NCBI GenBank assembly: GCA_028711065.1
Contig: JAQTSY010000006.1
Span: 213 to 64,212 of the forward strand
Length of the DNA: 64,000 nucleotides
Direction: 5' to 3'
DNA from: Minisyncoccota bacterium
GTDB taxonomy: Bacteria; Patescibacteriota; Minisyncoccia; Phycocordibacterales; JAQTLZ01
Part shown: one piece after another, positions 1 through 64,000 of the stretch
Layout: each line of letters opens with the position of its first letter
Position numbering within the stretch: the first letter of the stretch is position 1
Made by a program: the position numbers and the translations under genes
Notes under the pieces: generated by a model
Seen by the model: the letters and a program-made list of their open reading frames with translations, nothing else
Databases searched by the model: none
Told to the model about the DNA's origin: nothing

Positions 1-245
1 CTCCGTGCAGTGAGCATCATGATAGGAGTGTGCACCGAATGAAAGCGAAGCTCGTAGCAAATTTCCATGCCGTCCATCCGGGGGAGCATGATGTCGAGAA
101 TGATGAGTTCGTAGTTTCCTTTGAGTGCTTTTTCGTAGCCGATCTTTCCATCAAGTGCAGTGTCAACAGCGTAGCGCTCTCCTTTGAGTGCCTTTTTTAA
201 AATATCCGATAATTTTTTATCATCCTCAACAATTAGAATGGTCAT
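1..245 (-). CDS. Response regulator receiver domain protein (OmpR/CheY-like), N-terminal part; truncated by the window edge.
   Basis: The reverse-strand translation starts MTILIVEDDKKLSDILKKALKGERYAVDTALDGKIGYEKALKGNYELIILDIMLPGMDGMEICYELRFHSVHTPIMMLTA, a classic receiver domain with the phospho-acceptor Asp (LDIMLP). The ATG is the reverse complement of 243-245. Confidence 0.7.
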   Translation of the reverse strand, partial: MTILIVEDDKKLSDILKKALKGERYAVDTALDGKIGYEKALKGNYELIILDIMLPRMDGMEICYELRFHSVHTPIMMLTAR

Positions 246-398
246 AAAGGCATAATAACATGCTTTACTTTTTTTGTTAAGTTTGGATTAAGAAATAAAG
301 AGAGTAAAAATTTCCTGTCGTTTCAAGGGGAAAAGAGGGAAGCGGGGTTGACGCATCTCCTGATGTAATTTCTATTGTTAAATTCAGGTTAAATATGC

Positions 399-953
399 TT
401 GACTTCATCTGCCATACCAACTAACATTAACTTTATGTTAAATAACACCCTAACCGTTATGACGATCGAGCAAAAAATTACTCAAGCGTACAATAACTAT
501 CAGAAGGGCCTGAGCAGATATTCGTTTTCTAAGATCAGCAATCGCGCGACTGGAGAGGACTTGGTTCAGGATACGTTTATGAAGACATGGACGTATCTTG
601 TGAAAGGAGGACGAGTTGATTCAATGAAAGCATTTCTTTATCACGTGCTCAATAACTTGATCGTTGATCAGTATCGGAAGAAGAAGACATCCTCGCTTGA
701 TGTGCTTCTTGAAAAGGGATATGAACCGAAGTCACCAGAGGGCGAACGCCTCATCAACACTCTTGATGGAAAGTCAGCGTGTCTTCTTATTGAAAAGCTT
801 CCAAAAACATATCAAAAGGTGATGCGAATGAGATACGTTCAAGACCTTTCACTTGCAGAAATGGCATCTGCGACAGGCCAGTCAAAAAATGCTATCGCAG
901 TACAGCTCCACCGAGGACTTGAGAAGCTCAAACTCCTCTATAATCGAACATAG
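399..953 (+). CDS. RNA polymerase sigma-70 factor, ECF subfamily
   Basis: Region 2 motif (DLVQDTFMKTW...YLVK...FLYHVLNNLIVDQYRKKK) and region 4 HTH (MRYVQDLSLAEMASATGQSKNAIAVQLHRGLEKLK). The start may be one of the internal Met codons. Confidence 0.75.
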   Translation: MTSSAIPTNINFMLNNTLTVMTIEQKITQAYNNYQKGLSRYSFSKISNRATGEDLVQDTFMKTWTYLVKGGRVDSMKAFLYHVLNNLIVDQYRKKKTSSLDVLLEKGYEPKSPEGERLINTLDGKSACLLIEKLPKTYQKVMRMRYVQDLSLAEMASATGQSKNAIAVQLHRGLEKLKLLYNRT

Positions 954-957
954 ACCC

Positions 958-1527
958 TTATTCTGAAAGGGCTTTTAAAATCTCTTCGCGCCCTTCTTTT
1001 TTCTTGGCAGAACAGGGAATTATCTCAATTCCAGGCATCAGGTTTGAAATGGCTTTCAATTTTCTGCTCCGCTCCTTTTGGTTCAAGAGATCAATTTTGT
1101 TTGCTACCACGACCAAGTCTCTATTGTGTTCACGAAGCAAGCGGAGCATTTCCATATCCATATCGCTTGGGCCGGCTTTTGCGTCCAGAACAAGCACTAT
1201 TTTTCTTTCGAACACTTCAACGTCAAAAAGATACCACTGGATCATCCTTCCCAGTTGATTTCGCATTTCGACGGACTTTTTCGCATAGCCGTAGCCAGGA
1301 AGATCAACGAAATAAAATTCTTTATTAACGAGGAAAAAATTGATCTCGAGCGTTTTACCGGGTGTTTTTCCGGATTTTACGAGATTTTTCCGATTCAGGA
1401 CAAAATTCATAAGGCTCGACTTTCCCACGTTCGAACGGCCTATGAAGGGGATTTGAAGCCGGAGTTCCCCAAGGATCTTATCAGTCCCCCGAATGCCTTT
1501 TTTGAACTCTGCACTCGTAATTTTCAT
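958..1527 (-). CDS. engB: Ribosome biogenesis GTP-binding protein YihA/EngB
   Basis: IPFIGRSNVGKSSLMN is a P-loop (G1) and DLPGYGYAK is the G3 motif, both typical of EngB. Length is 189 aa. Confidence 0.8.
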   Translation of the reverse strand: MKITSAEFKKGIRGTDKILGELRLQIPFIGRSNVGKSSLMNFVLNRKNLVKSGKTPGKTLEINFFLVNKEFYFVDLPGYGYAKKSVEMRNQLGRMIQWYLFDVEVFERKIVLVLDAKAGPSDMDMEMLRLLREHNRDLVVVANKIDLLNQKERSRKLKAISNLMPGIEIIPCSAKKKEGREEILKALSE

Positions 1528-1668
1528 TTTTGTATAGTAACCGAAAGCGTGTTTTTTGTCATCATTTTTGCTAGAATGACAAAATGAATCCCGTTCGAAG
1601 CAACAAATATTTACAAACCATGCTTAATTTGAATATTTACCAGATAATCGAAGCTAGCTTCTAACGGG

Positions 1669-2631
1669 ATGAACAAATTTCTTTCTCAATTAGGCAAGAA
1701 AATAAAGCGAAATTGGATTTTGCTTCTTGTTCTTTTGATTTTACTTTGTGGAATTGGTTATGGCGGATTTCGTTTTTCTAAACTCAATAATCAGAAAATT
1801 GCTCTCGAGGAGAAAGTAAAAGGACTTGAGGTCGATCTCAAAGAAACCCAAGATACTTTGGCCCAAATTAAAAATGAAAAAGAGGGTCTTTCAACAACAC
1901 TGAACGGCGTGAAGGAGGAGAACAAAGCTTATTCAGAAAAAGTGAATGATCTTTCGGGAACAGTCGATAAATTAACCGGAACTGTCGATGTGCTCCATAA
2001 GGTTATCGAGACTGACCCGCAGCTTCTCATAAAATATTCAAAAGTATATTTTTTGAGTGAAAATTATGTCCCAACTGGGCTTGCTACCATTACGCCGAAA
2101 TATATTTTCAATAAAGCGTATTCGCTTCAGATTCACGACAAAGTTCAGCCTTTTTTGGAGGATATGCTGAAAGACGCGAATGCGGATAAAATGCCGCTTT
2201 TAGTTGCGTCCGGGTATCGCTCCTTCCAAGTGCAGTCTCAAATTAAGTCGAGATACGCAGTTATTTATGGAGCGGGGACTGCAAATTCATTTTCTGCTGA
2301 TCAGGGATATTCAGAACATCAGCTCGGCACTACGGTGGACCTCACTATACCAAGTATAGGTGGCGGGCTTACTGGGTTTGAAACGACGCAATCGTATCAG
2401 TGGCTTCTCAAGAATGCTTACAAATACGGTTTCATCCTTTCCTATCCGCCAAATAATGCCTATTACATCTACGAGCCGTGGCATTGGAGATTTGTCGGAC
2501 TTGATCTCGCACTTCGTCTTCATGATGAAGGGAAACATTTCTACGATTTGGATCAGCGAGATATCAACCACTATCTCCTCTACATTTTCAATACAAAATT
2601 GACTCCTGATGCCGGCACAACTGTGCAGTAG
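1669..2631 (+). CDS. Membrane-anchored D-Ala-D-Ala carboxypeptidase (VanY / peptidase M15 family) with coiled-coil linker
   Basis: There is an N-terminal TM helix, a coiled-coil segment, then the VanY motifs SGYRSFQVQ, SEHQLGTTVDL and EPWHWRFVG. Confidence 0.7.
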   Translation: MNKFLSQLGKKIKRNWILLLVLLILLCGIGYGGFRFSKLNNQKIALEEKVKGLEVDLKETQDTLAQIKNEKEGLSTTLNGVKEENKAYSEKVNDLSGTVDKLTGTVDVLHKVIETDPQLLIKYSKVYFLSENYVPTGLATITPKYIFNKAYSLQIHDKVQPFLEDMLKDANADKMPLLVASGYRSFQVQSQIKSRYAVIYGAGTANSFSADQGYSEHQLGTTVDLTIPSIGGGLTGFETTQSYQWLLKNAYKYGFILSYPPNNAYYIYEPWHWRFVGLDLALRLHDEGKHFYDLDQRDINHYLLYIFNTKLTPDAGTTVQ

Positions 2632-2634
2632 AGT

Positions 2635-2859
2635 ATGCATGTTCACGTTAAAGTAAAAGCAGGGGCGAAGAGGGAATTAACCGAGAAAATTTCCGACGAC
2701 CATTTCGCTGTTTCTGTGCGCGAAAAGCCGGAGCGAAATATGGCAAATAAAAGAGTTTGTGAAATGATAGCCGAGCATTTCGGCGTTTTGCCCAATAAAA
2801 TAAAAATCATAAGCGGGCATCACTCGCCCTCAAAAATTCTTTCGGTTGTAATTATCTAA
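2635..2859 (+). CDS. DUF167 (YggU-like) family protein
   Basis: HVKVKAGAKRE...FAVSVREKPERNMANKRVCEMIAEHFGV...IKIISGHHSPSKI matches the DUF167 pattern in a 74-aa protein. Confidence 0.6.
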   Translation: MHVHVKVKAGAKRELTEKISDDHFAVSVREKPERNMANKRVCEMIAEHFGVLPNKIKIISGHHSPSKILSVVII

Positions 2860-2931
2860 CTCCTCGTGCTAGAGTTTGAGTGAAAATTGGTTCTTCATTT
2901 TGGAAAGGGACTCTTGAGAAAGGAGCAAGCC

Positions 2932-3261
2932 GTGAAAGGATTAAATGGTGTTGTGGGGGTTGAAGAATGTCTCTCCAGCGAACCGGCACGTCGAGGTCGC
3001 AGACCAAAGATGGTCAAAATGGAATTCCTCATTATCCCAGAAATTCCTGCACTGGGTTATGGGGTAAAGATGTGCCGGCCATACAATAGCAATGGCCCTT
3101 TCATTCTTTCTCCATGGGGTTCTGTCCTGGATCAGACCTTCCTGAACGTTGCTGGGAGAAAGAGGGAAGTTGTGGTTCCGCGTTCGCTGATTAATTTGCT
3201 GAAGCGGTTCATAAAATCACAACAGGATCTCCAGCAGGAGGCGGAAGCACTTTTCAGATGA
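2932..3261 (+). CDS. Hypothetical protein (moderately GC-rich ORF)
   Basis: A GTG at 2932 is preceded by the RBS AAAGGAG (2919-2925), which is preferred over the TTG at 2887 used by the ORF track. An intrinsic terminator lies 18 nt after the stop. No recognisable domain. Confidence 0.4.
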   Translation: MKGLNGVVGVEECLSSEPARRGRRPKMVKMEFLIIPEIPALGYGVKMCRPYNSNGPFILSPWGSVLDQTFLNVAGRKREVVVPRSLINLLKRFIKSQQDLQQEAEALFR

Positions 3262-3278
3262 TTTTTCCGCAGGCGCGG

Positions 3279-3309
3279 AAACTGTCGGCTTTAGAGCTCG
3301 ACAGTTTTT
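3279..3309 (+). terminator. Rho-independent terminator (9-bp stem aaactgtcg/cgacagttt plus T-run), also lying at the convergent metK 3' end
   Basis: The hairpin is at 3279-3308 and is followed by TTTTTATTT on the + strand. It overlaps the metK stop codon on the opposite strand. Confidence 0.5.
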
Positions 3310-4288
3310 ATTTGTCCCAGAGAAAATTATTCCCAAAATGCCCGTACTCGGCGGTTTTACGGAATTGGGGTTTGCGAAGCTCTAAATATTTTATGATTGC
3401 GGACGGGCGCAGGTCATACCCCTTTACATTTTCCTGCTTTCCATCAATATCCACTACGGCCATAAGCGGTTCTGCTACGCCGATTGCGTAGGCAATGTGG
3501 ACAAACACTTCCTTTGCTTTTCTTTTTTTCAAATAATCAACAGCGATTTTGCGAGCCATATAAGCGGCGCTTCGGTCTACTTTTGTGGCATCTTTGCCGG
3601 AAAATGCTCCGCCTCCGACAGGAATGTTCGGACCATAATTATCAACCGCTAGTTTTCTACCGGTCAGTCCCGTGTCCGCATGGAATCCTCCGATAGTCCA
3701 TTTGCCGTTTGGATTTTGGAGCCAAATGCTTTTGATGTTCTTTACTTGTTTTGGCAAATATTTCTTGAAGCTCATCACTGTCTGCTCGAGCTTCACGTCT
3801 TTCATATTTCCGCTAGTGCAGAGCGATGTCAGGATTTTTTCAATTTTTCCGTCTTTCACTGTGACCTGTGCTTTGCCATCATGCGCACCCATTGCTTTAC
3901 AAAGTTTTCGTGAAAGTACTACTTCAAGCGGGAGCATTTCAGGAGTTTCGTTTGTTGCATAGCCAACCATGATGCCTTGGTCTCCTGCGCCCTCATTATC
4001 AACACCCTTGCTGATTTCAGGACTTTGCTCGACGACATTCACTACAACCCCAATATCTTCTTTATATCCACAATCTTTGTATACGTTTTTAGCGATATCG
4101 CGGATGTTTACGTATGCTTTAGTAGTGAGCTCTCCGCAGACAGTAATGACCCCGTGCCCGCCCAAGGTCTCAATAGCAACGCGGGACTTTGGGTCCTGCG
4201 CAAGACAAGCATCCAAAATTGCATCTGATATTTGGTCGCAGACTTTATCTGGATGGGATTTCGTCACTGATTCTGCCGTTTTTAACAT
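3308..4288 (-). CDS. metK: S-adenosylmethionine synthetase
   Basis: MLKTAESVTKSHPDKVCDQISDAILDACLAQDPKSRVAIETL... and GGGAFSGKDATKVDRSAAYMARKIA are the MetK signature. The start is chosen at Met13 of the track ORF. Confidence 0.95.
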   Translation of the reverse strand: MLKTAESVTKSHPDKVCDQISDAILDACLAQDPKSRVAIETLGGHGVITVCGELTTKAYVNIRDIAKNVYKDCGYKEDIGVVVNVVEQSPEISKGVDNEGAGDQGIMVGYATNETPEMLPLEVVLSRKLCKAMGAHDGKAQVTVKDGKIEKILTSLCTSGNMKDVKLEQTVMSFKKYLPKQVKNIKSIWLQNPNGKWTIGGFHADTGLTGRKLAVDNYGPNIPVGGGAFSGKDATKVDRSAAYMARKIAVDYLKKRKAKEVFVHIAYAIGVAEPLMAVVDIDGKQENVKGYDLRPSAIIKYLELRKPQFRKTAEYGHFGNNFLWDK

Positions 4289-4302
4289 CTTAGTTGAAAA
4301 AT

Positions 4303-4470
4303 TTATAAATAAAATTCTCTCCAAGAGGAGAGTTTTTGGCCGACTTGCCTTATCTCTCCAAAGGGGGATTAACCCTATGGGTCGGAGGGAGCACTAACTC
4401 GATTACTCGAAAGTTGCTGGATGGATCACAAAGCCGATTCTTTCCCCATCACTCTTGATATTGCTTCTTA
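4303..4470 (-). promoter_or_regulatory. SAM-I (S-box) riboswitch in the metK leader, with terminator-type expression platform
   Basis: The minus-strand leader reads AUAUCAAGAGUGAUGGGGAAAGAAUCGGCUUUGUGAUCCAUCCAGCAACU...GUGCUCCCUCCGAC...UUUGGAGAGAUAAG. This matches the SAM-I consensus blocks AUCAAGAG/GGAGGGA/GGC..UGA..CC.GCAAC/GUGC..CC/GAGAGAUAAG. It is followed by the hairpin CUCUCC-UCUU-GGAGAG and the tract AAUUUUAUUUAUAAAUUUUU about 20 nt before the ATG. Confidence 0.55.
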
Positions 4471-4551
4471 TTTAGTTGTATTTCCAGTGTACTTTTTTGC
4501 TGTAATATTGCAACTGTGTTATCGGCATTTATTTTGTGATAGTATAAACTC

Positions 4552-4932
4552 ATGAGAACAAATATTAAATATACACGTGTTGCAAATACTCCCGATATCG
4601 AAAGACATATCGCGAGCTGTATGCAGACAATTGAAAAATTGATTGATGAAAAAGATGAGAGCGCTTTAGCTCAAGTTGAACTTGCGAAAACCTCTGCGCA
4701 GAAGACGGGGGATGTGTATCGGGCCGAGATAAATATGCACATTGCGGGAGCAGATTTCTTCGCTTTTTCCGAAAAGTCAGATTTCATGAGTGCTCTCGAT
4801 ACTGTCCGGGACGAAATCCTCCGAAAAATGAAGACTCGCAAAGACAAGAGGGTAAGTTTTATGAGGCGAGGAGGCAGAAAAATCAAAGATTATTTGAAAG
4901 GCATTAAAAGCATAATTAGAAGAAGACAATAA
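4552..4932 (+). CDS. hpf: Ribosome hibernation promoting factor / ribosome-associated inhibitor (HPF/RaiA family)
   Basis: The protein is 126 aa. The pattern I..V...I.......KL....A.V.L....G.VYRAEINMHIAGADFFA..S.D...A.D.V.DEILRKMK.RKDKR fits the YfiA/HPF fold. Confidence 0.65.
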   Translation: MRTNIKYTRVANTPDIERHIASCMQTIEKLIDEKDESALAQVELAKTSAQKTGDVYRAEINMHIAGADFFAFSEKSDFMSALDTVRDEILRKMKTRKDKRVSFMRRGGRKIKDYLKGIKSIIRRRQ

Positions 4933-4935
4933 AAA

Positions 4936-5673
4936 ATGAGCGATAAATTTAGTCCAATTGGGATAGCGGTTTTTCTTGTGTTATTTGTTGGAATAGGTTT
5001 TCTTTTGTATCGAGGAATTAGTAAAAATCCGAATCCGACACCGAATGTAACAGCGACAGCGACTCCTTCGCCAAGCCAACCCGCTTCTCCTATTACTTCT
5101 CAAAAAACATCAAATACTATGGTAACTCTTAAAACAAGCATGGGCGACATCGTTCTCGAACTTTTCGCAGATAAAGCGCCAAAGACAGTAGATAATTTTA
5201 TCGCTCTCGCCAAAAAAGGATTTTACGATGGCACGAAATTCCATCGAGTCATCAGAGATTTTATGATCCAAGGAGGCGATCCTCTTTCAAAAGGCGATGA
5301 TACGTCTCGTTACGGCACTGGCGGTCCGGGGTATACATTTTCTGATGAGATAAATGCAGAATCTCTCGGTCTTTCCGCTGACGCGATCGCACAACTTGTG
5401 GCTATGGGATATAAATTCCAAACTGACATCACTTCAGTCCATCTCACGCAAGGTATTATTGCCATGGCTAATTCTGGTCCGAATACCAACGGGAGCCAGT
5501 TCTTTATTGTTACCGCGAAAGCAACGCCTTGGCTTGATGGGCATCACACTCCGTTTGGAAAAGTTGTTTCTGGCCTAGATATTGTGCTCGCGATAAGCAA
5601 AGTAAAAACCGGCCCGAATGATTTGCCGGTTACTCCTGTGGTTGTGAATCAGGTTGTGGTGGGGGCGAAGTAG
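4936..5673 (+). CDS. Peptidyl-prolyl cis-trans isomerase, cyclophilin type, with N-terminal membrane anchor and Pro/Thr/Ser linker
   Basis: [15 protein letters not shown]...[12 protein letters not shown]...[13 protein letters not shown] is the cyclophilin core. There is an N-terminal TM helix and a low-complexity [16 protein letters not shown] linker. Confidence 0.85.
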
Positions 5674-5686
5674 ATCGTATAACGAA

Positions 5687-5828
5687 CTTTTCAAAAACCC
5701 AGAAAACTGCCCCAGCGGGCAGTTTTCCTTGTGCTGGGCGCCGGCTGCTTTGTGGTATAGTTTTTGCCCGAAGCAAAAATTACACCACAAAGACCATGCC
5801 AGCCTGGCGTGCGCGGGTTTTTGAAAAG
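5687..5828. repeat. Copy A of a ~142-nt structured intergenic element (outer 14-bp inverted repeat, 10-bp terminator-like hairpin, 86-nt conserved core)
   Basis: The outer inverted repeat is cttttcaaaaaccc (5687-5700) paired with gggtttttgaaaag (5815-5828). The inner hairpin is aaaactgccc-cagc-gggcagtttt (5703-5726). The core 5729-5814 differs from 28165-28250 at only 2 of 86 positions. Confidence 0.8.
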
Positions 5829-5919
5829 TTGTTATTCGATCTTGTGGTGTGTCTGGTGAGTTTTGAAAAAACAGATCTTATCTTTTTCGTGATTTTTGCG
5901 ACAAAAGGAAAGTGTTATA

Positions 5920-7272
5920 ATGCACTTATCTATGAAAAATGTTTTGCCTAAAGTGCTGGGTGTCAACAACTGTGTAGAATTGAAGAATGGCAAAGAAGCG
6001 AGAGTGATCTTGCTCAATAATGCGGCAACAACCCCGCCTTTTGAGGTTACTTTAGAGACGGTAAATAAATTTTTGCAAACATACGGTGCGCTTCATCGCG
6101 GAGCAGGGCCGAATGCCAGTGTTACTTTTCAAAAGGTGCAGGCTGCAGTCAACACTTTGCATAAATTTCTAGGCATGCCCGAAGACCATGCCATGCTTTT
6201 CACCTCAAATGCAAGCGCTGCGATTAATCTTTTTATTCGATTACTGCGACTGAAAAAGAATGACGTGATCATTACCTCAATTATTGAGCATACCTCCAAT
6301 AATTTGCCGTGGAAATATAATACTGAGGCGAGAACTGTTTACATTAACGCTTTCGATGATGGCTCGCTTGATTATGAAGATTTAGAAAAGAAAGTTGCAG
6401 AGAACGCCACGCACTTAAAACTTATCGCGATAACTGGCGCATCAAATCTTACAGGGTATATTCCTGATATTGAAAGGATTTCAAAACTTGCTCATTCATA
6501 TAATGCTCTCTTGTTTATCGATGCGGCCCAGCTTGCACCGCATCGTCCTATTGATATGGGAAAACAAGGTATAGATGCGTTAGCGTTTTCTGCCCATAAA
6601 GTGTATGCACCGTTTGGTCTTGGCGTATTGGCTTTGTCGAAAGATATCCTAAAGACTGATCCGGTCGATCCGGGTGGAGGCTCGATTGATATGATTAGTG
6701 AAACTGATATTGTGTGGGCTCCGCCTATTGCTCGTCATCAGACGGGTACATGGAATGTAACTGGTATAATCGCAGCTGCTGCAAGTTGCAAGATAATAAT
6801 GGAAACTGGTTGGGACACGATTGTCGCGCACGAAAAAGAGCTGGTTCGTTATATGGCACAAGAATTACAAACCGTCCCAAACATCATCTTGTATGTTCCG
6901 CCAGAAAAATATCTTACAGAAGACCGCATTGGAACTTTCGCTTTTAATCTAAAGGGTTATCATCATGCGTTACTTTCGGCAATTTTAGAAAATGAATATG
7001 GTATTGAAACCCGAGCAGGGACAATATGCAATCATCGGCTTGTTCGCCGGTGGTTTCATGTAGACGATGTTGCACAGAAAGAAATCGAAAAGAAAATCGC
7101 TGGTGGCGACAGATTGGCTTCATACGGAATTGTGCGCGCGAGCTTGGCTATTCATAATACAAAAGAGGATATTGATGCCCTTGTTTCTGCACTGAAATTT
7201 ATTGCTGTAAATGGACACAAGCTCAAGTATAAGCCAGTGCCGGTTGAGGAGATTTATGTATGCGAAGAATAA
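5920..7272 (+). CDS. Class V aminotransferase / cysteine desulfurase-family PLP enzyme
   Basis: The class-V fold is indicated by NNAATTPP, an H...TSNASAAINL stretch and the SAHK PLP-lysine motif (ALAFSAHKVYAPFGLG). The ATG at 5920 has an AAAGGA RBS; the track start at 5896 is a TTG. Confidence 0.7.
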   Translation: MHLSMKNVLPKVLGVNNCVELKNGKEARVILLNNAATTPPFEVTLETVNKFLQTYGALHRGAGPNASVTFQKVQAAVNTLHKFLGMPEDHAMLFTSNASAAINLFIRLLRLKKNDVIITSIIEHTSNNLPWKYNTEARTVYINAFDDGSLDYEDLEKKVAENATHLKLIAITGASNLTGYIPDIERISKLAHSYNALLFIDAAQLAPHRPIDMGKQGIDALAFSAHKVYAPFGLGVLALSKDILKTDPVDPGGGSIDMISETDIVWAPPIARHQTGTWNVTGIIAAAASCKIIMETGWDTIVAHEKELVRYMAQELQTVPNIILYVPPEKYLTEDRIGTFAFNLKGYHHALLSAILENEYGIETRAGTICNHRLVRRWFHVDDVAQKEIEKKIAGGDRLASYGIVRASLAIHNTKEDIDALVSALKFIAVNGHKLKYKPVPVEEIYVCEE

Positions 7273-7312
7273 TTTTCCAGCATTATGTAAATTGGAGCCG
7301 ACAGCTTTGGGT

Positions 7313-8167
7313 CTATCTTTGAAACCCTGCTAGAAAATCTTTGTAACTCATCTCCTTTTTTCCTTCGGGAATGATGCGGAGAATTTCGAATTTTCCTTCC
7401 TTGAAAGTCGCTTCTTTGATCACAATACGCATCTTTTTCCCATTTCTTTCCATAAAGAAATATGTCCCGGGCCAGCCGTAATATGCTCTGAATTTTCGAT
7501 AATTTTGTATGGGATCGTCTGCGAGGTCTAGAAGTCCGTCCTCTTTTTTGATCTTTTTGCAGAGCGTTGCCTTGTTATCGTCTTGTTTTTCAAATGAAGC
7601 AGTACCGTCGGCGATCTTTCCCACAGCTTTTACTAAAAGTTTTTTTGCAATCTCGTTGAGGCGATTTCGAAGCTCCGGTGCTGTTTCTTTTTCACCAATG
7701 CGCACTTCTTCTTTTTCGATTACGTCTCCCGCATCAAGCTCATATACCATTTTCTGAATTACGACTCCTGTCATATCGTCACCATTTAAAATCGCTGATT
7801 CTACTGGAGTAGCTCCTCGATATTTTGGGAGAAGCGAATAGTGGACATTTATCATCCCAAGACGGGGGAGTTCCAGAAGTGCTTTAGGCAAGATTTTTCC
7901 GTATGCAACCACAATGCCGAGGTCAATGTCATATTTTTTAAATGCTTCGAGAAATTGCGCATTAATTTTTTCTGGCTGAAAAGCGGGGATATTTTTTTGT
8001 TCCGCCCAAATTTTAGGTGCAGGTTTTTTTACAAGCATCTTTCGTCCCTGCGGTTCATCTTTTCCTGTGACAATAACTTTCGGGAGAAGGTCGGCGCTTT
8101 GAAGCTCTTCGAGAATTGGTAGAACAAGCTCCGGCGTGCCAAAAAATGCAATATTGAGTTTAGGCAT
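7313..8167 (-). CDS. fmt: Methionyl-tRNA formyltransferase
   Basis: IAFFGTPE...INVHYSLLPKYRGATPVESAILNGDDMTGVVIQKMVYELDAGDV matches Fmt. It overlaps def in the typical def-fmt operon arrangement. Confidence 0.9.
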   Translation of the reverse strand: MPKLNIAFFGTPELVLPILEELQSADLLPKVIVTGKDEPQGRKMLVKKPAPKIWAEQKNIPAFQPEKINAQFLEAFKKYDIDLGIVVAYGKILPKALLELPRLGMINVHYSLLPKYRGATPVESAILNGDDMTGVVIQKMVYELDAGDVIEKEEVRIGEKETAPELRNRLNEIAKKLLVKAVGKIADGTASFEKQDDNKATLCKKIKKEDGLLDLADDPIQNYRKFRAYYGWPGTYFFMERNGKKMRIVIKEATFKEGKFEILRIIPEGKKEMSYKDFLAGFQR

Positions 8168-8711
8168 TGGAAGTCTCTTTTTTAAGCCGAGAGGGAATTT
8201 TTTCGGGAGGAAGTTCGTGGAGATCCTCCGCGTTGTCTATAAACAGGACTCCGTCTAGGTGATCTGTTTCGTGCTGGAAAATTTGAGCAATCAGGCCACT
8301 TCCTCCTCGTTCAAATTTCTCACCTTTTTCGTCGTATGCTGAAACAGTTGCCTTTGTGGAGCGAACTTTTTTGCCGTACAGCCATCGGACAGAAAGACAG
8401 CCTTCCTCTAATAATTTCTGTTCCTTTGAAAGTTTGGTGATTTTTGGATTGATATACACAAGATTTATTTTTCCTTTTTTACCTTTTTCTTCCGGATACA
8501 GAATGTCATAAATTTTTTCTGTGATGATGAAAACGCGGAGCGACACTCCGATCTGGGGTGCTGCAAGAGCGACGCCATCATCTTGGGACGCGAGCGCTTC
8601 TTTCATGTCTTTAATGACCTTTTTTATTTTGAGGCTCTTAATATCCTTGAGATGCACTTCTTTTGCCTTTTCTCTAAGTACCGGAGCATCCCGTTGCACT
8701 ATCTCTTTCAT
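8160..8711 (-). CDS. def: Peptide deformylase
   Basis: The three Def motifs are present: GVALAAPQIG, EGCLSV and QHETDHLDG. Confidence 0.9.
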   Translation of the reverse strand: MKEIVQRDAPVLREKAKEVHLKDIKSLKIKKVIKDMKEALASQDDGVALAAPQIGVSLRVFIITEKIYDILYPEEKGKKGKINLVYINPKITKLSKEQKLLEEGCLSVRWLYGKKVRSTKATVSAYDEKGEKFERGGSGLIAQIFQHETDHLDGVLFIDNAEDLHELPPEKIPSRLKKETSNA

Positions 8712-8750
8712 TGCTTCATTTAAACACGAAATAAGCCACTTTTCCAGCTT

Positions 8751-10655
8751 TTAAAGAATGCTTTCCGGATTGATTTTCACAGAAAAATAGGCGGGGAGCC
8801 GAGAAAGTTTTTGCTTCAAATCCTCTTGCGGCCATTCGTTATGTGGAATTTTAAGGATTCCTTTCAGTGTATACGTGCCTCTTGCTTCTGGAATGAAAGC
8901 GGGAAAGACCTCAAGCTCGTATCCTTTTAAATATATTTCTTTTATCTTTTTCATTTCTGCTTCTACTTGCCCTTTTCCGCCGGAAAGGGAAATTTCGATG
9001 AGAACCGAAAAGGGCGGATAATTGAATTGTTCTCGTTCTGTAATTTCTGATTGATAAAAATCAAGAACATTTCCTTCCTGTGCGAGGGAGAGGATTTTTT
9101 CTTCGGGATTTCTCGTTTGTATGATGCATTGCCCATCGGTAAGCGAGCGCATTTTTGAGACGAGATGCATTATCTTCTCATTGATACGGAAATTTGGCAG
9201 AGCGAAGAGGGAATCGGGCGAAAGAATTGCTACCCCGTCGAGCTTGTCTTCCAGGGCGGAAAAAACGGCTTCTGTTCCAAGAAGCACCCCCCATTCTGAA
9301 TGAAGAAAGCGAGAAAGTATTTTTTTTACTTGTACTGATGTTTTTGCTTTTTCTTTGTCTATCACAAAGATGGATTCTTTAGGAATTTTTTCAGCGAGCT
9401 CTTCCTCTATCCGGTCAATGCCAATTCCCGACGGGTCAAGCCTCCAGCTCCCACAGGTGAGGCAAAGTTCATCTGCCGGACGGGTTCTTTTACATCTGTG
9501 GCACAAAAAGAAATTTGTTTTTTCATCTTTGCCTTTGTAAAAAGCGATAGGAGCGTGGCACGTAAGGCACAAAGCGAAATTTCTGCAATCTCGGCAGATG
9601 ATCGAGGACGCATATCCCTTTTTTGTCGAGTAAAGAAAAATATGTTTTTTATAAGTTTTGGCATTTTCTATCATCCCAAAGACGGCATCCCCCACTGTAT
9701 GAAATTTTTTATCCCCTTTCGATTCTTCCAATTTCATATTCACCAAAAGGGTCCGCTCATCTTTTCCCGATTTCCATTGGATTGGCTGGATTGCCGTATA
9801 TTCGCCTTTTTCTTTTTTCCACAATGTTTCGATCCGAAGAAGGGTGTCTCCGAGTACGAGCCGGGCTCCTAGTATTTTTGCGTACATTTCCGCGAAAACG
9901 CGGATATCGAGATAAGGTCTCCTTTGTGTTTTGAAAGTTCCCGAAGATTCCTCATCTATGATAATGGTGCCGATGTCGAAGCGCCGAAGCGAAAGACAGG
10001 CTCCCGTTCCGACGACAAGTATGGGGTGCGGCGTTTCAGCCGCTTCCTTCCAAACTCTTAAAAATTCTTTTTTTGAGAGGCTTCCGGAAACGAAAAAAGA
10101 ATGCATCTCTATTCCCCTCGAAAGATTTTTGAAATAGGTTTTCGCCTCCTCGATGGTGGGCAGACAGCAATACACCGAGCGGGATTTTGCGAATTCTTCT
10201 CGTATGATGCTTCGATACTGAAGAAGCCTCTCTTCTCTTCCTGTTTGAATAACTGAAGTGCGGACATTTCCTCGACTTTTTTCCTCTATCTGCTTTTCTC
10301 CCAGTTTTTCGATTTCTCCTATGCTTTCTAGTAATACTTTGGGAATAAGGGCCGATAGCACGCTTCCCGTCGTGGTTGCGTAATACTGTGCGCACACTTT
10401 CGCGCTTCGAAGATATTTTTCGCTGAAAAAAGAGGGGGAGAGGACGCGCTCTACTTTCCGCATTCCAAAAGGCAGAGATTTTATCTCCGATTTCATGATT
10501 CCGATATTTTGAGCTTCTGCCACCAGTCCGGGTATTTTTCTCGCACGGACAGAAATTTCTACAAGAGCGCCTTCCTTTACAGGAAGAGCGGTAAAGTACG
10601 ACAGGACTTCTTTTGAAATGCCTCTGCCGATAGGAATGACTTGAATGATTTTCAT
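8751..10655 (-). CDS. priA: Primosomal protein N' (PriA) homolog with degenerate ATPase motifs
   Basis: There is an N-terminal 3'-DNA-binding domain, an IIIDEES Walker-B-like box, and a Cys-rich zinc-binding insert (CRDCRNFALCLTCH...CHRCKRTRPADELCLTCGS). The position where GxGKT is expected reads QTGREER. Confidence 0.85.
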   Translation of the reverse strand: MKIIQVIPIGRGISKEVLSYFTALPVKEGALVEISVRARKIPGLVAEAQNIGIMKSEIKSLPFGMRKVERVLSPSFFSEKYLRSAKVCAQYYATTTGSVLSALIPKVLLESIGEIEKLGEKQIEEKSRGNVRTSVIQTGREERLLQYRSIIREEFAKSRSVYCCLPTIEEAKTYFKNLSRGIEMHSFFVSGSLSKKEFLRVWKEAAETPHPILVVGTGACLSLRRFDIGTIIIDEESSGTFKTQRRPYLDIRVFAEMYAKILGARLVLGDTLLRIETLWKKEKGEYTAIQPIQWKSGKDERTLLVNMKLEESKGDKKFHTVGDAVFGMIENAKTYKKHIFLYSTKKGYASSIICRDCRNFALCLTCHAPIAFYKGKDEKTNFFLCHRCKRTRPADELCLTCGSWRLDPSGIGIDRIEEELAEKIPKESIFVIDKEKAKTSVQVKKILSRFLHSEWGVLLGTEAVFSALEDKLDGVAILSPDSLFALPNFRINEKIMHLVSKMRSLTDGQCIIQTRNPEEKILSLAQEGNVLDFYQSEITEREQFNYPPFSVLIEISLSGGKGQVEAEMKKIKEIYLKGYELEVFPAFIPEARGTYTLKGILKIPHNEWPQEDLKQKLSRLPAYFSVKINPESIL

Positions 10656-10764
10656 CGCCTTGGATGTATCATCCCAGAGAACGGCTTTAGTTTCAACTTG
10701 CTAGTCGAAAATGTCCTGCGCCTTCAGCTGGACATCTTTCGACATGATTTTTGTGTGTCAAAAA

Positions 10765-12300
10765 TCAGAAACTCTGAAGTATGCTGATATTTGCTCCTAT
10801 TTTGTTGAGCCTATTTGCCAAGTCTTCATAACCGCGATTGATGCTGTATACATTTCGAAGAATGGATGTGCCTTCAGCCGCGAGCATTCCAATGAGAAGA
10901 ATTGCCGCTGGACGAAGCGCGGGAGGACAGATAACTTCAGCTGCTTTTAATTTTGTCGGACCGTTTATGTAACAACGATGAGGATCGGCAAGAATGGTGT
11001 CAGCTCCCAACTTGTCGAGGTCTTTATAATAGATTGCGCGTTTTTCATAGCTCCAGTCGTGGATGAACGTCTGGCCTTCGGCCTGTGTGGCAATGACAGC
11101 GAAGAAGGGAAGATTATCCATATTGATTCCCGGATATGGCTGGGCGTGGATTTTATCTTCGAGGGCTCGCAACTTGGACGGATATGTTTCAATGTCGGCA
11201 AGATTGGTTCTTTCGTTCTCTGCCTTGTATCGGCGAAGAATTTTATAACGAAAGCCCATCTTTTCCAGTTTCAAAAGTTCAAGCTCCAAAAAATCAATCG
11301 GACATCGCATAATTTGAATTTTTGATTTTGTGACGATTGCAGCGGAGAGAAGGAACATTGATTCAATAGGATCTTCGCTCACTGCGTAGATGATCGGCTT
11401 GTCTATAGATGCAACGCCGTGAACGACAAGCGTAGATGAGCCGATTCCGTCGATCTTTACTCCAAGCGCTTCGAGGAAGAAGCAGACGTCTTGGACTTGA
11501 TAGTTCGCGGAAGCAAATTTTATCGTCGTCTTGCCGGGAATTAAGCTTGCTGCCATGATCGCATTTTCTGTCACAGTATCTCCAGCTTCGTACAAAACAA
11601 TATTTCCCGGTTTTACTTTTTCAGTTTTAATCTCGTAATAGGTCGAGTGTGTGTCTATCTCCACTCCCATTTTTTCGAGAGCATAAAAATGAGGTTTGAC
11701 GGTTCGAGAGCCAAGACGGCATCCGCCTGGCTGGGGGAGACGGAATTTCTTGAAAAAGTGAACAAGGGGGCCGATGAGCATGATAACGCTTCGGGTCTTC
11801 ATTCCAGCTTCAGTATCGAGTTTTTTAATGTCGAATTTTGCAGGAGGTTTAATTTCAAGATCATTGCCGTCCCATTTAATTCCCACACCGATTGACTGAA
11901 GCACCTCGATCATTCTGTACGCCTCTTCGATCTTCGGCATATTGCGGAGAATTGTTTTATTTTTGTTGAGGAGCGATGCAGAAAGAAGTCCCATCGCCGA
12001 GTTTTTTGAGGATTTGGTTACTATGGAGCCTGAAAGCTTTCTTCCTCCTTCGATGCGCAGATTCAAGGAGCCCGTAGAAAGATTTATGATTTCTTTATTG
12101 AGAGCCTTTCCGATTTTTGAAAGAGTTTCAGTTGAGAGATTTTGTTCGCCATTTTCAATGCGGGCAATAGCGCTTTGGGTAGTGCCAAGCATTTTGCCAA
12201 GCTCTGACTGGGTGATTCCCCGGTCATCGCGAAGCCTCGCAATGAGGTTTCCTATCTGGACGAGCTTTTGGTCGCCTTCTGGTTCTTTAGTAATTGGCAT
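10765..12300 (-). CDS. murA: UDP-N-acetylglucosamine 1-carboxyvinyltransferase fused to an N-terminal XRE-family helix-turn-helix domain
   Basis: Residues ~16-70 (LIARLRDDRGITQSELGKMLGTTQSAIARIENGEQNLSTETLSKIGKAL) form an HTH_XRE domain. They are followed in frame by a complete MurA (RIEGGRKLSGSIVTKSSKNSAMGLL..., catalytic Cys in PQPGGCRLGSRTVKPH, about 430 aa). Confidence 0.85.
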   Translation of the reverse strand: MPITKEPEGDQKLVQIGNLIARLRDDRGITQSELGKMLGTTQSAIARIENGEQNLSTETLSKIGKALNKEIINLSTGSLNLRIEGGRKLSGSIVTKSSKNSAMGLLSASLLNKNKTILRNMPKIEEAYRMIEVLQSIGVGIKWDGNDLEIKPPAKFDIKKLDTEAGMKTRSVIMLIGPLVHFFKKFRLPQPGGCRLGSRTVKPHFYALEKMGVEIDTHSTYYEIKTEKVKPGNIVLYEAGDTVTENAIMAASLIPGKTTIKFASANYQVQDVCFFLEALGVKIDGIGSSTLVVHGVASIDKPIIYAVSEDPIESMFLLSAAIVTKSKIQIMRCPIDFLELELLKLEKMGFRYKILRRYKAENERTNLADIETYPSKLRALEDKIHAQPYPGINMDNLPFFAVIATQAEGQTFIHDWSYEKRAIYYKDLDKLGADTILADPHRCYINGPTKLKAAEVICPPALRPAAILLIGMLAAEGTSILRNVYSINRGYEDLANRLNKIGANISILQSF

Positions 12301-12356
12301 GATTATCTAACATACCATATACGCTATAATTTTACAATGTGTAAAACTTTGCCCAG

Positions 12357-12400
12357 GCACTCACTTTTAAAAACAAGCTGCGAAAAGTAAAAGTGAGTGC
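12357..12400. promoter_or_regulatory. 13-bp perfect inverted repeat in the murA/mreB divergent intergenic region (candidate operator)
   Basis: gcactcactttta (12357-12369) pairs with taaaagtgagtgc (12388-12400), separated by an 18-nt spacer. Confidence 0.5.
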
Positions 12401-12446
12401 ATGGGTAAATTTGTAAAATTTACTTGAAAAGCTTACTATAAGCCCC

Positions 12447-13457
12447 ATGGGATTTTTCGCTCCAAAACTTGGAATTGATTTGGGTACGGCTAATACCCTT
12501 GTTTTTGTACCCGGAAAAGGCGTCGTATTGAACGAGCCCTCTGTTGTCGCGGTTTCGGAGGACAATCGCATTCTCGCTGTCGGTCTTGAAGCAAAGCATA
12601 TGGTGGGAAGAACTCCTGATAGCATTACCGCATATCGTCCGATGAAAGACGGTGTTATTGCAGACTATAGAGTGACGGAGGCGATGCTTCGCTATTATAT
12701 GAAGAAGGCTCTCGGCAAATGGAATGTCTTTAAGCCTGAAGTAATGGTCTCTGTTCCTGCGGGAGTTACTTCCACCGAACGCCGAGCTGTCATTGAAGCT
12801 GCAATAAAAGCAGGGGCGAAAAATGTGTATGTGGTGAAGGAACCAATTCTCGCTGCAATCGGCGCCGGCATTCCAATTCACGAAGCTCGCGGGCACATGG
12901 TGGTTGATATTGGAGGAGGAACGACTGACGTTGCCGTCATATCTCTGGGAGGAATTGTTTCTTCAATTTCTGTAAAATGCGCCGGCAATAGAATTGATTC
13001 TGCAATTGCCGATTATATTAAAAAAACGTTCAATCTTTCGATTGGAGATAAGACCGCGGAGGATATTAAAATTCAGATCGGCTCGGCGGTGCCTCTTGAT
13101 GAAGAGCTTACTATGATGATAAAAGGGCGAGATTTTGTGACAGGACTTCCTCGTTCAGCAGAAATGAAGACCAATGAGATCGTGAAAGCGATTTCTCGCG
13201 AGCTTCGCGATATGGTGAAAGCAATGAAAGATGTGCTTCAGGAAACGCCCCCGGAGCTCGCCGCAGACATTATTGATACCGGAATAATTCTTACAGGAGG
13301 CTCTTCGCTTCTTCGCAACATTGCCGAACTTGTGTACCGTCGCACGGGAGTGAAAGCACATGTCGCCGAGGACGCGCTCTATTGTGTGGCGAAGGGAACT
13401 GGAATTGCGCTGGAACATCTTGAAACGTATAAAAAGAGTATCTTGGCGAAAAAGTAG
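12447..13457 (+). CDS. mreB: Rod shape-determining protein MreB paralog (actin-like ATPase)
   Basis: GIDLGTANTLVFVPGKGVVLNEPSVVAV... and DIGGGTTDVAVISLGGIV are MreB motifs. A -35 TTGTAA / -10 TACTAT pair ends 7 nt before the ATG, so the transcript is probably leaderless. Confidence 0.85.
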   Translation: MGFFAPKLGIDLGTANTLVFVPGKGVVLNEPSVVAVSEDNRILAVGLEAKHMVGRTPDSITAYRPMKDGVIADYRVTEAMLRYYMKKALGKWNVFKPEVMVSVPAGVTSTERRAVIEAAIKAGAKNVYVVKEPILAAIGAGIPIHEARGHMVVDIGGGTTDVAVISLGGIVSSISVKCAGNRIDSAIADYIKKTFNLSIGDKTAEDIKIQIGSAVPLDEELTMMIKGRDFVTGLPRSAEMKTNEIVKAISRELRDMVKAMKDVLQETPPELAADIIDTGIILTGGSSLLRNIAELVYRRTGVKAHVAEDALYCVAKGTGIALEHLETYKKSILAKK

Positions 13458-13703
13458 CTCCCCACGAACTTTTCGGAAAACAGAATAGTTTCCCCTGCGA
13501 GAAAACTTTCCTCGCGCTCAGCTCACGGCTGTCAATGAGCCCCGCTTCTTACAGAGCGGGGTCGTTGACAGACCATGCCCGTGGCTTCCGCGATGTTTCC
13601 CAAAAGTTGCGGGTCGCTTCTCGTTGCGATTGCTTTTTCATATTCTAAGTGGTACTTTGATTTTGGAGTTAAAAGAGAATTCACCCAAACAAAGGAGGCG
13701 CAC

Positions 13704-14216
13704 ATGCGCTTAATTCAAGAGGCACAGGCGGTCTTTCTAAAAGGAATGGCCACCAGCAGTTGGGCAACCGGAGCAAAGTCAATACCGATTGTGGAACTTC
13801 CGGGGTATAAGGCAGTGTCGTTTCGGGATGGAGATTTTCTCCTCGTCGACATGTGGGCACCGGGCGACAAACGCTTTCGATTCTCGGGTTCGACAACGAT
13901 CTCTTTCCAGGAGACCGTTATCTGGGCGATGCATTACCAGGGATTTTGCTCGCCACGCGCCTCGCCCATCTTGAGAAAGATTCTCCTCGATACATACAAA
14001 AAGGGAATTTTCTGGGGAGGTCGGGGCGAGCAGTGCATGTCAGTGGACGATAAGTGGAGGTACTACAACCTTCTGCGAGCGGTTTCGCAGCAGCACTCAT
14101 TCTTCCACTTCAGTGGCGAAGAAAATCTCCAATACTCGCCAGGATGCATTCAGGAAGAACCAGATGCTCGGGTTGAATACTTTGGGCAGATGGTTGCTCA
14201 TTTCGACCCAGCGTAG
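13704..14216 (+). CDS. Hypothetical protein in a GC-rich islet
   Basis: A strong RBS AAAGGAGG lies 5 nt before the ATG at 13704. GC is about 52%, against about 40% in the flanks, and an intrinsic terminator follows. No known domain recognised. Confidence 0.5.
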   Translation: MRLIQEAQAVFLKGMATSSWATGAKSIPIVELPGYKAVSFRDGDFLLVDMWAPGDKRFRFSGSTTISFQETVIWAMHYQGFCSPRASPILRKILLDTYKKGIFWGGRGEQCMSVDDKWRYYNLLRAVSQQHSFFHFSGEENLQYSPGCIQEEPDARVEYFGQMVAHFDPA

Positions 14217-14258
14217 TCAGTACAAGTCTTGGCAAGAACTGTTCTCATCATTGATAGA

Positions 14259-14285
14259 GCTCCGCGCGTTGCGGGGCTTTTTTTA
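14259..14285 (+). terminator. Rho-independent terminator
   Basis: Hairpin gctccgc-gcgtt-gcggggc followed by TTTTTTTA. Confidence 0.6.
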
Positions 14286-14316
14286 TTCCCAATTCTCTCT
14301 GTGCTAATATATTTGT

Positions 14317-15006
14317 ATGTTAAGAATTGATTCCAGAAAACTCCACCACGCGTATTGTATCGTGGGTGAGCGGGAGGAAATTACTTCTGAGCTCTTGGAA
14401 TTTTTCGAGAAGGAGTTGAAAGTGAAAACGGCTGGAAATCCCGATTTTTGGCGCGGCGAGTTTGATTCGCTCACAATTCAAGATGCTCGGCAGATTGCGG
14501 AAATTCAAAGCAAAAAGGCATACGGCGCTGGGAATAAGAAGATTTTTCTCGTCCTTGCGAATAAGATTACCCGCGAGGCTCAGAACGCCTTACTTAAGGT
14601 TCTCGAAGAACCAACTCTTGACACCCACTTTTTTCTACTGATTTCGAGTACTGAAGGACTTTTGTCAACTCTCAAATCCCGGCTTTTTATTATAAATACC
14701 AATGGCGAAAACAAGTGGGAGAAAGAGGCGAAAGAATTTCTTTCTAGCGCAAAGCCAAAACGGCTTGTTTCCGTGAAGAAGATGACGGATGAAATTTCTG
14801 ATGAAAAGAAAACAAAAGCCGATGCGATTTCTTTTTTAAATGCTGTTGAAGCAATTTTAAAAGAAAAAGTTGGAACGTTAAAATCAAAAGAAGAGGCGAG
14901 AAGCTTCGAAGAGCTTATTAAATTTCGCTCATACCTCGGCGATCAATCTCCGTCGGTCAAAATGATTCTTGAGCACTTGGCACTTATTTTGCCAGTGGTA
15001 AAATAG
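14317..15006 (+). CDS. holB: DNA polymerase III delta' subunit-like (HolB), AAA+ fold without P-loop
   Basis: HAYCIVGE sits where the P-loop would be and is degenerate, as in delta'. The NALLKVLEEP sensor motif is present. An extended -10 tgcTAATAT ends 6 nt upstream of the ATG. Confidence 0.65.
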   Translation: MLRIDSRKLHHAYCIVGEREEITSELLEFFEKELKVKTAGNPDFWRGEFDSLTIQDARQIAEIQSKKAYGAGNKKIFLVLANKITREAQNALLKVLEEPTLDTHFFLLISSTEGLLSTLKSRLFIINTNGENKWEKEAKEFLSSAKPKRLVSVKKMTDEISDEKKTKADAISFLNAVEAILKEKVGTLKSKEEARSFEELIKFRSYLGDQSPSVKMILEHLALILPVVK

Positions 15007-15012
15007 ACTGTC

Positions 15013-16365
15013 ATGAAAGATTCAATCTTCAAAGCGTACGATATTCGGGGCATCTATCCGACAGAGCTGAATGAAGAAATCATGTACGCGATTGGACAGG
15101 CTTTTGCAGAAATTGAAAAACCAAAGACGATTGTTGTGGGAAGAGATGTTCGGATAAGCGGGCCATCCATGCAAAAAGCTCTCATCCAGGGGCTCCTAGA
15201 TTCCGGAGTGGATGTTGTAGATATTGGTCTTATTTCAACGGAAGAAATTTATTTTGCAACCGCATATTATAAATATGATGCGGGAATTTCTGTTACTGCT
15301 TCTCACAATCCTCGCGAATATACCGGAATGAAAATGGTCCGAAAGGGCGCAGAACCGATTGCTGGAGAAGAGATCACGGTTTTGCTTAAGAATAAGACGA
15401 AAGAACTTCTTAGCAAGAAAGCCTCGGCAAAAAAGAAAGGAAAGCTAAGCACGAAAGAGGTGCACGAGGATTTCAGGAAATTCGTTCTCGGATTTATTGA
15501 TGTAAAGAAAATAAAGCCGTTTAAAGTTGTAGTGAATCCGAATTTTGGTTTTCAGGGAGAGCTCGTGAAGCTTGTTTGCCGAGACTTGCCCATTACTTGG
15601 AGTTTTTTGAACGGCGAACCCGATGGTAATTTCCCGAAAGGCAGGCCTGACCCGTTTCTCGAAGAAAATCGCACAGAATTCATTGAAAAAATAAAAAAAG
15701 AGAAACCGGATTTCGGTGTTACCTGGGATGCTGATGCTGACAGAGTATTTTTTGCTACAGGAAGCGGGCTTTTCCTTGAGGCATATTACACAAACGTACT
15801 TCTTGTAGAAGAAATGCTCCATAAAAATCCAAAAGCGAAGATCGTCTATGATCCGCGTTATGTATGGGCGCTTCTCGATATGATAAAAGAATCCGGTGGT
15901 ACTCCGGTCCGATGCCGTGTCGGGCACAGCTTCATAAAAAAGGCGATGCGGGAATCAAACGCTATTTTTTCCGGAGAATCAAGCGGGCACACCTATTTTA
16001 GGGATTTCTTTTTTGCAGACTCGGGAATTATTCCCTTTCTTCTTATGCTCGAATTTCTTTCACAAGATGGAAAAAGTTTGGAAGAATGCATTATGCCGAT
16101 CATTTCAAAATATCCGATCTCTGGGGAGATCAATTTGACCCTCAAAGATGCCAAAAACGCTCTTTCTGTTGTACGAAGAAGCTATGCGGACAAAGGAAAA
16201 GTGGAAGAATTTGATAATGTGATCGTCGAGAAAAAAGGGGAATGGCGCTTCAATATTCGAATGTCTAATACCGAACCCTTGCTTCGAATCAATATTGAGG
16301 CTAAAAATAAGGCTATTGTGGAAGAAAAGCGCTCTGAACTTCTCGCCCTTCTCAAAGATCTCTAG
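15013..16365 (+). CDS. Phosphoglucomutase/phosphomannomutase (alpha-D-phosphohexomutase family)
   Basis: The active-site loop SVTASHNPREYTGMK, the Mg-binding motif DADADR and the sugar-binding GESSGH motif are all present. Confidence 0.8.
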   Translation: MKDSIFKAYDIRGIYPTELNEEIMYAIGQAFAEIEKPKTIVVGRDVRISGPSMQKALIQGLLDSGVDVVDIGLISTEEIYFATAYYKYDAGISVTASHNPREYTGMKMVRKGAEPIAGEEITVLLKNKTKELLSKKASAKKKGKLSTKEVHEDFRKFVLGFIDVKKIKPFKVVVNPNFGFQGELVKLVCRDLPITWSFLNGEPDGNFPKGRPDPFLEENRTEFIEKIKKEKPDFGVTWDADADRVFFATGSGLFLEAYYTNVLLVEEMLHKNPKAKIVYDPRYVWALLDMIKESGGTPVRCRVGHSFIKKAMRESNAIFSGESSGHTYFRDFFFADSGIIPFLLMLEFLSQDGKSLEECIMPIISKYPISGEINLTLKDAKNALSVVRRSYADKGKVEEFDNVIVEKKGEWRFNIRMSNTEPLLRINIEAKNKAIVEEKRSELLALLKDL

Positions 16366-16492
16366 GGGGATAACTGGGGATTTCTTTTCTGTTTCGCATT
16401 TTTCAAGATGCTATAATAAAGGTATAAAAGTCGAACTATTAAAAACCTAATTCTGAGTTTGTTAAGAATCTAATCTTTATAAAATTTTAAGA

Positions 16493-16729
16493 TTGTTAAC
16501 AGATTCTAAAAAAATGAAAGGTTTACACAAAATTTCATTTATCTTGCTCATCATTGGAGGTTTGAATTGGCTTGTTATCGGTCTTCTTTCGACTGATTAT
16601 GTCATGCAAATTCTCGGTGGTTCAATTGCTCGAATTATCTACATTCTCGTAGGTCTTTCTGCAGTTGTCGAGATCATAAATCACAAGAGTCTCTGCAAGA
16701 ACTGTGATAAGGGGATGAGCCAGATGTAA
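16493..16729 (+). CDS. DUF378 family small membrane protein
   Basis: The protein has two TM helices and the GGLNWLVIGLL motif typical of DUF378. Confidence 0.6.
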   Translation: MLTDSKKMKGLHKISFILLIIGGLNWLVIGLLSTDYVMQILGGSIARIIYILVGLSAVVEIINHKSLCKNCDKGMSQM

Positions 16730-16749
16730 TCTGGTTTTTTCGTTCGAAA

Positions 16750-16789
16750 AAGGAAAATCCCCCGGATTCAGCCGGGGTTTTCCTTTTTC
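16750..16789 (+). terminator. Rho-independent terminator
   Basis: Hairpin ggaaaatcccccgg-attcag-ccggggttttcc followed by TTTTTCT. Confidence 0.7.
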
Positions 16790-16833
16790 TGTGCATTTCG
16801 AAAATATCCCTTTTATGATAGAATTACTGGTCT

Positions 16834-17007
16834 ATGGCAGAGATCATTGCAGATTTTCATATTAAATCGAGCGAAATACTCCTTCTTTTGGCGGGGGTGT
16901 CGCTTCTTATTAGTTTGCCGTACTTAGCAGAGGGGAGTAGCACCTTTTGGACTCTCGCCAGAATCCTCTACGGAATGGGAGTAGTCCTTTTCTTTGTTGA
17001 TCGATAA
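16834..17007 (+). CDS. Possible small two-TM membrane protein (57 aa), absent from the ORF track because it is under 60 aa
   Basis: It translates to MAEIIADFHIKSSEILLLLAGVSLLISLPYLAEGSSTFWTLARILYGMGVVLFFVDR. There is no obvious RBS, and it overlaps the start of the next membrane-protein gene. Confidence 0.25.
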   Translation: MAEIIADFHIKSSEILLLLAGVSLLISLPYLAEGSSTFWTLARILYGMGVVLFFVDR

Positions 17008-18028
17008 AAATATGCTTCCAAGCGAACTTACAGCACTTGTAGTATTTTTTGAGCAACTGGGCCTTGCTCTTTGCGGCGCTGCCTGTCTCTGGGGCATTTT
17101 CTTTTCTGTGAATGCCGAGACTACGAAAGAAGAGGGAAAGAAAAAGATTTTCAACGAAATCAGCAATAAGCTTTTCATTCCTTTTACTCTCGGGTTCGTC
17201 ATCTCGACTCTGGTGTGGCTCATAAGAATCTTCAGTAGAAGCGGTTTCGCATCTCGTCACACCTTCAACCTTTTTTCGAATCTCTCTCAGATGAGCCAGT
17301 ATGTGGAGCGGAGCGTTCCGGTGTTGTGGCTCGTCTTTATTTTCTTTTCACTTGCATTTATTATCTTTTCCTCTTTCTGGAAGAAAAAATTTCCGCATCT
17401 TGTGAGGACTTTTTACCTCGTCAGTTTCATCCTCGTTTTTATTCTCATCAGTTTTCCAACGGGTGTGGCGAATTTTACGAACGACCACCTCTTTTTCATA
17501 AAGCATGGCTTTCCGCTCATCTTTACGATCGGTACCGTGATGATCGTCGATTTTCTTTTCTTTTTCACCAGAAGTTCTCTTCGGGCAAAACGTGCTATCT
17601 TTCCTTACTTCACAACGCTCAATAAGTTCATTTGGATCGGACTTGGCATTCATTTCTTTACTGACTGGGTAAATGCGGCCCAAATCGCGCTTACCCCAGT
17701 CTTCTATTTTGTGCAAATTGTGACCGCGGTCATTATTATAAACGGAATGCTTTTCACGGGGCCGCTCACGGAGGTCATCATCTCCGGCGTTTCGGAGAGA
17801 AGAGTGAAGCCCCTCGAAAAAAAGTGGGGAATCATTTCTGGAATTTCCGGAGTAATCTCTTTCTCTTCTTGGACATCCCTTACTCTTGCCACTTTACTTC
17901 CCAACGTTCCCTTGAGTCTTTCATATCTCCTCGCTATTTATGTCATTAAGCTCGTGGTCATTTATGTGGCCTTTCTCTTTATCGAATGGATGACGGATAT
18001 TCCGCTTTCTTTTGTGAATACGAATTGA
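16994..18028 (+). CDS. Polytopic integral membrane protein, function unknown
   Basis: About 8-9 predicted hydrophobic helices and no recognisable catalytic motif. The start codon is uncertain. Confidence 0.5.
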   Translation: MLIDKNMLPSELTALVVFFEQLGLALCGAACLWGIFFSVNAETTKEEGKKKIFNEISNKLFIPFTLGFVISTLVWLIRIFSRSGFASRHTFNLFSNLSQMSQYVERSVPVLWLVFIFFSLAFIIFSSFWKKKFPHLVRTFYLVSFILVFILISFPTGVANFTNDHLFFIKHGFPLIFTIGTVMIVDFLFFFTRSSLRAKRAIFPYFTTLNKFIWIGLGIHFFTDWVNAAQIALTPVFYFVQIVTAVIIINGMLFTGPLTEVIISGVSERRVKPLEKKWGIISGISGVISFSSWTSLTLATLLPNVPLSLSYLLAIYVIKLVVIYVAFLFIEWMTDIPLSFVNTN

Positions 18029-18040
18029 TATACTTTTTCT

Positions 18041-18592
18041 ATGCCTTACGATTTCAAATCTTTTAAGAACAAGACCAATGACGTCTCCGCTTGGCTTCAA
18101 AAAGAGTGCGCGCAGATTCGTACTGGCCGGGCAACGCCCAACCTTCTCGACGGTATTTCCGTAGAAAGTTTCGGCTCGAAGGTCCCGCTCTCTCAAGTCG
18201 GTTCAATCGGAACAGAAGATCCGAAAACGCTTCGTGTCACTCCGTGGGATATGACGCAAGCGAAACACATTGAAAAAGCGATAACGGTTGCTAATCTCGG
18301 ACTTTCTGTAGTGCTTGATGATAAAGGCGTGCGGGTGATATTCCCAGAACTTTCTTCTGAACGAAGAACATCACTCGTAAAGTTAGCTAGAGAGAAATTG
18401 GAAGAAGCGAAAAAAACTGTCCGAATGGAGAGAGATAAAGAATGGAGCCTTATTCAGAAGAAAGAAAAGGAAGGCGGGATGGGGGAGGATGAAAAATTTC
18501 GCCTCAAAAAAGAAATGGAAAAGATCGTTGATGAGGTTCACAAGAAATTCGAAGATATGATTGTAAAGAAAGAAAAAGAAATTTTGTCCTAA
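18041..18592 (+). CDS. frr: Ribosome recycling factor
   Basis: The 183-aa protein shows the RRF pattern NLLDGISVE.FGSKVPLSQVGSI...LRVTPWD...SSERRTSLVKLAREKLEEAKKTVRMER. Confidence 0.9.
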   Translation: MPYDFKSFKNKTNDVSAWLQKECAQIRTGRATPNLLDGISVESFGSKVPLSQVGSIGTEDPKTLRVTPWDMTQAKHIEKAITVANLGLSVVLDDKGVRVIFPELSSERRTSLVKLAREKLEEAKKTVRMERDKEWSLIQKKEKEGGMGEDEKFRLKKEMEKIVDEVHKKFEDMIVKKEKEILS

Positions 18593-18604
18593 TATTTTAA
18601 TCGC

Positions 18605-19696
18605 TTGAGCATCCTCCTTTTTTTAATAATTCTCATTGTACTCGTTATCGTGCATGAGCTCGGGCATTTTCTTGTAGCCAAATTCTCTGGTATAGGAGTG
18701 AAAGAGTTTGGTCTCGGTTTTCCTCCGCGTATTATTGGGAAAATGTGGCGAGGTACTTTGTACTCGTTAAATTGGATACCTTTTGGCGGCTTTGTGAAAA
18801 TTTTGGGAGAAGACCCTGAAGAATTAGCGATTACAGAAGAGGAAAAAAAGAAAAATTTTTCATACAAACCTCGGCCTATTCAAGCTCTTGTCTTGGTGGC
18901 AGGGATATCGTTCAACATTCTTTTCGCCTGGCTTCTCATCTCTCTTGGCTTTATGACCGGGCTTCCTACATCTGTTGGCGCGCCCACGAGCGGTAACATT
19001 ACCAATCCTGAAGTCGTTATCACCGAAGTCTTAGAAAATTCTCCAGCACAAAAAGCGGGCCTAGAAGTTGGTGATAAAATTGTGTCTCTTGAGTCTGGTG
19101 TTGAAAAAGTTAATGCTTTATCAATTTTGGGCGTTCAGGATTTTATCAATGGCCATGGAAAAGAGTCCGTGAGGGTTGAGTATAAGCGAGGCGGAGAGGA
19201 TGCGATTGCAATTGTCGTACCGCAAGGGGGAATTGTGGAAGGCAAAAGCGCTATCGGTGTCGCAATGGATATGATTGGAATATTAAGACTCTCTTTCTTC
19301 AGAGCTTTTTTTGAAGGAGCAAAACTTACGATAGACGTCATTAAAACTGTCGCGACTGGACTGGCTGGTTTCATTTGGGACGCTGTGAGGTTGAAGGCTC
19401 ATTTTTCTGAAGTGACAGGGCCTGTTGGCATTGTTTCTCTTGTTGGAAGCGCTGAAAAGCTTGGGTTTGTGTATATTCTTTCTCTCGCGGCTTTCATATC
19501 TTTAAATCTTGCTGTTATAAATCTCATTCCATTTCCCGCGCTTGATGGAGGACGTCTTCTTTTTGTACTTATTGAAGCAATCAAACGCTCCCCAATAAAA
19601 CCAAAAGTTGCAAATATGATAAATAGTGTCGGTTTCGCAATTCTCATTGTGCTAATGGTTATTGTCACGCTTCACGACATCGTGAAAATTCTCTAA
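18605..19696 (+). CDS. rseP: RIP metalloprotease RseP (site-2 protease, M50 family) with PDZ domain
   Basis: HELGHF is the HExxH motif. A PDZ segment is present (ITEVLENSPAQKAGLEVGDKIVSL), followed by LDGG (NLIPFPALDGGRLL). Confidence 0.85.
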   Translation: MSILLFLIILIVLVIVHELGHFLVAKFSGIGVKEFGLGFPPRIIGKMWRGTLYSLNWIPFGGFVKILGEDPEELAITEEEKKKNFSYKPRPIQALVLVAGISFNILFAWLLISLGFMTGLPTSVGAPTSGNITNPEVVITEVLENSPAQKAGLEVGDKIVSLESGVEKVNALSILGVQDFINGHGKESVRVEYKRGGEDAIAIVVPQGGIVEGKSAIGVAMDMIGILRLSFFRAFFEGAKLTIDVIKTVATGLAGFIWDAVRLKAHFSEVTGPVGIVSLVGSAEKLGFVYILSLAAFISLNLAVINLIPFPALDGGRLLFVLIEAIKRSPIKPKVANMINSVGFAILIVLMVIVTLHDIVKIL

Positions 19697-19804
19697 CGCT
19701 GATTGACTTTTACTCGAAAATAATGTAAAAAATTAAGCGGTGGCTCGATGTTTTCATCGCGCTTTTTGTTTTCGGTACATTGGGGAAAGAAGGGAGAAAA
19801 GGGC

Positions 19805-20485
19805 ATGGCGACTGTTAAGGTGCCTCTGGCGGGGCCGAGGGAGCGTTTCCTTGAGGAGTGCAAGGTTGCGTGGAGGAAGAACGTCGAGGATATAGTTAAT
19901 CTTCGGCTTGAGTATTTGAGGCGAAGGATCAAGATCATTGAGGCGTCAAGCGCTCTCTTACTTCAAACCCCTGAAGCACGTTCTCTCAATAGGGAGGCGA
20001 GGAGGATGCTTCTGGAAATCGCTCAAGACGCGTGTGATGAGCGTGCTGATGTTTTCGCTGAAGTCGCTCCACTTTTTGGTCGGCTTCATCGGGCTGTGTC
20101 GGATTTGGAAACCTATTCGGGACCGTCTTCTTTTGAGGTCATGATGCAGGGTTTGCAGAGTATCGAACACATCTCCAGTCAGGCTGGCTTTAGAGCGGAG
20201 GTTCTGCTTCCTGCTCGCGTTTTTGTGGCACAGAAGAGAGAGCGGGACGGGACATTTGCCGCTGCGGACAAGTTGCGTGTGGTAGTACTCCGCACATTCA
20301 TTAATGACCTTGCCCGCAAACTCAGTACAGCCGAGAAAACATACCGGCAAAATTTCGATTCTCGGGAGGTGCAAGATGCTGCCCTGCAGGAGGTTGTCGG
20401 TGGCGAGCTTGCTACTTTCGTCAACGCGATTTACCCCAAGATCATCGGCTCTTCCTCCGTCGAAGATTTGATGAAGTTGGAATAG
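19805..20485 (+). CDS. Hypothetical protein in a GC-rich islet
   Basis: GC is about 52%. The ATG at 19805 is preceded by AAGGGAGAAAAGGGC, and a terminator follows. No known domain recognised. Confidence 0.45.
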   Translation: MATVKVPLAGPRERFLEECKVAWRKNVEDIVNLRLEYLRRRIKIIEASSALLLQTPEARSLNREARRMLLEIAQDACDERADVFAEVAPLFGRLHRAVSDLETYSGPSSFEVMMQGLQSIEHISSQAGFRAEVLLPARVFVAQKRERDGTFAAADKLRVVVLRTFINDLARKLSTAEKTYRQNFDSREVQDAALQEVVGGELATFVNAIYPKIIGSSSVEDLMKLE

Positions 20486-20497
20486 TCCATTTTGGAT

Positions 20498-20534
20498 ATG
20501 CCAGCCTTTCCATAAGGCCGGCATTTTCTTTTTG
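20498..20534 (+). terminator. Rho-independent terminator
   Basis: Hairpin atgccagcc-tttccataa-ggccggcat (one mismatch) followed by TTTCTTTTTG. Confidence 0.6.
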
Positions 20535-20560
20535 TTTCTTTTTCCTATAGAATAATCTTC

Positions 20561-21811
20561 ATGTTGCAATCACAACTATTTACCAAGACTCGGAAGGAAG
20601 CTCCAAAAGATGAAGTGGCAAAGAATGCCGAGCTTCTTATTCGCGCTGGATACATTCATAAAGAAATGGCAGGCGTGTATTCCTATCTCCCGCTTGGACT
20701 TCGCGTACTTAATAAAATAGCTCTGATCATTCGTCGGGAGATGAACGCTATCGGCGGGCAAGAAATTTTCATGACGACTCTCCAAAATAAGGAACTTTGG
20801 GAAAAGACTGGCCGTTGGAGCGATGAAAAAATAGATAATTGGTTTAAGACAAAATTAAAAAACGGTACAGAAGTGGGGATTGCTCTTACGCATGAGGAAA
20901 TGCTCACTGCGATCATGGCCGAGGAGATTAAGTCCTACAAAGATTTGCCGCGCTCTGCGTATCAGATTCAGACCAAATTTCGCAATGAAGCCCGGGCAAA
21001 AAGCGGTATCATGCGTTGTCGAGAATTTATGATGAAAGACCTTTATTCTTTTTCTCGTGATGAGAAAGAACACGAAGCATTTTATGAAGGATCAAAAGAG
21101 GCTTACAAAAAAGTGTTCGAGGGTGTGGGAATTGGCAAAGTGACCTATCTTACCATGGCCTCGGGGGGAATTTTTAGTAAATATTCTCACGAATTTCAGA
21201 CACTTACATCTGCCGGAGAAGATTTGATTTACATCTGCGACAAATGCAAAGAGGCGGTGAATAAGGAAGTCATCGCGGATTTCAAAAACGCTTGTCCTAA
21301 ATGCGGCAATACGAAACTCCGCGAAGAAAAAGCGGTGGAGGTGGGGAATATTTTTCCGCTCGGTACTCGTTTTTCTGACGCGCTCGGACTCCAATTCTTG
21401 GACGAGAAGGGAGAGAAGAAAAGCGTAGTTATGGGAAGCTATGGAATTGGTCTCGGACGGCTCATGGGAGTGATTGTGGAAGTATTTGCCGACGAAAAAG
21501 GAATTGTCTGGCCGAAGGAAGTTTCTCCATTTCAGGCTCATCTTGTTTCGCTCGCGGGAGAGGATACAAAAGTAAAAAAATCTGCTGATGAACTTTATAA
21601 AAAATTGACCGAGAAAGGTATTGAAGTTTTATATGATGATCGCGGGCTTCGTCCGGGAGAAAAATTCGCTGACTCGGATCTTATCGGCATACCTCTCCGA
21701 ATAGTAGTGAGCGCGAAGACTTTGGAAGCAGATGGATATGAAATTAAAGACCGGGCGACAGGAGCGACTGAACTTGTCAAAGAAGACGTTCTCCTAAAAA
21801 TCTTCAAATAA
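20561..21811 (+). CDS. proS: Prolyl-tRNA synthetase, short bacterial form without the INS editing domain
   Basis: The N-terminus LFTKTRKEAPKDE...LLIRAGYI is ProRS-like, class II motifs are present, and there is a C-terminal anticodon-binding domain. At 416 aa there is no room for an INS domain. Confidence 0.9.
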   Translation: MLQSQLFTKTRKEAPKDEVAKNAELLIRAGYIHKEMAGVYSYLPLGLRVLNKIALIIRREMNAIGGQEIFMTTLQNKELWEKTGRWSDEKIDNWFKTKLKNGTEVGIALTHEEMLTAIMAEEIKSYKDLPRSAYQIQTKFRNEARAKSGIMRCREFMMKDLYSFSRDEKEHEAFYEGSKEAYKKVFEGVGIGKVTYLTMASGGIFSKYSHEFQTLTSAGEDLIYICDKCKEAVNKEVIADFKNACPKCGNTKLREEKAVEVGNIFPLGTRFSDALGLQFLDEKGEKKSVVMGSYGIGLGRLMGVIVEVFADEKGIVWPKEVSPFQAHLVSLAGEDTKVKKSADELYKKLTEKGIEVLYDDRGLRPGEKFADSDLIGIPLRIVVSAKTLEADGYEIKDRATGATELVKEDVLLKIFK

Positions 21812-21819
21812 AAGGCCTT

Positions 21820-21836
21820 GTTTTAAGGCTTAAAAC
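21820..21836. promoter_or_regulatory. 17-bp perfect palindrome gttttaag-g-cttaaaac between proS and mreB
   Basis: The two arms are exact reverse complements with a single-nucleotide centre, which makes it a DNA-type (protein-binding) palindrome rather than an RNA hairpin. Confidence 0.4.
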
Positions 21837-21916
21837 TATGGACTTTTCCCTATGGGACGAGTAGTATTGAGTTCACTATTCCCTTGATTTTAGGGAAGTG
21901 TTTTCAGAACTAATCC

Positions 21917-22978
21917 ATGAAAGACCTCATTAAAAAAATTAAGCGATATTTCTCAAACGATATTGGTATTGATTTGGGTACTGCAAACACGCTTGTGTAT
22001 GTTCGCGGTCGCGGAATTGTCATCAATGAACCTTCTGTTGTTGCCGTAAACCAAAAGACGGGAAGAGTGGTGGCTGTGGGAACTCAAGCAAAACAAATGC
22101 TCGGGAGAACTCCCGCACACATCATTGCCGTGAAGCCAATCGTCGACGGAGTGATTTCTGATTTCGAAGTGACTGAAGAAATGATCAGTCATCTTGTTCG
22201 ACTTGCAGAAAAAGAGAATAAAAAAATGCTTGGACCCCGAGTGGTGGTTGGAATTCCGTATGGAATTACGAATGTTGAAACACGAGCTGTAAGAGACGCT
22301 ACAAAAAATGCTGGAGCGCGCGAAGTACACATTATAGAACAACCGATGGCGGGGGCGATTGGAATTCGCTTGCCGGTGAATGACCCGATCGGAAGTATGG
22401 TGGTAGATATCGGCGGAGGCACGTCTGACATTGCTGTCATATCTTTAGGCGGAATTGTCCGCGGGAAAAATCTAAAAATTGCAGGAGATAAATTCAATGC
22501 TGATATTATTTCCTATATCCGAAGCCAATTCAAAATTCTCATCGGCGAAAAGACTGCTGAAAATATAAAAATTTCGATCGGTTCAGCCCAGCCAAACGGC
22601 GCTCCAATGGAGGCGGCTGTGCGCGGAAGAGACCTCATTACTGGGCTTCCACGGGAAGTAATCATCACTGATGAAGATTTGCGTGCTGCCCTCGCTCCTT
22701 CTATCGACCACCTTATAGAATCCGTGAAAGAAGTATTGGAAACTACCCCTCCGGAAATTCTTTCAGATGTTATGCACCGCGGAGTGTATCTTGTTGGGGG
22801 CGGAGCACTTCTTAAAGGCCTTTCGGCATTACTCTCGGAACAATTGAAAATTCCAATTCACGTTGATGATGATCCTCTTACGGCCGTAGCTCGCGGTACA
22901 GGTGTCATTTTGGAAGAGTTGGAAAAATATCGCGAACTTCTCATTCAAAATGAAGACGAGTTGCCCCCAAAGAGATAA
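21917..22978 (+). CDS. mreB: Rod shape-determining protein MreB (operon copy)
   Basis: GIDLGTANTLVYVRGRGIVINEPSVVAV... and DIGGGTSDIAVISLGGIV are MreB motifs. It heads an mreB-mreC-mreD-mrdA cluster. Confidence 0.9.
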   Translation: MKDLIKKIKRYFSNDIGIDLGTANTLVYVRGRGIVINEPSVVAVNQKTGRVVAVGTQAKQMLGRTPAHIIAVKPIVDGVISDFEVTEEMISHLVRLAEKENKKMLGPRVVVGIPYGITNVETRAVRDATKNAGAREVHIIEQPMAGAIGIRLPVNDPIGSMVVDIGGGTSDIAVISLGGIVRGKNLKIAGDKFNADIISYIRSQFKILIGEKTAENIKISIGSAQPNGAPMEAAVRGRDLITGLPREVIITDEDLRAALAPSIDHLIESVKEVLETTPPEILSDVMHRGVYLVGGGALLKGLSALLSEQLKIPIHVDDDPLTAVARGTGVILEELEKYRELLIQNEDELPPKR

Positions 22979-23811
22979 TGGTCAAAGATTTCATATTTCA
23001 AAGGCAAAATCAAAAAAAAGCCGGAGGCAACGGCCCCCGGCTTCTTGCGGTTCTCTTTCTTTTCCTTGTTATTTTTCTTTTTCGATTTTCTCCTCCGTCC
23101 TTTTTGGTTCGCGGTTTCGCTTCTCTCTCGCGGCCGGTACTTCTTTTTAAAAATAGCATATTGGATAGAACAAGCAGTTTTCTTTCAATTTTTTACTTCA
23201 ATAGCTATTTGGTCGCGGAAAATAAAATGCTCATAAACAGGCTCGCGAGCCTAGAAGGAGTTGAAGCCGAGCTAAGACTCGCGAAACAGAATAATCAAAG
23301 TCTCCAGGAATCTTTCGGAACATCAACGGTGGAGAAAAATTCTGTTCTCACAGCTGTAATTCTTAAGCCCCCGAGATTTCCGTACGATACTCTTTTAGCA
23401 GATGGCGGGAAAAATGAAAAACTACAAGTGGGAAACCTCGTCTACGCGGGAGAGCATATTCTCATAGGTGAAGTCTCGCAGGTCTATGGGGAAACCTCTC
23501 AGATAAAATTTTTCTCTTCTCCTGGACAAGTTACCCCCGCAGTTCTCGGTGTCAAAGTCACCCCAGTGGAACTTATTGGTATTGGAGGCGGCAATTTTTC
23601 CATCAAGATTCCGAGGGGTGTCGATGTGCTCGAGGGCGATTCTGTATACAGTTCCAATAAAAATCACGATCTTATCGGTATTGTCGGGATGATTGATACA
23701 GCGCCGAGCGACTCTTTTATGAAGGGCGTGGTGAGAGTGCCAATTAATTTATTTGAACTGGGCTATGTTTTGGTAGAGAAAAATTCTCTTCTTATACAAT
23801 CTCCATTATGA
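22978..23811 (+). CDS. mreC: Rod shape-determining protein MreC
   Basis: N-terminal TM helix, a coiled-coil segment (LINRLASLEGVEAELRLAKQNNQSLQE), then a beta-rich C-terminal domain. Its position after mreB supports the call. Confidence 0.7.
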   Translation: MVKDFIFQRQNQKKAGGNGPRLLAVLFLFLVIFLFRFSPPSFLVRGFASLSRPVLLFKNSILDRTSSFLSIFYFNSYLVAENKMLINRLASLEGVEAELRLAKQNNQSLQESFGTSTVEKNSVLTAVILKPPRFPYDTLLADGGKNEKLQVGNLVYAGEHILIGEVSQVYGETSQIKFFSSPGQVTPAVLGVKVTPVELIGIGGGNFSIKIPRGVDVLEGDSVYSSNKNHDLIGIVGMIDTAPSDSFMKGVVRVPINLFELGYVLVEKNSLLIQSPL

Positions 23812-24080
23812 TTTTAAAAAGAGTATCAATTGACGTCGCATTATTTTTTGCAATCATTATATTTCCGTGGTGGGTAACCTTGCCTGTCGCTTTTCTTCTT
23901 GCATTTTACATAGATGATTTTTACGAATTAATCATTGTTGGTTTTCTTCTTGATTTGCTGGAATCTTCGCCGTCTTCTCGTTTTTGGGGATTTCAATTTA
24001 TATTTACTTTTTCCTCAATCCTTCTCTTTTTCTTGTTTCGTGCGGCGCGATCGAAAATTTCATTGCCCGATAGATCCTAG
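23808..24080 (+). CDS. mreD: Short MreD-like membrane protein
   Basis: A 90-aa hydrophobic protein located between mreC and mrdA. The assignment rests on synteny only. Confidence 0.4.
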   Translation: MILKRVSIDVALFFAIIIFPWWVTLPVAFLLAFYIDDFYELIIVGFLLDLLESSPSSRFWGFQFIFTFSSILLFFLFRAARSKISLPDRS

Positions 24081-24105
24081 AAATTCAAAAAATCTTCTAT
24101 CTGTC

Positions 24106-24151
24106 GTATACCCGGGCACCAACTTTAAAAAAAGTTGGTGCCCGGGTATAC
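24106..24151. repeat. Perfect 20-bp inverted repeat (hairpin) 9 nt upstream of the PBP2 start codon
   Basis: gtatacccgggcaccaactt (24106-24125), loop taaaaa, then aagttggtgcccgggtatac (24132-24151). There is no flanking T-run. Confidence 0.8.
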
Positions 24152-24159
24152 TAGGGACC

Positions 24160-25869
24160 ATGGTATTCGATTGGAAAAAACTCATGGGTTTGCGCGGGAG
24201 AATTATTCAGGATCGAGATATCGATCCCGACGAGATTTTTCTCGATTCTACGAATCTGCCCGCTTTTAATACCGATCAATTTGAAGGCCGATTAGAAAAA
24301 CCGATTACCGCAAGAACACTTTCTCTTGCGGGATTATGTTTCCTTTTTGTTTTTTTGGTTTTTGCTTATAAAGCATGGAATCTTCAAGTGAAAAATGGTC
24401 TCGCCTATTATGATCAAAGTCAGGATAACCATCTTAGTAACACCGTTATCTTCGCGAAACGCGGCCGTATCCTCGATAGAAATGGGAAGGAGCTTGCCTG
24501 GAATAGCACTCTTCCGGATACAGAAGAATATTTGGGAAGGCAGTATCTTGAAGCGCCTGGTTTTGCGCATGTGCTCGGATATGTGAAATTTCCTTCAAAA
24601 GATGATTCCGGATTTTACTACAAGGATGTCTATGAGGGGCAAGACGGAGTTGAGAAATTTTATAATACAGAGCTTGCCGGTGAGAATGGTTTGCGGATTG
24701 TCGAAGTCAATGCTTTGGGGAAGATTCAATCGGAGAGTGTGGTTCGTCCTCCTAAAGACGGAGCAGACATAACTCTCAGTATCGATTCTGATCTCCAGGC
24801 AGAGTTGTACAATGATATTTCTTCTCTCGCTCACAGGATTAATTTTCAAGGCGGTGCGGGAGTCATTATGAACGCCGAGAATGGCGAAATACTAGCGCTG
24901 ACAAGTTTTCCAGAATATAGTCCGCAAATTCTTTCTTTGGGCAAAGATAGGGATGCGATCAAAAGATATCTTACCGACCCAAGCAATGCGTTTTTGGATC
25001 GAGTTGTGTCGGGGCTGTATACTCCGGGTTCTATTATTAAACCTTATATTGCAGTTGGAGCTTTGACTGAAAATGTCATTTCACCGGATAAAAAGATCTT
25101 AAGTACTGGTTCGATTTCTATTCCGAATGCCTATGATCCGAAATTGTCATCAGTTTTTACTGACTGGAGAGCGCAGGGTTGGGTAAATATAAAAGATGCT
25201 CTTTCCGTCTCTTCCGACGTGTATTTTTACGAAGTGGGTGGGGGATACCAAGATCAAAAAGGCATTGGGATCGCAAATATAGATAAATATACTCGACTAT
25301 TCGGTTTTGGAAGCGTGGCCGGGCAGGGATTCTTTGCGGGAAGCAAAGGCACGATTCCGAATCCCGCATGGAAAGAAGAAAATTTCCCGGGAGATCCGTG
25401 GAGAATAGGAGATACGTATCACACCGCTATCGGCCAGTATGGATTCCAAGTCACACCCCTTCAAGCCGTGCGAGCGGTTGCGTCAATTGGAAACGGGGGG
25501 CATCTTCTTTCCCCCACGCTTATAAGTGGTGATAAAAGTAATGTGTCGAATAACCAAACTGTTCCTATTTCTGATAGTACCCTTCAAATCGTGCGTGAAG
25601 GAATGAGGCAGGGCGTACTCACAGGTATTTCCAAAGGACTCAATATTCCATCTGTCGAGGTGGCTTCGAAAACCGGTACCGCGGAACTCGGCACGAAAAA
25701 GCAGTTCGTGAACTCTTGGGTCACCGGTTTCTTTCCGTATGAGCATCCAAAGTACGCATTCGCTATTCTTATGGAGAAAGGGCCGAGCACGAACACAGTG
25801 GGAGCCCTATCCGTAATGCGACAGCTCCTTGATTGGATGACTCTTCACACTCCCGACTATTTGAAATAA
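24160..25869 (+). CDS. mrdA: Penicillin-binding protein 2 (elongasome transpeptidase)
   Basis: N-terminal TM helix, a PBP dimerisation domain, then a transpeptidase domain (STGSISIP..., SxN and KTGT motifs: VASKTGTAE). Start taken at Met 24160 within the track ORF. Confidence 0.85.
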   Translation: MVFDWKKLMGLRGRIIQDRDIDPDEIFLDSTNLPAFNTDQFEGRLEKPITARTLSLAGLCFLFVFLVFAYKAWNLQVKNGLAYYDQSQDNHLSNTVIFAKRGRILDRNGKELAWNSTLPDTEEYLGRQYLEAPGFAHVLGYVKFPSKDDSGFYYKDVYEGQDGVEKFYNTELAGENGLRIVEVNALGKIQSESVVRPPKDGADITLSIDSDLQAELYNDISSLAHRINFQGGAGVIMNAENGEILALTSFPEYSPQILSLGKDRDAIKRYLTDPSNAFLDRVVSGLYTPGSIIKPYIAVGALTENVISPDKKILSTGSISIPNAYDPKLSSVFTDWRAQGWVNIKDALSVSSDVYFYEVGGGYQDQKGIGIANIDKYTRLFGFGSVAGQGFFAGSKGTIPNPAWKEENFPGDPWRIGDTYHTAIGQYGFQVTPLQAVRAVASIGNGGHLLSPTLISGDKSNVSNNQTVPISDSTLQIVREGMRQGVLTGISKGLNIPSVEVASKTGTAELGTKKQFVNSWVTGFFPYEHPKYAFAILMEKGPSTNTVGALSVMRQLLDWMTLHTPDYLK

Positions 25870-25881
25870 GCCAAGTCGCGC

Positions 25882-25910
25882 GTTGACCTAAAGCCATTTT
25901 TCGGGTATGA
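25882..25910 (+). promoter_or_regulatory. Sigma-70-like promoter for greA
   Basis: TTGACC, a 17-nt spacer, then TATGAT. Confidence 0.4.
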
Positions 25911-25943
25911 TTGAAGCCACTTTTAGAAATTAAAACTATCGCT

Positions 25944-26411
25944 ATGGCAGAAAAAAAGCAGTATTTGACGCAAGAGAAATTTGACGAATTGACCAAAGAG
26001 CTTGACCACCTAAAGACGGTAAAACGAAAAGAAGTCGCGGAAAGTTTGGAATACGCAAAATCACTCGGAGATCTTTCCGAAAATGCCGAATATCAGGAGG
26101 CGCGAGGCGATCAGGCGGAAGTAGAAGATCGCATCAAGCAAATTGAGGCGATTCTCATTTCTGCAGAAATTGTCGAGCTTCACCATTCAGAAAAGGCTGA
26201 TATCGGCTCTACTGTTAGTATTCAGAAGAAGGGAGACTCAAAAACAAAAACATATAAAATTGTTGGTTCAGAAGAGGTAGATATTGCGAACAGTAAAATT
26301 TCTCTCCAATCTCCACTCGGAGAAGCTATGCATGGCAAACGAAAAGGGGATGAATTCAACTACAAAGCTCCAGGCGGAGTTATACACTACAAAATCGTCG
26401 GAATCGAGTAG
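25944..26411 (+). CDS. greA: Transcription elongation factor GreA
   Basis: The N-terminal coiled coil carries the acidic tip (LGDLSENAEYQEARGDQ). A C-terminal FKBP-like domain follows. Confidence 0.85.
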   Translation: MAEKKQYLTQEKFDELTKELDHLKTVKRKEVAESLEYAKSLGDLSENAEYQEARGDQAEVEDRIKQIEAILISAEIVELHHSEKADIGSTVSIQKKGDSKTKTYKIVGSEEVDIANSKISLQSPLGEAMHGKRKGDEFNYKAPGGVIHYKIVGIE

Positions 26412-26432
26412 AATAAGAAGAGGTTTTTACCT

Positions 26433-27902
26433 ATGGCTTCTCTCGACGAACTAAAAAACACGCGGCTCGCAAAACTCAAAGCTCTCAAAGATGCTGGCGT
26501 CGAGGCTTACCCAGCAGAGGCAAAACGTGATGAATCTCTCGGCGAAGTCGTAACTCATTTTGATAAGCTTTCTGCATCCGGTAAAGAATTTTCATTGGTT
26601 GGCCGAGTTATGTCGCTTCGAGGACAAGGGGCACTTATTTTTTCCGATATTTTTGATGGGACAGGCAAGCTTCAGATTCTTCTCAAATCTGACGAAATGT
26701 CTGGGAATTTTTTCAAGCTTTTTCAGGATACTGTAGACATCGGAGACTTTTTAGAAGTTCATGGCACGCTTTTCGTGACCAAACGCGGAGAGAAAACTTT
26801 GCAGGTAAAGAGCTGGAAGATGCTCACGAAGTCTCTCCTTCCACTTCCGGAAAAATGGCACGGACTTACTGACGTGGAGGAGCGCTTTCGAAAGCGCTAT
26901 CTCGATATCCTTATGGATCCGGAGATTCGCGAACTTTTTGTAAAGAAATCTAAATTCTGGGATGTTACCCGTTCTTTTATGAAGAAAGAAGGCTTTATGG
27001 AAGTTGAAACGCCAACGCTTGAAGTGACGACCGGCGGAGCGGAAGCAACTCCATTTAAGACTCATCACGAAGATTTTGATTTGGACGTGTTTATGCGTAT
27101 CTCCATCGGTGAGCTTTGGCAGAAGCGTCTTATGGCAGCTGGCTATCCAAAGACATTTGAAATTGGGCGAGCATACCGCAATGAAGGTACTGATGTGAAT
27201 CATGTCCAAGAATTCACGAATCTTGAATTTTATCTCGCTTACGCAAACTATGAAGACGGAATGAAGCTCGTTGAAAGACTTTACCAGACAATCGCAAAAG
27301 AAGTCTTCGGTACGACAAAATTTACTTCTCGCGGAGTTGAATTTGATTTCTCTGGTGAGTGGAAGAGGATGGATTATCGGGATACTGTGAAAAAAGAGAC
27401 GGGAATTGATGTTTTGGATTCATCAGACAAGGAAATAGAGAAGAAACTGAAGGAGCTCAAAATTACCTATGACGGCACAACTCGGGAGCGAATGATTGAT
27501 ACCCTTTGGAAATATTGCCGAAAGAAAATTGCAGGGCCGGTCTTTCTCGTAAATCATCCAAAAATCGTCTCTCCGCTTGCCAAGTCCAAGCCGGAAAATC
27601 CTGAATTAACCGAGCGATTCCAGATCATTCTCGCGGGAACAGAAGTGGGCAACGGCTTTTCAGAATTGAATGATCCAGTTGAACAGCGAAAGCGATTTGA
27701 GACCCAACAGGAACTTCTGAAATCCGGAGACAAAGAAGCGATGATGGCGGATTGGGAATTCGTCGAAATGCTCGAGCACGGCATGCCTCCGACCTGCGGT
27801 TTCGGTTTCGGCGAGTCGCTTTTTGCGATTTTGGTGGATAAACCGATTCGTGAAGTGCAGATTTTTCCGCTTATGCGACCTAAGGATGGAGTCAAGGAAT
27901 AA
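26433..27902 (+). CDS. lysS: Lysyl-tRNA synthetase (class II)
   Basis: An OB-fold N-domain is followed by class II motifs (FMEVETPTL, IGRAYRNEG, GMPPTCGFGFGESL). Confidence 0.95.
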   Translation: MASLDELKNTRLAKLKALKDAGVEAYPAEAKRDESLGEVVTHFDKLSASGKEFSLVGRVMSLRGQGALIFSDIFDGTGKLQILLKSDEMSGNFFKLFQDTVDIGDFLEVHGTLFVTKRGEKTLQVKSWKMLTKSLLPLPEKWHGLTDVEERFRKRYLDILMDPEIRELFVKKSKFWDVTRSFMKKEGFMEVETPTLEVTTGGAEATPFKTHHEDFDLDVFMRISIGELWQKRLMAAGYPKTFEIGRAYRNEGTDVNHVQEFTNLEFYLAYANYEDGMKLVERLYQTIAKEVFGTTKFTSRGVEFDFSGEWKRMDYRDTVKKETGIDVLDSSDKEIEKKLKELKITYDGTTRERMIDTLWKYCRKKIAGPVFLVNHPKIVSPLAKSKPENPELTERFQIILAGTEVGNGFSELNDPVEQRKRFETQQELLKSGDKEAMMADWEFVEMLEHGMPPTCGFGFGESLFAILVDKPIREVQIFPLMRPKDGVKE

Positions 27903-27953
27903 TTGCTTTTTTTCTCGATTTCATCTATAGTGGTTGCCTAAACAAATATTTAT

Positions 27954-28112
27954 ATGTCACAGGATAAACTCATAAAACTCATTTGCCAGAACTGTAAGCG
28001 CGTAAACTACTGGTCCACAAAAAACAAGAAATCTGTAGAGCGAAAAATCGAGCTCAAGAAGTTCTGTAAATGGTGCAAAAAGAAGACCATCCATAAAGAA
28101 GGCAAGAAATAA
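27954..28112 (+). CDS. rpmG: 50S ribosomal protein L33
   Basis: The 52-aa product MSQDKLIKLICQNCKRVNYWSTKNKKSVERKIELKKFCKWCKKKTIHKEGKK has a Cys4 zinc ribbon and the L33 pattern. It is shorter than 60 aa, so it is absent from the ORF track. Confidence 0.8.
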   Translation: MSQDKLIKLICQNCKRVNYWSTKNKKSVERKIELKKFCKWCKKKTIHKEGKK

Positions 28113-28121
28113 CTCGAAACA

Positions 28122-28265
28122 GTCTTTATGAGACACCAGAAAAATCCCCAGCGGGGATTTTTCTTTGTGCTGGGCGCCGGCTGCTTTGTGGTATAGTTTT
28201 TGCCCAAAGCAAAAATTACACCACAAAGACCCTGCCAGCCTGGCGTGCGCGGTGTCTCAAAAGAC
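28122..28265. repeat. Copy B of the ~142-nt structured intergenic element
   Basis: Outer inverted repeat gtctttatgagacacc / ggtgtctcaaaagac. Inner hairpin agaaaaatcccc-agc-ggggatttttct. Core 28165-28250 is 84/86 identical to 5729-5814. Confidence 0.8.
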
Positions 28266-28316
28266 AGTTTCTCGCTCGTGGTGAATTCAGAGAATTGTGA
28301 TATTATCTAGCGCACT

Positions 28317-28390
28317 GGGTCCATAGTTTAATGGTAGAACGACGGTCTCCAAAACTGTAGGTCGAGGTTCGATTCCTCGTGGGCCCGCCA
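28317..28390 (+). tRNA. tRNA-Trp (anticodon CCA), CCA end encoded
   Basis: Acceptor stem gggtcca/tgggccc, D-arm gttt..gaac, anticodon loop cuCCAaa, T-arm cgagg-ttcgatt-cctcg, discriminator G, then CCA. Confidence 0.85.
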
Positions 28391-28487
28391 AAAAACAGCG
28401 TTAGCGTTTTTTGAGCGAGCCCAAGAAAGCCATAAAGATAGCTTTCGGCGAGGAATCGACCGATACTCCTCGTGGATCATCTCAAAT

Positions 28488-28521
28488 TATATTAAAAATG
28501 ACCGCGGGCTTTTGCGGTCAT
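28488..28521 (-). terminator. Rho-independent terminator of the minus-strand hypothetical gene
   Basis: On the minus strand the hairpin atgaccgc-aaaagccc-gcggtcat is followed by TTTTTAATAT. Confidence 0.55.
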
Positions 28522-28548
28522 TTTGCTATCCACTATGTTTTGAAACGA

Positions 28549-28845
28549 TTACGGCAACGGACTGAGATCCTGCGGAACGAGTTCGTTCCAACGAATCGGA
28601 TCTGTCGGAATTCCCAATTCTTCCGGACGCACCATCTCCACTTGCAATCTCGGTGACGTAATGTCACCATGCGTGGAAATTGTTTTGTCCTCGAAAACGG
28701 GGAAACAGTATGTCGTGCCTTGCCCGCCGCGTGTAGAGGCAAAGTAAATCTGACCCTCCGCGCCATAACGGAAGAAGCCACAGGCTATCTTTCCGTATTC
28801 TTCCCAGCAGATGCCAATCACCTGCGGTGCTTTCAGTTGGTTCAT
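28549..28845 (-). CDS. Hypothetical protein in a GC-rich islet
   Basis: The RBS GGGAGGA lies 7 nt before the ATG. A terminator sits downstream and GC is above 50%. The overlapping + strand ORF is taken to be its shadow. Confidence 0.5.
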   Translation of the reverse strand: MNQLKAPQVIGICWEEYGKIACGFFRYGAEGQIYFASTRGGQGTTYCFPVFEDKTISTHGDITSPRLQVEMVRPEELGIPTDPIRWNELVPQDLSPLP

Positions 28846-28966
28846 GTACTATCCTCCCATGAGTTAATCCCACAAGCATATAACACTAGTAACTACATTA
28901 AGTCAAATCTCTAGAACTTTTGAAAAAGTTTCTTGCCTTCCGTTACCCGAGCGATAGAATGGGGGT

Positions 28967-30115
28967 ATGGAACCCCTAGCCTCAAAAATTCGACCGAAAA
29001 ATCTCCAAGAATTCATTGGACAGAAACACCTTGTGGGAAAGGGCATGCCTCTTCGAGTCGCTATAGAAAAGAAGCATCTTTTCTCCTTTATCCTTTGGGG
29101 TCCTCCCGGAGTGGGGAAGACGACTCTGGCAAAAATATATGCCAATGCTTTGGATGCCAAGCTCTATGAACTTTCGGCAGTTTCGGCTGGAAAAGATGAT
29201 ATTCGTAAAATTGTTGAGGATGCGGACCTACTTTCTTCCGACAAACCCAAAGTTCTTTTTCTTGATGAAATTCATCGCTTCAATAAAGCTCAGCAGGATT
29301 TTCTCTTGCCTTATGTTGAATCTGGGAAATTGACGCTCATCGGCGCAACGACAGAAAATCCGAGTTTTGAAGTCATCTCACCTCTCCTTTCACGTTGTCG
29401 CGTATTTGTGCTCAATGAATTTTCCGATAAAGAAATGTCGGAAATTATTGACCGAACGAAGATGAAAATCGGGAAGGAAGCAAAAGATTGGCTCGTGCGG
29501 ATGGCAAATGGCGATGCTCGGCAGGCGGTGACGATGCTCGAAAATACTAAAAAGCTTTACGGCACAATCACGATTGAAAATTTAAAAAATACTCTACAGA
29601 GCAAGCTTTTACGTTTCGATAAGAAAGGAGAAGAACACTACAACACTATCAGTGCATTCATAAAAAGTATGCGGGCAAGCCAGCCGGACGCCGCTCTCTA
29701 TTATCTCGCTCGCATGATTGACGCCGGAGAAGACCCAAAATTTATCTCTCGTCGGATGGTTATTTTTGCTTCAGAAGATATCGGATTGGCACAGCCAACG
29801 GCTCTCGTGGTGGCAAATGCTGTCTTTGCGGCAGTAGATGTAATTGGGCTTCCAGAAGCGCAAATAAATCTTGCTCACGGAGTAACGTATCTGTCTCTCG
29901 CCCCAAAGAGTAAGGATTCTTATTATGCATATTTTGAGGCGCTCGAAGATGTGAAGAAAACTGGAAATTTACCAATTCCGCTTCGCATCAGAAACGCCCC
30001 GACCAAACTCATGAAAGATTTGAAATATGGTGCCGGCTATGAAAAGTACGACAAAGAAAGCTATCTTCCCGACGAACTCAAAAACAAAAAGTATTTGAAG
30101 TGGAAGAGAAAGTGA
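28967..30115 (+). CDS. rarA: Replication-associated recombination protein A (AAA+ ATPase RarA/MgsA)
   Basis: GPPGVGKTTLAKI is Walker A and LFLDEIHRFNKAQQD is Walker B plus sensor. The C-terminal MgsA helical domain is present. Confidence 0.9.
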   Translation: MEPLASKIRPKNLQEFIGQKHLVGKGMPLRVAIEKKHLFSFILWGPPGVGKTTLAKIYANALDAKLYELSAVSAGKDDIRKIVEDADLLSSDKPKVLFLDEIHRFNKAQQDFLLPYVESGKLTLIGATTENPSFEVISPLLSRCRVFVLNEFSDKEMSEIIDRTKMKIGKEAKDWLVRMANGDARQAVTMLENTKKLYGTITIENLKNTLQSKLLRFDKKGEEHYNTISAFIKSMRASQPDAALYYLARMIDAGEDPKFISRRMVIFASEDIGLAQPTALVVANAVFAAVDVIGLPEAQINLAHGVTYLSLAPKSKDSYYAYFEALEDVKKTGNLPIPLRIRNAPTKLMKDLKYGAGYEKYDKESYLPDELKNKKYLKWKRK

Positions 30116-30208
30116 GGAGTGGGTTGGGACCCGCTCCGCAAGACCTTGAGCGTTCTGTAATCAGAATGTGAAAGGTGTACAGCTCCTGTAAGGAGAAAAT
30201 TGACGTCA

Positions 30209-30239
30209 AAAACCGGTGAAGACTTGCTTCACCGGTTTT
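30209..30239. terminator. Bidirectional terminator (13-bp perfect stem flanked by an A-run and a T-run) between convergent genes
   Basis: aaaaccggtgaag-acttg-cttcaccggtttt. Confidence 0.7.
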
Positions 30240-30255
30240 GATCCTTATTTTCATT

Positions 30256-30729
30256 TCAATATTCCTCCAGGATCTTAACGAAGGAATACTTTTTCGGAGA
30301 GTAGGCGTATCCGCGCAGAACGCTTTCCATCCCTCGACACTCTTCATTGAGGCCGAAATTGATGGAGAAGCGGTTGTCCCACCAGTAGTACCTCCACCCT
30401 TCCGTGTCCACAAATTCACGCCAATGTTCGGGTTGAAACTGTACCAACTTGGCGCTGTATCCACGACCTGTGCTGCTCACGACCACCTTTACTGGTCTTG
30501 TGTCGATATGAGCAACGCCTATCCATGGAGCGATGAATTGGTAACCTCCCTGAGTGGTCCACATTTCTCCTGTGAGCCAATTCCGGGATACTCCCAGTTC
30601 AGTTGGTTCTGTGTAGTTGAAAAAGCCGTAGCGCACAATTATTATCACTGCTACTGCCCACAGAAGGATTCGGTGCCATCGTTTCAGTTGCCACCGCCAC
30701 CTCCATCTTGCTGCCCGCTTTGGTTTCAT
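30256..30729 (-). CDS. Single-pass membrane protein, paralog 1 of a tandem pair (GC-rich islet)
   Basis: The ATG at 30729 overlaps the upstream stop (ATGA), and a GAAGGTGG RBS precedes it. There is an N-terminal TM helix. The protein shares the V..ID.RP....S......AKLV.F.P......FV...G pattern with the adjacent gene. Confidence 0.5.
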   Translation of the reverse strand: MKPKRAARWRWRWQLKRWHRILLWAVAVIIIVRYGFFNYTEPTELGVSRNWLTGEMWTTQGGYQFIAPWIGVAHIDTRPVKVVVSSTGRGYSAKLVQFQPEHWREFVDTEGWRYYWWDNRFSINFGLNEECRGMESVLRGYAYSPKKYSFVKILEEY

Positions 30730-31217
30730 TGCGCCACCTTCGTCTCTTTTGTATCCGGCATACCTTGGCCCGGAGCGAGTTCTTGGATCACGGTCAGAAA
30801 CGGACAGTCTCGGCCCTCCGCTCTGTCGAAGGCATAGCACTTGAGTATTTCCTGCAAATCTGACAGCTTGTCGCCGGCACTTCTGCCGTGCCATTCGACG
30901 AATGTGTCGATACCTTTCGGATTGAAGCGGACCAGTTTTGCGTTTAGTACCCGCGAATTGGCGCTTATGGAAAGCTGGTAGGGCCGCAAGTCAATCGTAT
31001 GTACGCTGTATCTCCAGGGTGTCCGAGACACCCAGCCGGTATGTTCGATCGGTTCGATCTTGCCGGTGAACTTATCGTAGGCAAAACCGAACTCGTAATT
31101 ATCGACAAATGTGACCCAGAACATAAACCAAGCCGCGAGACCGAGCACTCCGAGGCCGATGCTTCCCCCAACCAGCACGATCAGCCACTTCAGGTTGAAG
31201 ACAGATTTCAATTTCAT
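30726..31217 (-). CDS. Single-pass membrane protein, paralog 2 of the tandem pair; weak resemblance to an SPFH/band-7 N-terminal region
   Basis: The RBS GGAGGG lies 9 nt upstream. An N-terminal TM helix is followed by ...YEFGFAYDKFTGKIEPIEHTGW...HTIDLRPYQLSISANSRVLNAKLVRFNP. Confidence 0.5.
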   Translation of the reverse strand: MKLKSVFNLKWLIVLVGGSIGLGVLGLAAWFMFWVTFVDNYEFGFAYDKFTGKIEPIEHTGWVSRTPWRYSVHTIDLRPYQLSISANSRVLNAKLVRFNPKGIDTFVEWHGRSAGDKLSDLQEILKCYAFDRAEGRDCPFLTVIQELAPGQGMPDTKETKVAQ

Positions 31218-31315
31218 GACGCGTTCCCTCCATTTCAGTTTTCATTTTCCCAATCTAAGAGCTTCGCACAATGCGAATTGCTCAGTAATTGAGGAAGACT
31301 ACCCCGTGCACGATT

Positions 31316-32209
31316 TTAAAATAATAGATAGCTTTTGTCAACTTTGTTGGTTTGTTTAATCTTCTGCCACCTTATTCTCTTATCTCTTTTAAACCATGTC
31401 ATTTGGCGTTTTGCGTAATGCCAGATTTCGGTTTTGAGTTTGGAGATCATTTCTTCTCGCGAAATTTCTCTTTGCAGATATGCTGCGAGGTATCGGTATT
31501 CTAGACCCAGCGCTTCCATTCGTTTCCAACTCAAGCCGTTTTTATGCAATTGCTTTGCCTCGTCGATCATATACTTTCTAATTCGCTCCAATAGGCGAAT
31601 AGTTATTCTCTTCTTTAATTCCGCATCAGAAAGTTTGATACCAATTTGAACTACTTCATATTTGTGCAACACTCGGTGTTGCACAATGGGTACAGAGCCG
31701 AGAGCTTTTGCGATTTCAATTGCTCGCACGAGCCGACGAGGATTATTTTTATCAATTTCTTTTGCTCGACGGGGGTCGAGTTTTTTCAGGATTTTGAAAA
31801 GCTCTATTGCAGATTTTTTCTCTAAACGTGCCCGAAGTCGCACATTCGGCGCGACTTCGGGCAGAACTGTACCATCCACAATTGCCTGGATATAAAATCC
31901 TGTTCCTCCGCAAATGATGGGCAACTTTCCACGCGCCACAATGTCATCAATGACCTTTTCTGCGAGTTTTTTATATTCCGCTACAGTAAATTGCTTTTTT
32001 GGATTGGCCACGTCTAAAAGATGATGGGGAATTCCCTTCATCTCGCGCCGAGTGATTTTTCCCGTTCCGATATCAAGCCCTTTGTAAACTTGCCGTGAGT
32101 CAGCAGAAACAATCTCGCCGCCGAGTTTGCGCGCGAGCGTAACCGCGAGCGCGCTTTTTCCGCTTGCGGTTGGACCGAGGATTACGAGGATTTTTAGTTT
32201 CCGTTCCAT
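31316..32209 (-). CDS. miaA: tRNA dimethylallyltransferase
   Basis: ILGPTASGKSALAVTLA is the P-loop. IVSADSRQVYKGLDIGTGK and LPIICGGTGFY are MiaA motifs. Confidence 0.9.
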   Translation of the reverse strand: MERKLKILVILGPTASGKSALAVTLARKLGGEIVSADSRQVYKGLDIGTGKITRREMKGIPHHLLDVANPKKQFTVAEYKKLAEKVIDDIVARGKLPIICGGTGFYIQAIVDGTVLPEVAPNVRLRARLEKKSAIELFKILKKLDPRRAKEIDKNNPRRLVRAIEIAKALGSVPIVQHRVLHKYEVVQIGIKLSDAELKKRITIRLLERIRKYMIDEAKQLHKNGLSWKRMEALGLEYRYLAAYLQREISREEMISKLKTEIWHYAKRQMTWFKRDKRIRWQKIKQTNKVDKSYLLF

Positions 32210-32344
32210 GCTTGTTTATATTGCCATACGTTGACATTATGTCAATTATTTGGTATTTTTCGCACGGACGCTCTCAAAAAACCAATGTTTCTGAGCACAA
32301 TGTGTGCGAGGGACTAAAGGTGAGAGCATAGCAAAGGAGGTTGT

Positions 32345-33355
32345 ATGGCTGACCTAGCCAACAAGACGTTGCCTGAATTGGTGGACATTGCCGAGGGACT
32401 CCAGGAGAGTCTCGAACGGGAGACCAAGGCGAAGGAAAGACTTCAGGAACGGATGAACACTGAAACGGTGTTCAAAGAAACGTCCCGGCTCTCGCTGGAG
32501 CTCGGCAAGACCGACGCCAACTTGAAGTCGGCTCAACTCCAGGTGAGCAAGCTGGAAGCTGCTCGCGAGGTGCACGTGACACAGGCGACGGGCATGGAGA
32601 AGGTCATCGCGGAGAAAAATGCGCGTATCGCCGAAATACAGAATGAGCTCGATGATGTTAAACGTGCTCGCAAAACCATTGAAGGTGCTCTGCTCCTCAG
32701 TCAAGCGACAAATGTCGGAAGGAGCTGGGGACCGTATGTCGGCGCCGTCGCCATGACTATCATCATGGCTGTGGTATTCGTCAAGGGGTTCTGGATGCCG
32801 CGCACCGGCGACGTGAAAACTGACGTGTACAATGCCGTGGGGCAGCTCTCGTCGATGATGTGGCAAGAGCGCGACCGCGCACAACAGTTGCAGAATGCAG
32901 ACGCATTCTGGGGCGTGAAGATGGGGAAGTCCACAGACGGCGAGGCGTCCTTTACCGTAAATATTTGGCCGGAGCTTTCGGGAAAGAAGAAGGCAGATGG
33001 CGAATATATTTCCGGTCTTATCCTCACCGCACTGCGCTTCAATACCGCCGTGGTCACCCCCGGACAGAACATCGAATCGCATATCGCCTACGCGGACGCG
33101 CCCGAGAAAGGGGGAATACAATTTTCCGATTATCTCAATGATGTGCTAAACCATAGCCGGAAGGATATCGATTCTCACCTTAAGGAGTTTAATGTGAACA
33201 TTAACGTTGAATATCTCCACGTGAAGGAAGAAAACTTCCGCCAGCGTGGTATAGGCTTTTTCTTTAGGGATGGAAAGTTCACCGAGAAGCAGGAGAAGAT
33301 GGATAAGTTTTATCCAGATCTGCCACCTCCTGGCCCCGGTGATGGAAAAGGTTGA
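32345..33355 (+). CDS. Hypothetical coiled-coil / membrane protein in a GC-rich islet
   Basis: There is an N-terminal coiled coil, a central TM helix (VGAVAMTIIMAVVFV) and a C-terminal globular domain. GC is about 52% and a terminator follows. Confidence 0.5.
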   Translation: MADLANKTLPELVDIAEGLQESLERETKAKERLQERMNTETVFKETSRLSLELGKTDANLKSAQLQVSKLEAAREVHVTQATGMEKVIAEKNARIAEIQNELDDVKRARKTIEGALLLSQATNVGRSWGPYVGAVAMTIIMAVVFVKGFWMPRTGDVKTDVYNAVGQLSSMMWQERDRAQQLQNADAFWGVKMGKSTDGEASFTVNIWPELSGKKKADGEYISGLILTALRFNTAVVTPGQNIESHIAYADAPEKGGIQFSDYLNDVLNHSRKDIDSHLKEFNVNINVEYLHVKEENFRQRGIGFFFRDGKFTEKQEKMDKFYPDLPPPGPGDGKG

Positions 33356-33374
33356 AATATCTTGAATAGGAATC

Positions 33375-33414
33375 CCCTCGGTGTACTCATTGCGCACCGA
33401 GGGTTCTTTTTTTG
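33375..33414 (+). terminator. Rho-independent terminator
   Basis: ccctcggtg-(11-nt loop)-caccgaggg followed by TTCTTTTTTTG. Confidence 0.7.
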
Positions 33415-33541
33415 TTGAAAAAAGAATCGACCCTTACAGGGAGTAGTATCCTGATTGTTTTTTTATTAAGAGAATCGGTCACAAGTCTTTTTCTGCTGAA
33501 AAAGCTCGCGACCCCGACTCAGCGCCCATGCGCTTCCGTCT

Positions 33542-33614
33542 TTCGATTCTCTCTCCCGCACCAAAGACAGGGTTTTCCCTGTCTTTGGTTTTTGTGCCGG
33601 GAGAGAGAATCGAA
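33542..33614. repeat. Long composite hairpin formed by the tRNA-Leu 3' end and an inverted copy of it downstream
   Basis: Outer arms ttcgattctctctcccg (33542-33558) and cgggagagagaatcgaa (33598-33614) pair perfectly over 17 bp. Between them lies the inner perfect hairpin accaaagacaggg-tttt-ccctgtctttggt, followed by TTTTT on the + strand. Confidence 0.75.
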
Positions 33615-33676
33615 CTCTCATGGATTGCTCCGCACGATTTTGAGTCGTGTGCGTCTACCAATTCCGCCATCCCGGC
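33595..33676 (-). tRNA. tRNA-Leu (anticodon CAA), long variable arm; CCA not encoded
   Basis: The minus-strand sequence is gccgggatggcggaattggtagacgcacacgactCAAaatcgtgcggagcaatccatgagagttcgattctctctcccggca. The acceptor stem is gccggga/tcccggc and there is a class II variable arm. Confidence 0.85.
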
Positions 33677-33778
33677 TTTATTAAAATATACTTCGAACCT
33701 CACAAGTGTATTCAAAAATGGCTCAAAAATCAATTCTTTTGGCTTTGCGCCTACGAGTGCTTATGCTAAAATTCCACT

Positions 33779-34792
33779 ATGAAAAATGATGCTGTGCGTC
33801 CACAATTCGAGAACAATGCCATTTTCTGGATCGAAGTTGAGAAGATAAAACCTAACCCTTACCAGCCTCGACACGACTTTGACGAGGCACGTCTCAAAGA
33901 TCTCGCTGAATCAATCCGCCAGTACGGCGTGCTTCAACCTCTCGTTGTAACCAGGGGCGAAGTGGAAAAGGCAACTGGAGGTCTCGCAGTTGAATACGAG
34001 CTTATCTCCGGTGAGCGCCGTCTTCGTGCTTCAAAAATTGCCGGACTCTCCCAAGTTCCTGCAATTATTCGAAGTGGTACCGAAGATGCGAAATTAAAGC
34101 TTGAACTTGCGATCATCGAAAATCTTCAACGTGAAGATTTGAATCCGGTGGATAGAGCGCGAGCATTTGAACGTCTCACCAGCGAATTTAATTTTAAACA
34201 CAACGAAGTTGCCGCAAAAGTGGGGAAGAGCCGTGAATATGTTACAAATAGTCTCCGAATTCTTTCGCTTCCGCCGGAAATGATAACTGCGCTTTCTGAA
34301 GGGAAAATTACGGAAGGACACACTCGTCCGCTTCTCATGCTTGGAACGCGCCCCGAAGAACAGCAGACGCTTTATAAAGAAATTCTTCTCAAGCACTTAA
34401 CGGTTCGAGAATCAGAAAGCATTTCCCGCCGTATTGCATATGACAGAGCTCGCAAGAAAGAAACCACCTTTGATCCCGAAATTATCGAGATGGAAGAAAA
34501 GTTGACTGAGTCTTTAGGAACTCGGGTTCATATTGAACAAAAAGAAGTCGGGGGGAAAATTCTCATTGATTTCTTCTCGAACGACGACCTCCATAGTATT
34601 CTCAATCTCCTGCGCACAAATGGAAAAGGCAAGAAACCGAATGAGATGTTGCAAAATTATTTGGCTTCCCAAACCCCAACCGTTTCTAAGGATACTCCTA
34701 TGGATCCAGTTGCCGTAAACGACAAACCAAAAATCGAGGAAACAAAAGAGGACGACACTGATCTCTATTCAGTGAAGAATTTTACTGTCTGA
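33779..34792 (+). CDS. parB: ParB/Spo0J-like partition protein (no adjacent parA)
   Basis: The ParB N-domain is present (PNPYQPRHDFDEARLKDLAESIRQYGVLQPLVV, GERRLRASKIAG), as is the HTH (HNEVAAKVGKSREYVTNSLRIL). It carries a C-terminal extension. Confidence 0.8.
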   Translation: MKNDAVRPQFENNAIFWIEVEKIKPNPYQPRHDFDEARLKDLAESIRQYGVLQPLVVTRGEVEKATGGLAVEYELISGERRLRASKIAGLSQVPAIIRSGTEDAKLKLELAIIENLQREDLNPVDRARAFERLTSEFNFKHNEVAAKVGKSREYVTNSLRILSLPPEMITALSEGKITEGHTRPLLMLGTRPEEQQTLYKEILLKHLTVRESESISRRIAYDRARKKETTFDPEIIEMEEKLTESLGTRVHIEQKEVGGKILIDFFSNDDLHSILNLLRTNGKGKKPNEMLQNYLASQTPTVSKDTPMDPVAVNDKPKIEETKEDDTDLYSVKNFTV

Positions 34793-36338
34793 CTTTTACT
34801 TGTTTTTCAAGCACAGCCCGAATGTGTTTTTTTGCCATGCTTGTTTTCACGATGTCGAGCCATTTTCCTGATGGTTTGCTTGATTTCCGCGTCTGAATTT
34901 CGACGATATCTCCATTTCGAAGAGGTTGTGAGAGCGGGGAGTGTTTGCCGTTCACCTGGGCTCCAAATATATGGTCTCCGATATCCGAGTGGATGGCGTA
35001 AGCGAAATCAATTGGGCAGGAATCAATAGGCAAGTCCACGACGTCGCCTTTCGGAGTAAAGACGAACACGCGGTCTCTGACGAAATCCGATTTCAAATCT
35101 TCCATAAATTGGTCGCGTTTGAGAGCTCCCGCTTGAACTTCTGCAAGCTCTCTGATCCATGTAGGAATATCCGATTTTTTCGTACTTTTCTTTTCCGCCT
35201 CATTTGCGTTTCCAATACCATTTGCCGTGCCATTTCCATTTCCGCCCCATCCGCCAGGCAAAAGATTTTTCAGCCAGACGAAATATCCGGTCGGTTCTTT
35301 TTTATTTTGTTTTTCTTTGAAAGCAATGTGCGAAGCGATTCCATATTCTGCGCGCTCGTGCATTTCTTCAGTTCGGATTTGAATTTCTACAATAGTGCCG
35401 TTTCCCGTAAAAATGGTCGTGTGGAGTCCTTGATAGCCGTTTGGTTTGGGAAAGGCGATATAGTCTTTGATTCGCCCTGGAAGCGGCCTCCAAATGCTGT
35501 GAACGATGCCCAGCACTTTGTAACAATCGGAAACGGTCGGGACGATGACTCGCAAGGCTTCAAGATCGTAGATCTTATCAATATCCCAATCTTTTCGGAG
35601 AAGCTTTTGGTAGAGGCTATACATGTTTTTCACCCGGGAATCGGTCTTAATAACCGTCATTCCTTCTCTCCCAAATTCTTTTCGCATTGATTTACTGAAT
35701 TTTTGGAGCGATTCAGAAATTTCTTTCCCTTTCTGTTTCATCATTTTTTTCGTTTTCTCGAATTCTTCGGGATTGATGAAAGAGAAAGCCAGATCTTCGA
35801 GCTCTCGCTTGTAGGTTCGGATTCCGATTCGGTAGGCGAGCGGAGCGTAAATTTCGAGCGTCTCTTGAGCGATACGTTTCTGTTTGTGTTTGGGAACGTG
35901 CTGAAGGGTGCGCATATTGTGAAGACGATCAGCGAGCTTGATGATAAGCACGCGGACGTCTTCCGAGATGGCGATAAAAAGTTTTCGCAAGGATTCCACG
36001 TGCCGTTCGTTTCCTAAATATCGCAAGTGCCCAAGCTTAGTTACGCCCTCGACAAGAAAAAGAACTTCTTTCCCGAATTCTTTTTCGACTTCTTCAGCTT
36101 TCACATTTACATCCTCGATTGAATCGTGAAGAAGTCCGGCGGCAATTGTAGTCGAACCCATGCCGATGTTCGCAAGATTTTTTGCAGTCTCTACGAGGTG
36201 GCCGAAGTACGGTTCGCCGGTGTAGCGTTTCTGGTCACGGTGTGCATTTTCAGCAAAATTGTAGGCTTTGACGATAAGTTCAATATCCTCCTTTGTGGGG
36301 GAGTCCATGAGATCGAGAATTTCGTTCACTTGGGGCAT
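34782..36338 (-). CDS. RelA/SpoT-family (p)ppGpp synthetase/hydrolase, short form ending after the TGS domain
   Basis: The HD domain (HRDQKRYTGEPYFGHL...LLHDSIED), the synthetase domain (RVKNMYSLYQKL...YQGLHTTI) and a C-terminal TGS domain are all present. There is no ACT/RRM region. A Gly/Asn-rich insert (GGWGGNGNGTANGIGNAN) is notable. Confidence 0.85.
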   Translation of the reverse strand: MPQVNEILDLMDSPTKEDIELIVKAYNFAENAHRDQKRYTGEPYFGHLVETAKNLANIGMGSTTIAAGLLHDSIEDVNVKAEEVEKEFGKEVLFLVEGVTKLGHLRYLGNERHVESLRKLFIAISEDVRVLIIKLADRLHNMRTLQHVPKHKQKRIAQETLEIYAPLAYRIGIRTYKRELEDLAFSFINPEEFEKTKKMMKQKGKEISESLQKFSKSMRKEFGREGMTVIKTDSRVKNMYSLYQKLLRKDWDIDKIYDLEALRVIVPTVSDCYKVLGIVHSIWRPLPGRIKDYIAFPKPNGYQGLHTTIFTGNGTIVEIQIRTEEMHERAEYGIASHIAFKEKQNKKEPTGYFVWLKNLLPGGWGGNGNGTANGIGNANEAEKKSTKKSDIPTWIRELAEVQAGALKRDQFMEDLKSDFVRDRVFVFTPKGDVVDLPIDSCPIDFAYAIHSDIGDHIFGAQVNGKHSPLSQPLRNGDIVEIQTRKSSKPSGKWLDIVKTSMAKKHIRAVLEKQVKVRQ

Positions 36339-36376
36339 GTCCTCATTGTACTTTTTGGTGGGAAAAAGTCTAATGA

Positions 36377-36410
36377 GCCAAAAAACAGCCTTAAAAGGCT
36401 GTTTTTTGGC
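36377..36410. terminator. Palindromic terminator (14-bp perfect stem containing A6/T6 tracts) downstream of topA
   Basis: gccaaaaaacagcc-ttaaaa-ggctgttttttggc. Confidence 0.7.
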
Positions 36411-36475
36411 TAGAGAATAGCGTTCTGGTATTGTCTTCGGTCACAGATAATTTCCTCACCCATGTTCGGAAATTT

Positions 36476-36499
36476 CCGCGACCCCGACTCGCGGTTTTT
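36476..36499 (+). terminator. Orphan + strand intrinsic terminator in the topA/rel intergenic region
   Basis: ccgcga-ccccgac-tcgcgg followed by TTTTT. There is no + strand CDS upstream of it. Confidence 0.45.
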
Positions 36500-36571
36500 G
36501 CTTCTGCAAAAACATCGCTCCGTCTCACCAAAACCAGTTGCGCATGTGGCGTAGGCCACATGCTTCCGTAC

Positions 36572-38740
36572 CTATTTCTGCAGTTTGTGCGGATTATGAT
36601 TTGGACAACCTTTGTTTGAGCAACGTTCCGGGATGGTTTTGGTGCCAAGCATCATCAGAGACTGGCACATTGGGCAGATGTTTCCTGTAGGTTTGGATTT
36701 GATGATGTGTTTGCATTTCGGATAATTGGAACAGCTGTAGAAGAGTCCGAATCGTCCCTTTCTTTCCGTCATCATTCCTTCTTTGCAGATCGGGCACTGG
36801 ACTCCTGTTGAATTTTTACGCTCGAGTTCCGCATCTTTTTTTATATATTTACATTTTGGATAGTTGGCGCAGGAAATGAATTGGCCGAAGCGTCCTTCGC
36901 GAAGTACGAGTTTCCCTCCACAGTCTGGGCAAATTTCTCCAGTTTCTTTTGGTCCCTCAAGCTCCTTTCCTTCCATATTTCGCGCACCAAGACAATCTGG
37001 GAATTTTGAACAGCTCATAAACTTTCCGGTTTTGGAAAGTTTAATCACCATTGGCGATCCGCATTTTGGACATTTAAATTCTGCCGGTGCATCGCCGAGA
37101 TTGGTGACTTTATCGAGTTTGTCTTTTGATTTCAGCTCTTTCAGGAATGGTTTGTAGAAATCGGTGAGCGTTTTCAAATAAGTGGTTTTTCCTTCTGCGA
37201 TAAGGTCGAGCTTGTCTTCCATTTCCGCGGTGAAAGTGTCGCTTATATAGTCTTTAAAATTTTCTTCAAGGAAACTTGAAACAACGTCTCCGGTATCCGT
37301 AGGGCACAGCGCTTTTTGAATTTTTTCCACATATCCTCGATCTTCGAGAGTCTTAATAATTGCAGCGTAGGTCGAAGGGCGTCCGATGCCTCGTTTTTCG
37401 AGCTCTTTCACAAGTCCTGCTTCTGAATATCGTGGAGGCGGTTCGGTCTGCTTCTCCTCTGTATGCATTTCTTTCAAATCCAAAATATCTCCAGCAACTA
37501 CTTTCTGGACTTCAACATCCTCGCCTCGAGCTGCTGGATCGGCAAGAAGCCATCCGGGAGAAAGCACTCGGCTTCCGTTTGTCGCGAAATCTGGGATTTT
37601 CCCGTCGCCAACTTTCACCGTGATTTTTGTTCGCAAAATTTTCGCATCAGCCATTTGCGAAGAAACCGCTCGTCTCCAAATGAGTCGGTAAAGCTTTTGC
37701 TGTTCATCATTGAGTCCCGCAGATTCTTTCTCAAAATGAGACGGGCGAATCGCTTCGTGAGCTTCCTGTGCGTTTTTGCTTTTCTTGCTATAAGTGTGGG
37801 GGACAAAAAGTTCTTTTCCCCATTTTTTTGTAATTTCTTTCTGGATTCCATCAAGCGCGGTGACACTCAAGTTTGTCGAGTCCGTACGCATGTAGGTAAT
37901 GTGCCCGGCTTCGTAGAGTCTTTGAGCAACCTGCATTGTGCGGGAAGGAGAAAAACCGAGTCGAGAAGACGCAGACTGCTGAAGCGTAGAAGTAATGAAT
38001 GGAGCGCGAGGAGAACGCTTTGCTTCCGTTTCAGCGACACTTTCCACTACCCATTTTTCTTTCTTTCCAACTTCGAGAATTCTATCGACTTCTTTTTTAT
38101 CCGTCGGCTCCTCTACGCAAGTAAGCGGAAGCTTATCTTTTTTCGCAGTTTCAGTGTCCGCCGTAATTATCCAAAAGGTATGTGATTTGAAAGCGCGAAT
38201 TTCCCGCTCGCGTTCCATAATAATGCGAAGCGCGGGGGACTGCACTCGTCCAGCAGAAAGTCCGTAGCGCACCTTTTTCCAAATAATTCCAGAGAGGTCA
38301 TAGCCTACAAGCCGGTCGAGTACGCGCCGAGCTTCTTGCGCTTCTTTGAGGTTTTCATCTATATCTCGCGGGTGGGCGATGGCGTCTTTAATAGCGTCTT
38401 CGGTGATTTCGTGATACACGACGCGCTTGGTCTTTCCTTTCTTTAATCCTGTCGCCTCTACTATATGCCACGCAATAGCTTCTCCTTCTCTGTCGGGGTC
38501 GGTTGCGAGAATGACTTCGGTCGCTTTTTTCGCAAGTGATTTCAGTTCTTCAACAATTTTTTCTTTGCCTTTTGAAATTTCGTAATGCGGAACAAAACCG
38601 CCTTCAATGTCGACGGCTTTTTTATTTGATTTTGGAAGATCGCGGACGTGGCCGACAGATGCCTTAACGGTGTATCCGTCTCCCAAATATTTTCCGATTG
38701 TTTTCGCTTTTGCAGGCGACTCAACGATGAATAATTTCAT
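36572..38740 (-). CDS. topA: DNA topoisomerase I with C-terminal zinc-ribbon repeats
   Basis: The start MKLFIVESPAKAKTI is Toprim, and the catalytic region includes ...ITYMRTDS. Four C-terminal C4 zinc ribbons follow (CPKCGSPM..C..C, CPDCGGKL..C..C, CPICKEGM, CPMCQSLM). The start is taken at the internal Met of the track ORF. Confidence 0.9.
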   Translation of the reverse strand: MKLFIVESPAKAKTIGKYLGDGYTVKASVGHVRDLPKSNKKAVDIEGGFVPHYEISKGKEKIVEELKSLAKKATEVILATDPDREGEAIAWHIVEATGLKKGKTKRVVYHEITEDAIKDAIAHPRDIDENLKEAQEARRVLDRLVGYDLSGIIWKKVRYGLSAGRVQSPALRIIMEREREIRAFKSHTFWIITADTETAKKDKLPLTCVEEPTDKKEVDRILEVGKKEKWVVESVAETEAKRSPRAPFITSTLQQSASSRLGFSPSRTMQVAQRLYEAGHITYMRTDSTNLSVTALDGIQKEITKKWGKELFVPHTYSKKSKNAQEAHEAIRPSHFEKESAGLNDEQQKLYRLIWRRAVSSQMADAKILRTKITVKVGDGKIPDFATNGSRVLSPGWLLADPAARGEDVEVQKVVAGDILDLKEMHTEEKQTEPPPRYSEAGLVKELEKRGIGRPSTYAAIIKTLEDRGYVEKIQKALCPTDTGDVVSSFLEENFKDYISDTFTAEMEDKLDLIAEGKTTYLKTLTDFYKPFLKELKSKDKLDKVTNLGDAPAEFKCPKCGSPMVIKLSKTGKFMSCSKFPDCLGARNMEGKELEGPKETGEICPDCGGKLVLREGRFGQFISCANYPKCKYIKKDAELERKNSTGVQCPICKEGMMTERKGRFGLFYSCSNYPKCKHIIKSKPTGNICPMCQSLMMLGTKTIPERCSNKGCPNHNPHKLQK

Positions 38741-38856
38741 AGTGATGTTCCCCAGTATTACACGAAAGAGAAAATTTTTGCAAACTGTGTATAAGACTTT
38801 GTAATAAAAACCGGCGCTCGCTTTCGCGTGCGCCGTATTGCTAATGCTTCCCCCCG

Positions 38857-39393
38857 CTACTTCTTCCATGCGAAGTAAAGCATTTTCCCGTCGTGGTCCC
38901 TGACGCTGTAATCGTCGGGGATTTCGTCGCCCGAAGTCTCGATCGAGAAATCATGATATTCAAACAAGGACAGCAAGCCGGGGCATGACTTGCTCGACTT
39001 GAAAGTGCGAGAGACGTCGAGAGTGATCAAAGTCTTGCCCTTGAGAATTGGCAATTCTTCTCCTCGCTCTCTTTCGGCGGCAAGACGCGGATCTTCTCCC
39101 GTCTTCATTTTACCTCCTGGCGGCTGGTTGCGCTCCAAGCGATTGCCGCCCGGCTCGATCTGGTGGCTTTCAAACAAGGTACCTTTTTCCGGGTGAACGA
39201 TAATGAATCGCACCAACCGGACTATCTGATACCACCCATGTTCGGCGTCCCAGCCGAGTTCTCTTTCTCCACTCGCAAAATCCTTGGCGAGCTGGGAGAG
39301 TGTCCTTGTACCGGGGACTCCCCATTGATCGACAGGGATGCCACCCTCCCGAAAGATTATCCGAAGGGTTTCTTCAGAGATAACAAAGGCCAT
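38857..39393 (-). CDS. NUDIX hydrolase family protein (GC-rich)
   Basis: The Nudix-box-like segment PGGKMKTGEDPRLAAERERGEELPI is present. GC is above 50%. Confidence 0.5.
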   Translation of the reverse strand: MAFVISEETLRIIFREGGIPVDQWGVPGTRTLSQLAKDFASGERELGWDAEHGWYQIVRLVRFIIVHPEKGTLFESHQIEPGGNRLERNQPPGGKMKTGEDPRLAAERERGEELPILKGKTLITLDVSRTFKSSKSCPGLLSLFEYHDFSIETSGDEIPDDYSVRDHDGKMLYFAWKK

Positions 39394-39479
39394 GCGGCCC
39401 TCCTTTCATCGAATGTTCGGGTTAACTTGGTTTATGCCTGTTCTAATCGAACAATAGTACGAGTTTTGAATTTCGTCAA

Positions 39480-40346
39480 CTAGCACCTTCTGACTTCTCC
39501 TAAGCTTTCTTTTATCATTCCTTTTATCTCCATTCCTGATAGTAAAACGTTCATCTCCGATGTGTTTTTCCCGCAAGTGCGGATAAGTTCGTCTCTTGTC
39601 ATTGGTTCTGTAAGAAAATTCAAAATAATCTGCTCTTCTGGCGAAGCGTCTGCGAAAAGTGTTTGAGTTTTCGTTTCCTCGTCTTGTTCAAAGCCAAGCG
39701 CCCAAAGAAGTTCCTCACATGTTGTAATTGGCGTTGCTCCAAGCCGAAGAAGCATGTGCGGGCCTTCGGAAGTTTTGGAAAAAATGGAGCCGGGGATAGT
39801 CAGGACGTCTCTATTATATTCAGTCGCGAATTTAGAAGTGATAAGTGTACCCGAGCGAATTTCTGCTTCCACCACAAGAGTTGCGTGAGTCATTCCCGCC
39901 ATGATTCTGTTTCTTTGCGGGAAACTATAGTTGGTCGCATGAAATTCTAGTTCGAATTCGGAGAGAAGGGCTCCGCCAGATTCTACGATCTTCCGAGCAA
40001 GCTCTCGGTGACTTGAAGGATACAAAACTTTCTCTGAAAGCCCGGAGCCGGGGATTGCAATAGTTTTCAACCCAGCATCCAGCGCTGCTCGGTGGGCAAT
40101 AGAGTCAATTCCAAGAGCAAGCCCAGAAACAATCACGATAGGGTATCCACGAAGGCCAGCAATTAATTTCTCGCAAGCCTCTTTTCCGTAACTTGTGTAT
40201 TTTCGTGCACCCACAACAGCGAGGAACATATTTTCTTTCCAATCGGGTAGGACACCCTTCACATAAAGCTTTTTTGGCGGGTCATTAATCTCACGAAGGA
40301 GAGGAGGAAAATCTTTCGGACCGATTTTTTGAATCTTGTTATCCAT
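39480..40346 (-). CDS. dprA: DNA processing protein DprA (Smf)
   Basis: The Rossmann-like DprA domain is present (VVGARKYTSYGKEACEKL...IVSGLALGIDSIAHRAAL...GSGL). A C-terminal winged helix follows. Confidence 0.85.
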   Translation of the reverse strand: MDNKIQKIGPKDFPPLLREINDPPKKLYVKGVLPDWKENMFLAVVGARKYTSYGKEACEKLIAGLRGYPIVIVSGLALGIDSIAHRAALDAGLKTIAIPGSGLSEKVLYPSSHRELARKIVESGGALLSEFELEFHATNYSFPQRNRIMAGMTHATLVVEAEIRSGTLITSKFATEYNRDVLTIPGSIFSKTSEGPHMLLRLGATPITTCEELLWALGFEQDEETKTQTLFADASPEEQIILNFLTEPMTRDELIRTCGKNTSEMNVLLSGMEIKGMIKESLGEVRRC

Positions 40347-40385
40347 CTTTTTTTATTGCACTATCTATTATATACTGTTGTAACT

Positions 40386-41654
40386 ATGCTCGATATCAAG
40401 TTTATCCGCGAGAACAAAGACCTCATCGCTCTTGCCGCAAAAAAGAAATTTGTGGCTTTTGATGTTGAAGAGCTTCTTGCTACTGACGATCTTCGGAAGA
40501 TGAAACTGCAATCAGTGGAGAAGAAACGCACTGAACAGAATGTCGTGAGTGATAAAGTGGCGAGCGCAAAGGACCCAGCGGAGCGAGACGCAATGATTTT
40601 TGAAATGCGGAAGTTTAAGGCAGACATGAATAAAGAGGAAACCGAGCTCGAGGAAATAATGAAAAAATGGCGCTCGCTCATGCTTCTTGTGCCAAACATT
40701 CCGGATATGACCGTGCCGGATGGCGAGAGCGATGCGGGCAATATGGAAGTTAAAAAATGGGGCTCTTTGCCTGAATTTGATTTCACGCCGAAAAACCATA
40801 TTGAGCTTATGGAAAATCTCGGAATGGTGGATTTGGTCCGCGGAGCGAAAGTCGCCGGCTTTCGAGGGTATTTTTTGAAAGACGCGGGAGTGAAGCTTTC
40901 TTTTGCAATCTGGAATTACGCGCTCGATTTCTTCTCTAAAAAAGGATTTTCACCGATGATCGTGCCCTCACTTGTTCGAAGAGAAAATTTGCTCGGCACC
41001 GGATTTCTCCCACAAGGCGAAGAAGATTTGTATAAAACACAAGACGGAGATTTTCTTGCTGGAACAGGAGAAGTGGCGACGATGGGATACCACAGCGATG
41101 AAATCCTGCCAATGGAAGATTTGCCAAAAAAGTTTTTGGCTTTTTCACCGTGTTTTCGCAGAGAGGCGGGAAGCCACAGCAAAGATGTGAAAGGACTTAT
41201 CCGCGTTCATGAATTTTATAAATTTGAGCAGGTGATTCTTTGTGAAGCGAGCCATGAGACATCGGTACGATTTCACGAAGAGCTTACTCGAAACACCGAA
41301 GAATTCATCGAGTCCCTCGGCATTCCATATCACAGAGTAATAAATTGCGGAGGGGATTTGGGGCTAGGACAAGTGAAAAAGTATGACCTTGAGCTCTGGG
41401 TTCCGCTCGAAAAGAAATATCGTGAAATCGCTTCCGCTTCCTACTTTCATGATTTCCAGACTCGCCGACTCAATATCCGCTACAAAGATACAGACGGAAA
41501 AATGAAATTTGCCCACTCGCTCAACAACACCGCGATTCCCACTCCACGCATTCTTGTTTCGCTCGTCGAAAATTTCCAGCAAGGAGATGGTTCCATTGCA
41601 ATTCCTGAAGTCCTCCAGCCTTATTTTGGAAGCGATACAATTTCAAAAAAGTAA
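40386..41654 (+). CDS. serS: Seryl-tRNA synthetase
   Basis: MLDIKFIRENKD opens an N-terminal coiled-coil arm. A class II core follows (FLPQGEEDLYK, FRREAGSHSKD, GDGSIAIPEVLQPY). Confidence 0.9.
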   Translation: MLDIKFIRENKDLIALAAKKKFVAFDVEELLATDDLRKMKLQSVEKKRTEQNVVSDKVASAKDPAERDAMIFEMRKFKADMNKEETELEEIMKKWRSLMLLVPNIPDMTVPDGESDAGNMEVKKWGSLPEFDFTPKNHIELMENLGMVDLVRGAKVAGFRGYFLKDAGVKLSFAIWNYALDFFSKKGFSPMIVPSLVRRENLLGTGFLPQGEEDLYKTQDGDFLAGTGEVATMGYHSDEILPMEDLPKKFLAFSPCFRREAGSHSKDVKGLIRVHEFYKFEQVILCEASHETSVRFHEELTRNTEEFIESLGIPYHRVINCGGDLGLGQVKKYDLELWVPLEKKYREIASASYFHDFQTRRLNIRYKDTDGKMKFAHSLNNTAIPTPRILVSLVENFQQGDGSIAIPEVLQPYFGSDTISKK

Positions 41655-41766
41655 GTATTAAGTCGATAGGATTTAGGCATTTGATGCAGTTCTAGGCGAA
41701 ATCGAGGCTTTTTCTGAGACGTACTTACTGGTACGGCGAAGAAAAAAAGAGGATTTTAACGACGAA

Positions 41767-42627
41767 ATGCGCAAATGCGTAAGTCCTATGCACAGCAGAA
41801 AATCAATTTTAAAACATTCTCGGGTTTATAACCGCAAGCGCAAGCGCCTAATCGGCAAGGCGGTTGCGATCATTTTCGCTGTGGTAGTGATCCTCTTTTC
41901 TCTCTCTTTCGTATCCGGCATTTCTGCTACGACGATTCATACTGTCCAGGTTGTGGGAGCTGACAGCACAGACGCTCCTCTCATTGAAAAGGTGGCTCGG
42001 GGCGAGCTCGAGGGCAAATATTTTCATTTTATTTCTCGGGCGAATAGCCTTTTCTTCCCAAAACAAAAAATTGAGAATGATATTCTGAACACTTTCCCTT
42101 CGGTGGAAAGCGTCAAAGTCACACGAGCTGATGTACACACTCTTCTCGTAAAGATTACGGAGCGCGAGCCCTTCGCTTTTTGGTGTACGGGCAAGGTAAC
42201 CTCTCTTCCACCCCAAAATGCAAAGTGTTATCTTCTTGATAAAGATGGGCTGATTTTTGCGAAAGCGAGCGACCCCCTACCGCCGAATCTTTTGACCTAT
42301 TCCGGCGCAGTTGAAAAACAAACTGATCCGATTGGAGAGCATTTTTTAACTTCTGACGATCTTCACAATCTCTCCGCTTTTCTCGAATTTCTTGGAGCTC
42401 TCCACCTCACACCTCTTTTTATAGTTGCTGACTCCAGTGGGGAATTGGAGGTATATATTGAAGGAGGACATAAACTTCTTTTGCGCACCGGTATGCCGTA
42501 TGATACGGCTCTTCAGAATCTTGAATCGCTTTTTAATGATTCAACGCTTGATTGGGGCGAAAAGGGAATTCCTGCGTCGTTGGAATATATTGATCTACGA
42601 TTTGATAATAAGGTTTTCTATAAATAA
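41767..42627 (+). CDS. FtsQ/DivIB-like cell division protein (TM plus POTRA-like domain)
   Basis: An N-terminal basic segment and TM helix, then I..V.V.G......I......L.GK..........I.N.....P.VESVKVTRADVHTLLVKITEREPFAFW, which resembles a POTRA domain. Confidence 0.5.
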   Translation: MRKCVSPMHSRKSILKHSRVYNRKRKRLIGKAVAIIFAVVVILFSLSFVSGISATTIHTVQVVGADSTDAPLIEKVARGELEGKYFHFISRANSLFFPKQKIENDILNTFPSVESVKVTRADVHTLLVKITEREPFAFWCTGKVTSLPPQNAKCYLLDKDGLIFAKASDPLPPNLLTYSGAVEKQTDPIGEHFLTSDDLHNLSAFLEFLGALHLTPLFIVADSSGELEVYIEGGHKLLLRTGMPYDTALQNLESLFNDSTLDWGEKGIPASLEYIDLRFDNKVFYK

Positions 42628-42650
42628 GGATTAATATTGGGGCAATAAAA

Positions 42651-42685
42651 AACCGCGCTTTCTATTTCTCGCGCGGAAATACAAC
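42651..42685 (-). terminator. Rho-independent terminator of the minus-strand ACP-like gene
   Basis: On the minus strand ccgcgc-gagaaatagaaa-gcgcgg is followed by TTTTTTTATT. Confidence 0.55.
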
Positions 42686-42700
42686 TTCGACTTCCTGTTA

Positions 42701-42988
42701 CTACTCTTGGCCTGCGCAACTGCACTTGGTCATTTGATTGCGGGTTCCGACGGCGGCCCGAACCTCGGCAATCAGATTCCCAATTGTTCCAGCGAAGAAA
42801 GCGGCTGTGCCACTTACCTTTACTCCTTCGCATTTTTCCCAGATCCGCCCGATGATCTCGTAACGCTGTGCGGTCGTCATATTAAGACCCGAAAGCGTTG
42901 AGTCCAGTTTGACTTGCCCGACCGGAATTTTAAGAACACCGGCAACAATCTTACAGATTTCTTCATTACTGACAGTGACTTGTTCCAT
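42701..42988 (-). CDS. Small hypothetical protein with acyl-carrier-protein-like layout (GC-rich)
   Basis: The 95-aa protein has a helical pattern resembling ACP (..VLKIPVGQVKLDSTLSGLNM...IAEV), but there is no clear DSL phosphopantetheine motif. Confidence 0.3.
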   Translation of the reverse strand: MEQVTVSNEEICKIVAGVLKIPVGQVKLDSTLSGLNMTTAQRYEIIGRIWEKCEGVKVSGTAAFFAGTIGNLIAEVRAAVGTRNQMTKCSCAGQE

Positions 42989-43082
42989 GGTACCTCCGGG
43001 GTTGACTGTTTACTCCAAGTGCAGACAGGAAATCCTGACTATCACTAAACACTGGATGGATATTTTATATGGGAACTAGGCT

Positions 43083-43547
43083 TTGTCAATGTTTCAATCT
43101 TTCCCACAGGTCTTGGTTTTCCGGCCTCTTATTCGCTTGTATACTATATATATGGAAATTGCTCTCTTCTTTGAACATTATTTTACTTGGCACTACTCGC
43201 GGGCAATAAAAGCTATCATCGGTATCGCTCACAATTTCATCTGGTTTCTGTATCATTTTTTTTCGGTTCCGATACTCCTCAAAACTTTTTTCTCGCCATG
43301 GAGACGGCTTAATGAAGAATATAGGGGAGGATTTAATGTAGAAGCAATTTTTTCTTCTTTTGTCGTAAATACTATGATGCGAATTGTGGGCGTGCTTATC
43401 CGCGCAATGACTCTTGTTGTAGCTTTTTTTGTTCTTTGCGTTTCAATCCTTCTCTCGGCTGCTTTTTTGGTCGTCTGGTGTCTTCTTCCGCTCTTAGTCA
43501 CACTCCTTGTTTATCAAGGTTTTCATGAGTTATTCACAACAGTATGA
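43083..43547 (+). CDS. Polytopic membrane protein, function unknown; overlaps the Clp-like gene start by 4 nt (operon)
   Basis: Four to five hydrophobic helices. Confidence 0.45.
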   Translation: MSMFQSFPQVLVFRPLIRLYTIYMEIALFFEHYFTWHYSRAIKAIIGIAHNFIWFLYHFFSVPILLKTFFSPWRRLNEEYRGGFNVEAIFSSFVVNTMMRIVGVLIRAMTLVVAFFVLCVSILLSAAFLVVWCLLPLLVTLLVYQGFHELFTTV

Positions 43548-45973
43548 CGTTTGAAGAATTAAAAAAAGCGACAAAGCCCTATAATCCGGTTCTTCTGCTT
43601 GAAGATATTATCTCTCGTCGCAAAAGAAAAATGCTTCGAGATGTGATCATCGGCATTGCGCTTCTTTCTTTTCTGCTTATACAAATTGGAACTTTAGTGC
43701 CATCGCACCTTGTTTACGGCGCCTGTTTCTTGCTTTTTGCGGCACTTATTCTTATCACCGTTGCAGATGCATTTTACTTCTCGTTTTATTTCTGGCACCT
43801 GGATCCGATCTTAAATGAAACTGCGCTTGAAGCGGGAAGTGAGATCATTACTCTTGAAGTAGCTTCCCTCGTCTATCACAGCTATCCAGATGATATAACC
43901 GCAGGATTTCTACGTTCAGAAATAGCTGAAATAATTCTTGTGCGATGCGGAATTAATCCGAGCGATGTAAAAACTTTTTTAGATGGACGAGAGACCCCGC
44001 TTTCTGCTGAAAATTTTGGTGATGTTGTTTGTATTGACGGTGAAGGAGGAATTTCTGTTACTGACTACGTTGCGCAGATTTTTAAACAAGACAAAGAATT
44101 TCAGGAATTTCTTTTCCAGCACCAAATCCAAGAAAAAGAATTCATCGGAGCAACGTCCTGGGTTGAGGATGCCCTTCGCGAGGAAAAATTGCGTCTTCGA
44201 TGGTGGGGAAAAGATCACCTTGCTCGCATTCAAGGAATTGGCAAGGATTGGGCGTATGGCAATGCTTACACCCTTCTCAAATATGCCACAGATATTACTG
44301 ATTCTGGTTTGGGCGAAGAGAGATCAAAGCACACTCTGCTTTCAGAGGTCGAAGAAATTGAAAAAATCCTCTGCCGTAACCGCAGTTCCAATGTTATCTT
44401 GGTGGGAGATGACGAGACGAGAAAAGACAAAATTCTCTCATCACTGGCGGGAAAAATTTCTCGAGGAGATGTTTTCGCTCCGCTTGAGCACAAAAGACTT
44501 TTTGTTTTGAACGCCTCGCTTTTGGTTGATCTTACGAAAGAAAAGGCTGCTTTTGAAGTTGAGCTTATTCAAATCCTCAATGAAGCAATAAAAGCGGGCA
44601 ACGTTATTCTCGTGTTCAAAGATTTTTCTACTCTTTTATCTGGTGCGAAGGCTCTCCATTCTGAAGTGCTTAGTCTTATGGAAACCTATTTTGCTTCTTC
44701 GCACCTTCAAATTATTGCTTTTTCAGGTACAGGTTCCTATCGCCAAGATATCGAGCCAAATGAGCTTGCGACTGAATATTTCGAAAAAGTAACGCTCGTC
44801 TCTGATAACGAAGGAAGCCTTTTGGACGCGCTTTGCCGCAGCGCGCTTTCTCTTGAGTACAAGTCAGGAGTTTTCTTTACCTATCCAGCGCTCGTCGCGG
44901 TCGCGCAAAGCGTCGCACGATATTATATGGATGCAAGTCCCCTTGATAAAGCGCTTGATATTCTTTTTGAATTAATTCCGTACGCGCATCAAAAGAAAAA
45001 AGGAGTTATTGGAAAAGAGGAAGTGCTGGCACTTTTAGGAACGAAAACAGGAATTCCGCTTGGAGAAGTAACTCCGAAAGAAAAAGGTGTGCTTGCGGAT
45101 TTGGAATCAGTGCTTCATAAAAGAATTGTCGGGCAAGATGAAGCTATCAAAGCGATTGCTTCGGCACTTCGACGAGCTCGCTCGGGAGTTGGAAGTAAAG
45201 ACAGGCCGATGGGCTCGTTTCTTTTCCTTGGTCCGACTGGAGTAGGAAAAACAGAAACCACAAAAGCGCTCGCAGCAACTTTCTTTGGTGATGAATCGAA
45301 AATTCTTCGGCTCGACATGTCTGAATATCGAACCGATGATGCGCTGGAGCGTCTTATCGGCTCATTTGAAGGTGGAAAGCCCGGAGTCTTGACCTCAATG
45401 CTTCGCGAGCATCCCTACGGCGTACTTTTACTCGATGAGTTTGAGAAAACCATGAAAGAAGTGCTCGACCTCTTTTTGCAGATTATTGATGAAGGAATAT
45501 TTTCGGACATGGCCGGGAAAAAAGTGAACGCGAGGAATCTTATCATCATTGCGACCTCGAATGCCGGAAGCGATATTATTTTCAAAACGGTAGAAAGTGG
45601 AAAAGATCTTCAGGCTGAAAAAAACAATCTTATCGATTCAATTATTGAGCAGGGAATTTTCAAGCCGGAACTTTTGAACCGTTTCGACGGGGTGATTCTC
45701 TTTAGGCCGTTGAATGACGAGGAGCTACGAAAAATTGCGACTCTTATGCTTACAAAACTTCAGGCGCGTCTCCGAGAGAAAGGAGTCGAGTTTGTGATTA
45801 ATGATGCGACTCTTGATGAAGTAGTAAAAGCTGGGACTGATCCAAAATTCGGCGCCCGCCCAATGAATCGCGCTGTGCAGGATAAAGTTGAACAGCTTGT
45901 GGCGGACAAAATGATTAGGGGCGAAATTTCCTCTGGCTCAAAAGTTGAACTTACTTCGGCAGACTTTGCTTGA
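43544..45973 (+). CDS. Membrane-anchored Clp/Hsp100-family AAA+ ATPase with degenerate NBD1 and intact NBD2
   Basis: Two N-terminal TM helices and a Clp_N-like segment. The D1 homolog has the Walker A replaced (NVILVGDDETRKDKI), whereas D2 is canonical (GSFLFLGPTGVGKTE Walker A, GVLLLDEFEK Walker B, a sensor-2 GARPMNRAV). There is no middle domain and no IGF/IGL ClpP loop. Confidence 0.75.
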   Translation: MTFEELKKATKPYNPVLLLEDIISRRKRKMLRDVIIGIALLSFLLIQIGTLVPSHLVYGACFLLFAALILITVADAFYFSFYFWHLDPILNETALEAGSEIITLEVASLVYHSYPDDITAGFLRSEIAEIILVRCGINPSDVKTFLDGRETPLSAENFGDVVCIDGEGGISVTDYVAQIFKQDKEFQEFLFQHQIQEKEFIGATSWVEDALREEKLRLRWWGKDHLARIQGIGKDWAYGNAYTLLKYATDITDSGLGEERSKHTLLSEVEEIEKILCRNRSSNVILVGDDETRKDKILSSLAGKISRGDVFAPLEHKRLFVLNASLLVDLTKEKAAFEVELIQILNEAIKAGNVILVFKDFSTLLSGAKALHSEVLSLMETYFASSHLQIIAFSGTGSYRQDIEPNELATEYFEKVTLVSDNEGSLLDALCRSALSLEYKSGVFFTYPALVAVAQSVARYYMDASPLDKALDILFELIPYAHQKKKGVIGKEEVLALLGTKTGIPLGEVTPKEKGVLADLESVLHKRIVGQDEAIKAIASALRRARSGVGSKDRPMGSFLFLGPTGVGKTETTKALAATFFGDESKILRLDMSEYRTDDALERLIGSFEGGKPGVLTSMLREHPYGVLLLDEFEKTMKEVLDLFLQIIDEGIFSDMAGKKVNARNLIIIATSNAGSDIIFKTVESGKDLQAEKNNLIDSIIEQGIFKPELLNRFDGVILFRPLNDEELRKIATLMLTKLQARLREKGVEFVINDATLDEVVKAGTDPKFGARPMNRAVQDKVEQLVADKMIRGEISSGSKVELTSADFA

Positions 45974-46523
45974 TGCTTCTCAAAACGCTTTCTATTTTGA
46001 TAAAGAGTTCCTCTCGAGTTCCGCTATTTTGAATGTGATAGTCAGCCTTAGCCATCGCCTTAGCCAGATTGTTTTTATTCGGGTCTTTTTGAGACATTTG
46101 GAATTCCTGTTCCTTCCTAAATTCCTCAAAACTTATTTGATCCTTTTCACCTCCTCTTTTCTTAATCCTCTCATAGCGCACTTCAAGCGGTGCATCTACA
46201 GCAAATTCAATCCCTCCGAGCGTGTGAATAAATGCAACTTCGGGAACGGTATGTTGCGGTTCGATGATAATATTTTCCTTTTTCACAATCGCATCCTTTG
46301 CAAGTTTGTACACTTCTTCCATAAGTTTTGTGGGGCCCTTCGCTCGAAATTCATTTGCGATAATTCGCCTGATGACCCGATCAGGCTTAAGTCCACGCTT
46401 TAGAGCTTCACCGGTAAGAAAAGTGTCAGAGACGCCAAAATGTTTGAATCCAAGTTTCCTCACAAGGTACTCCACGATAGTGCCTTTCCCGGCGCCAAGT
46501 GTTCCAGTAATTCCAATAATCAT
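45951..46523 (-). CDS. P-loop nucleotide kinase, dephospho-CoA kinase (CoaE)-like
   Basis: MIIGITGTLGAGKGT is the P-loop. The C-terminal segment VDAPLEVRYERI...ADYHIQNSGTREEL resembles the CoaE C-terminus. Confidence 0.5.
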   Translation of the reverse strand: MIIGITGTLGAGKGTIVEYLVRKLGFKHFGVSDTFLTGEALKRGLKPDRVIRRIIANEFRAKGPTKLMEEVYKLAKDAIVKKENIIIEPQHTVPEVAFIHTLGGIEFAVDAPLEVRYERIKKRGGEKDQISFEEFRKEQEFQMSQKDPNKNNLAKAMAKADYHIQNSGTREELFIKIESVLRSIKQSLPK

Positions 46524-46574
46524 CTCTCAATAGTAGGTCTTTTATGCAAAATTTCAAAATTAAAAAACCGGACG

Positions 46575-47393
46575 GAAGCTTGGAGCCTCGGTCCGGTGGT
46601 ATTCTTGTCGATGTTTGGGACTTGCTTGTCCCCCTAGAGGCTGAGCATGAGGTGGAACGCTTCCGCATTCCGATCCTTGTAGTTTTGCCTGAAGGCGAAC
46701 TCCTCCAAGTAACTTTGGAGCCTTTTGGGGTCTACTCCGTGGTAAGTCTCGTTGATGAACGTCTCGACGGATTGAAGAGTGTCGAGCAGTTCCGGCGCCG
46801 GTTTGGAATTCCTTCCCACCCCAATGTCTTCAAGGAATTTCCCCACGTCCTCCATCCGCTTGATATGTTTCAGGAGGAGTTTATTGCCGATGCGTACGGC
46901 CAAAACCTTCGCCGCCTTCTTGCTACCACAAACCTCCCCGATAGCGAATTTCGCCTGAACTCGCGGTTCACCGTTGCTGTGCAGATTGGCTTTGCCCATC
47001 TCGTCGCGGAGCTTGTGGAGCATATAGAAGGCCGGCTCATAACGCTTGAGCCCCAACAGTCTTTGCAGATCCAGTGCGCTACAGTATTCATCTTGCAAAA
47101 GCATGAACGCGGCCAAAAACCACTTGGTCAACGCAATGTGCGTGTGGTCCATCGCTGTGCCGACGGTGAGACTCACCTGGGTGCGGCACTTGGCGCACTG
47201 GATGACCCGCCTTGTGGTCAAACGGTGACTGCGTGTACAGCCACAATTCGGACACACGAAGCCTTTTGGCCAGCGTGCCTGAATTATGTGTTCCAGGCAG
47301 ACCTCATCATTCCCGAACATCTTCTTCAAATCCCCAGGGGTCTTGGGGAAATTCCTTCTGGTCAACATTACACACCGTCCTTTCGTTTTTAAT
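46575..47393. mobile_element. Putative decayed IS1595-family insertion sequence (GC-rich); candidate imperfect terminal repeats aaaaaaccggacgg / ccgtcctttcgttttt
   Basis: It encloses a transposase-like ORF, GC is about 55% against a 40% backbone, and the flanking sequences share AAAAAC..GGACGG in inverted orientation. Confidence 0.35.
46634..47368 (-). CDS. IS1595-family (ISXO2-like) transposase, apparently lacking most of the DDE core
   Basis: The N-terminal zinc ribbon (CPNCGCTRSHRL...CAKCR) and an HTH-like LTKWFLAAFMLL stretch are present. The C-terminal signature YLEEFAFRQNYKDR is present. Only about 100 aa separate them, which is too few for a full DDE domain. Confidence 0.6.
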   Translation of the reverse strand: MLTRRNFPKTPGDLKKMFGNDEVCLEHIIQARWPKGFVCPNCGCTRSHRLTTRRVIQCAKCRTQVSLTVGTAMDHTHIALTKWFLAAFMLLQDEYCSALDLQRLLGLKRYEPAFYMLHKLRDEMGKANLHSNGEPRVQAKFAIGEVCGSKKAAKVLAVRIGNKLLLKHIKRMEDVGKFLEDIGVGRNSKPAPELLDTLQSVETFINETYHGVDPKRLQSYLEEFAFRQNYKDRNAEAFHLMLSL

Positions 47394-47472
47394 GGCCTCG
47401 ATTAGGCCAAAACCAAAGAGGATAGTAGATATTTTATGTACTTTTGTCAATAATGAGATACAATAGCCAACT

Positions 47473-48465
47473 ATGGTCAATTCGGGATTTTGGGGGAAAT
47501 TAAAAAAGCCAATAATGGTGCTTGCTCCGATGGCAGATGTTACGGACGCGGCTTTTCGGCGCATTATCGCAAAATATGGCAAGCCTGATGTTATGTACAC
47601 GGAATTTGTTTCGGCTGACGGGCTTGTCATGGCGGACGATGAGGGAAAAGCAAAATTAAAAAAAGATCTGCTTTTCTCTGAATCTGAACGTCCGATCGTC
47701 GCACAATTTTTTTCTGGAAAACCGGAGATGATAGAAAAAGCGGCACAGCTTGCTGTCGAGCTTGGTTTCGACGGAATTGATATCAATATGGGATGTCCTG
47801 CGGGACCGATTGAAAAACAAGGAGCGGGTGCGGCACTTATCAAGAATCCGAAACGTGCGCGAGAAATTATCCAAGCTGCAAAAAGGGGAGCGGGAAGTTT
47901 GCCTGTGTCCGTGAAGACTCGGATTGGTTGGAGTAAGAATGAAATCGAAACCTGGCTTCCGGAAATTTTGGCAGAAGAGCCGGCTGCTGTGATTGTTCAC
48001 GCTCGCACGCGAAAAGAGATGTCAAAAGTTCCTGCACGTTGGGATGTGGTGAAGAGAGCGGTGGAAATTCGAAATGAATTAAAAAGTGAGACACTCATTC
48101 TTGGAAACGGGGATGTGAAAGATCTCGAAGATGGACGCGCAAAAATAAAAGAGTCTGGCGTGGATGGAGCAATGCTTGGTCGCGCTATTTTCGGCAACCC
48201 GTGGTTATTTCAGGAGAGAAAACTTGAAGACGTTCCACTTCCTGAAAGATTTGAAGTTATGTGCGAACACACGGAAACTTTTGAGAAACTTCTCGGTGGG
48301 GTTAAAAATTTCGCGCTCATGAAAAAACATTTCAAAGCGTATGTCGAAGGTTTCCCTGGCGCGAAAGAATTACGAGTTAAACTTATGGAAGCGGATGATG
48401 CGGTAAAAATAAAATCACTTCTGAAAGATTTTCTTGCTACCTCTGTGGATAACTCCACTCGATAA
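47473..48465 (+). CDS. dus: tRNA-dihydrouridine synthase
   Basis: The Dus TIM-barrel is indicated by LAPMADVTDAAFRRI and DINMGCPAGP (catalytic Cys). Confidence 0.85.
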   Translation: MVNSGFWGKLKKPIMVLAPMADVTDAAFRRIIAKYGKPDVMYTEFVSADGLVMADDEGKAKLKKDLLFSESERPIVAQFFSGKPEMIEKAAQLAVELGFDGIDINMGCPAGPIEKQGAGAALIKNPKRAREIIQAAKRGAGSLPVSVKTRIGWSKNEIETWLPEILAEEPAAVIVHARTRKEMSKVPARWDVVKRAVEIRNELKSETLILGNGDVKDLEDGRAKIKESGVDGAMLGRAIFGNPWLFQERKLEDVPLPERFEVMCEHTETFEKLLGGVKNFALMKKHFKAYVEGFPGAKELRVKLMEADDAVKIKSLLKDFLATSVDNSTR

Positions 48466-48602
48466 TGATGGCTTTCCGCAAAAACCAGCAGTACTATTAA
48501 AGAGTGCTGTTTGAGCTGATGCTGTCCTATTCTGGATAGCCTGTCTCGGACAGAAGACAAGTACGTCTCCAGTGTGGAGACAAAATAAGGGGAGGGCAGG
48601 TC

Positions 48603-49148
48603 ATGCGCAACAGACCGACCGCCGTAAAGGCGCTGCTTATCGCAGCGATCCTGATGTTCAGTATTCCGTACGCGTGGTGCAATCCGACGACGACGACCGC
48701 GAATGGGGAGGGCAAGGCAATCGCCGCCAACTCGGACAACATCGCCGTTTTCGTGAATGTGGACAACCGCGTCGAGCACGGGCGTATGCGCGTCGTGTAC
48801 GTGAACGAGTACCGCTGGAACAACATCAATCTCGCGCTGCAAGGGCAGGCCGGCGAGATGAACGTGAACGGCCGCAATTTCGCCATCGAGGAGTACAAGA
48901 ACAACGGCGACAATCCGGCGTTCCAGGCATCCGCGACGAACTACGATCCGTCGCCGCAGTCAGTCATCCAGGTCAACGAGAACATCATCGCGCTGAACAA
49001 GGGCAGGCCGGAAGGTTGGCAAAATAATGGTCCGAATCCGTCGGCATGGACATACGCGTCGCACAAGCATTTTACAGATCAACGCGCGGCCGGCTACTTC
49101 GGGTTCCACAACAATTCTAATGGCATGGTGTGCATCACCGGCCAATGA
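48603..49148 (+). CDS. Secreted hypothetical protein (signal peptide), encoded in a ~60% GC island
   Basis: MRNRPTAVKALLIAAILMFSIPYAWC is a signal-peptide-like N-terminus and the protein is Asn/Gly-rich. All overlapping ORFs look like shadows of the high GC content. Confidence 0.5.
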   Translation: MRNRPTAVKALLIAAILMFSIPYAWCNPTTTTANGEGKAIAANSDNIAVFVNVDNRVEHGRMRVVYVNEYRWNNINLALQGQAGEMNVNGRNFAIEEYKNNGDNPAFQASATNYDPSPQSVIQVNENIIALNKGRPEGWQNNGPNPSAWTYASHKHFTDQRAAGYFGFHNNSNGMVCITGQ

Positions 49149-49406
49149 TTGACCCGAGCAATCGGGCGCATTATAGGGGCTGACGAACACACCAGTGTCC
49201 GCCAGCCCTGTTTTCTACCCAATTTTCTTTCTTTCGGGAGCTAGTTGACATTTTTAAGGGCTGTGCTAAGGTATCTCCCGGTCAAGAAGTAAAAGGTTAC
49301 ATAAAAAACGACTCTAGTGGGAGGCACGCCTTTGTGGGCGCGTTTTCGTTACTAGATCACAGGGTGGGGAAGCCAATAGGGCAACCCCGTACACGGGAGG
49401 TGCAGT

Positions 49407-49982
49407 ATGTTGTATGCCACAAAGCACTACGGCCTGATGCTGGCCGGGTTCGTTTCGATTGTCTTGTTCAGTTTCTCGACGCGCGCGACCGAAGCCCAGC
49501 CGCAGAGCGATCAGACCAAGGACAAGCCGACGACGGTGAACAAGGATGCCAGCGCGGCGCCCGCGAAGGACGGCGTGAAGCAGGCCAGCAACACGGCCGT
49601 GCAGACGGTTGAGGTCAACAACAAGGATGGAGCTGTGAAGTTTCTGAGCTCCATCTGCGAGGTCGGCCTCAACCTGAAGCCGACGATCATCGGCACGCAG
49701 GACACTACCACGGTTTTCGCGCAGCTCGTTGACGCGAAGGCCGTAAACGTTACGCCCACGCGCGATTTTTGCATCAAGCTGGAAAACAACGAGGGCGTGA
49801 AGTACGTGTTGAGCGAGAACGACATGAAGGAACTCATCCTGAAGCTGGACAACTCTTCTCGCCCGGACATGATCACACTGATTCCGGCACTGAAGAAGGC
49901 CAGCGTCAGCATGAACGACGGCGCCAATAAGTCCACACTGGCCGTCAGCACGACCTCCGCCCCCGGCGCCGACAAGAAATAG
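49407..49982 (+). CDS. Secreted/membrane-anchored hypothetical protein, encoded in the same high-GC island
   Basis: The RBS GGGAGGTG precedes the ATG. The N-terminus is hydrophobic (GLMLAGFVSIVLFSFS). Confidence 0.5.
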   Translation: MLYATKHYGLMLAGFVSIVLFSFSTRATEAQPQSDQTKDKPTTVNKDASAAPAKDGVKQASNTAVQTVEVNNKDGAVKFLSSICEVGLNLKPTIIGTQDTTTVFAQLVDAKAVNVTPTRDFCIKLENNEGVKYVLSENDMKELILKLDNSSRPDMITLIPALKKASVSMNDGANKSTLAVSTTSAPGADKK

Positions 49983-50286
49983 TCGGCCGCCGGCAAAGGG
50001 ATTGGCCCATTCTCGATTCCATCGAGGTGGGCCAATCCCGCCCCAAACTTCAGTAGTACACCAACAATTAAATAGCAAGAACCCAATCACGTTCGTGACT
50101 GGGCGCAGATCATGACTTCATAATCCTCAAAGGAAAAGAGAAGTTGATCAGCCCTTGAAAAGGGAGAAAGGAGCAACATAGGAAACGACACCTGTGCCAA
50201 TCTTTTCTCCCTTTCAACTTTTCTGCCCCCGCTTTGAGGCGGTTTTTTATTTTTTTAAAATCATTTTCTTCTGTTATACTCTCCGT

Positions 50287-51327
50287 ATGTCCGAAACTGC
50301 TTTATATCGAAAATACCGCCCGCATTCTTTCGTTGAAGTTGTGGGGCAGGAACATATTGTAAAAGTTCTCTCGGCTTCTGCTTCTTCGGGCAAAATTGCT
50401 CATGCCTATCTTTTTTCCGGTTCACGCGGTACTGGGAAGACTTCTCTTGCAAGAATTTTTGCGGAAACGCTTGGCACGAGCGCAAATGATCTGAATGAAA
50501 TAGATGCTGCATCTAATAATGGTGTGGACGAGGTTCGGGCATTAAATGAGGCTGTAAGCGTGCTTCCTTTTGAATCGAAATACAAAGTCTATATTTTTGA
50601 TGAAGTGCATATGTTTTCCAAGTCTGCCTGGAATGCACTTCTGAAAACACTCGAGGAACCACCGAAACATGTTATTTTCATTCTTGCGACGACTGAAATT
50701 GATAAAGTGCCGGAAACAATTATTTCTCGCTGTCAGACATTTACTTTCCGAAAGCCGAGCCAAGAAATTCTTGCGACTGTTGTAAAAAATGTTGCAAAGA
50801 AAGAAGGATACACTCTCGAACCAGCATCTGCAGATCTCATCGGGATTCTTGCTGATGGTTCTTTCCGTGATGCACTTGGAATTGTCCAGAAAATTCTCGG
50901 AATTTCAAAAGACAAAAAGATTTCAGTCGAAGAAGTGGAAATGGTGACCGGCGCGCCTCGCTCGGAGCTTGTAAACGCATTTATCGAAGCGCTTTCTGAA
51001 AAAAATAGCGAAAAGGGGATTGGAGCAATCCAAAAAGCCCTGAAACAAAATGTGGATATGAAAGTGTATGCCAAACTTATCCTTATGAAGCTCCGCTTCG
51101 TGCTTCTTTTGAAATTTGCGCCGACGCTCGCACAGGAATTTTCCTCGCATATCTCAAAAGAAGATTTTGAATATCTAAAAACACTTTCACAAAAAAAAGA
51201 ATCTCATATTTCATCGGCAACCCTTCTCGAAATGCTTAGCGCGTATGACATGATTGGCCGTTCCTATATTCCAGAACTTTCTCTCGAAATAGCTTTAGTG
51301 AAGCTTTCTGGTGTCTCACAACAATAG
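50287..51327 (+). CDS. dnaX: DNA polymerase III subunit gamma/tau, short form
   Basis: YRKYRP...VVGQEH... opens the protein. GSRGTGKTS is the P-loop, IFDEVHM is Walker B, and the sensor SRCQ is present. The start is taken at 50287, where a -10 TATACT ends 7 nt upstream. Confidence 0.8.
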   Translation: MSETALYRKYRPHSFVEVVGQEHIVKVLSASASSGKIAHAYLFSGSRGTGKTSLARIFAETLGTSANDLNEIDAASNNGVDEVRALNEAVSVLPFESKYKVYIFDEVHMFSKSAWNALLKTLEEPPKHVIFILATTEIDKVPETIISRCQTFTFRKPSQEILATVVKNVAKKEGYTLEPASADLIGILADGSFRDALGIVQKILGISKDKKISVEEVEMVTGAPRSELVNAFIEALSEKNSEKGIGAIQKALKQNVDMKVYAKLILMKLRFVLLLKFAPTLAQEFSSHISKEDFEYLKTLSQKKESHISSATLLEMLSAYDMIGRSYIPELSLEIALVKLSGVSQQ

Positions 51328-51370
51328 ATTTTTTGGTCGTTTTAAGATATTCTTAACCCTGTTTTATCAC

Positions 51371-51441
51371 TGGGGGATCGTCTAACGGTAGGACAGAGGC
51401 CTTTGAAGCCTTTAATCGGGGTTCGATTCCCTGTCCCCCAG
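51371..51441 (+). tRNA. tRNA-Gln (anticodon TTG); CCA not encoded
   Basis: The U1-A72 acceptor pair tggggga/tccccca, the anticodon loop cuUUGaa, the T-arm cgggg-ttcgatt-ccctg and a discriminator G match the architecture of bacterial tRNA-Gln. Confidence 0.85.
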
Positions 51442-51588
51442 CAAAATTTCCAGAGGAAATTTTCTGTCCGAAGTAATGGGGATTACTTCGGCAGGGAATC
51501 GAAGCCTGTTTGAGTATTTACTGAAAGTAAATCCAAACAGGAAACTGCTCCTGTAAGGAGCGATACTCCCTGTCCCCCAGCCAACTCG
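51442..51588. repeat. Highly structured 130-nt segment bracketed by the tRNA-Gln 3' end and an imperfect direct repeat of it (att-like)
   Basis: The tRNA 3' end is cgattccctgtcccccagca (51424-51443). The repeat is cgatactccctgtcccccagcca (about 51566-51588), this time with CCA. The interval contains four stable hairpins. Confidence 0.7.
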
Positions 51589-51639
51589 CGCCAGGTTATC
51601 GCGCTCGAGATGCGTCGATAATCGGTAAAATAATTAATT

Positions 51640-52038
51640 ATGCAAAAACCAATTGAAGAATATACGGATGGTGAACTGATGTCTGTAATCCGACAGGCTG
51701 AAAATACTGATATATCGGGCAGTCAATACCAAAAGGCAAAAAATGAATGGGATATGCGTCAGCAAGTAAAAATTGCTCAAGCAACAGAAAAAAAGAGGGG
51801 AGGAATATTTTTTGAAGTCGGCGGCAATATGATAAACGATGGAGCTATTCATACAGCTGAGGGTGCAACGGTCGACGTGAGTGTTGCTGGTGACTACACA
51901 AGCAACAAAGGAAAAATCTACCAAGGGAAAGGCCCAAAGGACGAGACCCTACTCGATAAGTTCTTTTGGCTTATTATTGTACCGGTACTAGTTGTTGTGA
52001 TTGGAGGATTTATACTCCACTACTTTGGTTGGGTTTAA
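51640..52038 (+). CDS. Hypothetical protein with C-terminal TM anchor
   Basis: No known domain. A C-terminal hydrophobic helix is present (FFWLIIVPVLVVVIGGFILHYF). Confidence 0.45.
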   Translation: MQKPIEEYTDGELMSVIRQAENTDISGSQYQKAKNEWDMRQQVKIAQATEKKRGGIFFEVGGNMINDGAIHTAEGATVDVSVAGDYTSNKGKIYQGKGPKDETLLDKFFWLIIVPVLVVVIGGFILHYFGWV

Positions 52039-52159
52039 TTAATCTTCTTAGCCCCACGAGACTTGTTGATTTCATTTACAAAAACTAACCAAACGGACCA
52101 ACCCGGGCTTGACCGATAGCGGTTCTAACTCGAGACGGCCAGCCAAAGTTTAAATCCCC

Positions 52160-52510
52160 ATGCTCAAACAAAATCTGTACGCAACTAGCTTCTCAAAGGT
52201 ATATCCGTACTATATCGCTAAGGCGGAGAAGAAAGGACGCACAAAAGCAGAGGTCGACGAAATTATTTGTTGGCTCACTGGCTATAGTCAAAAACAGTTT
52301 GAAAAACAATTGGAAAAGGGGATAGATTTTAAAACTTTCTATCTCAAAGCTCCTAAGCCGAATCCAAAACGCCGTCTGATCAAAGGTGTGGTTTGCGGTG
52401 TCCGAATAGAAGAGATTACAGATCGGGTTATGCGCGAGATTCGTTATTTAGATAAACTTATAGATGAACTGGCAAAGGGAAAAGCGATGGAGGAAATTTT
52501 GCGAAAGTAA
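52160..52510 (+). CDS. DUF2200-like small protein
   Basis: The 116-aa protein reads [33 protein letters not shown]...[20 protein letters not shown], which I recall as matching the DUF2200 family pattern. Confidence 0.45.
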
Positions 52511-52553
52511 TATGTTTTCGAAATATTTATAAGAATAGAACGTCTCACATAGC

Positions 52554-53180
52554 ATGAGAAAAATCATCACAACAACTTTCGTAACATTAGACGGTGTCAT
52601 GCAGGCTCCGGGAGGACCGGAGGAGGATACGACAGGAGGCTTCAAATATGGCGGCTGGCAACTTTCTTTCCCTCACGACGAGAAGTTGGGCTCCATTCTC
52701 TACGGATTTTTCACTATTCCATTCGAACTCCTGCTTGGCAAAATCACTTATGATATTTTTGCCTCATTTTGGCCTACCGCTAAAACGGACCTCGAGGTGG
52801 CGGTTCCATTTAATAAAACAAAGAAATATGTAGTGTCGCATACGTCTTTCGAACCTTCTTGGCAGAACTCTTCGGTCATTACCGGTGATGTTGTAGCACA
52901 GATCAGGAAACTCAAAGAAGAAGACGGCCCAGATCTCTGGGTGTGGGGCAGTGGGAATCTCGTTCAGACTTTGCTCAAATATAATTTGATTGACCGGATG
53001 CATTTGTGGATACATCCAATCACGCTCGGTACGGGTAAAAAACTTTTTGCAGAGGGGACCCAAGCGCAAAATTTTAAGCTTGTTGATTCCCAAACTGGAG
53101 CGACCGGTCTCATTTTCGCCACCTACGAGCCTGCCGGAGAGCTTAGAGTCCACGCTCGATCTGCCTCTATCCCCACCTAA
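52554..53180 (+). CDS. Dihydrofolate reductase-family protein (RibD C-terminal-like domain)
   Basis: TTTFVTLDGVMQAPGGPEEDTTGGF...ITYDIFASFW...LWVWGSGNLVQTLLKYNLIDRMHLWIHPITLGTGKKLF is the typical RibD_C / DHFR-like family pattern. Confidence 0.75.
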   Translation: MRKIITTTFVTLDGVMQAPGGPEEDTTGGFKYGGWQLSFPHDEKLGSILYGFFTIPFELLLGKITYDIFASFWPTAKTDLEVAVPFNKTKKYVVSHTSFEPSWQNSSVITGDVVAQIRKLKEEDGPDLWVWGSGNLVQTLLKYNLIDRMHLWIHPITLGTGKKLFAEGTQAQNFKLVDSQTGATGLIFATYEPAGELRVHARSASIPT

Positions 53181-53293
53181 ACTTTCTTTTGAGCACCGGT
53201 AAGATATACTTAGTGGGTAAGAAATTTCGAAATGAATACATCGGAATTATTTTTTTGCCGAGGTGCCAAATGGTTTTTGGCCTTTTTTAATTT

Positions 53294-56200
53294 ATGAAAC
53301 TTGCAACACAGAGCGGTCGTCATTCCTTTGTTTGCAAAGTGGTTTTTTGTGTTGCCTCAGTTTTTTTTGTAGCTGCGCTTATTAAGCCCACTACAACTTT
53401 TGCAGCTGCGAGAACTGCCTCGGTTACTGGTAACTGGAGTAATACTGCCACGTGGGGAGGCAGCTCTGTTCCTGGAGCTAGCGATACAGTTACTATCAAT
53501 TCAGGTGTCATCGTCACAGTAGACGTAACCTCCTCTGCAACTTCTATTACATTTCCAACAGCATCTGCTGCTACAAAATTAGTCATCAATTCTGGAGTGA
53601 CACTTACTGTCTCCGGCGCGGTAACTATCCCTGAAGGGTCGGGTGCGGGTAACAATACCCTCGCTGTAGGTTCCGGAACCTTGGTTGCCGGAAGTGTCGC
53701 CTTTACCAATGCGGCAAATGCCAAAAAACATTCGATGTCGATATCCACAGGCACGGTAACTGTCTCGGGTGCAATTTCTATTGACGGCTCAAATAAAAAA
53801 AGCCCCAATGTATCAATCACTGGTGCAGGAACCCTAAACGTGGGCGGGGCATTTTTTACTGGCTCTAACAACACAGGGCTTATTACTACTTCTTCAGGAA
53901 GCACGATAAATTACAACGGTTCGGGAGCTCAAACGGTGAAAGCCGCTACGTATACCGGAAATCTAGTTCTTTCCGGAAGCGGAGCAAAATCTATCAGTGC
54001 GTCTAATGTTACCGCTACGACTGCTAATTTGAGTATTGCTCCCGATTCGGGCGGAGCCACTGCCAGTATGACTGGATCACTTACCGTGGGGACCCTCAAA
54101 CTTGCTGGGGTGGGAAAGGCGAGTGGTACTTACGGTAGTACTTCATCTTCAGCAACTACCAAAACCAATACCTATTTTGCTGGAAGCGGACTGGTAAGTG
54201 TCACCACTAGTACTGTGGACACGACCGCACCAACTATTTCCAATGTTACGTCAGCACTCGCCAATGGAACGTACAAAGCGGGACAAGTTATTGATATTGA
54301 TGTTACATTTTCAGAACAAGTCACTTCTACGGGAAATGTGACGGTAAATCTTGATACCGGCAGGAGTTGCACGTTTACTGTGAGTGCTGCGACGACAGGA
54401 ACCTGCAATTACACCGTACAGGCCGGTGACACCTCAAGCGATCTTACTGCTTCATCCATTAGCGGAACCATTGCGGACACGACTGGGAATGCCATGACCA
54501 ACTTTACTCCTGCTACGAATCTCGCTGCCAACAAAGCAATCGTTATTGATACTACCGCACCGACGGTTTCTTCCGTGACGTCTTCCACATCAAATGGCAG
54601 CTACACCACTGGCGCGACCGTTTCCATCCAAGTAAATTTTTCTGAAGCGGTGAATGTTACCGGCACGCCGCAACTTACCCTACAAACCACTTCCACTACT
54701 ACTCGAGCTTTAAACTATGTGTCAGGAACTGGCGGGACAGCACTTACTTTCACCTATTTAGTCCAGGCGGGCGATAACTCCAGCGATCTTGACTATAGTG
54801 CGACGAGCGCACTTGCTCTCAATAGCGGTACCATAAGCGATACGGCCACGAATGCCGCCACGCTTACACTTCCAACCCCGGGATCGAGTCACACTGGTTC
54901 ATTGAGCAACACCTCTGCGATTGTTATTGATACGACCGCGCCGACAGTTGTGAATGTCACCTCATCAAATGCCAACGGTAATTATAAAGCAGGGGAAGTG
55001 ATAGCGGTGCAAGTTGTTTTTTCAGAGCCTGTGACAGTGAGCAACACTCCGCACCTCGTGCTCCTTACCGGGTCTCCGGCAACCAAAAATGTCGGCTATT
55101 CCTCCGGTTCAGGTTCTACCACTCTTGAATTCGACTATACGGTCGGAGCAAACAACTTCACTTCTGATCTCGAATACGCCTCGGCCGGAGCGCTCTCCAC
55201 CAGTAATTCGGGTTCGGCTTCTACAATTCAGGACGCTGCTGGCAATGCCGCGACGATCACCCTTCCGACTCCAGGCACAACAGGCTCTTTAGGCTATAAC
55301 AAAAACATCATCATTGATTCCACCGCTCCGACGGTCACCCTTACCTCCACCTCAACTTCTCTTACAAATGTTCCCATTCCTGTCACCGCTCGATTTTCTG
55401 AAGCAGTCACTGGGTTTACATCGGGAGATGTTTCTGTGATTACGAGTAATGCCACGGTTGGGAGTTTTGTGACCGTCTCTAGTTCGACATATACATTTGT
55501 AGTTACGCCAACCGGACAGGGTCTAGTGAGCATTTCTATTCCAGGTAGCGCTGCGACTGATATTGCGGGAAACGCAAACACCGTTTCAAACACACTTTCT
55601 CGCACCTATGACAGCGTCGCTCCGACAGTTGCGCTCACCACTTCAACCGTTTCCCCGACACTAACAACGCCAATAAGTTACACCGCGACTTTTTCTGAAG
55701 CAATGACCGGATTTACCGTCTCGGATATTACTGCAACCAATGCGACCGTCGGTAATTTTCATACAGTGTCGAGCCAAGTGTACACGTTTGATGTCTCTCC
55801 TATTAGTAATCCTATAGACAACGTGGATGTCTACACGTCCGTGGACGCCGGGAAAGCCACGGATGCGGCAGGAAATGCTAATACCGCATCAGACAGCGGA
55901 GTTCCCTCCTATATAAGATTTGATAACCACAGCCCCACTGTCGCACTCACATCGTCGGCCGGAGATTTTGTCAATGCGCCTTTTTCTGTTACCGCGACAT
56001 TTGCTGAATCAGTTACGGGTTTTGTTCTCGGTGATATTTCTGTTACGCATGGCACGGCAGGAAGTTTTACTCCTGTTTCCGGTTCTGTTTATACGTTCAC
56101 GGTGACACCGACGAGCCAGGCCCTTGTTTCAGTCTCTGTTGCGGCTGGAGTTGCGCAAGATAATGCACTGAACGCAAATCTTGCCTCGAACGTATTGCAA

Positions 56201-59200
56201 ACGACATACGACACTGGCGCCCCTACGGTGGTTCTTAGTACGGCTCAATCGAGTCCTACCAATGTCTCACCAGTTTCTGTGACGGCGACTTTTTCTGAAA
56301 CTGTCACAGGATTTACGGTAGATGATATTTCTCTCACAAATGCTACGGCAGATAATTTTCTTGGATCCGGTACAACGTATACATTTGATGTTACTCCTTC
56401 GGGTCAAGGTGCCGTGACAGTGAGTCTTCCCGACGGAAGCGCAATTGACGTTGCAAATAATAACAGCACTGTATCGAACACGCTGTCGTTTACTTACGAT
56501 ACCGTTGCTCCGACGCTCACTGAGGACACGCCAGTTCCAGCGCTGACGACGGACACCACGCCGAATTATTCATTCAGGACTAATGAAAACGGAACAATAA
56601 CCTACGGCGGGAGCTGTAGTTCTGGAACTTCTTCTGCGCTTGCTTCTGCCACCACAACTGTCACTTTTAATACTTTGGCGAATGGCAGTTATAACGACTG
56701 CTCTATTACTGTTACAGACGCTGCAGGAAATGCGAGCTCGCCTCTTATAGTTCCTGCTTTTACGATCAACAATAGCGATCCAGTTGTCATCTCATATTCA
56801 CCAGCGAACAACGCGACCGGTGTTTTGGCTAATGCCAATCTCATTTTGACCTTCGATAAGGTTGTTACTGCGGGAACGGGAAATATTTATTTGAAGCAAG
56901 GAGGAACTACGATCGAGACTATTGATGTAACGAGCGGGCAGGTGACAGGTTCTGGTACAAATATTATTACGATTAATCCAACCACGACGTTAAGCAGTCA
57001 GACCACCTACACTATTCAAATAGATATCAATGCATTTCATGACTCATTCGGGAATGGCTATCCAGGAATCTCTGATAATACGACATGGAGCTTTACCAGT
57101 GCCGATACGGTCGCACCTACAGTAAGCTCTCTTTCACCGGCAACTCTTGCTACAGGAGCACCCGTGCATTCCTCGCTTGCAATTACTTTTAGTGAAAATG
57201 TTATTGTCCAAAGCGGGGGATTCGTGACGATCCGCAAAGCCGATAATTCTGTAGTAGAAGATATTTCTGTGACAAGCGGCGAAGTGACTGGATCGGGCAC
57301 GAGTGTGATACTCATAACTCCGAGCGTTACTTTGGATGGCTTGACGAACTATCACGTTACCGTAACCGCGACCGCGTTTGCAGATAGCGCCGGAAATTAT
57401 TACGCCGGAATATCTGATGCCACCACCTGGACATTTCAGACACTCGATACCTCGAATCCTTTCGTCACAGCATTTTCACCTGCCAATTTTGCAACGGGAG
57501 TTTCGGCGACCGCGAACTTGGTTATGACGTTTGATAGAGCGGTCTATGTGGAAACGGGGACTACTACCATTAAGACCGGGGGTTCTACTGTTGAATCAAT
57601 TGCTTTGACTGATGGTACTAAAGTGACGGGCTCGGGCACAAATACTATCACCATTAATCCCGCCACGACCTTGAGCAGCCAAACGACCTATTACATTCAA
57701 ATTGATGCTGGCGCGCTGAATGACTCATCGGATGGCTTAGGTAATCCATTTGATGGAATTTCTGATACTACCACCTGGACTTTTACCACACTTGATACCA
57801 CCAATCCAACGCTTTCTTCTATTGCTCTTTCTTCGAACAATACACTTTCTTCGTCATTAGCGAAGGCGGGAGACACGATGACACTTTCATTTGTTGCAAG
57901 TGAAAGCATTTCTACACCAACGGTGAGCTTTACTTCTGGGGGTGTGTCGGTTGCCAATGCTGTGTCAGTTACAAATACCACCGGTAACAATTGGATCGCT
58001 TCATATACAGCTAGTTCTTCTGACACAAATGGAGCAGTAGCTTACAGCATCAATACCTATCACGATACAACTGGAAATAATGGTTCAGCATACACAAGCG
58101 GAACAGGTTCTGTGACATTTGATAAGACTGTGCCAACACTCTCATCTGTAAACCTGGTTTCCAATAATTCCACCAACACGAGAGCGAAAGTGGGGAACCT
58201 CATCACTCTTTCATTCACTTCGAGCGAAACAATTTCTACTCCAGCAGTAAGCTTTACTTCAGGTGGGGCACCGGTGACAGGCACTGTAACAGTCGCTTCT
58301 TCAACGAATAGTTGGACAGCTACGTACACCATGAGTTCTTCTGACACGGCGGGCAGTATTGGTTACAGTATAAATACTTTTCACGACAATGCAGGGAATA
58401 ACGGTGATGCAGTTACAAGTGGAACAGGGAGCGTGACCTTCGACAAAACCGTTCCGACTCTGTCTTCTGTCACCCCTGCTTCTTCTGCTACGATTAGTAA
58501 TGTAACCTCGTCTTCCGCTATCGCTTTCACTTCGAGTGAGGCCTTGGGGAGCGGTTCGGTTACCATTACCAGAAGCTCCGGAGCAGCCGATGGCACAGTG
58601 CATACTTGTACGCTGAAAGGCACAGCACTCGATGCGGGCGCTCACATCATTGATCTTTCTGATACAACCAATAGCTGTACCTTGGATGTTTCTTCTCTCG
58701 TTTCTGGCACTGTTTACACATTTGTGTTTGCCGGAAGCGATCTTTCGGGAAATGCAGCAACGTCTGTGACGAGAACGGGTATCATTTTTGACACCACTGC
58801 GCCTACGCTTTCATCCGTCACTCTCGTGTCCAGCAATTCCACAAACACGCAAGCAAAAGTAGGCGATGTTATAACACTTTCGTTTACGGCAAGCGAGACT
58901 ATCTCTCTGCCGACGGTAACTTTTTCTTCCGGCGGTGATCCTGTGAACGGCTCTATTGTTGTGAGAAATCCATCTGGTAATAATTGGACAGCCACCTATA
59001 CAGCGGGTTCTTCTGATACAGAAGGAAGTGTGACTTACCGTATCAGTGATTTTTCAGATAGTGTCAGCAATGCCGGCTTGGCGGTAACAACTGGAAGCGG
59101 CGGCGTTACCTTTGATAAGACAGTACCCACCATCACCAATGTCACCTCGTCAAAAGCCAACGGTACCTATTCTGTCGGTGAGTCGATTCCTATAAACCTT

Positions 59201-61507
59201 ACTTTTTCCGAAGCCGTCACTTCCGACGGAGAGGTGACCGTAACACTTGATACGGGAAGGACCTGCGTCTTTTCTCTCACCTCTGACACATCAGGAAGCT
59301 GCAATTATATAGTTCAAGACGGAGATTCGTCGAGTGACCTCAACGTCACTTCTATTCTAGGAACCATTTCGGATGTTGCGGGCAATGCACTGACTAATTT
59401 CACTCCGGCAACAAACCTCGCGGCCAATAAAGCCATTGTCATCGACTCAACAGCACCCGACACAAGTATTCCTACTATTACAGATGTCACTTCAACAAAA
59501 GGGAACGGCTCGTATACTACTGGAGTATCGATTGATATTCGCGTGACATTTTCTGAATCTGTGAGCTCTACGGGCAATGTGACGGTCACTCTTGATACTG
59601 GCGGAACCTGCTCATTCAGCGTGGCAACGAGCTCTTCCGGCAGTTGTAATTATGTCGTGGGTGGAGGTGAGACTTCTTCCGATCTTACCGTTACATCAAT
59701 TTCCGGGACCATAAAAGATGCTGCAAACAATACTTTGGTGGATTTCAATCCTGCAACAAATTTAGCAGATAATAAGGCGATTGTTATTGATACGACGATA
59801 CCAATCCTCTCTTCCGTTACCCCAGCGTCTTCCGTCACTATAGATAACGTCACATCATCTTCTTCGATCGCATTTACTGCAAGTGAGAGCTTAGGAAGCG
59901 GTTCTATCACCATCTCTCGATCTTCTGGAGAAACCGATGACACGATCCATACCTGTACGCTCAAAGGTACAGCACTCAATGCCGGCGCACACACCATTAA
60001 TCTTTCTGATACCACTAACAGCTGTACTTCAAATGTTTCAGACCTAGTTTCAGGTGCAGTTTATAGTTTTGTGTTTGCTGGAAGCGATTTGGCTGGGAAT
60101 CCTGCAGACCCTGTTACGGGCGACGAAGTTACCTATTTTATTACTGTGCCTGTTGTAGATGTAGCGGGTATCACTGTCACAGGTACTGGAGATGCAACCA
60201 CTATTAGTGCCGATGGAGGGACTCTCCAAATGCTTGCGAGTGTTCTTCCTGGAGACGCCACAAATTCTTCCGTGACATGGAGTATTGTTTCGGGAGGCGA
60301 CTTCGCTTCAATTGATGGAGATGGTCTTCTTACTGCCACAGGAAACGGGGAAGTTACTGTTCGAGCGACAGCAAACGATGGGTCAGAAGTATACGGTGAA
60401 CTTATTATTACCATAAGCGGGCAGACAATCCCTACCACTCCTGTTTCTGGCATTACAGTCACTGGTACTGGAGATGCAACAACGATTACTGATGCTGGCG
60501 GTACTCTTCAAATGTTAGCGGATGTACTGCCGGTTGATGCCACTGATTCATCAGTCACATGGAGTATAACTACCGGCGGAGACAACGCTTCTATTGATGC
60601 GGACGGCCTTTTGACTGCGATTGCAGACGGGGAAGTTACTGTTCGAGCGACAGCAGATGACGGATCGGAGGTTTACGGAGAACTTGTTATCACAATTACA
60701 GGACAGACAGTTTCTACACCGACACCGACCCCAGAACCGACAGCCACTCCTACCCCTGATCCAACCCCAACCCCTACTCCTGATACAACTCCAACACCTG
60801 ATCCAACTCCGACGCCAACACCGACTGCAACCCCAACCCCAACACCAACGAGGACGCACGCAAGAGCTTCTTCGGGCGGTTCTTCAGGTGGTGGCGGAGG
60901 AGGAAAAGCCCATGCCTTGAGCAATCCCGTATTTTGTACCTCAAATATCTATCCAACCAAGCTAATAAAATTCGGTGTGAAAAATGATCCCGAACAAGTA
61001 AAACTGCTCGAACGTTATTTGAATGCCTTTGAAAACGCGAAATTACCAGTTAATGGTGTGTATTCAAAAGATGATATGTCCGCCTTTATTCTCTGGCAGA
61101 AAAAATATGTACCCGAAGTATTAAGGCCATCAGTGAAAATCAATGAGGAGGGCTATGTAGCCACTGCCAGTCTTACCAAATTGAAAACTCTCTTTCTGGC
61201 GAAATGTAAACCTTTTCCGGTCATTGCTCCTCCTGTGTCCAATGCTTTTCCGTCAAAGAAAGCTATACCTTTCGTGTGGAGTCGAGATCTAGAATTTGGA
61301 ACAACCGGCAATGATGTGTTTGCCCTTCAGCAGAGTCTCATTTCCTTGAAGGTGGGCCCGGCGGGCGAAGCTCTGGCAAAGAATGGGCCAACTCATTATT
61401 TTGGGATATTTACACAGCGAGCGCTTATTGAATTCCAGAAAGCAAAAGGAATTACACCGGCAATTGGATATTTCGGCCGCAAAACAAAAATGTTTATTTC
61501 CCTCTAG
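53294..61507 (+). CDS. Giant secreted surface/adhesin-like protein (2737 aa). It has a signal peptide and about 20 tandem Ig-like repeat modules separated by ...DTTAPT... linkers. It also has two Big_2 domains, a Pro/Thr linker, a Gly/Ser tract and two C-terminal peptidoglycan-binding-like domains.
   Basis: MKLATQSGRHSFVCKVVFCVASVFFVAALI...AAA is the signal peptide. The repeated modules of about 95-100 aa start (I/V)DTTAPTV..VTSS.ANGSYK.G..I.I.V.FSE.VTV. Two Big_2-like units are present (VTGTGDATTI.ADGGTLQMLA.VLP.DAT.SSVTWSI). [20 protein letters not shown] linker follows. The C-terminus carries the PG_binding_1-like pattern (TTGNDVFALQQSLISLKVGP...GIFTQRALIEFQKAKGITPAIGYFG). Confidence 0.85.
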   Translation: MKLATQSGRHSFVCKVVFCVASVFFVAALIKPTTTFAAARTASVTGNWSNTATWGGSSVPGASDTVTINSGVIVTVDVTSSATSITFPTASAATKLVINSGVTLTVSGAVTIPEGSGAGNNTLAVGSGTLVAGSVAFTNAANAKKHSMSISTGTVTVSGAISIDGSNKKSPNVSITGAGTLNVGGAFFTGSNNTGLITTSSGSTINYNGSGAQTVKAATYTGNLVLSGSGAKSISASNVTATTANLSIAPDSGGATASMTGSLTVGTLKLAGVGKASGTYGSTSSSATTKTNTYFAGSGLVSVTTSTVDTTAPTISNVTSALANGTYKAGQVIDIDVTFSEQVTSTGNVTVNLDTGRSCTFTVSAATTGTCNYTVQAGDTSSDLTASSISGTIADTTGNAMTNFTPATNLAANKAIVIDTTAPTVSSVTSSTSNGSYTTGATVSIQVNFSEAVNVTGTPQLTLQTTSTTTRALNYVSGTGGTALTFTYLVQAGDNSSDLDYSATSALALNSGTISDTATNAATLTLPTPGSSHTGSLSNTSAIVIDTTAPTVVNVTSSNANGNYKAGEVIAVQVVFSEPVTVSNTPHLVLLTGSPATKNVGYSSGSGSTTLEFDYTVGANNFTSDLEYASAGALSTSNSGSASTIQDAAGNAATITLPTPGTTGSLGYNKNIIIDSTAPTVTLTSTSTSLTNVPIPVTARFSEAVTGFTSGDVSVITSNATVGSFVTVSSSTYTFVVTPTGQGLVSISIPGSAATDIAGNANTVSNTLSRTYDSVAPTVALTTSTVSPTLTTPISYTATFSEAMTGFTVSDITATNATVGNFHTVSSQVYTFDVSPISNPIDNVDVYTSVDAGKATDAAGNANTASDSGVPSYIRFDNHSPTVALTSSAGDFVNAPFSVTATFAESVTGFVLGDISVTHGTAGSFTPVSGSVYTFTVTPTSQALVSVSVAAGVAQDNALNANLASNVLQTTYDTGAPTVVLSTAQSSPTNVSPVSVTATFSETVTGFTVDDISLTNATADNFLGSGTTYTFDVTPSGQGAVTVSLPDGSAIDVANNNSTVSNTLSFTYDTVAPTLTEDTPVPALTTDTTPNYSFRTNENGTITYGGSCSSGTSSALASATTTVTFNTLANGSYNDCSITVTDAAGNASSPLIVPAFTINNSDPVVISYSPANNATGVLANANLILTFDKVVTAGTGNIYLKQGGTTIETIDVTSGQVTGSGTNIITINPTTTLSSQTTYTIQIDINAFHDSFGNGYPGISDNTTWSFTSADTVAPTVSSLSPATLATGAPVHSSLAITFSENVIVQSGGFVTIRKADNSVVEDISVTSGEVTGSGTSVILITPSVTLDGLTNYHVTVTATAFADSAGNYYAGISDATTWTFQTLDTSNPFVTAFSPANFATGVSATANLVMTFDRAVYVETGTTTIKTGGSTVESIALTDGTKVTGSGTNTITINPATTLSSQTTYYIQIDAGALNDSSDGLGNPFDGISDTTTWTFTTLDTTNPTLSSIALSSNNTLSSSLAKAGDTMTLSFVASESISTPTVSFTSGGVSVANAVSVTNTTGNNWIASYTASSSDTNGAVAYSINTYHDTTGNNGSAYTSGTGSVTFDKTVPTLSSVNLVSNNSTNTRAKVGNLITLSFTSSETISTPAVSFTSGGAPVTGTVTVASSTNSWTATYTMSSSDTAGSIGYSINTFHDNAGNNGDAVTSGTGSVTFDKTVPTLSSVTPASSATISNVTSSSAIAFTSSEALGSGSVTITRSSGAADGTVHTCTLKGTALDAGAHIIDLSDTTNSCTLDVSSLVSGTVYTFVFAGSDLSGNAATSVTRTGIIFDTTAPTLSSVTLVSSNSTNTQAKVGDVITLSFTASETISLPTVTFSSGGDPVNGSIVVRNPSGNNWTATYTAGSSDTEGSVTYRISDFSDSVSNAGLAVTTGSGGVTFDKTVPTITNVTSSKANGTYSVGESIPINLTFSEAVTSDGEVTVTLDTGRTCVFSLTSDTSGSCNYIVQDGDSSSDLNVTSILGTISDVAGNALTNFTPATNLAANKAIVIDSTAPDTSIPTITDVTSTKGNGSYTTGVSIDIRVTFSESVSSTGNVTVTLDTGGTCSFSVATSSSGSCNYVVGGGETSSDLTVTSISGTIKDAANNTLVDFNPATNLADNKAIVIDTTIPILSSVTPASSVTIDNVTSSSSIAFTASESLGSGSITISRSSGETDDTIHTCTLKGTALNAGAHTINLSDTTNSCTSNVSDLVSGAVYSFVFAGSDLAGNPADPVTGDEVTYFITVPVVDVAGITVTGTGDATTISADGGTLQMLASVLPGDATNSSVTWSIVSGGDFASIDGDGLLTATGNGEVTVRATANDGSEVYGELIITISGQTIPTTPVSGITVTGTGDATTITDAGGTLQMLADVLPVDATDSSVTWSITTGGDNASIDADGLLTAIADGEVTVRATADDGSEVYGELVITITGQTVSTPTPTPEPTATPTPDPTPTPTPDTTPTPDPTPTPTPTATPTPTPTRTHARASSGGSSGGGGGGKAHALSNPVFCTSNIYPTKLIKFGVKNDPEQVKLLERYLNAFENAKLPVNGVYSKDDMSAFILWQKKYVPEVLRPSVKINEEGYVATASLTKLKTLFLAKCKPFPVIAPPVSNAFPSKKAIPFVWSRDLEFGTTGNDVFALQQSLISLKVGPAGEALAKNGPTHYFGIFTQRALIEFQKAKGITPAIGYFGRKTKMFISL

Positions 61508-61580
61508 CGAAGCCAGAGGAGCGATTGTCTTCCCCTATAGGGGTGCTATAATAAATGCCGTTACTAATTAACTAAAACAT

Positions 61581-61835
61581 ATGGAGAAAAAAGTTTCTGC
61601 GTTTATGAAGCCGATGACTGTGAGTAGCGATCTAGCAGCTGTAGTAGGAAAGGGCCCGATGCCTCGAAGCGAGGTGGTAAAAGGACTCTGGGTATACATC
61701 AAGAAGAATAATCTTCAAGATCCAAAGAACAAGCGAAACATTATGGCTGACGAAGCGCTTAAGAAAGTATTCGGCGGAAAGGCGGTGGTCAATATGTTTG
61801 AGATGACGAAGTTGGTTTCAAAACACCTCTCATAA
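61581..61835 (+). CDS. SWIB/MDM2 domain protein (bacterial chromatin-remodelling-like domain)
   Basis: The 84-aa protein shows P.SSDLAAVVGKGPMPRSEVVKGLWVYIKKNNLQDPKNKRNIMADEALKKVFGG.AV.MFEMTKLVSKHL, the SWIB consensus. Confidence 0.75.
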   Translation: MEKKVSAFMKPMTVSSDLAAVVGKGPMPRSEVVKGLWVYIKKNNLQDPKNKRNIMADEALKKVFGGKAVVNMFEMTKLVSKHLS

Positions 61836-61858
61836 TTTCGAGAATGCTCGAAGCAAAA

Positions 61859-61885
61859 AAGCGCCCCTGGGCGCTTTTTTGCTTC
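61859..61885 (+). terminator. Rho-independent terminator
   Basis: aagcgcc-cctg-ggcgctt followed by TTTTGCTTC. Confidence 0.6.
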
Positions 61886-61965
61886 TTATCCCCAAACTTC
61901 CTTCCTTTCGCAAATCTTTTTCTGTAGAATAAAGGGACTAGCTAATTAGTTTATCTTTTACAATA

Positions 61966-64000
61966 ATGAAAATTTTTTCTAAGGGAGCATCTGTCTTTCT
62001 GGTGGTTTGTCTTGTGTTTAGTACTTTTCTTGCGTTTCCAGCATTTGCAGTAAGTACTTCTGTAACAAAAATTGGTTTTAATGCAACCAGCCAGCCTTCG
62101 AGCTTTACTGTCGGCGTATCGAATGCTGCAAGTTCTCCGCTTCGGATTCAGTCGCAAAATGTGGGAAATACTGGAGAAGATATTTCAGGAGGGGATTCAA
62201 TGACAGTGCTTCTTACTTCTGGTTCTGCTTCGGGACGCTTCGACTCAACCACTACCGGTGCATTCGCTAGCACAAGTATTTCGCTTGTAATTCCTTCAAA
62301 CTCGCAAAACACTCCTAACTTTTTCTATCGAGACACAACCGCAGGCTCAGTGACTTTGACAGGCACTGTGACGGCAGTTACGGGCTCACTTTCCGGAACG
62401 CTTGTTGGTAAAACAGCGACGATCACAAAGACAGTGAACAAGGCGAATGTAAAATTGACCAATTTCACTGCGGATAATTTTTCTCCCTTTTTCGGTCAAA
62501 CAGTCACTCTTTCGGTAAATGTTTCGAATGCAACTTCGGGCGGGGTGGGAACTCCAAATGGCCAGGTTCAATTCAACCTAGCTGGCACGGGAACGCACCT
62601 TGGAACTGCGATACCTGATGCTAATGGAAATGCGGTATTTGCGATAAGTACGCTCGGCGACAATAGTTCCGTCAGCGCATCTGATATAAACGCAAAATAT
62701 CTTGGTGATAGCAATTTTAATGCGACTGCTGGAGGTGGCGGTGTCTCTTTGTCTTCTTCAGTTACTGTTACTCCCGATCATACAAATCCGGTCATTACTC
62801 GTCTTGGTGTAAATCCTGCGACTGTTCTTGTTGGCGACGTTTACGCGGATGCAGGAGCAACTGCTAGCGACACGGAAGACGGTGATCTCACTTCTTCTCT
62901 TGTTACGGGAGGATTACCGATCGATACTTCAATTCCTGGCGGGCATACCGTTACTTATAATGTGACAGATTTAGCGGGTAATAACGCTACTCAGGTCACA
63001 CGAACCGTGAATGTTGTTGCTCCAACCCCGACACCAACCCCTGTTCCGACACCTTCTCCTACTCCTGTTCCAACTCCCACCCCAACACCTGTGCCTACGC
63101 CCACACCGACCCCTGAACCAACACCTAGCCCTACACCGGAGCCGACTCCATCACCCACACCCGAACCTACACCAAGTCCAACCCCTGTTCCGACACCTTC
63201 ACCAACCCCAACTCCAACGCCGAGCCCCACTCCTACTCCTAAAGTAAATGTTACAACGAGCATTTTGGCTTCAGACAACAATCCTTCCATTTTCGGCCAG
63301 CCGGTTACTTTGACAGTTTCTATCACCTCTGCTGTGGCGGGAGATTTGCGAATTCCGACAGGCATTGCTGATTTTAGAGACGTGACTGCTTCAGGAACTC
63401 CTGTCGTCATTGGTACATCAACGCTTGATGTTACGGGACATGCTTCACTTATCGTCAGCAATCTTCCAGTTGGTACTCGAAAATTAAAAGTTGCTTACGA
63501 AGGAGATTCAAATTTTAATTCCACAACAGGAGCGGGTCAGACAACATCTGTGCCGACTCTTAATCAGGTAGTTCAGCCCGTTCCGACTCCAACTCCTTCA
63601 CCTACTCCGTCTCCTACTCCATCACCAACTCCTGTTCCGACGCCGTCTCCAACCCCGGAACCTACTCCAACTCCAGTACCTACGCCGAGTCCTACTCCCG
63701 TCCCGACCCCAAGCCCTACACCAGAACCAACTCCGTCTCCCACGCCAGAACCTACACCTAGCCCCACCCCCGAGCCGACCGCTACCCCAACCCCTACTCC
63801 GGTTGTAACACCTTCACCAACACCTTCACCAACACCTTCACCAACACCTTCACCAACACCTTCACCAACACCTTCACCAACACCTTCACCAACACCTTCA
63901 CCAACACCTTCACCAACACCTACACCAACACCTACACCAACACCTACACCAACACCTACACCAACACCTACACCAACACCTACACCAACACCAACACCAA
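61966..64000 (+). CDS. Second large secreted surface protein, 5' partial in the window: signal peptide, two Big_3-like Ig domains, a DUF5011-like domain, and long Pro/Thr/Ser/Val/Glu linkers
   Basis: The ATG at 61966 opens an ORF with no stop before the window end; the track omits it because it has no stop. [28 protein letters not shown] is the signal peptide. Big_3-like units are present ([14 protein letters not shown]...[15 protein letters not shown]...[10 protein letters not shown], and [15 protein letters not shown]...[13 protein letters not shown]). A DUF5011-like unit is present ([68 protein letters not shown]). PTPTP(V/S/E)P linkers follow. Confidence 0.8.
63808..64000 (+). repeat. Tandem 12-nt repeats (caacaccttcac x ~9 then caacacctacac x ~6) encoding a (TPSP)n(TPTP)n linker
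   Basis: The periodic 12-mer copies are perfect. They lie within the partial surface-protein CDS. Confidence 0.85.

Follow-up and report, generated by a model that had tools for sequence, protein, structure and literature searches.

REP and REPIN sequences are imperfect long palindromes that lie just downstream of genes, in which double substitutions preserve the hairpin and the constraint is symmetric between the two strands. REPINs are composed of two short inverted REP units and are present in tens to hundreds of copies, together with a RAYT gene in the genome. ERIC sequences are strikingly conserved, and their positions differ between species. These 127-bp enterobacterial elements (ERIC/IRU) are imperfect palindromes in transcribed intergenic regions (PMC2759123). 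The bcr1 repeat of the Bacillus cereus group is ~155 bp long, is transcribed, has flanking direct repeats and occupies non-conserved positions, whilst compensatory changes keep its cruciform-like fold (PMC3184786). The Correia/NEMIS MITEs of Neisseria also carry outward promoters, and SPRITE is a repeat with a terminator-shaped hairpin that is found at gene ends (PMC3184786).

The element described here lies in a stretch of 64,000 nucleotides (the window) that has the character of a typical CPR chromosome, the ~38 ORFs scanned with Pfam being housekeeping genes or unknowns. The genomes of CPR bacteria (Patescibacteria) are very small; mobile or repetitive elements have seldom been recognised in them, and hardly any of their regulatory RNA has been characterised. 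The element is a non-coding sequence of ~160 bases, present on the + strand as copy A (5678-5835) and copy B (28117-28270). There is, in our estimate, about an even chance that it represents a new repeat family, small, structured, palindromic and intergenic like MITEs, REPINs, bcr1, ERIC and SPRITE, and working as a terminator-promoter module. The best reading confines this family to one genus-level clade of Paceibacteria (CPR), in which copies have been gained, lost and recombined and the promoter-like arm belongs to one subfamily. The element, previously undescribed, most likely serves as a portable block of terminator plus promoter, and as such it adds a member to a known type of small bacterial repeat rather than founding a new class of RNA gene.

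An earlier note on this DNA had divided copy A into a perfect 14-bp outer inverted repeat, an internal 10-bp GC-rich hairpin and a core that folds into a long irregular hairpin. This three-part layout stands, although two of its dimensions required correction: the outer repeat is perfect over 16 bp (5685-5700 / 5815-5830) and extends to 21 bp with one bulge over 5678-5700 / 5815-5835, and the internal hairpin comprises 11 bp with a 4-nt loop (5702-5727). The core does fold as proposed, into the long hairpin P3 at 5731-5814. The second copy reported 22 kb away is real, but the span assigned to it, 28122-28265, lies inside the full element. Copy C, the covarying outer stems, the putative role of hairpin 1 as terminator of the upstream gene and the promoter-consensus arm of P3 lie beyond that first description. 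The parts of the copies in the window are as follows.

5675..5677, + strand: left flank of copy A, TCG, separated by 1 nt from the cyclophilin stop codon TAG (5671-5673) and directly repeated at 5836-5838
5678..5700, + strand: 5' arm of the outer stem P1 in copy A, TATAACGAACTTTTCAAAAACCC, with a perfect 16-nt core at 5685-5700
5702..5727, + strand: hairpin 1 of copy A, GAAAACTGCCC-CAGC-GGGCAGTTTTC, an A-tract/GC stem/T-tract of predicted bidirectional intrinsic-terminator type
5731..5814, + strand: P3 of copy A, ~33 bp, with its loop at 5768-5772 and the bulge ACCATGC at 5793-5799
5751..5761, + strand: promoter-consensus motif of copy A, TGTGGTATAGT (TRTG plus -10 TATAGT), in the 5' arm of P3, from genome-wide motif positions
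5815..5835, + strand: 3' arm of P1 in copy A, GGGTTTTTGAAAAGTTGTTAT, from the fold
5836..5849, + strand: right flank of copy A, TCGATCTTGTGGTG, with the (C)TCG direct repeat and the motif CTCGCT..CGTGST
28113..28116, + strand: left flank of copy B, CTCG, directly after the rpmG (L33) stop codon TAA (28110-28112)
28117..28137, + strand: 5' arm of P1 in copy B, AAACAGTCTTTATGAGACACC, from the fold
28139..28163, + strand: hairpin 1 of copy B, GAAAAATCCCC-AGC-GGGGATTTTTC, of terminator type, with compensatory changes relative to copy A
28167..28250, + strand: P3 of copy B, with the promoter-consensus motif at 28187-28197
28251..28270, + strand: 3' arm of P1 in copy B, GGTGTCTCAAAAGACAGTTT, from the fold
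28271..28283, + strand: right flank of copy B, CTCG and the flank motif CTCGCTCGTGGTG, from the sequence
28296 and 28317-28390: the tRNA-Trp gene's own promoter (28296) and the gene itself (28317-28390), downstream of the right flank of copy B
13458..13624, + strand: copy C, a divergent member identified by profile (nhmmer) and covariance model, immediately behind the stop codon of the mreB-like gene (ends 13457)
13465-13481 / 13595-13611, + strand: the two arms of P1 in copy C, from the fold

Copies A and B have in common a block of ~118 nt, from CCAGAAAA to GCGCGG, with ~94-97% identity (94% by BLAST). Within the 86-nt long hairpin they differ at two positions, both of which are unpaired, and a 24-mer of the core that occurs twice in the window did not occur in any of 100 shuffles. 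The outer stems of the two copies differ in sequence, each nevertheless remaining self-complementary. Both copies are predicted to fold as a three-way junction formed by the outer stem P1, hairpin 1 and P3, with a minimum free energy of -77.8 kcal/mol for A and -78.7 kcal/mol for B; shuffled sequences average ~-40 to -42, and the resulting z values are -8.7 to -10 on either strand. Hairpin 1 is short and GC-rich and is located between an A-tract and a T-tract. The ~33 bp of P3 are irregular, being interrupted by a UGG bulge, one A.C mismatch and the 7-nt bulge ACCAUGC, and are closed by a 5-nt loop.

Beyond the window, a 20-mer from the 5' arm of P3 was searched against 185,579 species-representative genomes and recovered one true further copy, at L003 1143-1296 in the Paceibacterota MAG GCA_028710915.1, directly behind rpsL-rpsG. 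Two of the three genome matches in that scan were loci in Saccharibacteria MAGs (L001 and L002) at which the match is a plain promoter and not an element, an identical 20-22-mer lying immediately upstream of gene starts. A profile built from three copies (nhmmer) gave a weak colinear pair of matches at 13464-13616, which led to copy C; against the covariance model derived from A, B and L003, this copy scores 53.5 bits (E 4.5e-15) over the full model. Copy C retains the 7-nt bulge ACCATGC (13572-13578) and the same right flank as the other copies (TCGCTTCTCGT), whilst its hairpin 1 is degenerate and the upper 19 bp of its P3 are an unrelated GC-rich helix of equal length that lacks the promoter motif. 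It has in common with copy A an 11-mer, ACGAACTTTTC, in the 5' arm of P1 and AAAAGTTG in the 3' arm (identities of 11/11 and 8/8), whereas the core of A instead matches B and L003. Such mosaic copies, with A combining the outer arm of C and the core of B/L003, point to recombination between copies as judged from sequence. Four copies in two MAGs are known, three of them within this 64-kb window. Exact 20-mer searches of JGI metagenomes and IMG/VR viral contigs, including searches with the other P3 arm, returned chance matches or none, the covariance model found no further copy in ~130 kb of related loci, and distant BLASTN searches of plasmids and phages with the element gave no match.

The absence of tRNA, SRP, 6S, RNase P or tmRNA similarity that had been reported for the element holds when covariance models are used, and extends to every other Rfam family. 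In the window, Rfam recognises only three tRNAs, and it finds nothing on the L003 copy. Among Rfam families, the Leu leader scores best on the element, with 19.4 bits (E 0.075) where its gathering score is 50, and the matches to mir families, RNA-OUT and RNAI that appear at relaxed E values were dismissed as meaningless hairpin matches.

The fold is accompanied by extensive covariation. RNAalifold assigns 63 pairs to A, B and L003, 10 of which have changed on both sides; P1 accounts for eight of these double changes, and hairpin 1 and P3 have one each (that of P3 being U-A to G-C in L003). In the four-copy alignment, which was fitted to the covariance model so that its counts lean toward structure, and in which helix 6 depends on one divergent sequence, 95.1% of cells are paired and 30 of the 63 pairs carry double changes. 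In 500 column shuffles this number was never attained, and sliding the partners by 1-3 columns leaves 4-6 such pairs. The structure-preserving substitutions that the earlier note had proposed to look for in other copies are hence present. The arms of P1 diverge by 15-35% between copies, with compensating changes, and those of A, L003, B and C can all be aligned through a shared GAAC..TTTT..AAAC(C) with paired substitutions and paired indels, which argues for their shared ancestry. Copy C still shares the bulge ACCAUGC with A and L003, although its helix above the bulge has been wholly replaced. By comparison, genomes at ~80% protein identity have an 86-nt P3 that is ~97% identical. This near-invariance of P3, set against the divergence of P1, could result from selection on the sequence itself or by a sequence-specific partner, from gene conversion or from recent transfer; a near-invariant 86-nt hairpin beside freely covarying outer stems could in particular point to a sequence-specific binding partner. 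A role of the variable outer arms as guide or target was considered and rejected, the arms having no second match in the sequence examined.

Folding energies show no consistent preference for one strand. The + and - strand values are -83.7/-82.7 for A, -81.3/-79.2 for B, -78.9/-85.4 for L003 and -60.3/-66.9 for C, such that the + strand is favoured in A and B and the - strand in L003 and C. This lack of strand bias is easier to reconcile with a palindromic DNA element than with a strand-specific RNA. Where the earlier note left the choice between a small structured RNA and a MITE/REP-like mobile hairpin open, the element is indeed repeated, highly structured and non-coding, and the evidence favours the mobile hairpin over the RNA gene.

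All four copies start 4-9 nt past the stop codon of a + strand gene and are co-oriented with that gene, which is hpf-ppi (cyclophilin) for A, rpmG for B, mreB-like for C and rpsG for the L003 copy. The genes downstream of the copies include an aminotransferase (A) and tRNA-Trp (B), as well as a DUF5680-like ORF and a secreted low-complexity protein. The outer stems are bordered by short direct repeats, which read CTCG in B and L003 and TCG in A and are degenerate in C, and the motif CTCGCT..CGTGST is found 3' of the right end in all copies. Since the same sequence flanks each copy, in degenerate form in C, these (C)TCG flanks may be a part of the conserved unit or reflect a target preference, rather than being a true duplication. 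An empty site with a single CTCG was not recovered at site B of the relatives L007 and L008. No transposase, HUH/Y1_Tnp, integrase, relaxase/Rep or reverse transcriptase was detected among the ~38 window ORFs scanned with Pfam.

In related genomes (~80-90% amino-acid identity), sites without the element were identified, their orthology being shown by synteny and by protein identities of 70-100%. Site B, between L33 and tRNA-Trp, is empty in the two MAGs L007 and L008, in which L33 is identical to that of the window, most other shared proteins are 75-99% identical and MreC only 58%. There, a plain terminator, AAAAGAGCCC-ACGA-GGGCTCTTTT (also AAAAGAGCCC-ACGA-GGGCTCTTTTTT), lies 4 nt past the stop codon and is followed by the tRNA-Trp promoter; its short stem is different and no trace of the arms of copy B is present. 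Site A, between cyclophilin and fmt, is empty in five relatives (L009, L012, L016/17 and L018), where cyclophilin either abuts or overlaps a convergent fmt or has a simple terminator behind it. These five also lack the aminotransferase gene found here at 5932-7272. The idea of a gene cassette, in which copy A travels with the aminotransferase, was discarded; the closest homologues of this gene (82-84%) are in an ABC-transporter context with no element upstream. In L011, site A contains an unrelated structured insert with an 18-bp stem (10671-10838, z -6.9), which scores only 9.6 bits against the covariance model; 3' of it lie 18 nt that agree with the right end of copy A at all 18 positions (GAAAAGTTGTTATTCGAT). 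This insert and the adjoining match suggest, at the level of sequence, that structured elements turn over at site A. A long-range inverted repeat of unrelated sequence also occupies a comparable post-stop position at L009 17422-17544. The existence of filled and empty orthologous sites in relatives makes occupancy variable within the genus-level clade.

Hairpin 1 has the form of an intrinsic terminator, namely a GC-rich stem, a short loop and a 3' U-tract just after a gene. Six GC-rich pairs with an A:U extension make up its stem, which is followed by UUUUCCUU or UUUUUCUUU. The same design is found in other terminator-like hairpins of the genome (I7, I8 and I13) and in the plain terminator at the relatives' empty site B. 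A terminator scan flags hairpin 1 on the minus strand; on the plus strand, the U-tract is counted as stem. From these features, we infer that hairpin 1 terminates the upstream gene. The earlier proposal that the element ends in a hairpin and U-run in both orientations is true of copy A but fails for copy B, whose 3' side ends in GGUGUCUCAAAAGAC.

The genome has an apparent promoter consensus, TRTGnTAnnnT, located 6-7 nt before an ATG or tRNA start. It is found so placed at 4535, 14300, 28296, 33762 and 12319(-), the genes concerned being hpf, holB, parB and the EPSP synthase gene, with a similar distance before tRNA-Trp; the 6-7 nt spacing appears to give leaderless mRNAs. In the A/B/L003 subfamily, this consensus is matched by the 5' arm of P3 (TTTGTGGTATAGT), a putative promoter of the sigma-70 extended -10 type. 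In its strict form, TGTGnTAnnnT, the motif occurs six times in 128 kb (both strands): twice in elements, three times at 6-9 nt before a gene or tRNA start and once, at 49262, with no assigned gene. The chance of such a match in an 86-nt palindrome is estimated at ~1% (172 positions x 4^-7). The only imperfections of the upper P3 helix, the A.C mismatch (5757) and a G.T/G.U wobble (5760), both fall within the -10 hexamer, and the mirror copy on the minus strand thereby reads TGTAAT and lacks the key adenine. An active promoter would, we infer, direct transcription from the P3 loop (~5768-5771) into the downstream gene. Terminator-promoter function cannot, however, be the constraint that keeps the fold across the whole family, since copy C has neither the promoter motif nor a good hairpin 1.

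In the terminator-promoter module envisaged here, hairpin 1 would end transcription of the upstream gene and the P3 arm would restart it from the loop, toward the downstream gene. The combined fold of P1 and P3 might form in RNA from read-through, or in DNA that is single-stranded or extruded, and serve as a barrier or 3'-end protector; alternatively, it might be the recognition target of a trans-acting copying machinery. Spread could occur by transposition-like insertion at (C)TCG, by recombination between copies, or by both. If this is true, a covarying, multi-copy element that combines a terminator with a promoter-consensus hairpin and is gained and lost among close relatives would show how the boundaries of CPR transcription units are rebuilt. 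The covariance model is ready for surveying the clade.

Compared with the described repeats, the element most resembles several families in part. In common with bcr1, it is of similar size and non-coding, occupies variable positions among relatives, and has short direct repeats and a compensated fold. The likeness drawn here is one of description, none of sequence being expected, and bcr1 is present in many copies per genome, as opposed to 1-3 per sampled genome or contig for the element, which also differs in that its fold is a three-way junction, with a terminator inside it and one arm that carries the promoter consensus. Like MITEs, it is short and non-autonomous, with terminal inverted repeats in each copy (arms of 16-21 bp in each of A, B, L003 and C), a stable hairpin at the RNA level, filled and empty orthologous sites and a possible target duplication. 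However, the terminal repeats of MITEs are conserved between copies and match a parent IS, whereas the arms of the element vary by 15-35% around an interior that is ~97% conserved; because its terminal repeats vary whilst its interior is conserved, the element is not a classical MITE. With REP and REPIN sequences it shares the position just behind genes, the double substitutions that preserve a hairpin and the symmetry between strands, but it differs from REPINs in its few copies (three in 64 kb), its other architecture and the lack of Y1/HUH among the window ORFs scanned. Hairpin 1 is reminiscent of SPRITE, but here the terminator is one of three helices, situated inside a ~20-bp stem and followed by a 33-bp hairpin. 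The comparison with ERIC is again one of description, the host phylum being unrelated and the copy number far lower. Two further candidates were rejected. The arms carry the RAAC/GTTY of integron attC sites, but their purine and pyrimidine runs misfit RYYYAAC...GTTRRRY, the upstream genes are core housekeeping genes rather than cassettes, and no integrase was found among the window ORFs scanned. An origin as the ends of an IS200/IS605 element is inconsistent with two hairpins that are unlike each other.

A number of rival explanations bear on this interpretation. The copies could be paralogues of a dedicated structured small-RNA gene, or of a 3'-UTR product, in which P3 and the ACCAUGC bulge bind protein or RNA. 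This is unlikely, although not negligibly so: covariation is strong in all helices, the 7-nt bulge is kept in A, L003 and C despite the replaced helix above it, P3 is conserved at ~97% between genomes at ~80% protein identity, the genes that immediately precede the copies, and whose orientation they share, are translation-related or highly expressed (hpf-ppi, rpmG, rpsG, mreB-like), and no Rfam family is matched. Against this, the strand favoured by folding is + in A and B but - in L003 and C, and there is no asymmetry of wobble pairs such as builds up in a strand-specific RNA. An RNA from the + strand would have to pass its own canonical terminator, hairpin 1 in its 5' third, and there is no room for an upstream promoter of its own since the element starts 4 nt past the stop codon. 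Orthologous sites in close relatives are empty, one of them holding a plain terminator, copy C has lost the conserved P3 sequence and the family is extremely narrow in distribution. The mobile-repeat reading faces difficulties too: from copy to copy the terminal inverted repeats change, whereas in a classical MITE they are kept because the transposase reads them; no transposase, HUH/RAYT or reverse transcriptase was found among the ~38 window ORFs scanned; and only four copies, in two MAGs, are known, exact 20-mer scans of 185,579 species representatives and JGI metagenomes having found no others.

Alternatively, only the ~118-nt core may be mobile, inserting into the loops of pre-existing palindromes such that the outer stems are host hairpins. 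The near-identity of A and B does stop abruptly, at the junction of CC with AGAAAA and at GCGCGG, beyond which the differing arms are self-complementary, and unrelated inverted-repeat structures lie at comparable post-stop sites (L011 10671-10838 and L009 17422-17544). The alignable outer arms of all four copies indicate shared ancestry, though, and the empty site B of the relatives lacks any trace of the B arms, whilst the right flank motif travels with the element, all of which renders this scenario improbable. Retron ncRNA consists of an outer a1/a2 stem, a small msr hairpin and a long msd hairpin, a layout which the variable outer stem, small hairpin and long irregular hairpin of the element resemble. 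The repeat might accordingly be imagined as a retron-like template RNA, or as a hairpin-embedded promoter on single-stranded DNA (sso/Frpo-like), with an intermediate that is single-stranded or made by reverse transcription. In favour of this, the promoter motif forms part of a duplex stem and faces the loop, the A.C mismatch coincides with the second position of its -10 hexamer, and the structural constraint is symmetric between strands. Nevertheless, this is the least probable of the explanations considered: no reverse transcriptase, Rep or relaxase lies beside the copies or among the window ORFs scanned, and in particular the adjacent reverse transcriptase that marks a retron is missing beside every copy; every copy sits among chromosomal housekeeping genes; neither plasmids nor phages show similarity, and Rfam gives no match at or near threshold; and copy C lacks the promoter motif. 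An analogous and very improbable arrangement would be a self-contained copying unit, whose promoter would work in hairpin form (single-stranded or extruded) with a -10 adenine deliberately mismatched as at plasmid sso and F-plasmid Frpo sites, whose outer stem would act as a1/a2, and which would pass through a single-stranded DNA or RNA intermediate by means of a trans-acting enzyme.

A small protein was considered and dropped: copy B has CTG in place of the bulge's ATG, and conservation of the ORFs is lacking. A six-frame peptide query from the element, designed for spurious ORF calls over other copies, gave no match among 5.8 billion proteins. The open reading frames over the repeat had already been regarded as artefacts, and we read them likewise: the minus-strand frames 5575..5790 and 27957..28226 leave the repeat and continue antisense to the upstream genes, and the element explains such spurious ORF calls in annotations.

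The two closer copies of the palindromic intergenic repeat in the window, A (5678-5835) and B (28117-28270), lie at sites where gene order departs from that of relatives. Beside copy A, comparison with six related loci shows an insertion between the cyclophilin gene and fmt: a gene for a class-V, cysteine desulfurase-like aminotransferase (5932-7272). The homologues nearest to it, at 82-84% identity, are found in a branched-chain ABC-transporter cluster in other Patescibacteria. In relatives, the interval between tRNA-Trp and mgsA holds cupin and methyltransferase genes (5771-6855 of the related locus L007), instead of which the window has 576 nt (28391-28966) whose sole ORF, of 98 aa on the minus strand, has no Pfam match. 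By this comparison of gene order, copy B adjoins a rearrangement breakpoint, as does copy A.

Inserts of similar design are found in related genomes. In GCA_040384425.1 (10664-10945 of locus L011), an insert of ~175 nt unrelated to the window element lies 3' of the cyclophilin gene. Its ends form a perfect 18-bp inverted repeat (CCCATACCTTTGGAGAAA / TTTCTCCAAAGGTATGGG), it is flanked on each side by CTCG and its fold z-score is -6.9; after it comes a sequence that matches the right end of copy A at 18/18 nt. This insert is analogous to the window element and not demonstrably homologous, because it scores only 9.6 bits against the covariance model built from copies A, B and a copy in a related MAG. 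In GCA_028710915.1, the spacer between the mreB-like gene and holB (17422-17544 of locus L009), a position orthologous to that of the divergent copy C (13458-13624), carries a perfect 16-bp inverted repeat (GTGACGCTCACTTTTG / CAAAAGTGAGCGTCAC) around 91 nt. The 5' arm of this repeat is similar to that of copy C, whereas the interiors of the two could not be aligned.

Downstream of copy C, a 213-aa ORF with a weak DUF5680 match begins at an ATG (13575) within the conserved bulge ACCATGC of the element. An in-frame ATG at 13704 is preceded by AAGGAGG and is more likely to be the true start.

Promoter-like TRTGnTAnnnT motifs occur in the window at the following positions:

4535, promoter-like motif
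12319, minus strand, promoter-like motif
14300, promoter-like motif
16814, promoter-like motif
28296, promoter-like motif
33762, promoter-like motif

At hpf, the EPSP synthase gene, holB and parB, the ATG lies 6-7 nt beyond the end of the motif, and at tRNA-Trp the mature 5' end lies about 10 nt beyond it. Such spacing suggests frequent use of leaderless mRNAs in this genome.

The intergenic region between topA and relA/spoT (36339-36571, minus strand) is highly structured (MFE -98.1, z -8.7). It contains a 17-bp perfect terminator and several hairpins, one of which, GUUUUUGC-AGAA-GCAAAAAC, is similar to the apex of P3, the long hairpin of the element. Rfam at E<=1 returned generic hairpin matches only and no family, and the region could represent an unannotated small RNA. 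The mreC-PBP2 spacer (24106-24151) holds a perfect 21-bp palindrome (GTATACCCGGGCACCAACTTT / AAAGTTGGTGCCCGGGTATAC, 4-nt loop), far longer than the usual terminator stems of this genome. The genes for tRNA-Leu and tRNA-Gln are each immediately adjoined by a partial copy of their own 3' end in inverted orientation (33542-33614, with 27-nt arms, 85%, for tRNA-Leu; 51414-51511, with 20-nt arms, 85%, for tRNA-Gln). Past integration or recombination at the ends of tRNAs may have left these copies behind.

The stretch of approximately 1 kb upstream of dnaX (49149-50193) contains only overlapping ORFs on both strands, none with a Pfam match, and has no Rfam match at E<=0.1. A motif of the promoter consensus occurs in it at 49262, and a hairpin with 33-nt arms at 49607-49674. 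The stretch could represent an orphan gene or a locus for a non-coding RNA. A single ORF of 2,737 aa occupies 53294-61507.

Follow-up and report, generated by a model that had tools for sequence, protein, structure and literature searches.

Small palindromic repeats at the ends of bacterial genes have been described from several lineages. REP sequences are 20-40 nt long, bear a GTAG or CGTC head, are highly repeated and go with a RAYT transposase gene, and REP/BIME have been linked to termination and to the protection of mRNA 3' ends. Correia elements end in 24-bp inverted repeats of conserved sequence, are flanked by a duplicated TA target and reach hundreds of copies per genome. Integron attC sites and the ends of IS200/IS605 and REP/RAYT elements are folded single-strand hairpins that are recognised by shape. 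CPR bacteria (Patescibacteria) have tiny genomes, and to our knowledge few mobile elements and almost no characterised non-coding RNAs have been described from them. The MITE-like Correia/NEMIS repeats of Neisseria (107-155 bp) are intergenic, often lie at gene ends and vary between strains, and the 5' and 3' ends of their transcript pair into a long stem at which RNase III is proposed to cut; small co-transcribed, hairpin-forming intergenic repeats that act on mRNA through RNase III thereby have a precedent (PMC2229807).

The element considered here occurs three times (copies A, B and C) in the window, the whole 64,000-nt stretch of DNA that was analysed. It is built of modules: a copy-specific closing stem, a terminator-like hairpin (hairpin 1), a long hairpin with an unpaired ACCAUGC, and a short conserved 3' tail. 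Our tentative reading, held at somewhat under even confidence, is that copy B belongs to a lineage-restricted, uncatalogued modular family of dispersed non-coding palindromic repeats in Paceibacteria (CPR), either tolerated or serving as a terminator or 3'-end structure. The family is loosely like REP/BIME, ERIC and Correia/NEMIS, the closest known kinds, without their conserved termini and target duplications. As with Correia/NEMIS, the element is ~150 bp long, lies at gene ends, has a long stem made by its paired ends and is variably present; unlike Correia, its terminal stems differ between copies, it has no duplication and three copies in 64 kb, and its interior is branched with a terminator-like hairpin. 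With the REP/BIME/REPINs of proteobacteria it has in common that it is palindromic, extragenic and placed past stop codons, with modules in varying combinations (other hairpin modules of this genome also recur in different combinations), but its unit is branched and ~155 nt long, with no GTAG/CGTC head, high copy number or RAYT. ERIC/IRU, a ~127-bp imperfect palindrome of enterobacteria that is transcribed with its neighbours, is likewise present or absent at orthologous intergenic sites; ERIC is conserved along the whole unit including its ends, whereas here just the core, the hairpin-1 loop and the tail are conserved. attC sites are shape-recognised imperfect palindromes of 57-141 nt that lie directly past the stop codon of a cassette ORF, in fixed orientation and by variable gene content. 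The position of our element is alike, but it has no R''/R' core sites, cassette arrays or integrase in the window, and it has a conserved 86-nt core that is absent from attC.

Assignment to several of these classes could be rejected. Small size, a non-coding nature, multiple copies (three in 64 kb) and absence at B's and C's sites in a relative are MITE-like. By the criteria of classical MITEs of the Correia, ERIC or RUP type, the terminal inverted repeats are not conserved in sequence (50%/48% identity between the arms of A and B) and the stems of A, B and C have no bordering direct repeat that could be a target-site duplication, which removes that class. No transposase, integrase, recombinase or reverse transcriptase domain was found among the window ORFs, which do include DprA and topoisomerase I. 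REP/REPIN fails for want of the head and of any Y1/HUH transposase domain in these ORFs. The AAC/GTT at the stem ends of A, B and C, missing in the copies from loci L162 and L136 of other genomes, recalls attC; the full stem ends, GTATAAC/GTTATTC (A) and TCGAAAC/GTTTCTC (B), do not fit the R'' (RYYYAAC)/R' (GTTRRRY) consensus. An integron was dismissed because the copies are single, among housekeeping genes, with no integrase domain in the window; their neighbours are rpmG and tRNA-Trp (B), cyclophilin and an aminotransferase (A), and mreB and a 170-aa ORF (C). The topology resembles the a1/a2, msr and msd of a retron, but there is no RT domain anywhere in the window.

Copy B occupies 28116-28271 of the + strand, excluding its tail. 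The preliminary description had put it between rpmG (L33) and tRNA-Trp and had put both A and B directly 3' of a stop codon in the orientation of the upstream gene, and both statements hold (rpmG, 27954-28112; tRNA-Trp, 28317-28390; gaps of 5 nt for A and 3 nt for B). The 5' arm of B's closing stem (GAAACAGTCTTTATGAGACACC, 28116-28137) begins 3 nt past the rpmG stop codon (28110-28112) and pairs in both RNA and DNA folds with the 3' arm (GGTGTCTCAAAAGACAGTTTC, 28251-28271). Between the arms lie hairpin 1 (AG-AAAAATCCCC-AGC-GGGGATTTTT-CTT, 28138-28165) and the core (28166-28250), which has a basal helix and a long apical hairpin with the unpaired internal loop ACCCUGC. Outside the stem, the tail TCGCTCGTGGTG (28272-28283) is common to A (TCGATCTTGTGGTG) with the pattern TCG[AC]TC..GTGGTG, and copy C, like related elements from other genomes, also has TCGCT 3' of its stem. 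Copy A with its tail covers 5679-5849 (+), starting 5 nt past the cyclophilin stop codon (5671-5673), and is flanked by the cyclophilin gene (4936-5673) and a class V aminotransferase (SufS-like) gene. Its parts are the 5' arm (5679-5700), hairpin 1 (5701-5728), the core (5729-5814), the 3' arm (5815-5835) and the tail (5836-5849).

An 85-nt core pattern matches the window twice, both times on the + strand (5730-5814 and 28166-28250, two mismatches), with no match in shuffled sequence, and a repeat finder picks the same pair (family D4). In a model-based alignment, 84 of the 86 core positions are identical. The alignment and the minimum-energy folds agree with the initial claim that the 86-nt core has just two differences, both unpaired: G in A and A in B in the apical loop (CCCGAAG vs CCCAAAG), and A in A and C in B in the 7-nt internal loop (ACCAUGC vs ACCCUGC). 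The outer-stem and inner-hairpin sequences quoted for the two copies were found as written, and the closing stems are longer than was first given, at ~21 bp in A (5679-5700 with 5815-5835) and ~20 bp in B, each with one irregularity at equal depth. A and B take a common Y shape of closing stem, 5' hairpin (hairpin 1) and long 3' hairpin with the 7-nt internal loop. Their fold energies are -83.1 and -81.7 kcal/mol, compared to approximately -42 to -44 for shuffles (z ~ -10; none of 200 shuffles as good), and nine pairs differ on both sides between A and B yet still pair.

Hairpin 1 of copy B has the appearance of a bidirectional intrinsic terminator, its G+C stem lying between an A-tract and a T-tract, and a terminator-like hairpin is present in each of A, B and C. 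The sequences fit a G+C-rich stem-loop followed by a T-run (B, AAAAATCCCC-AGC-GGGGATTTTTCTTT; A, AAAACTGCCC-CAGC-GGGCAGTTTTCCTT). A simple terminator scanner did not call hairpin 1, probably because A/T pairs extend the stem into the T-run. Bidirectional intrinsic terminators occupy the same positions in related genomes; unlike a plain terminator, which needs neither, hairpin 1 here is accompanied by ~130 further structured nt and enclosed by the closing stem. A small toxic peptide was also considered. Copy B has a 22-codon ORF (MRHQKNPQRGFFFVLGAGCFVV), but copy A lacks the ATG, and because a 1-nt indel in hairpin 1 shifts the frame, no reading frame is conserved between the two.

A covariance model built from A and B only matches the window at 13457-13618 (52 bits, E ~4e-12), revealing copy C. 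This diverged + strand copy, delimited by the model and by folds, spans 13461-13620 including the tail (13461-13613 without it), with a 5' arm (13461-13481), a degenerate hairpin 1, a core with ACCAUGC, a 3' arm (13595-13613) and the tail TCGCTTC. Its stem begins 3 nt past the mreB stop codon (13455-13457), so that A, B and C all begin 3-7 nt 3' of a stop codon. Sampled loci of related genomes (the L-numbers used here) comprise 80 Paceibacteria loci anchored on MurA homologues and further loci fetched by exact protein. A model from A, B and C (R2) finds a copy in L162 (37.5 bits) and in L214 (47.9 bits), both from Paceibacteria genomes whose MurA is 64%-76% identical to that of the window, and L136 holds two weaker copies, one without the apical hairpin, which have the inner part in common and not the outer stem. 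Family matches thus occur in 3 of ~90 related loci (1.45 Mb searched). A model from five copies (A, B, C, L162 and L214; R3) adds no new copies over the 1.45 Mb, R2 run without speed filters finds no further copy in the window, and a structural descriptor for Y-shaped inverted repeats found no further convincing members in 1.35 Mb. The few matches across 1.45 Mb and the window thus show a family that is real, but thinly and unevenly spread.

In the five-copy alignment, neither CCCC.GCG.G at the hairpin-1 loop nor the unpaired ACC.TGC of the core varies, the core motif being ACCAUGC in every copy but B (ACCCUGC). Closing stems measure 18-30 bp across all copies, with roughly 20 bp typical and several perfect over 19-22 bp, and the arms of L162, L214 and L136 are unrelated in sequence. 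Wider searches yielded no known family. An exact 31-mer of the core has no match in one genome per species (GTDB), core motifs have none in viral contigs, and blastn found no match among plasmids and phages. A gapped pattern on the G+C-rich basal helix gave 120 matches in metagenome contigs, which were discarded as chance matches in G+C-rich DNA. Rfam at gathering thresholds reports just three tRNAs in the whole window, and the best score in a permissive scan of 28050-28330 is 22 bits where the threshold is 90 bits, and comes from a microRNA model that matches the hairpin generically. Literature searches turned up no account of an element of this kind from CPR bacteria. The LysS, aminotransferase and MurA proteins of the window have their best matches in MAGs labelled Candidatus Pacebacteria or Paceibacterota.

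The five copies allow the proposed selection on structure to be examined by covariation. Standard pairs are formed by 93.5% of alignment cells, and 43 of the 61 predicted pairs change on both sides and still pair (36 of 61 with three copies). Shuffles give 21.6 +/- 2.8 such changes, with 0 of 500 reaching 43, and sliding partners by 1-3 columns gives 8-14; the alignment was fitted to the model's own structure, which favours it, but the margin over both controls is large. All five helices covary, core helices included, and the 43 both-side changes indicate that the Y-shaped fold is conserved, within a family analysis that is underlain by only five to seven copies of this element (type I). The initial claim of selection on secondary structure rather than on sequence therefore stands as far as the fold is kept by paired changes. 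The contrast between A and B is not simply a product of selection: core helices vary freely in C, L162 and L214, and hence selection for shape cannot hold the A/B core at 98% identity with arms at ~50%.

This contrast is better described as a mosaic of modules. A and B are 98% identical in the core, 82% in hairpin 1 and 50% and 48% in the 5' and 3' arms, respectively; A and C are 34%, 54%, 65% and 57% identical in the same parts, so that copy A combines C-like arms with a B-like core. The arms of A and C have the 11-mer ACGAACTTTTC in common, at unrelated loci, and differ by a compensated 2-bp indel (GG/CC). The hairpin-1 23-mer of copy B (AAAAATCCCCAGCGGGGATTTTT) is identical in L214, whose core and arms differ. 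At the locus of copy A in L208, where MurA is 84% identical, an 18-nt remnant matches A's 3' arm and tail (GAAAAGTTGTTATTCGAT), from which it follows that this arm is old at its locus. Together with the mosaic, the old arm argues that the A/B core was recently copied or gene-converted between family members, and, with the 11-mer that A and C have at unrelated loci, that arms are inherited and not remade at each site. Where two paralogues show covarying stems around a conserved core, caution is thus in order, since the pattern may come from recombination of modules and not only from long-term selection.

The nearest available relative, represented by two assemblies (GCA_028714635.1 and GCA_028711105.1), has LysS 99% and MurA 98% identical in protein and DNA 80%-91% identical to the window; on these values the two are a related species, not a strain. 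At the homologous rpmG/tRNA-Trp spacer the relative has no copy B, only a plain terminator (AAAAAGAGCCCACGAGGGCTCTTTTTT) of the same form as B's hairpin 1, which answers the earlier question of whether homologous loci are empty. After tRNA-Trp, it has cupin and methyltransferase genes in place of 28391-28966 of the window. At C's site its mreB and holB lie 4 nt apart, and the window has 860 nt inserted there, made up of copy C together with a terminator and a 170-aa ORF that matches DUF5680 weakly. At A's site the relative lacks the aminotransferase and has another kind of structured element (190 nt, z -7.6), whose closing stem of 30 bp begins at the stop codon. The 3' arm of that other element persists in the window just 3' of copy A, as a remnant (GTGAGTTTTGAAAAAACAGATCTTATCTTTT, 5857-5888, +) orthologous to the 3' arm of the A-site element in the relatives L206 and L208. 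The alignment of window and relative has six breaks, and A, B and C lie at the left edge of three of them, followed by the SufS-like gene (A), the replaced segment (B) and the 170-aa ORF (C). Modular, structure-conserved elements at gene ends hence differ between related genomes and in three cases coincide with edges of gene content. Most other genomes have a small membrane-protein ORF at the Fmt/HPF site, which is that of the L162 copy, and several sampled genomes (L145, L156, L161 and L171) have a plain bidirectional terminator there. Orthology of copy A to the L162 copy (both HPF-Fmt) was rejected, as most genomes hold the small membrane-protein ORF and a plain terminator at that place. The aminotransferase gene is flanked by a short direct repeat, ATCTTATCTTT/CTATCTTT (5874-5889 and 7310-7320); its closest homologues are 84% identical and stand in other gene contexts in other Patescibacteria, which suggests that it was horizontally acquired.

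A second type of element (type II), which includes the one at A's site in the relatives and has the core motif TTTTCACGGAAAAT...ATTTTCCTAAAAG, lies directly 3' of stop codons on the - strand of L206 (15055-15255), L208 (15236-15412) and L136 (3726-3916). Its closing stems, 18-30 bp long, differ from copy to copy, its tail is the TCGCT of type I, and it obeys the type I rule of a common core and copy-specific arms: the 18-bp arms in L208 are unrelated, and those in L136, after mreB, are perfect over 21 bp and followed by TCGCT. For all three type II copies, the strand antisense to the upstream gene gives the better fold, by 7-13 kcal/mol.

The type I fold is about equally stable on both strands, as RNA and as DNA (single-stranded DNA folds, z -12.5 and -10.8 on the two strands). 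A, B and L162 show no strand preference in folding, copy C gains 14 kcal/mol when folded as antisense (7-14 kcal/mol for C and the three type II copies together), and the L214 copy is antisense to both of its neighbour genes. On its antisense strand, copy C depends on G.U pairs for a proper hairpin 1. In nine copies of both element types, 16 G.T pairs favour the sense strand, compared to 29 A.C positions, which would be G.U on the antisense strand.

Evidence on the origin of the arms points two ways, to inheritance and to copying of the adjacent gene end. Several arms read AAAAA-GC...GC-TTTTT, which makes an origin from terminator stems attractive. A scheme in which the arms are the stem of the host terminator, with the core inserted in its loop, was rejected, since the TCGCT tail lies outside the arms at unrelated loci and the A/C 11-mer would go unexplained. 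One arm in L214 spans the last 8 codons of a gene, and stop codons fall inside the arms of the L162 copy and the L206 element. The tRNA-Leu gene of the window (33594-33676, - reading) has the 3' end TTCGATTCTCTCTCCCGGCA, then a plain terminator, then an inverted copy of that end (GTGCGGGAGAGAGAATCGAA; the repeat finder pairs 33542-33568 with 33588-33614, -), and then a structured core and a partial direct copy (GATTCTCT). As a tRNA sequence cannot be shaped by the repeat, this arm must have been copied from the gene; another possible source of the arrangement is an integration into the tRNA gene that left a scar. With arms copied from gene ends in these cases, templated copying at hairpins may contribute to arm complementarity.

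Under the preferred reading of a dispersed repeat family, the unit would be co-transcribed with the upstream gene and hairpin 1 would end most transcripts; those that read through would take the full Y fold, which would block 3' exonucleases or offer RNase III about two helical turns for double-strand cleavage. RNase III signals such as those of Correia/NEMIS and the phage T7 intercistronic regions need about two turns of double-stranded RNA, which the predicted closing stems of 18-30 bp would provide. We propose that, with hairpin 1 terminating and the Y fold acting at the 3' end, the element replaces the host terminator at little cost. Modules would move and be homogenised by recombination among family members and imported DNA, and not by cut-and-paste of a fixed unit; the mosaic is what suggests this route, which would explain a core common to A and B without common arms. 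Some points sit awkwardly with the scheme. Efficient termination at hairpin 1 would leave most transcripts unable to form the closing stem, and its strict maintenance would then need another reason; simple gene conversion is hard to square with the short homology 3' of the core; the 16 vs 29 count does not single out the sense strand; and copy C has its better fold, and the L214 copy lies, in antisense.

Other explanations were considered. A functional structured RNA, either an element of the 3' UTR that binds a protein or a small RNA excised at the ~20-bp closing stem, would have ACCAUGC and the hairpin-1 loop as recognition sites and the closing stem as a structural or processing helix free to covary. 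Covariation in every helix, unpaired motifs kept across genomes with MurA just 64%-76% identical, constant architecture and stem length, and a tail conserved past a variable stem are all as this predicts, and the G.U-dependent antisense hairpin 1 of copy C suggests selection at the level of RNA (or of a specific single strand). We nonetheless consider such an RNA unlikely, as orthologous loci lack the element even in the nearest relative, its occurrence is rare and sporadic (3 of ~90 related loci, 1.45 Mb), there is no evident promoter and no Rfam relative, the neighbours (a cysteine desulfurase-like gene, tRNA-Trp and a DUF5680-like ORF) have no common function, and the strand signals conflict between copies. 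If it is an RNA element, it offers a handle on transcript ending and processing in CPR bacteria. A site acting as DNA, a folded single-strand hairpin that mediates gain and loss of adjacent accessory genes when its shape is read by a recombinase or HUH transposase whose gene lies elsewhere, would sit well with structure kept while sequence varies, as in attC, with equal single-stranded-DNA stability on the two strands, and with a mix of G.T and A.C mismatches expected of a palindrome without RNA strand preference. The fixed position directly past stop codons, the location of A, B and C at the left edge of segments differing in gene content, and the remnants of older elements stacked at one site also fit. 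It would provide a handle on gene exchange in CPR bacteria. However, there is no recombinase or transposase gene in 64 kb and no attC core site, cassette array, target-site duplication or conserved cleavage motif, and 3 of the 6 content breaks have no type I copy. The island edges can be accounted for just as well by homologous recombination with its anchors in the conserved genes on either side (the window encodes the transformation protein DprA). We therefore think a site of this kind quite unlikely.

It is also conceivable, if improbable, that the element is a mutational by-product without a selected role, in which intra-strand template switching at terminator hairpins makes long stems and keeps palindromes corrected, and the 'compensatory' changes are templated ones. 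The inverted copy of the tRNA-Leu 3' end after its terminator, the arm over the last 8 codons in L214, the stop codons inside the L162 and L206 arms, the stems perfect over 19-22 bp and the compensated GG/CC indel between the arms of A and C would all be natural products of that process. It leaves unexplained the conserved core, unpaired motifs and tail and the recurrence of the architecture in distant genomes, and the A/C 11-mer at unrelated loci and the A arm in L208 show arms that are inherited. A more speculative idea, to which we give very little credence, is an undescribed attC-like or guide-like CPR system outside integrons, with the elements as its shape-recognised sites. A trans-acting protein, be it a recombinase that acts on folded single strands or an RNA-processing or RNA-binding protein, would read the core and tail; the ~20-bp stem would derive from the upstream gene's end or be matched to it; and the system would drive insertion and exchange of the accessory genes directly downstream.

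Other structured regions accompany these elements in the window. Two highly structured intergenic regions on the - strand, 33356-33593 and 36339-36571 (z -8 to -11), have a common motif, GAGTCGGGGTCGCG-[hairpin]-TGTGACCGA, pointing to a third type of repeat here. The region 30116-30255 (+), 3' of the mgsA stop codon, is structured (z -9.8), falls on a break in the window-relative alignment, and has CCGCAAGACCTTGAG...AAAGGTGTACAGCTCCTGTAAGGAG in common with the core of an L136 copy on the opposite strand. A hairpin with a UGUAA loop (YCC-UGUAA-GGR, e.g., GCTCCTGTAAGGAGC) is found in L136 and in three intergenic regions of the window (51443-51639, +, after tRNA-Gln; 30180-30200; and 33435-33447). 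A survey of the cores of A, C, L162, L214 and L136 and of the regions at 33.4 and 36.4 kb found an unpaired CAUG in most (ACCAUGC, GCGCAUGGGCGC, GAACAUGGG), and only copy B has CCUG. As DNA, CATG is often a target of methylation or restriction, and this may or may not matter here.

Several coding features of the window are also unusual. MurA (UDP-N-acetylglucosamine 1-carboxyvinyltransferase, 10765-12300, -) has an N-terminal HTH_3 DNA-binding domain, a fusion seen in all Paceibacteria homologues among the matches listed. There are two mreB paralogues (12447-13457 and 21917-22978), with an 85-nt stretch that is 72% identical in DNA (repeat D7). A 2,737-aa ORF at 53294-61507, probably a large surface protein, has internal repeats of ~100 residues and is followed by 12-nt periodic repeats at 63000-64000 (repeat families D1-D6 and D8).

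Follow-up and report, generated by a model that had tools for sequence, protein, structure and literature searches.

The RtT RNA of Escherichia coli (Rfam RF00391; rttR) corresponds to 178-bp repeats distal to tyrT and tyrV. Bosl and Kersten are said to have described it in 1991 as a stable, processed RNA, and no mobility was reportedly noted. To our knowledge, no function has been assigned to it since 1991. RtT was later proposed to be a dispersed repeat (Naville and Gautheret, 2010; PMC2965389). When we compared the gatY and cvpA intergenic regions with the RtT unit, they proved to be ordinary REP/BIME sequence without similarity to it; the similarity claimed in that paper probably concerns the REP sequence in the rtT transcript. 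[quoted passage not shown] The elements described below share this position, but 3′ETS-leuZ and the rr RNAs, unlike them, are not built from antisense and sense copies of the 3′ end of the upstream RNA. Beyond the RtT repeats of E. coli tyrT, we found no earlier description of such tRNA-flank elements in the literature.

We analyzed a window of 64,000 nt from a Minisyncoccota bacterium (GCA_028711065.1, contig JAQTSY010000006.1, positions 213-64,212, forward strand). ARAGORN and the Rfam tRNA model (62.1 bits) place a tRNA-Gln(UUG) gene at 51371-51441 on the plus strand, with the 3′ end at 51441 or 51442. The discriminator, G51441, is followed by CA rather than CCA, so that CCA is not encoded. 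The last part of the gene (51422-51441, plus strand), which we call S1, comprises the T-loop TTCGATT, the T-stem 3′ strand CCCTG, the acceptor 3′ strand TCCCCCA, and the discriminator. This segment is copied downstream both in antisense and in sense.

The sense repeat had been noticed in a first-pass annotation made from the letters alone, which described a 22-nt repeat recurring after 130 nt. The repetition stands, but its length and spacing do not: the exact match is the 14-mer CCCTGTCCCCCAGC, present at two sites only (51429-51442 and 51568-51581), with starts 139 nt apart and 125 nt between the copies. Further upstream, the CGAT of the repeat is set off by T in the first copy and by ACT in the second. 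Allowing up to two mismatches, 0.16 matches to CCCTGTCCCCCAGC are expected in the 64-kb window, and three matches were reached in 0 of 100 shuffles. The second copy is followed by CA to give GCCA; the annotation was right that the gene lacks CCA and that the second copy carries it. Its four stable hairpins between the copies were also borne out by folding, which gave -52.4 kcal/mol with z = -4.84 and no equally stable structure in 200 shuffles. What it overlooked were an antisense copy at 51492-51503 and the antisense loop of the second hairpin.

The complete order behind tRNA-Gln is S1, a hairpin, the antisense copy (AS), the core hairpins, and the second sense copy (S2), all on the plus strand. 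Hairpin hp1 (51443-51463; AAAATTTCC-AGA-GGAAATTTT), delimited by folding and by comparison with three other loci (L004, L001, and L102), consists of A and U only, resembles a weak terminator, and forms the apex of a long S1/AS palindrome. A similar hairpin with paired stem changes occurs in L004, while other relatives carry unrelated terminator hairpins instead. Hairpin hp2 (51468-51491), defined from the fold and from L004, L018, L073, L093, and L098, has a 10-bp stem and a GGGG(A) loop that is antisense to the UCCCC of the acceptor 3′ strand. Other members have hp2 inserted precisely at the junction of the parts that are antisense to the acceptor and to the T arm. AS (CAGGGAATCGAA; 51492-51503), found by sequence and locus comparison, is a perfect 12-nt reverse complement of tRNA positions 54-65, which span the T-loop and the T-stem 3′ strand. 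It was identical in all six distinct tRNA-Gln elements with a full-size core and this T-arm; those of L093 and L096 differ at the first base only.

The core contains two further hairpins. One is long (hp3, 51505-51541), with a conserved base, CCUSKUUGAG...UCCAAMSAGG, and a variable tip; the other (hp4, 51547-51561) reads GCTCC-TGTAA-GGAGC and is followed by a conserved GAUA. An RNAalifold alignment of the window, L001, L089, and L102 predicted 24 pairs in hp3 and hp4, 11 of which show changes on both sides, including compensatory changes in hp3. Hairpins like hp4 are not enriched across the window (10 found versus 10.3 expected). S2 (51561-51583; CGAT-ACT-CCCTGTCCCCCAGC-CA), recognized by sequence, folding, and repeat search, is the second sense copy of the tRNA-Gln 3′ end. 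In the predicted fold it pairs with AS in a helix, P1, that contains an AC bulge and leaves the tail UCCCCCAGCCA unpaired. The adjoining flank (51584-51612, plus strand; ACTCGCGCCAGGTTATCGCGCTCGAG...) can be aligned with the close relative L001; according to the gene tables, the two carry different genes beyond it.

Judged from its bases, AS is a templated complement rather than a copy of the tRNA 5′ strand, because it places A opposite U64 in the Gln element, C opposite G69 in the Trp element described below, and A opposite U70 in an Ala element. Position U64 lies in a G-U pair within tRNA-Gln itself. We also considered other identities for these parts. S2 is not the 3′ end of an overlooked tRNA gene, a possibility the first-pass annotation had left standing: neither ARAGORN nor the Rfam tRNA model, even at E≤10, finds a cloverleaf there. 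Nor does S2 consistently act as a source of the missing CCA across members, as the gene in L016 carries CCA while its S2 lacks it, and in L093 both carry it. Hammerhead and C/D-box motifs did not fit the core sequences when read by eye. A T-loop intron was rejected because the bulge-helix-bulge motif is absent, the host is bacterial, and the upstream tRNA is already complete.

All three tRNA genes in the window, Gln, Trp, and Leu, are followed by the antisense and sense layout, each fitted to its own tRNA. Sequence inspection and local alignment located the Trp element at 28391-28475 (plus strand), after the tRNA-Trp gene (28317-28390). Its parts are a hairpin resembling a terminator, GAGCCCA (antisense to the acceptor), hp2, the antisense copy CGAGGAATCGA, and the sense copy CCGATACTCCTCGTGG, and it has the same AC bulge as the Gln element. 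The Leu element (33469-33594, minus strand), behind tRNA-Leu (33676-33595, minus strand), was found by sequence and alignment and is identical in two independent Logan assemblies. It begins with a hairpin at 33588-33561 and the 18-nt GCGGGAGAGAGAATCGAA at 33559-33542, the last 17 nt of which are an exact antisense of tRNA-Leu. These are followed by what we term a type-2 core (ACGGAAG-hairpin-CUGAGUC-GGGGUCGCGAG-hairpin-ACUUGUGACC) and by the sense copy CGATTCTCT at 33477-33469. A regex scan, used in place of a covariance model because MAFFT aligned the variable hairpins of the type-2 core poorly, revealed an orphan type-2 core without a tRNA at 36379-36571 (minus strand), between a topA-like ORF and relA/spoT. 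From its sequence and fold, the closing arms of the orphan are not tRNA-like, it ends in a strong terminator, and it has no match in Rfam.

The layout is also present in other Paceibacterota, in a Nitrospira MAG, in a Eubacteriaceae MAG, and at tyrV of E. coli, in which Rfam lists it as the RtT family. The tRNA genes of L001 and L004 are followed by antisense and sense copies, as are tRNA-Tyr in L016, tRNA-Ala in L018, and tRNA-Ser in both L020 (Eubacteriaceae) and L073 (Nitrospira). For these genes and the three of the window, local alignment scores ranged from 11 to 20, against 9 or less in upstream control regions, except for one tandem tRNA-Ser pair. Among 19 metagenomic tRNA-Gln loci, eight contain AS. 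The arms follow the tRNA when it changes: the T-stem is GGGG/CCCT in the window and TTGG/CCAA in L004, and both AS (GATTTGGAATCGAAC) and S2 (TCCAAATCCCCCAGCCA) of L004 carry the corresponding bases. An arrangement shared with relatives, which the first-pass annotation had set against its own integration-site reading, was thus found in part, in a distant genome and with arms altered along with the T-stem. In L001, L102, and L098, S2 has drifted from S1, and pairing with AS is kept through G-U pairs and bulges.

Within the P3 part of the core, the tRNA-Leu element of the window and a tRNA-Ser element in L145 are identical at 41 of 44 positions (0 of 500 shuffles), and the arms of each match its own tRNA despite the near-identical P3. 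A single core type stands behind several tRNA species, with arms that fit the local tRNA in most cases. Taken together, the Gln segment reads as a member of a family of hairpin-rich elements, each only about 85-250 nt long, that begin immediately 3′ of a tRNA gene and share its strand. As deduced from the loci compared, a member opens with a hairpin that is terminator-like in most cases, continues with the neighboring tRNA's positions 54 to about 72 in reverse complement, which a hairpin often interrupts exactly at the acceptor/T-stem junction, and closes with a structured core and with the same tRNA segment in sense, which sometimes extends through CCA.

The closest described relative of this family is the E. 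coli RtT RNA, whose Rfam structure has the same outer helix (AS/S2) and the same acceptor-CCA tail. Both lie directly 3′ of a tRNA gene and on its strand. The outer helix of RtT joins an antisense copy, GGGGAAGGAU, to the T-stem 3′ strand and acceptor strand of the tRNA repeated in sense, which is the design seen here. In the rtT units of E. coli, the antisense copy reads GGGGAAGGAT and the sense copy AATCCTTCCCCCACCACCA, and in the predicted structures, the pairing of CAGGGAAUCG with CGAU(AC)UCCCUG in the Gln element matches the RtT consensus P1. In RtT and in the Gln element (UCCCCCAGCCA, 51573-51583) alike, the acceptor 3′ strand and CCA make up the 3′ tail. Internal hairpins and tandem units are common to both, and in the lowest-energy fold of the full RtT precursor, as here, the distal copy is the partner of the tRNA 5′ end. 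There are also differences. RtT and our elements come from different phyla and lie behind different tRNA species; the antisense copy includes the T-loop and measures 12-20 nt here, compared to 10 in RtT; and most of our members, unlike RtT, have a terminator-like hairpin between the tRNA and the element. RtT is reported as a processed RNA; the present elements are putative RNAs. Direct similarity is weak: the Leu core and RtT share a short motif, GAAGCGC...GCGCUGAGU (p about 0.04).

The elements were not matched by the RtT covariance model at its gathering threshold (45 bits) or at E≤10, while the E. coli positive control scored 134-138 bits. At Rfam gathering thresholds, no family, RtT included, matched the elements in the window or in L016, L018, L020, and L073. 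The Rfam search that the first-pass annotation had proposed thus returned no family beyond tRNAs for the element; over the gathering-threshold runs and the E≤10 runs on the Gln, Leu, and orphan elements combined, the only matches were tRNAs, SRP RNA, and chance hairpins.

To our reading, positions 51443-51583 are probably an RtT-like structured element in the tRNA 3′ flank that is made as RNA and is quickly gained and lost, a view to which we assign a probability of roughly 0.55. Several folding results are consistent with an RNA. In 12 of 14 elements, the tRNA strand is predicted to be more stable than the opposite strand, with 50 versus 27 G-U pairs. The lowest-energy fold paired S1 with AS in all 13 full precursors, beating the native cloverleaf by 5-27 kcal/mol, and in most of these minimum folds the tRNA 5′ end paired with S2. 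In one proposed mechanism, transcription of the tRNA gene would read through into the element. Pairing of AS with S1, the thermodynamic minimum, would undo the cloverleaf, while pairing of AS with S2 would free the tRNA and form a helix resembling the tRNA acceptor and T arms, with an NCCA tail. The machinery that matures tRNA 3′ ends might then trim the AS/S2 helix into a separate small RNA, as reported for RtT. On this reading, the elements pass between tRNA genes and turn over rapidly. Since T-loops are alike in all tRNAs, the T-loop-derived borders of the core could serve as points of recombination or template switching.

Other observations count against an RNA. The Gln and Trp elements of the window are the two cases in which the opposite strand has a slight advantage in folding. 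In most members, the tRNA and AS are separated by a plausible intrinsic terminator that often works in both directions, so that transcription of the element would hinge on read-through; behind tRNA-Leu, the hairpin between the gene and AS scores as a terminator only on the opposite strand. We found no promoter-like site inside the elements. In lineages with a drifted S2, AS still complements the tRNA perfectly, for which RNA pairing alone does not account, and the orphan core has arms unrelated to any tRNA. In addition, strand bias and G-T pairs are also expected of a hairpin folded in single-stranded DNA.

Comparison of strains revealed gain and loss. The Leu and Trp elements are absent from strains with a 99% identical LysRS, and homology between the window and the empty-site strains stops about 5 nt beyond the tRNA. 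Genes that vary between strains lie a short way downstream of element-bearing tRNAs. Tandem units occur in L016, L098, and E. coli. These changes between strains, the single core type behind several tRNAs, the variable genes downstream, and the degenerate tRNA-end copies near DUF2200 described below come near to another first-pass suggestion, namely that a minimal mobile RNA-like element had entered the tRNA 3′ end. If our reading holds, tRNA 3′ flanks in Paceibacterota are points of strain-level turnover.

A rival explanation of the elements, which we consider unlikely but serious, is by analogy with CTX-phi at dif (XerCD, IMEX) or an attC cassette: a miniature DNA element might integrate as folded single-stranded DNA. 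Sense and antisense copies would pair within the single strand to rebuild the duplex of the tRNA 3′ end (attP mimicking attB), and one strand exchange followed by replication would leave S1, linker, AS, linker, S2. Larger versions would hold genes between AS and S2, and the circular junction would be ...GGAGCGATACT joined to CCCTG...hp1. The CTX-phi attP(+) hairpin and integron attC are imperfect palindromes of about 100-150 nt whose stem rebuilds the target duplex, and the S1/AS and AS/S2 palindromes here appear alike in being imperfect, with a stem that reproduces the tRNA-end duplex. Bulges at fixed positions, tandem arrays, and a sense, antisense, sense order after integration, the last inferred from the published CTX-phi model, would be further parallels. 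Such integration would fit an AS that stays a perfect tRNA complement beside a decayed S2, the hairpin or bulge at a fixed position in the AS strand, and presence or absence between near-identical strains with homology ending about 5 nt past the tRNA. It would equally fit tandem units (L016, L098, and E. coli), one core type with different arms, and variable genes after the elements, including, in L001, a degenerate tRNA-end copy 2.6 kb downstream, past genes for a 286-aa protein and an amino-acid permease; a folded DNA strand would account just as well for the strand bias and G-T pairs. However, a tRNA 3′ end takes the place of dif or attI as target, and there is no R/L box consensus, no cargo between the copies in the window, and no recombinase gene near any element examined. 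A viral or phage origin found no backing: all 31 IMG/VR matches of the 16-mer spanning AS and its junction in the Gln element fell by chance in unrelated coding sequence, and neither the Gln nor the Leu element had a match when 50,697 phage genomes were searched by BLAST. At 100-190 nt, an element lacks the means to move or replicate by itself, each new tRNA target would require a change of both arms, and RtT is reportedly a stable processed RNA that is not known to be mobile.

Less likely again is a mutational by-product. Work from the Roth laboratory reportedly describes tandem inversion duplications that arise by snap-back at quasi-palindromes. Template switching of this kind during replication, at the nearby terminator hairpin and T-arm palindromes, would yield a near-neutral tandem inversion duplication, and conversion between the palindrome arms would keep AS identical to the tRNA. 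Such duplications are direct, inverted, direct triplications with junctions at short palindromes, as here, and S1, hp1, and AS do form one long, near-perfect palindrome whose center is the loop of hp1. It takes the form of a perfect 40-bp stem in L018, and the arms of the Leu element in the window measure 31-38 nt with two small indels. The center of the AS/S2 palindrome lies in the T-loop, where TCGA/TTCGAA is itself palindromic (the Trp element), and the layout appears sporadically in unrelated phyla with unrelated cores. Against this, the scale here is about 20 nt rather than kilobases, and the elements have conserved, structured cores. An arrangement with arms that track the tRNA persists across lineages that share only about 62% identity in DnaX. 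AS, hp3, and hp4 are homologous where hp1 has been replaced by unrelated hairpins, and hence they did not arise by recent duplication. The compensatory changes seen in hairpins, a near-identical core behind different tRNA species in different genomes, and an extra hairpin at the same junction in many independent members are likewise at odds with a by-product.

A broader proposal, which we hold tentatively and would doubt sooner than accept, is that such elements make up a hitherto unrecognized, cross-phylum class at tRNA 3′ ends with "programmed" arms, antisense and sense, that correspond to positions 54-73. Within this proposal, a member might be a cis-acting, three-state RNA switch that unfolds its own tRNA or releases a mimic of its 3′ end, coupling tRNA maturation to read-through. 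It might instead be a new kind of minimal mobile element, one that enters tRNA genes in the form of folded single-stranded DNA and gains arms fitting each of them. Under both views, RtT of E. coli would represent the class in enterobacteria and provide an experimental handle on it. If the RtT-like reading itself holds, RtT would not be an E. coli curiosity but one member of a widespread antisense and sense design behind tRNA genes; a testable hypothesis for its function, through AS or S2 in E. coli, would follow, and structured elements outside Rfam coverage could be annotated in CPR and other genomes. The same finding would caution against island-finding tools that read a repeated tRNA 3′ end as an att site.

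That was how the first-pass annotation had chiefly read the locus, as the attL/attR pair of a tyrosine integrase or the possible scar of an excised island in tRNA-Gln, nearly all of it deleted, with the downstream genes as possible leftover cargo. Classical tRNA att sites of islands and prophages do share with the Gln locus a direct repeat of the tRNA 3′ end that starts in the T-loop and strain-variable DNA downstream, and gene content after tRNA-Gln differs between the window and L001. We nevertheless regard this origin as very improbable and largely refuted. Only about 125 nt separate the repeats, an island leaves the antisense copy unexplained, the element is kept with covarying arms in L004, and the same design follows every tRNA in the window, in core-gene contexts. 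Pfam searches identified DnaX, Dus, DUF2200, and RibD_C as neighbors of tRNA-Gln, and LysRS, RarA, MiaA, ParB, and RelA/SpoT as neighbors of the other tRNAs. Among the main flanking ORFs (at least 116 aa) of the three tRNAs, all of which were housekeeping genes or had no domain match, there was no integrase or recombinase, for which the annotation had advised a search nearby. DUF2200 and RibD_C, suggested there as cargo, are also present in L001 and are thus not strain-specific. Exact-protein look-ups of DnaX (the long ORF), the 132-aa protein, and the DUF2200 protein returned nothing on record.

Two further observations are compatible with an island. Displaced 3′ fragments of a different tRNA-Gln allele directly follow the gene in L097, L100, and L090. 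Further copies of the tRNA end, for which the first-pass annotation had advised a search, exist in degenerate form. Repeat comparison revealed a decayed unit upstream of DUF2200 at 52108-52147 (plus strand; TGACCGAT...CCAGCCAAAG), and at the same place L001 carries GCTGGGAGG...CCCCTGTTCTCCAGCCAAA, a degenerate tRNA-end copy that is less decayed than that of the window.

ARAGORN and Rfam place a tRNA-Gln(UUG) gene at 51371-51441 (+) of the window, whose host is a CPR bacterium (Paceibacterota, 'Candidatus Pacebacteria') with a DnaX that shares 98% identity with the DnaX of GCA_028714635.1. After the discriminator G comes CA rather than CCA. As the first-pass annotation had reported, the tRNA 3′ end is directly repeated, the second time with CCA: CCCTGTCCCCCAGC occurs exactly at 51429-42 and 51568-81, with CA after the second copy. 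The window would be expected to hold 0.16 matches to CCCTGTCCCCCAGC at ≤2 mismatches; none of the shuffles contained three. The repeat is shorter than the 22 nt first described, with 14 exact nt plus CGAT; the spacer between these is T in the tRNA and ACT in the distal copy. The segment between the copies is as hairpin-dense as described; the 148 nt 3′ of the tRNA fold into four hairpins (hp1-hp4, 51443-51561) at -52.4 kcal/mol (z = -4.8).

The earlier description lacked an antisense copy. Between the two sense copies, at 51492-51503, lies CAGGGAATCGAA, which is perfectly reverse-complementary to the T-loop and T-stem 3′ strand of tRNA-Gln; the acceptor 3′ strand has its own antisense match in the GGGGA loop of hp2. 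The order is the tRNA's own 3′ strand (S1), hp1, (hp2), the antisense copy (AS), hp3, hp4, and the distal sense copy (S2). Opposite U64 stands A in AS but G in the 5′ T-stem strand of the tRNA, which makes AS a templated complement of the 3′ strand and no duplicate of the 5′ strand. A joint fold of tRNA-Gln and the element reached its minimum (-93 kcal/mol, z = -6.2) in a structure other than the cloverleaf; S1 paired with AS, and the tRNA 5′ acceptor and 5′ T-stem strands paired with S2.

Other tRNAs have the same design. Behind the tRNA-Trp gene (28317-28390) stand, in order, a terminator-like hairpin, the acceptor-antisense GAGCCCA, another hairpin, the T-antisense CGAGGAATCGA, and the sense copy CCGATACTCCTCGTGG, which has the same AC insertion as S2 of tRNA-Gln. 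On the minus strand, tRNA-Leu is followed by a hairpin, the 18-nt GCGGGAGAGAGAATCGAA, whose last 17 nt are exact tRNA antisense, a structured core, and CGATTCTCT. Past this element, at 33415-33450 (minus), we observed a hairpin, CUCCCUGUAAGGG, whose UGUAA loop recurs in hp4 of the Gln element; UCGAUUCU, where part of the tRNA-Leu T-loop and T-stem occurs in sense for the third time; and a terminator.

We scored the 300 nt 3′ of each tRNA in the window and in the first 85 fetched loci (dnaX loci). Downstream scores were bimodal, with positives at 11-20 and both background and upstream controls at ≤9, bar one tandem tRNA-Ser pair. Positives were the window tRNA-Gln, -Trp, and -Leu; tRNA-Gln of the comparison loci L001 and L004; tRNA-Tyr (L016) and tRNA-Ala (L018) from CPR; and tRNA-Ser(GGA) of a Eubacteriaceae MAG (L020) and a Nitrospira MAG (L073). 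A second Nitrospira locus (L079) has the same tRNA-Ser and SRP RNA without the element. The loci compared here were collected around dnaX, LysRS, and one tRNA-Gln sequence and amount to no census. Tandem second units stand behind the first element in L016, L098, and L089: that of L016 (~5660-5600, minus) consists of a terminator, GCGTAGG, a hairpin, and GAAGGATTTGAA; that of L098 includes TGGCTGGGGGA, with the complement of CCA inside; and the hp4 region of L089 is present twice as a repeat.

Searching metagenome contigs for the exact 3′ 25-mer of tRNA-Gln yielded 19 loci, 8 of which have AS. The block of AS, hp3, and hp4 is homologous in the window, L001, L089, and L102, with the 12-mer CAGGGAATCGAA invariant; the hairpins in place of hp1 are unrelated, and S2 can be perfect, unrecognizable, or anything between. 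RNAalifold, applied to these four sequences, gave 24 pairs in hp3 and hp4, with compensatory changes on both sides in 11 and several pairs that are U-G on the tRNA strand. Drifted S2 copies (L001, L102, and L098) still close the AS helix through G-U pairs and bulges. AS is constant as the Watson-Crick complement of the tRNA and S2 drifts provided that AS pairing persists, which suggests that the AS-S1 and AS-S2 pairings are both maintained. The tRNA strand was more stable than the opposite strand in 12 of 14 elements (G-U pairs, 50 versus 27), the exceptions being the window Gln and Trp elements.

In L004, whose DnaX is ~62% identical to the window's, hp1 is recognizably akin to window hp1, the T-stem is TTGG/CCAA, and AS (GATTTGGAATCGAAC) and S2 (TCCAAATCCCCCAGCCA) are both altered to match. 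The design in so distant a relative, with arms matched to its own T-stem, counts against a chance scar, a reading that the first-pass annotation had itself made dependent on the arrangement in relatives. L097 (+24 nt past tRNA-Gln), L100, and L090 contain short pseudo T-arm and acceptor fragments of a different tRNA-Gln allele (e.g., GGCGATTCCAAGTCCCCCAGCC) with a common conserved trailer, TGTGMGCAGGAG; these look like displaced 3′ ends from tRNA replacement. The L104 contig, which also matched the 25-mer, has a phage-like array of seven tRNA genes (Lys, Lys, Arg, Arg, Asp, Val, and Ile) in 730 nt (586-1314), with antisense or sense copies downstream of none of the seven.

In E. coli, 178-bp repeats after the tyrT operon include the final 19 nt of tRNA-Tyr and are the source of rtT RNA. 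Each unit at this locus has GGGGAAGGAT (antisense) and AATCCTTCCCCCACCACCA (sense), and the Rfam RtT model (RF00391) matches three E. coli units at 134-138 bits. The annotated rttR starts 8 nt past tyrV and ends at the CCA of the first unit. Beyond the three annotated distal units, the tyrT-tyrV spacer of E. coli K-12 (L088, 1330-1538) holds a diverged RtT-like unit ending in AATCCTTCCCCCACCACCA. The RtT consensus has the same AS-S2 outer helix as the window elements, with the acceptor-CCA tail single-stranded, and both contain the motif GAAGCGC...GCGCUGAGU, a weakly significant likeness (18/500 shuffles). The RtT covariance model did not match the window elements even at E ≤ 10; the window element is RtT-like in architecture and outside the Rfam RtT family. 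S1-AS pairing appeared in the lowest-energy fold of all 13 precursors, E. coli tyrV among them. The tRNA 5′ end paired with S2 in most, and the minimum beat the enforced cloverleaf by 5-27 kcal/mol in MFE predictions, which leave aside tRNA tertiary structure, base modifications, and co-transcriptional processing. Several RtT helices have covariation support, according to a review (PMC8250186), and RtT function is still called unknown (bioRxiv 10.1101/2024.07.17.603846).

The structured core differs from the hp3/hp4 kind (type 1) in some elements. The type-2 core, which lies behind the window tRNA-Leu, reads ACGGAAG-hairpin-CUGAGUC-GGGGUCGCGAG-hairpin-ACUUGUGACC, its G-U pairs falling at fixed positions, and is also hosted by tRNA-Tyr (L016), tRNA-Ala (L018), tRNA-Gln (L093), and tRNA-Ser and tRNA-Glu (L145). 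P3 of this core is identical at 41/44 positions between the window tRNA-Leu and the L145 tRNA-Ser (0/500 shuffles), and the arms fit their own tRNA in each. The core borders are T-loop-derived (...AAUCGAA ends AS and CGAUU... begins S2). As all tRNAs have similar T-loops, such borders might mediate core exchange between tRNA loci.

An orphan type-2 core lies at about 36379-36571 (minus), in the 233-nt gap from a topA-like ORF (stop 36572) to relA/spoT (start 36338). It reads GACGGAG-hairpin-CGAGUC-GGGGUCGCGG-hairpin-AUCUGUGACC; its closing arms resemble no tRNA, a strong terminator lies at 36407-36379, and an upstream tRNA is absent. L021 (322-500) has a type-2 element with T-arm-like arms (GGGAGAATCGAA / CGATTCTCC) and an acceptor-antisense segment (GTGGGCACG), and no tRNA was called upstream of it within the locus. 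In the 3′ intergenic region of the RarA/MgsA gene (30116-30245), GCTCCTGTAAGGAGA, with a hairpin before it and a terminator after it, nearly equals hp4 of the Gln element (GCTCCTGTAAGGAGC) and may be an orphan fragment of a type-1 core.

L142 and L143 (the latter from the genome that also holds L001) each have a LysRS 99% identical to the window LysRS. Their tRNA-Leu gene is the same as in the window, but a plain terminator stands behind it and no element; homology to the window ends ~5 nt past the tRNA, and the neighboring coiled-coil genes are unrelated. These genes (window 32345-33355, 336 aa; L142 9493-10554, 353 aa) share a position and no sequence similarity, marking a hypervariable gene slot beside the tRNA-Leu 3′ end. 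In these strains, with LysRS and L33 genes 99% identical to the window's, tRNA-Trp is a different allele (anticodon stem and T-arm differ) without the element. It is followed by cupin and methyltransferase genes that are missing from the window; compared with window 28113-28390, L142 (5625-5755) and L143 also lack ~140 nt of hairpin-rich spacer upstream of tRNA-Trp. The whole tRNA-Trp locus appears to have been exchanged. Past tRNA-Gln, the window has a 132-aa ORF versus a 286-aa gene and an amino-acid permease in L001. L001 also has a degenerate extra unit directly upstream of DUF2200 (GCTGGGAGG...CCCCTGTTCTCCAGCCAAA), of which the window version is more decayed.

For the observed architecture, recurrence, co-variation, strand bias, and turnover, we favor, at a probability of about 0.55, a structured element in the 3′ flank of the tRNA gene that resembles RtT and whose transcription, processing, and any function we infer. 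Read-through from the tRNA gene would transcribe tRNA and element together, and AS would pair alternately with S1 and with S2. When paired with S2, it would form a likeness of the tRNA's acceptor and T arms that ends in NCCA, and this form would be set free as a small RNA. Most members have a likely terminator ahead of AS, and no promoter-like sites were seen inside the elements.

The att-site or island-scar reading of the first-pass annotation is poorly supported: no integrase was seen among the flanking genes, ~125 nt separate the repeats, the antisense copy goes unexplained, and the same design stands at every window tRNA. The strongest rival, which we consider unlikely, is a mini-element that folds as single-stranded DNA to integrate, in the manner of CTX-phi or an integron attC site. 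Such an element predicts the sense, antisense, sense order and would account for AS staying perfect, strain-level polymorphism, and variable cargo; G-T pairs and strand bias suit a folded DNA strand equally with RNA. However, no recombinase was found among the flanking genes, and neither a search of IMG/VR with a 16-mer of the Gln element nor BLAST of the Gln and Leu elements against phage genomes turned up a viral or phage copy. Slightly less probable still is that the units are products of mutation alone, through snap-back template switching at terminator and T-arm palindromes; this may account for the first origin of such units but leaves their conservation unexplained.

Elsewhere in the window, 48500-50000 has a G+C of 0.55-0.56 versus ~0.42-0.45 around it, and the ORFs at 48603-49148 and 49314-50090 (minus) in this stretch have no Pfam match. 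The 2,737-aa ORF at 53294-61507 has many bacterial Ig-like domains (Big_12, Big_5, and Big_2) and, at its C terminus, a peptidoglycan-binding domain; it is one of the giant surface proteins typical of CPR genomes.
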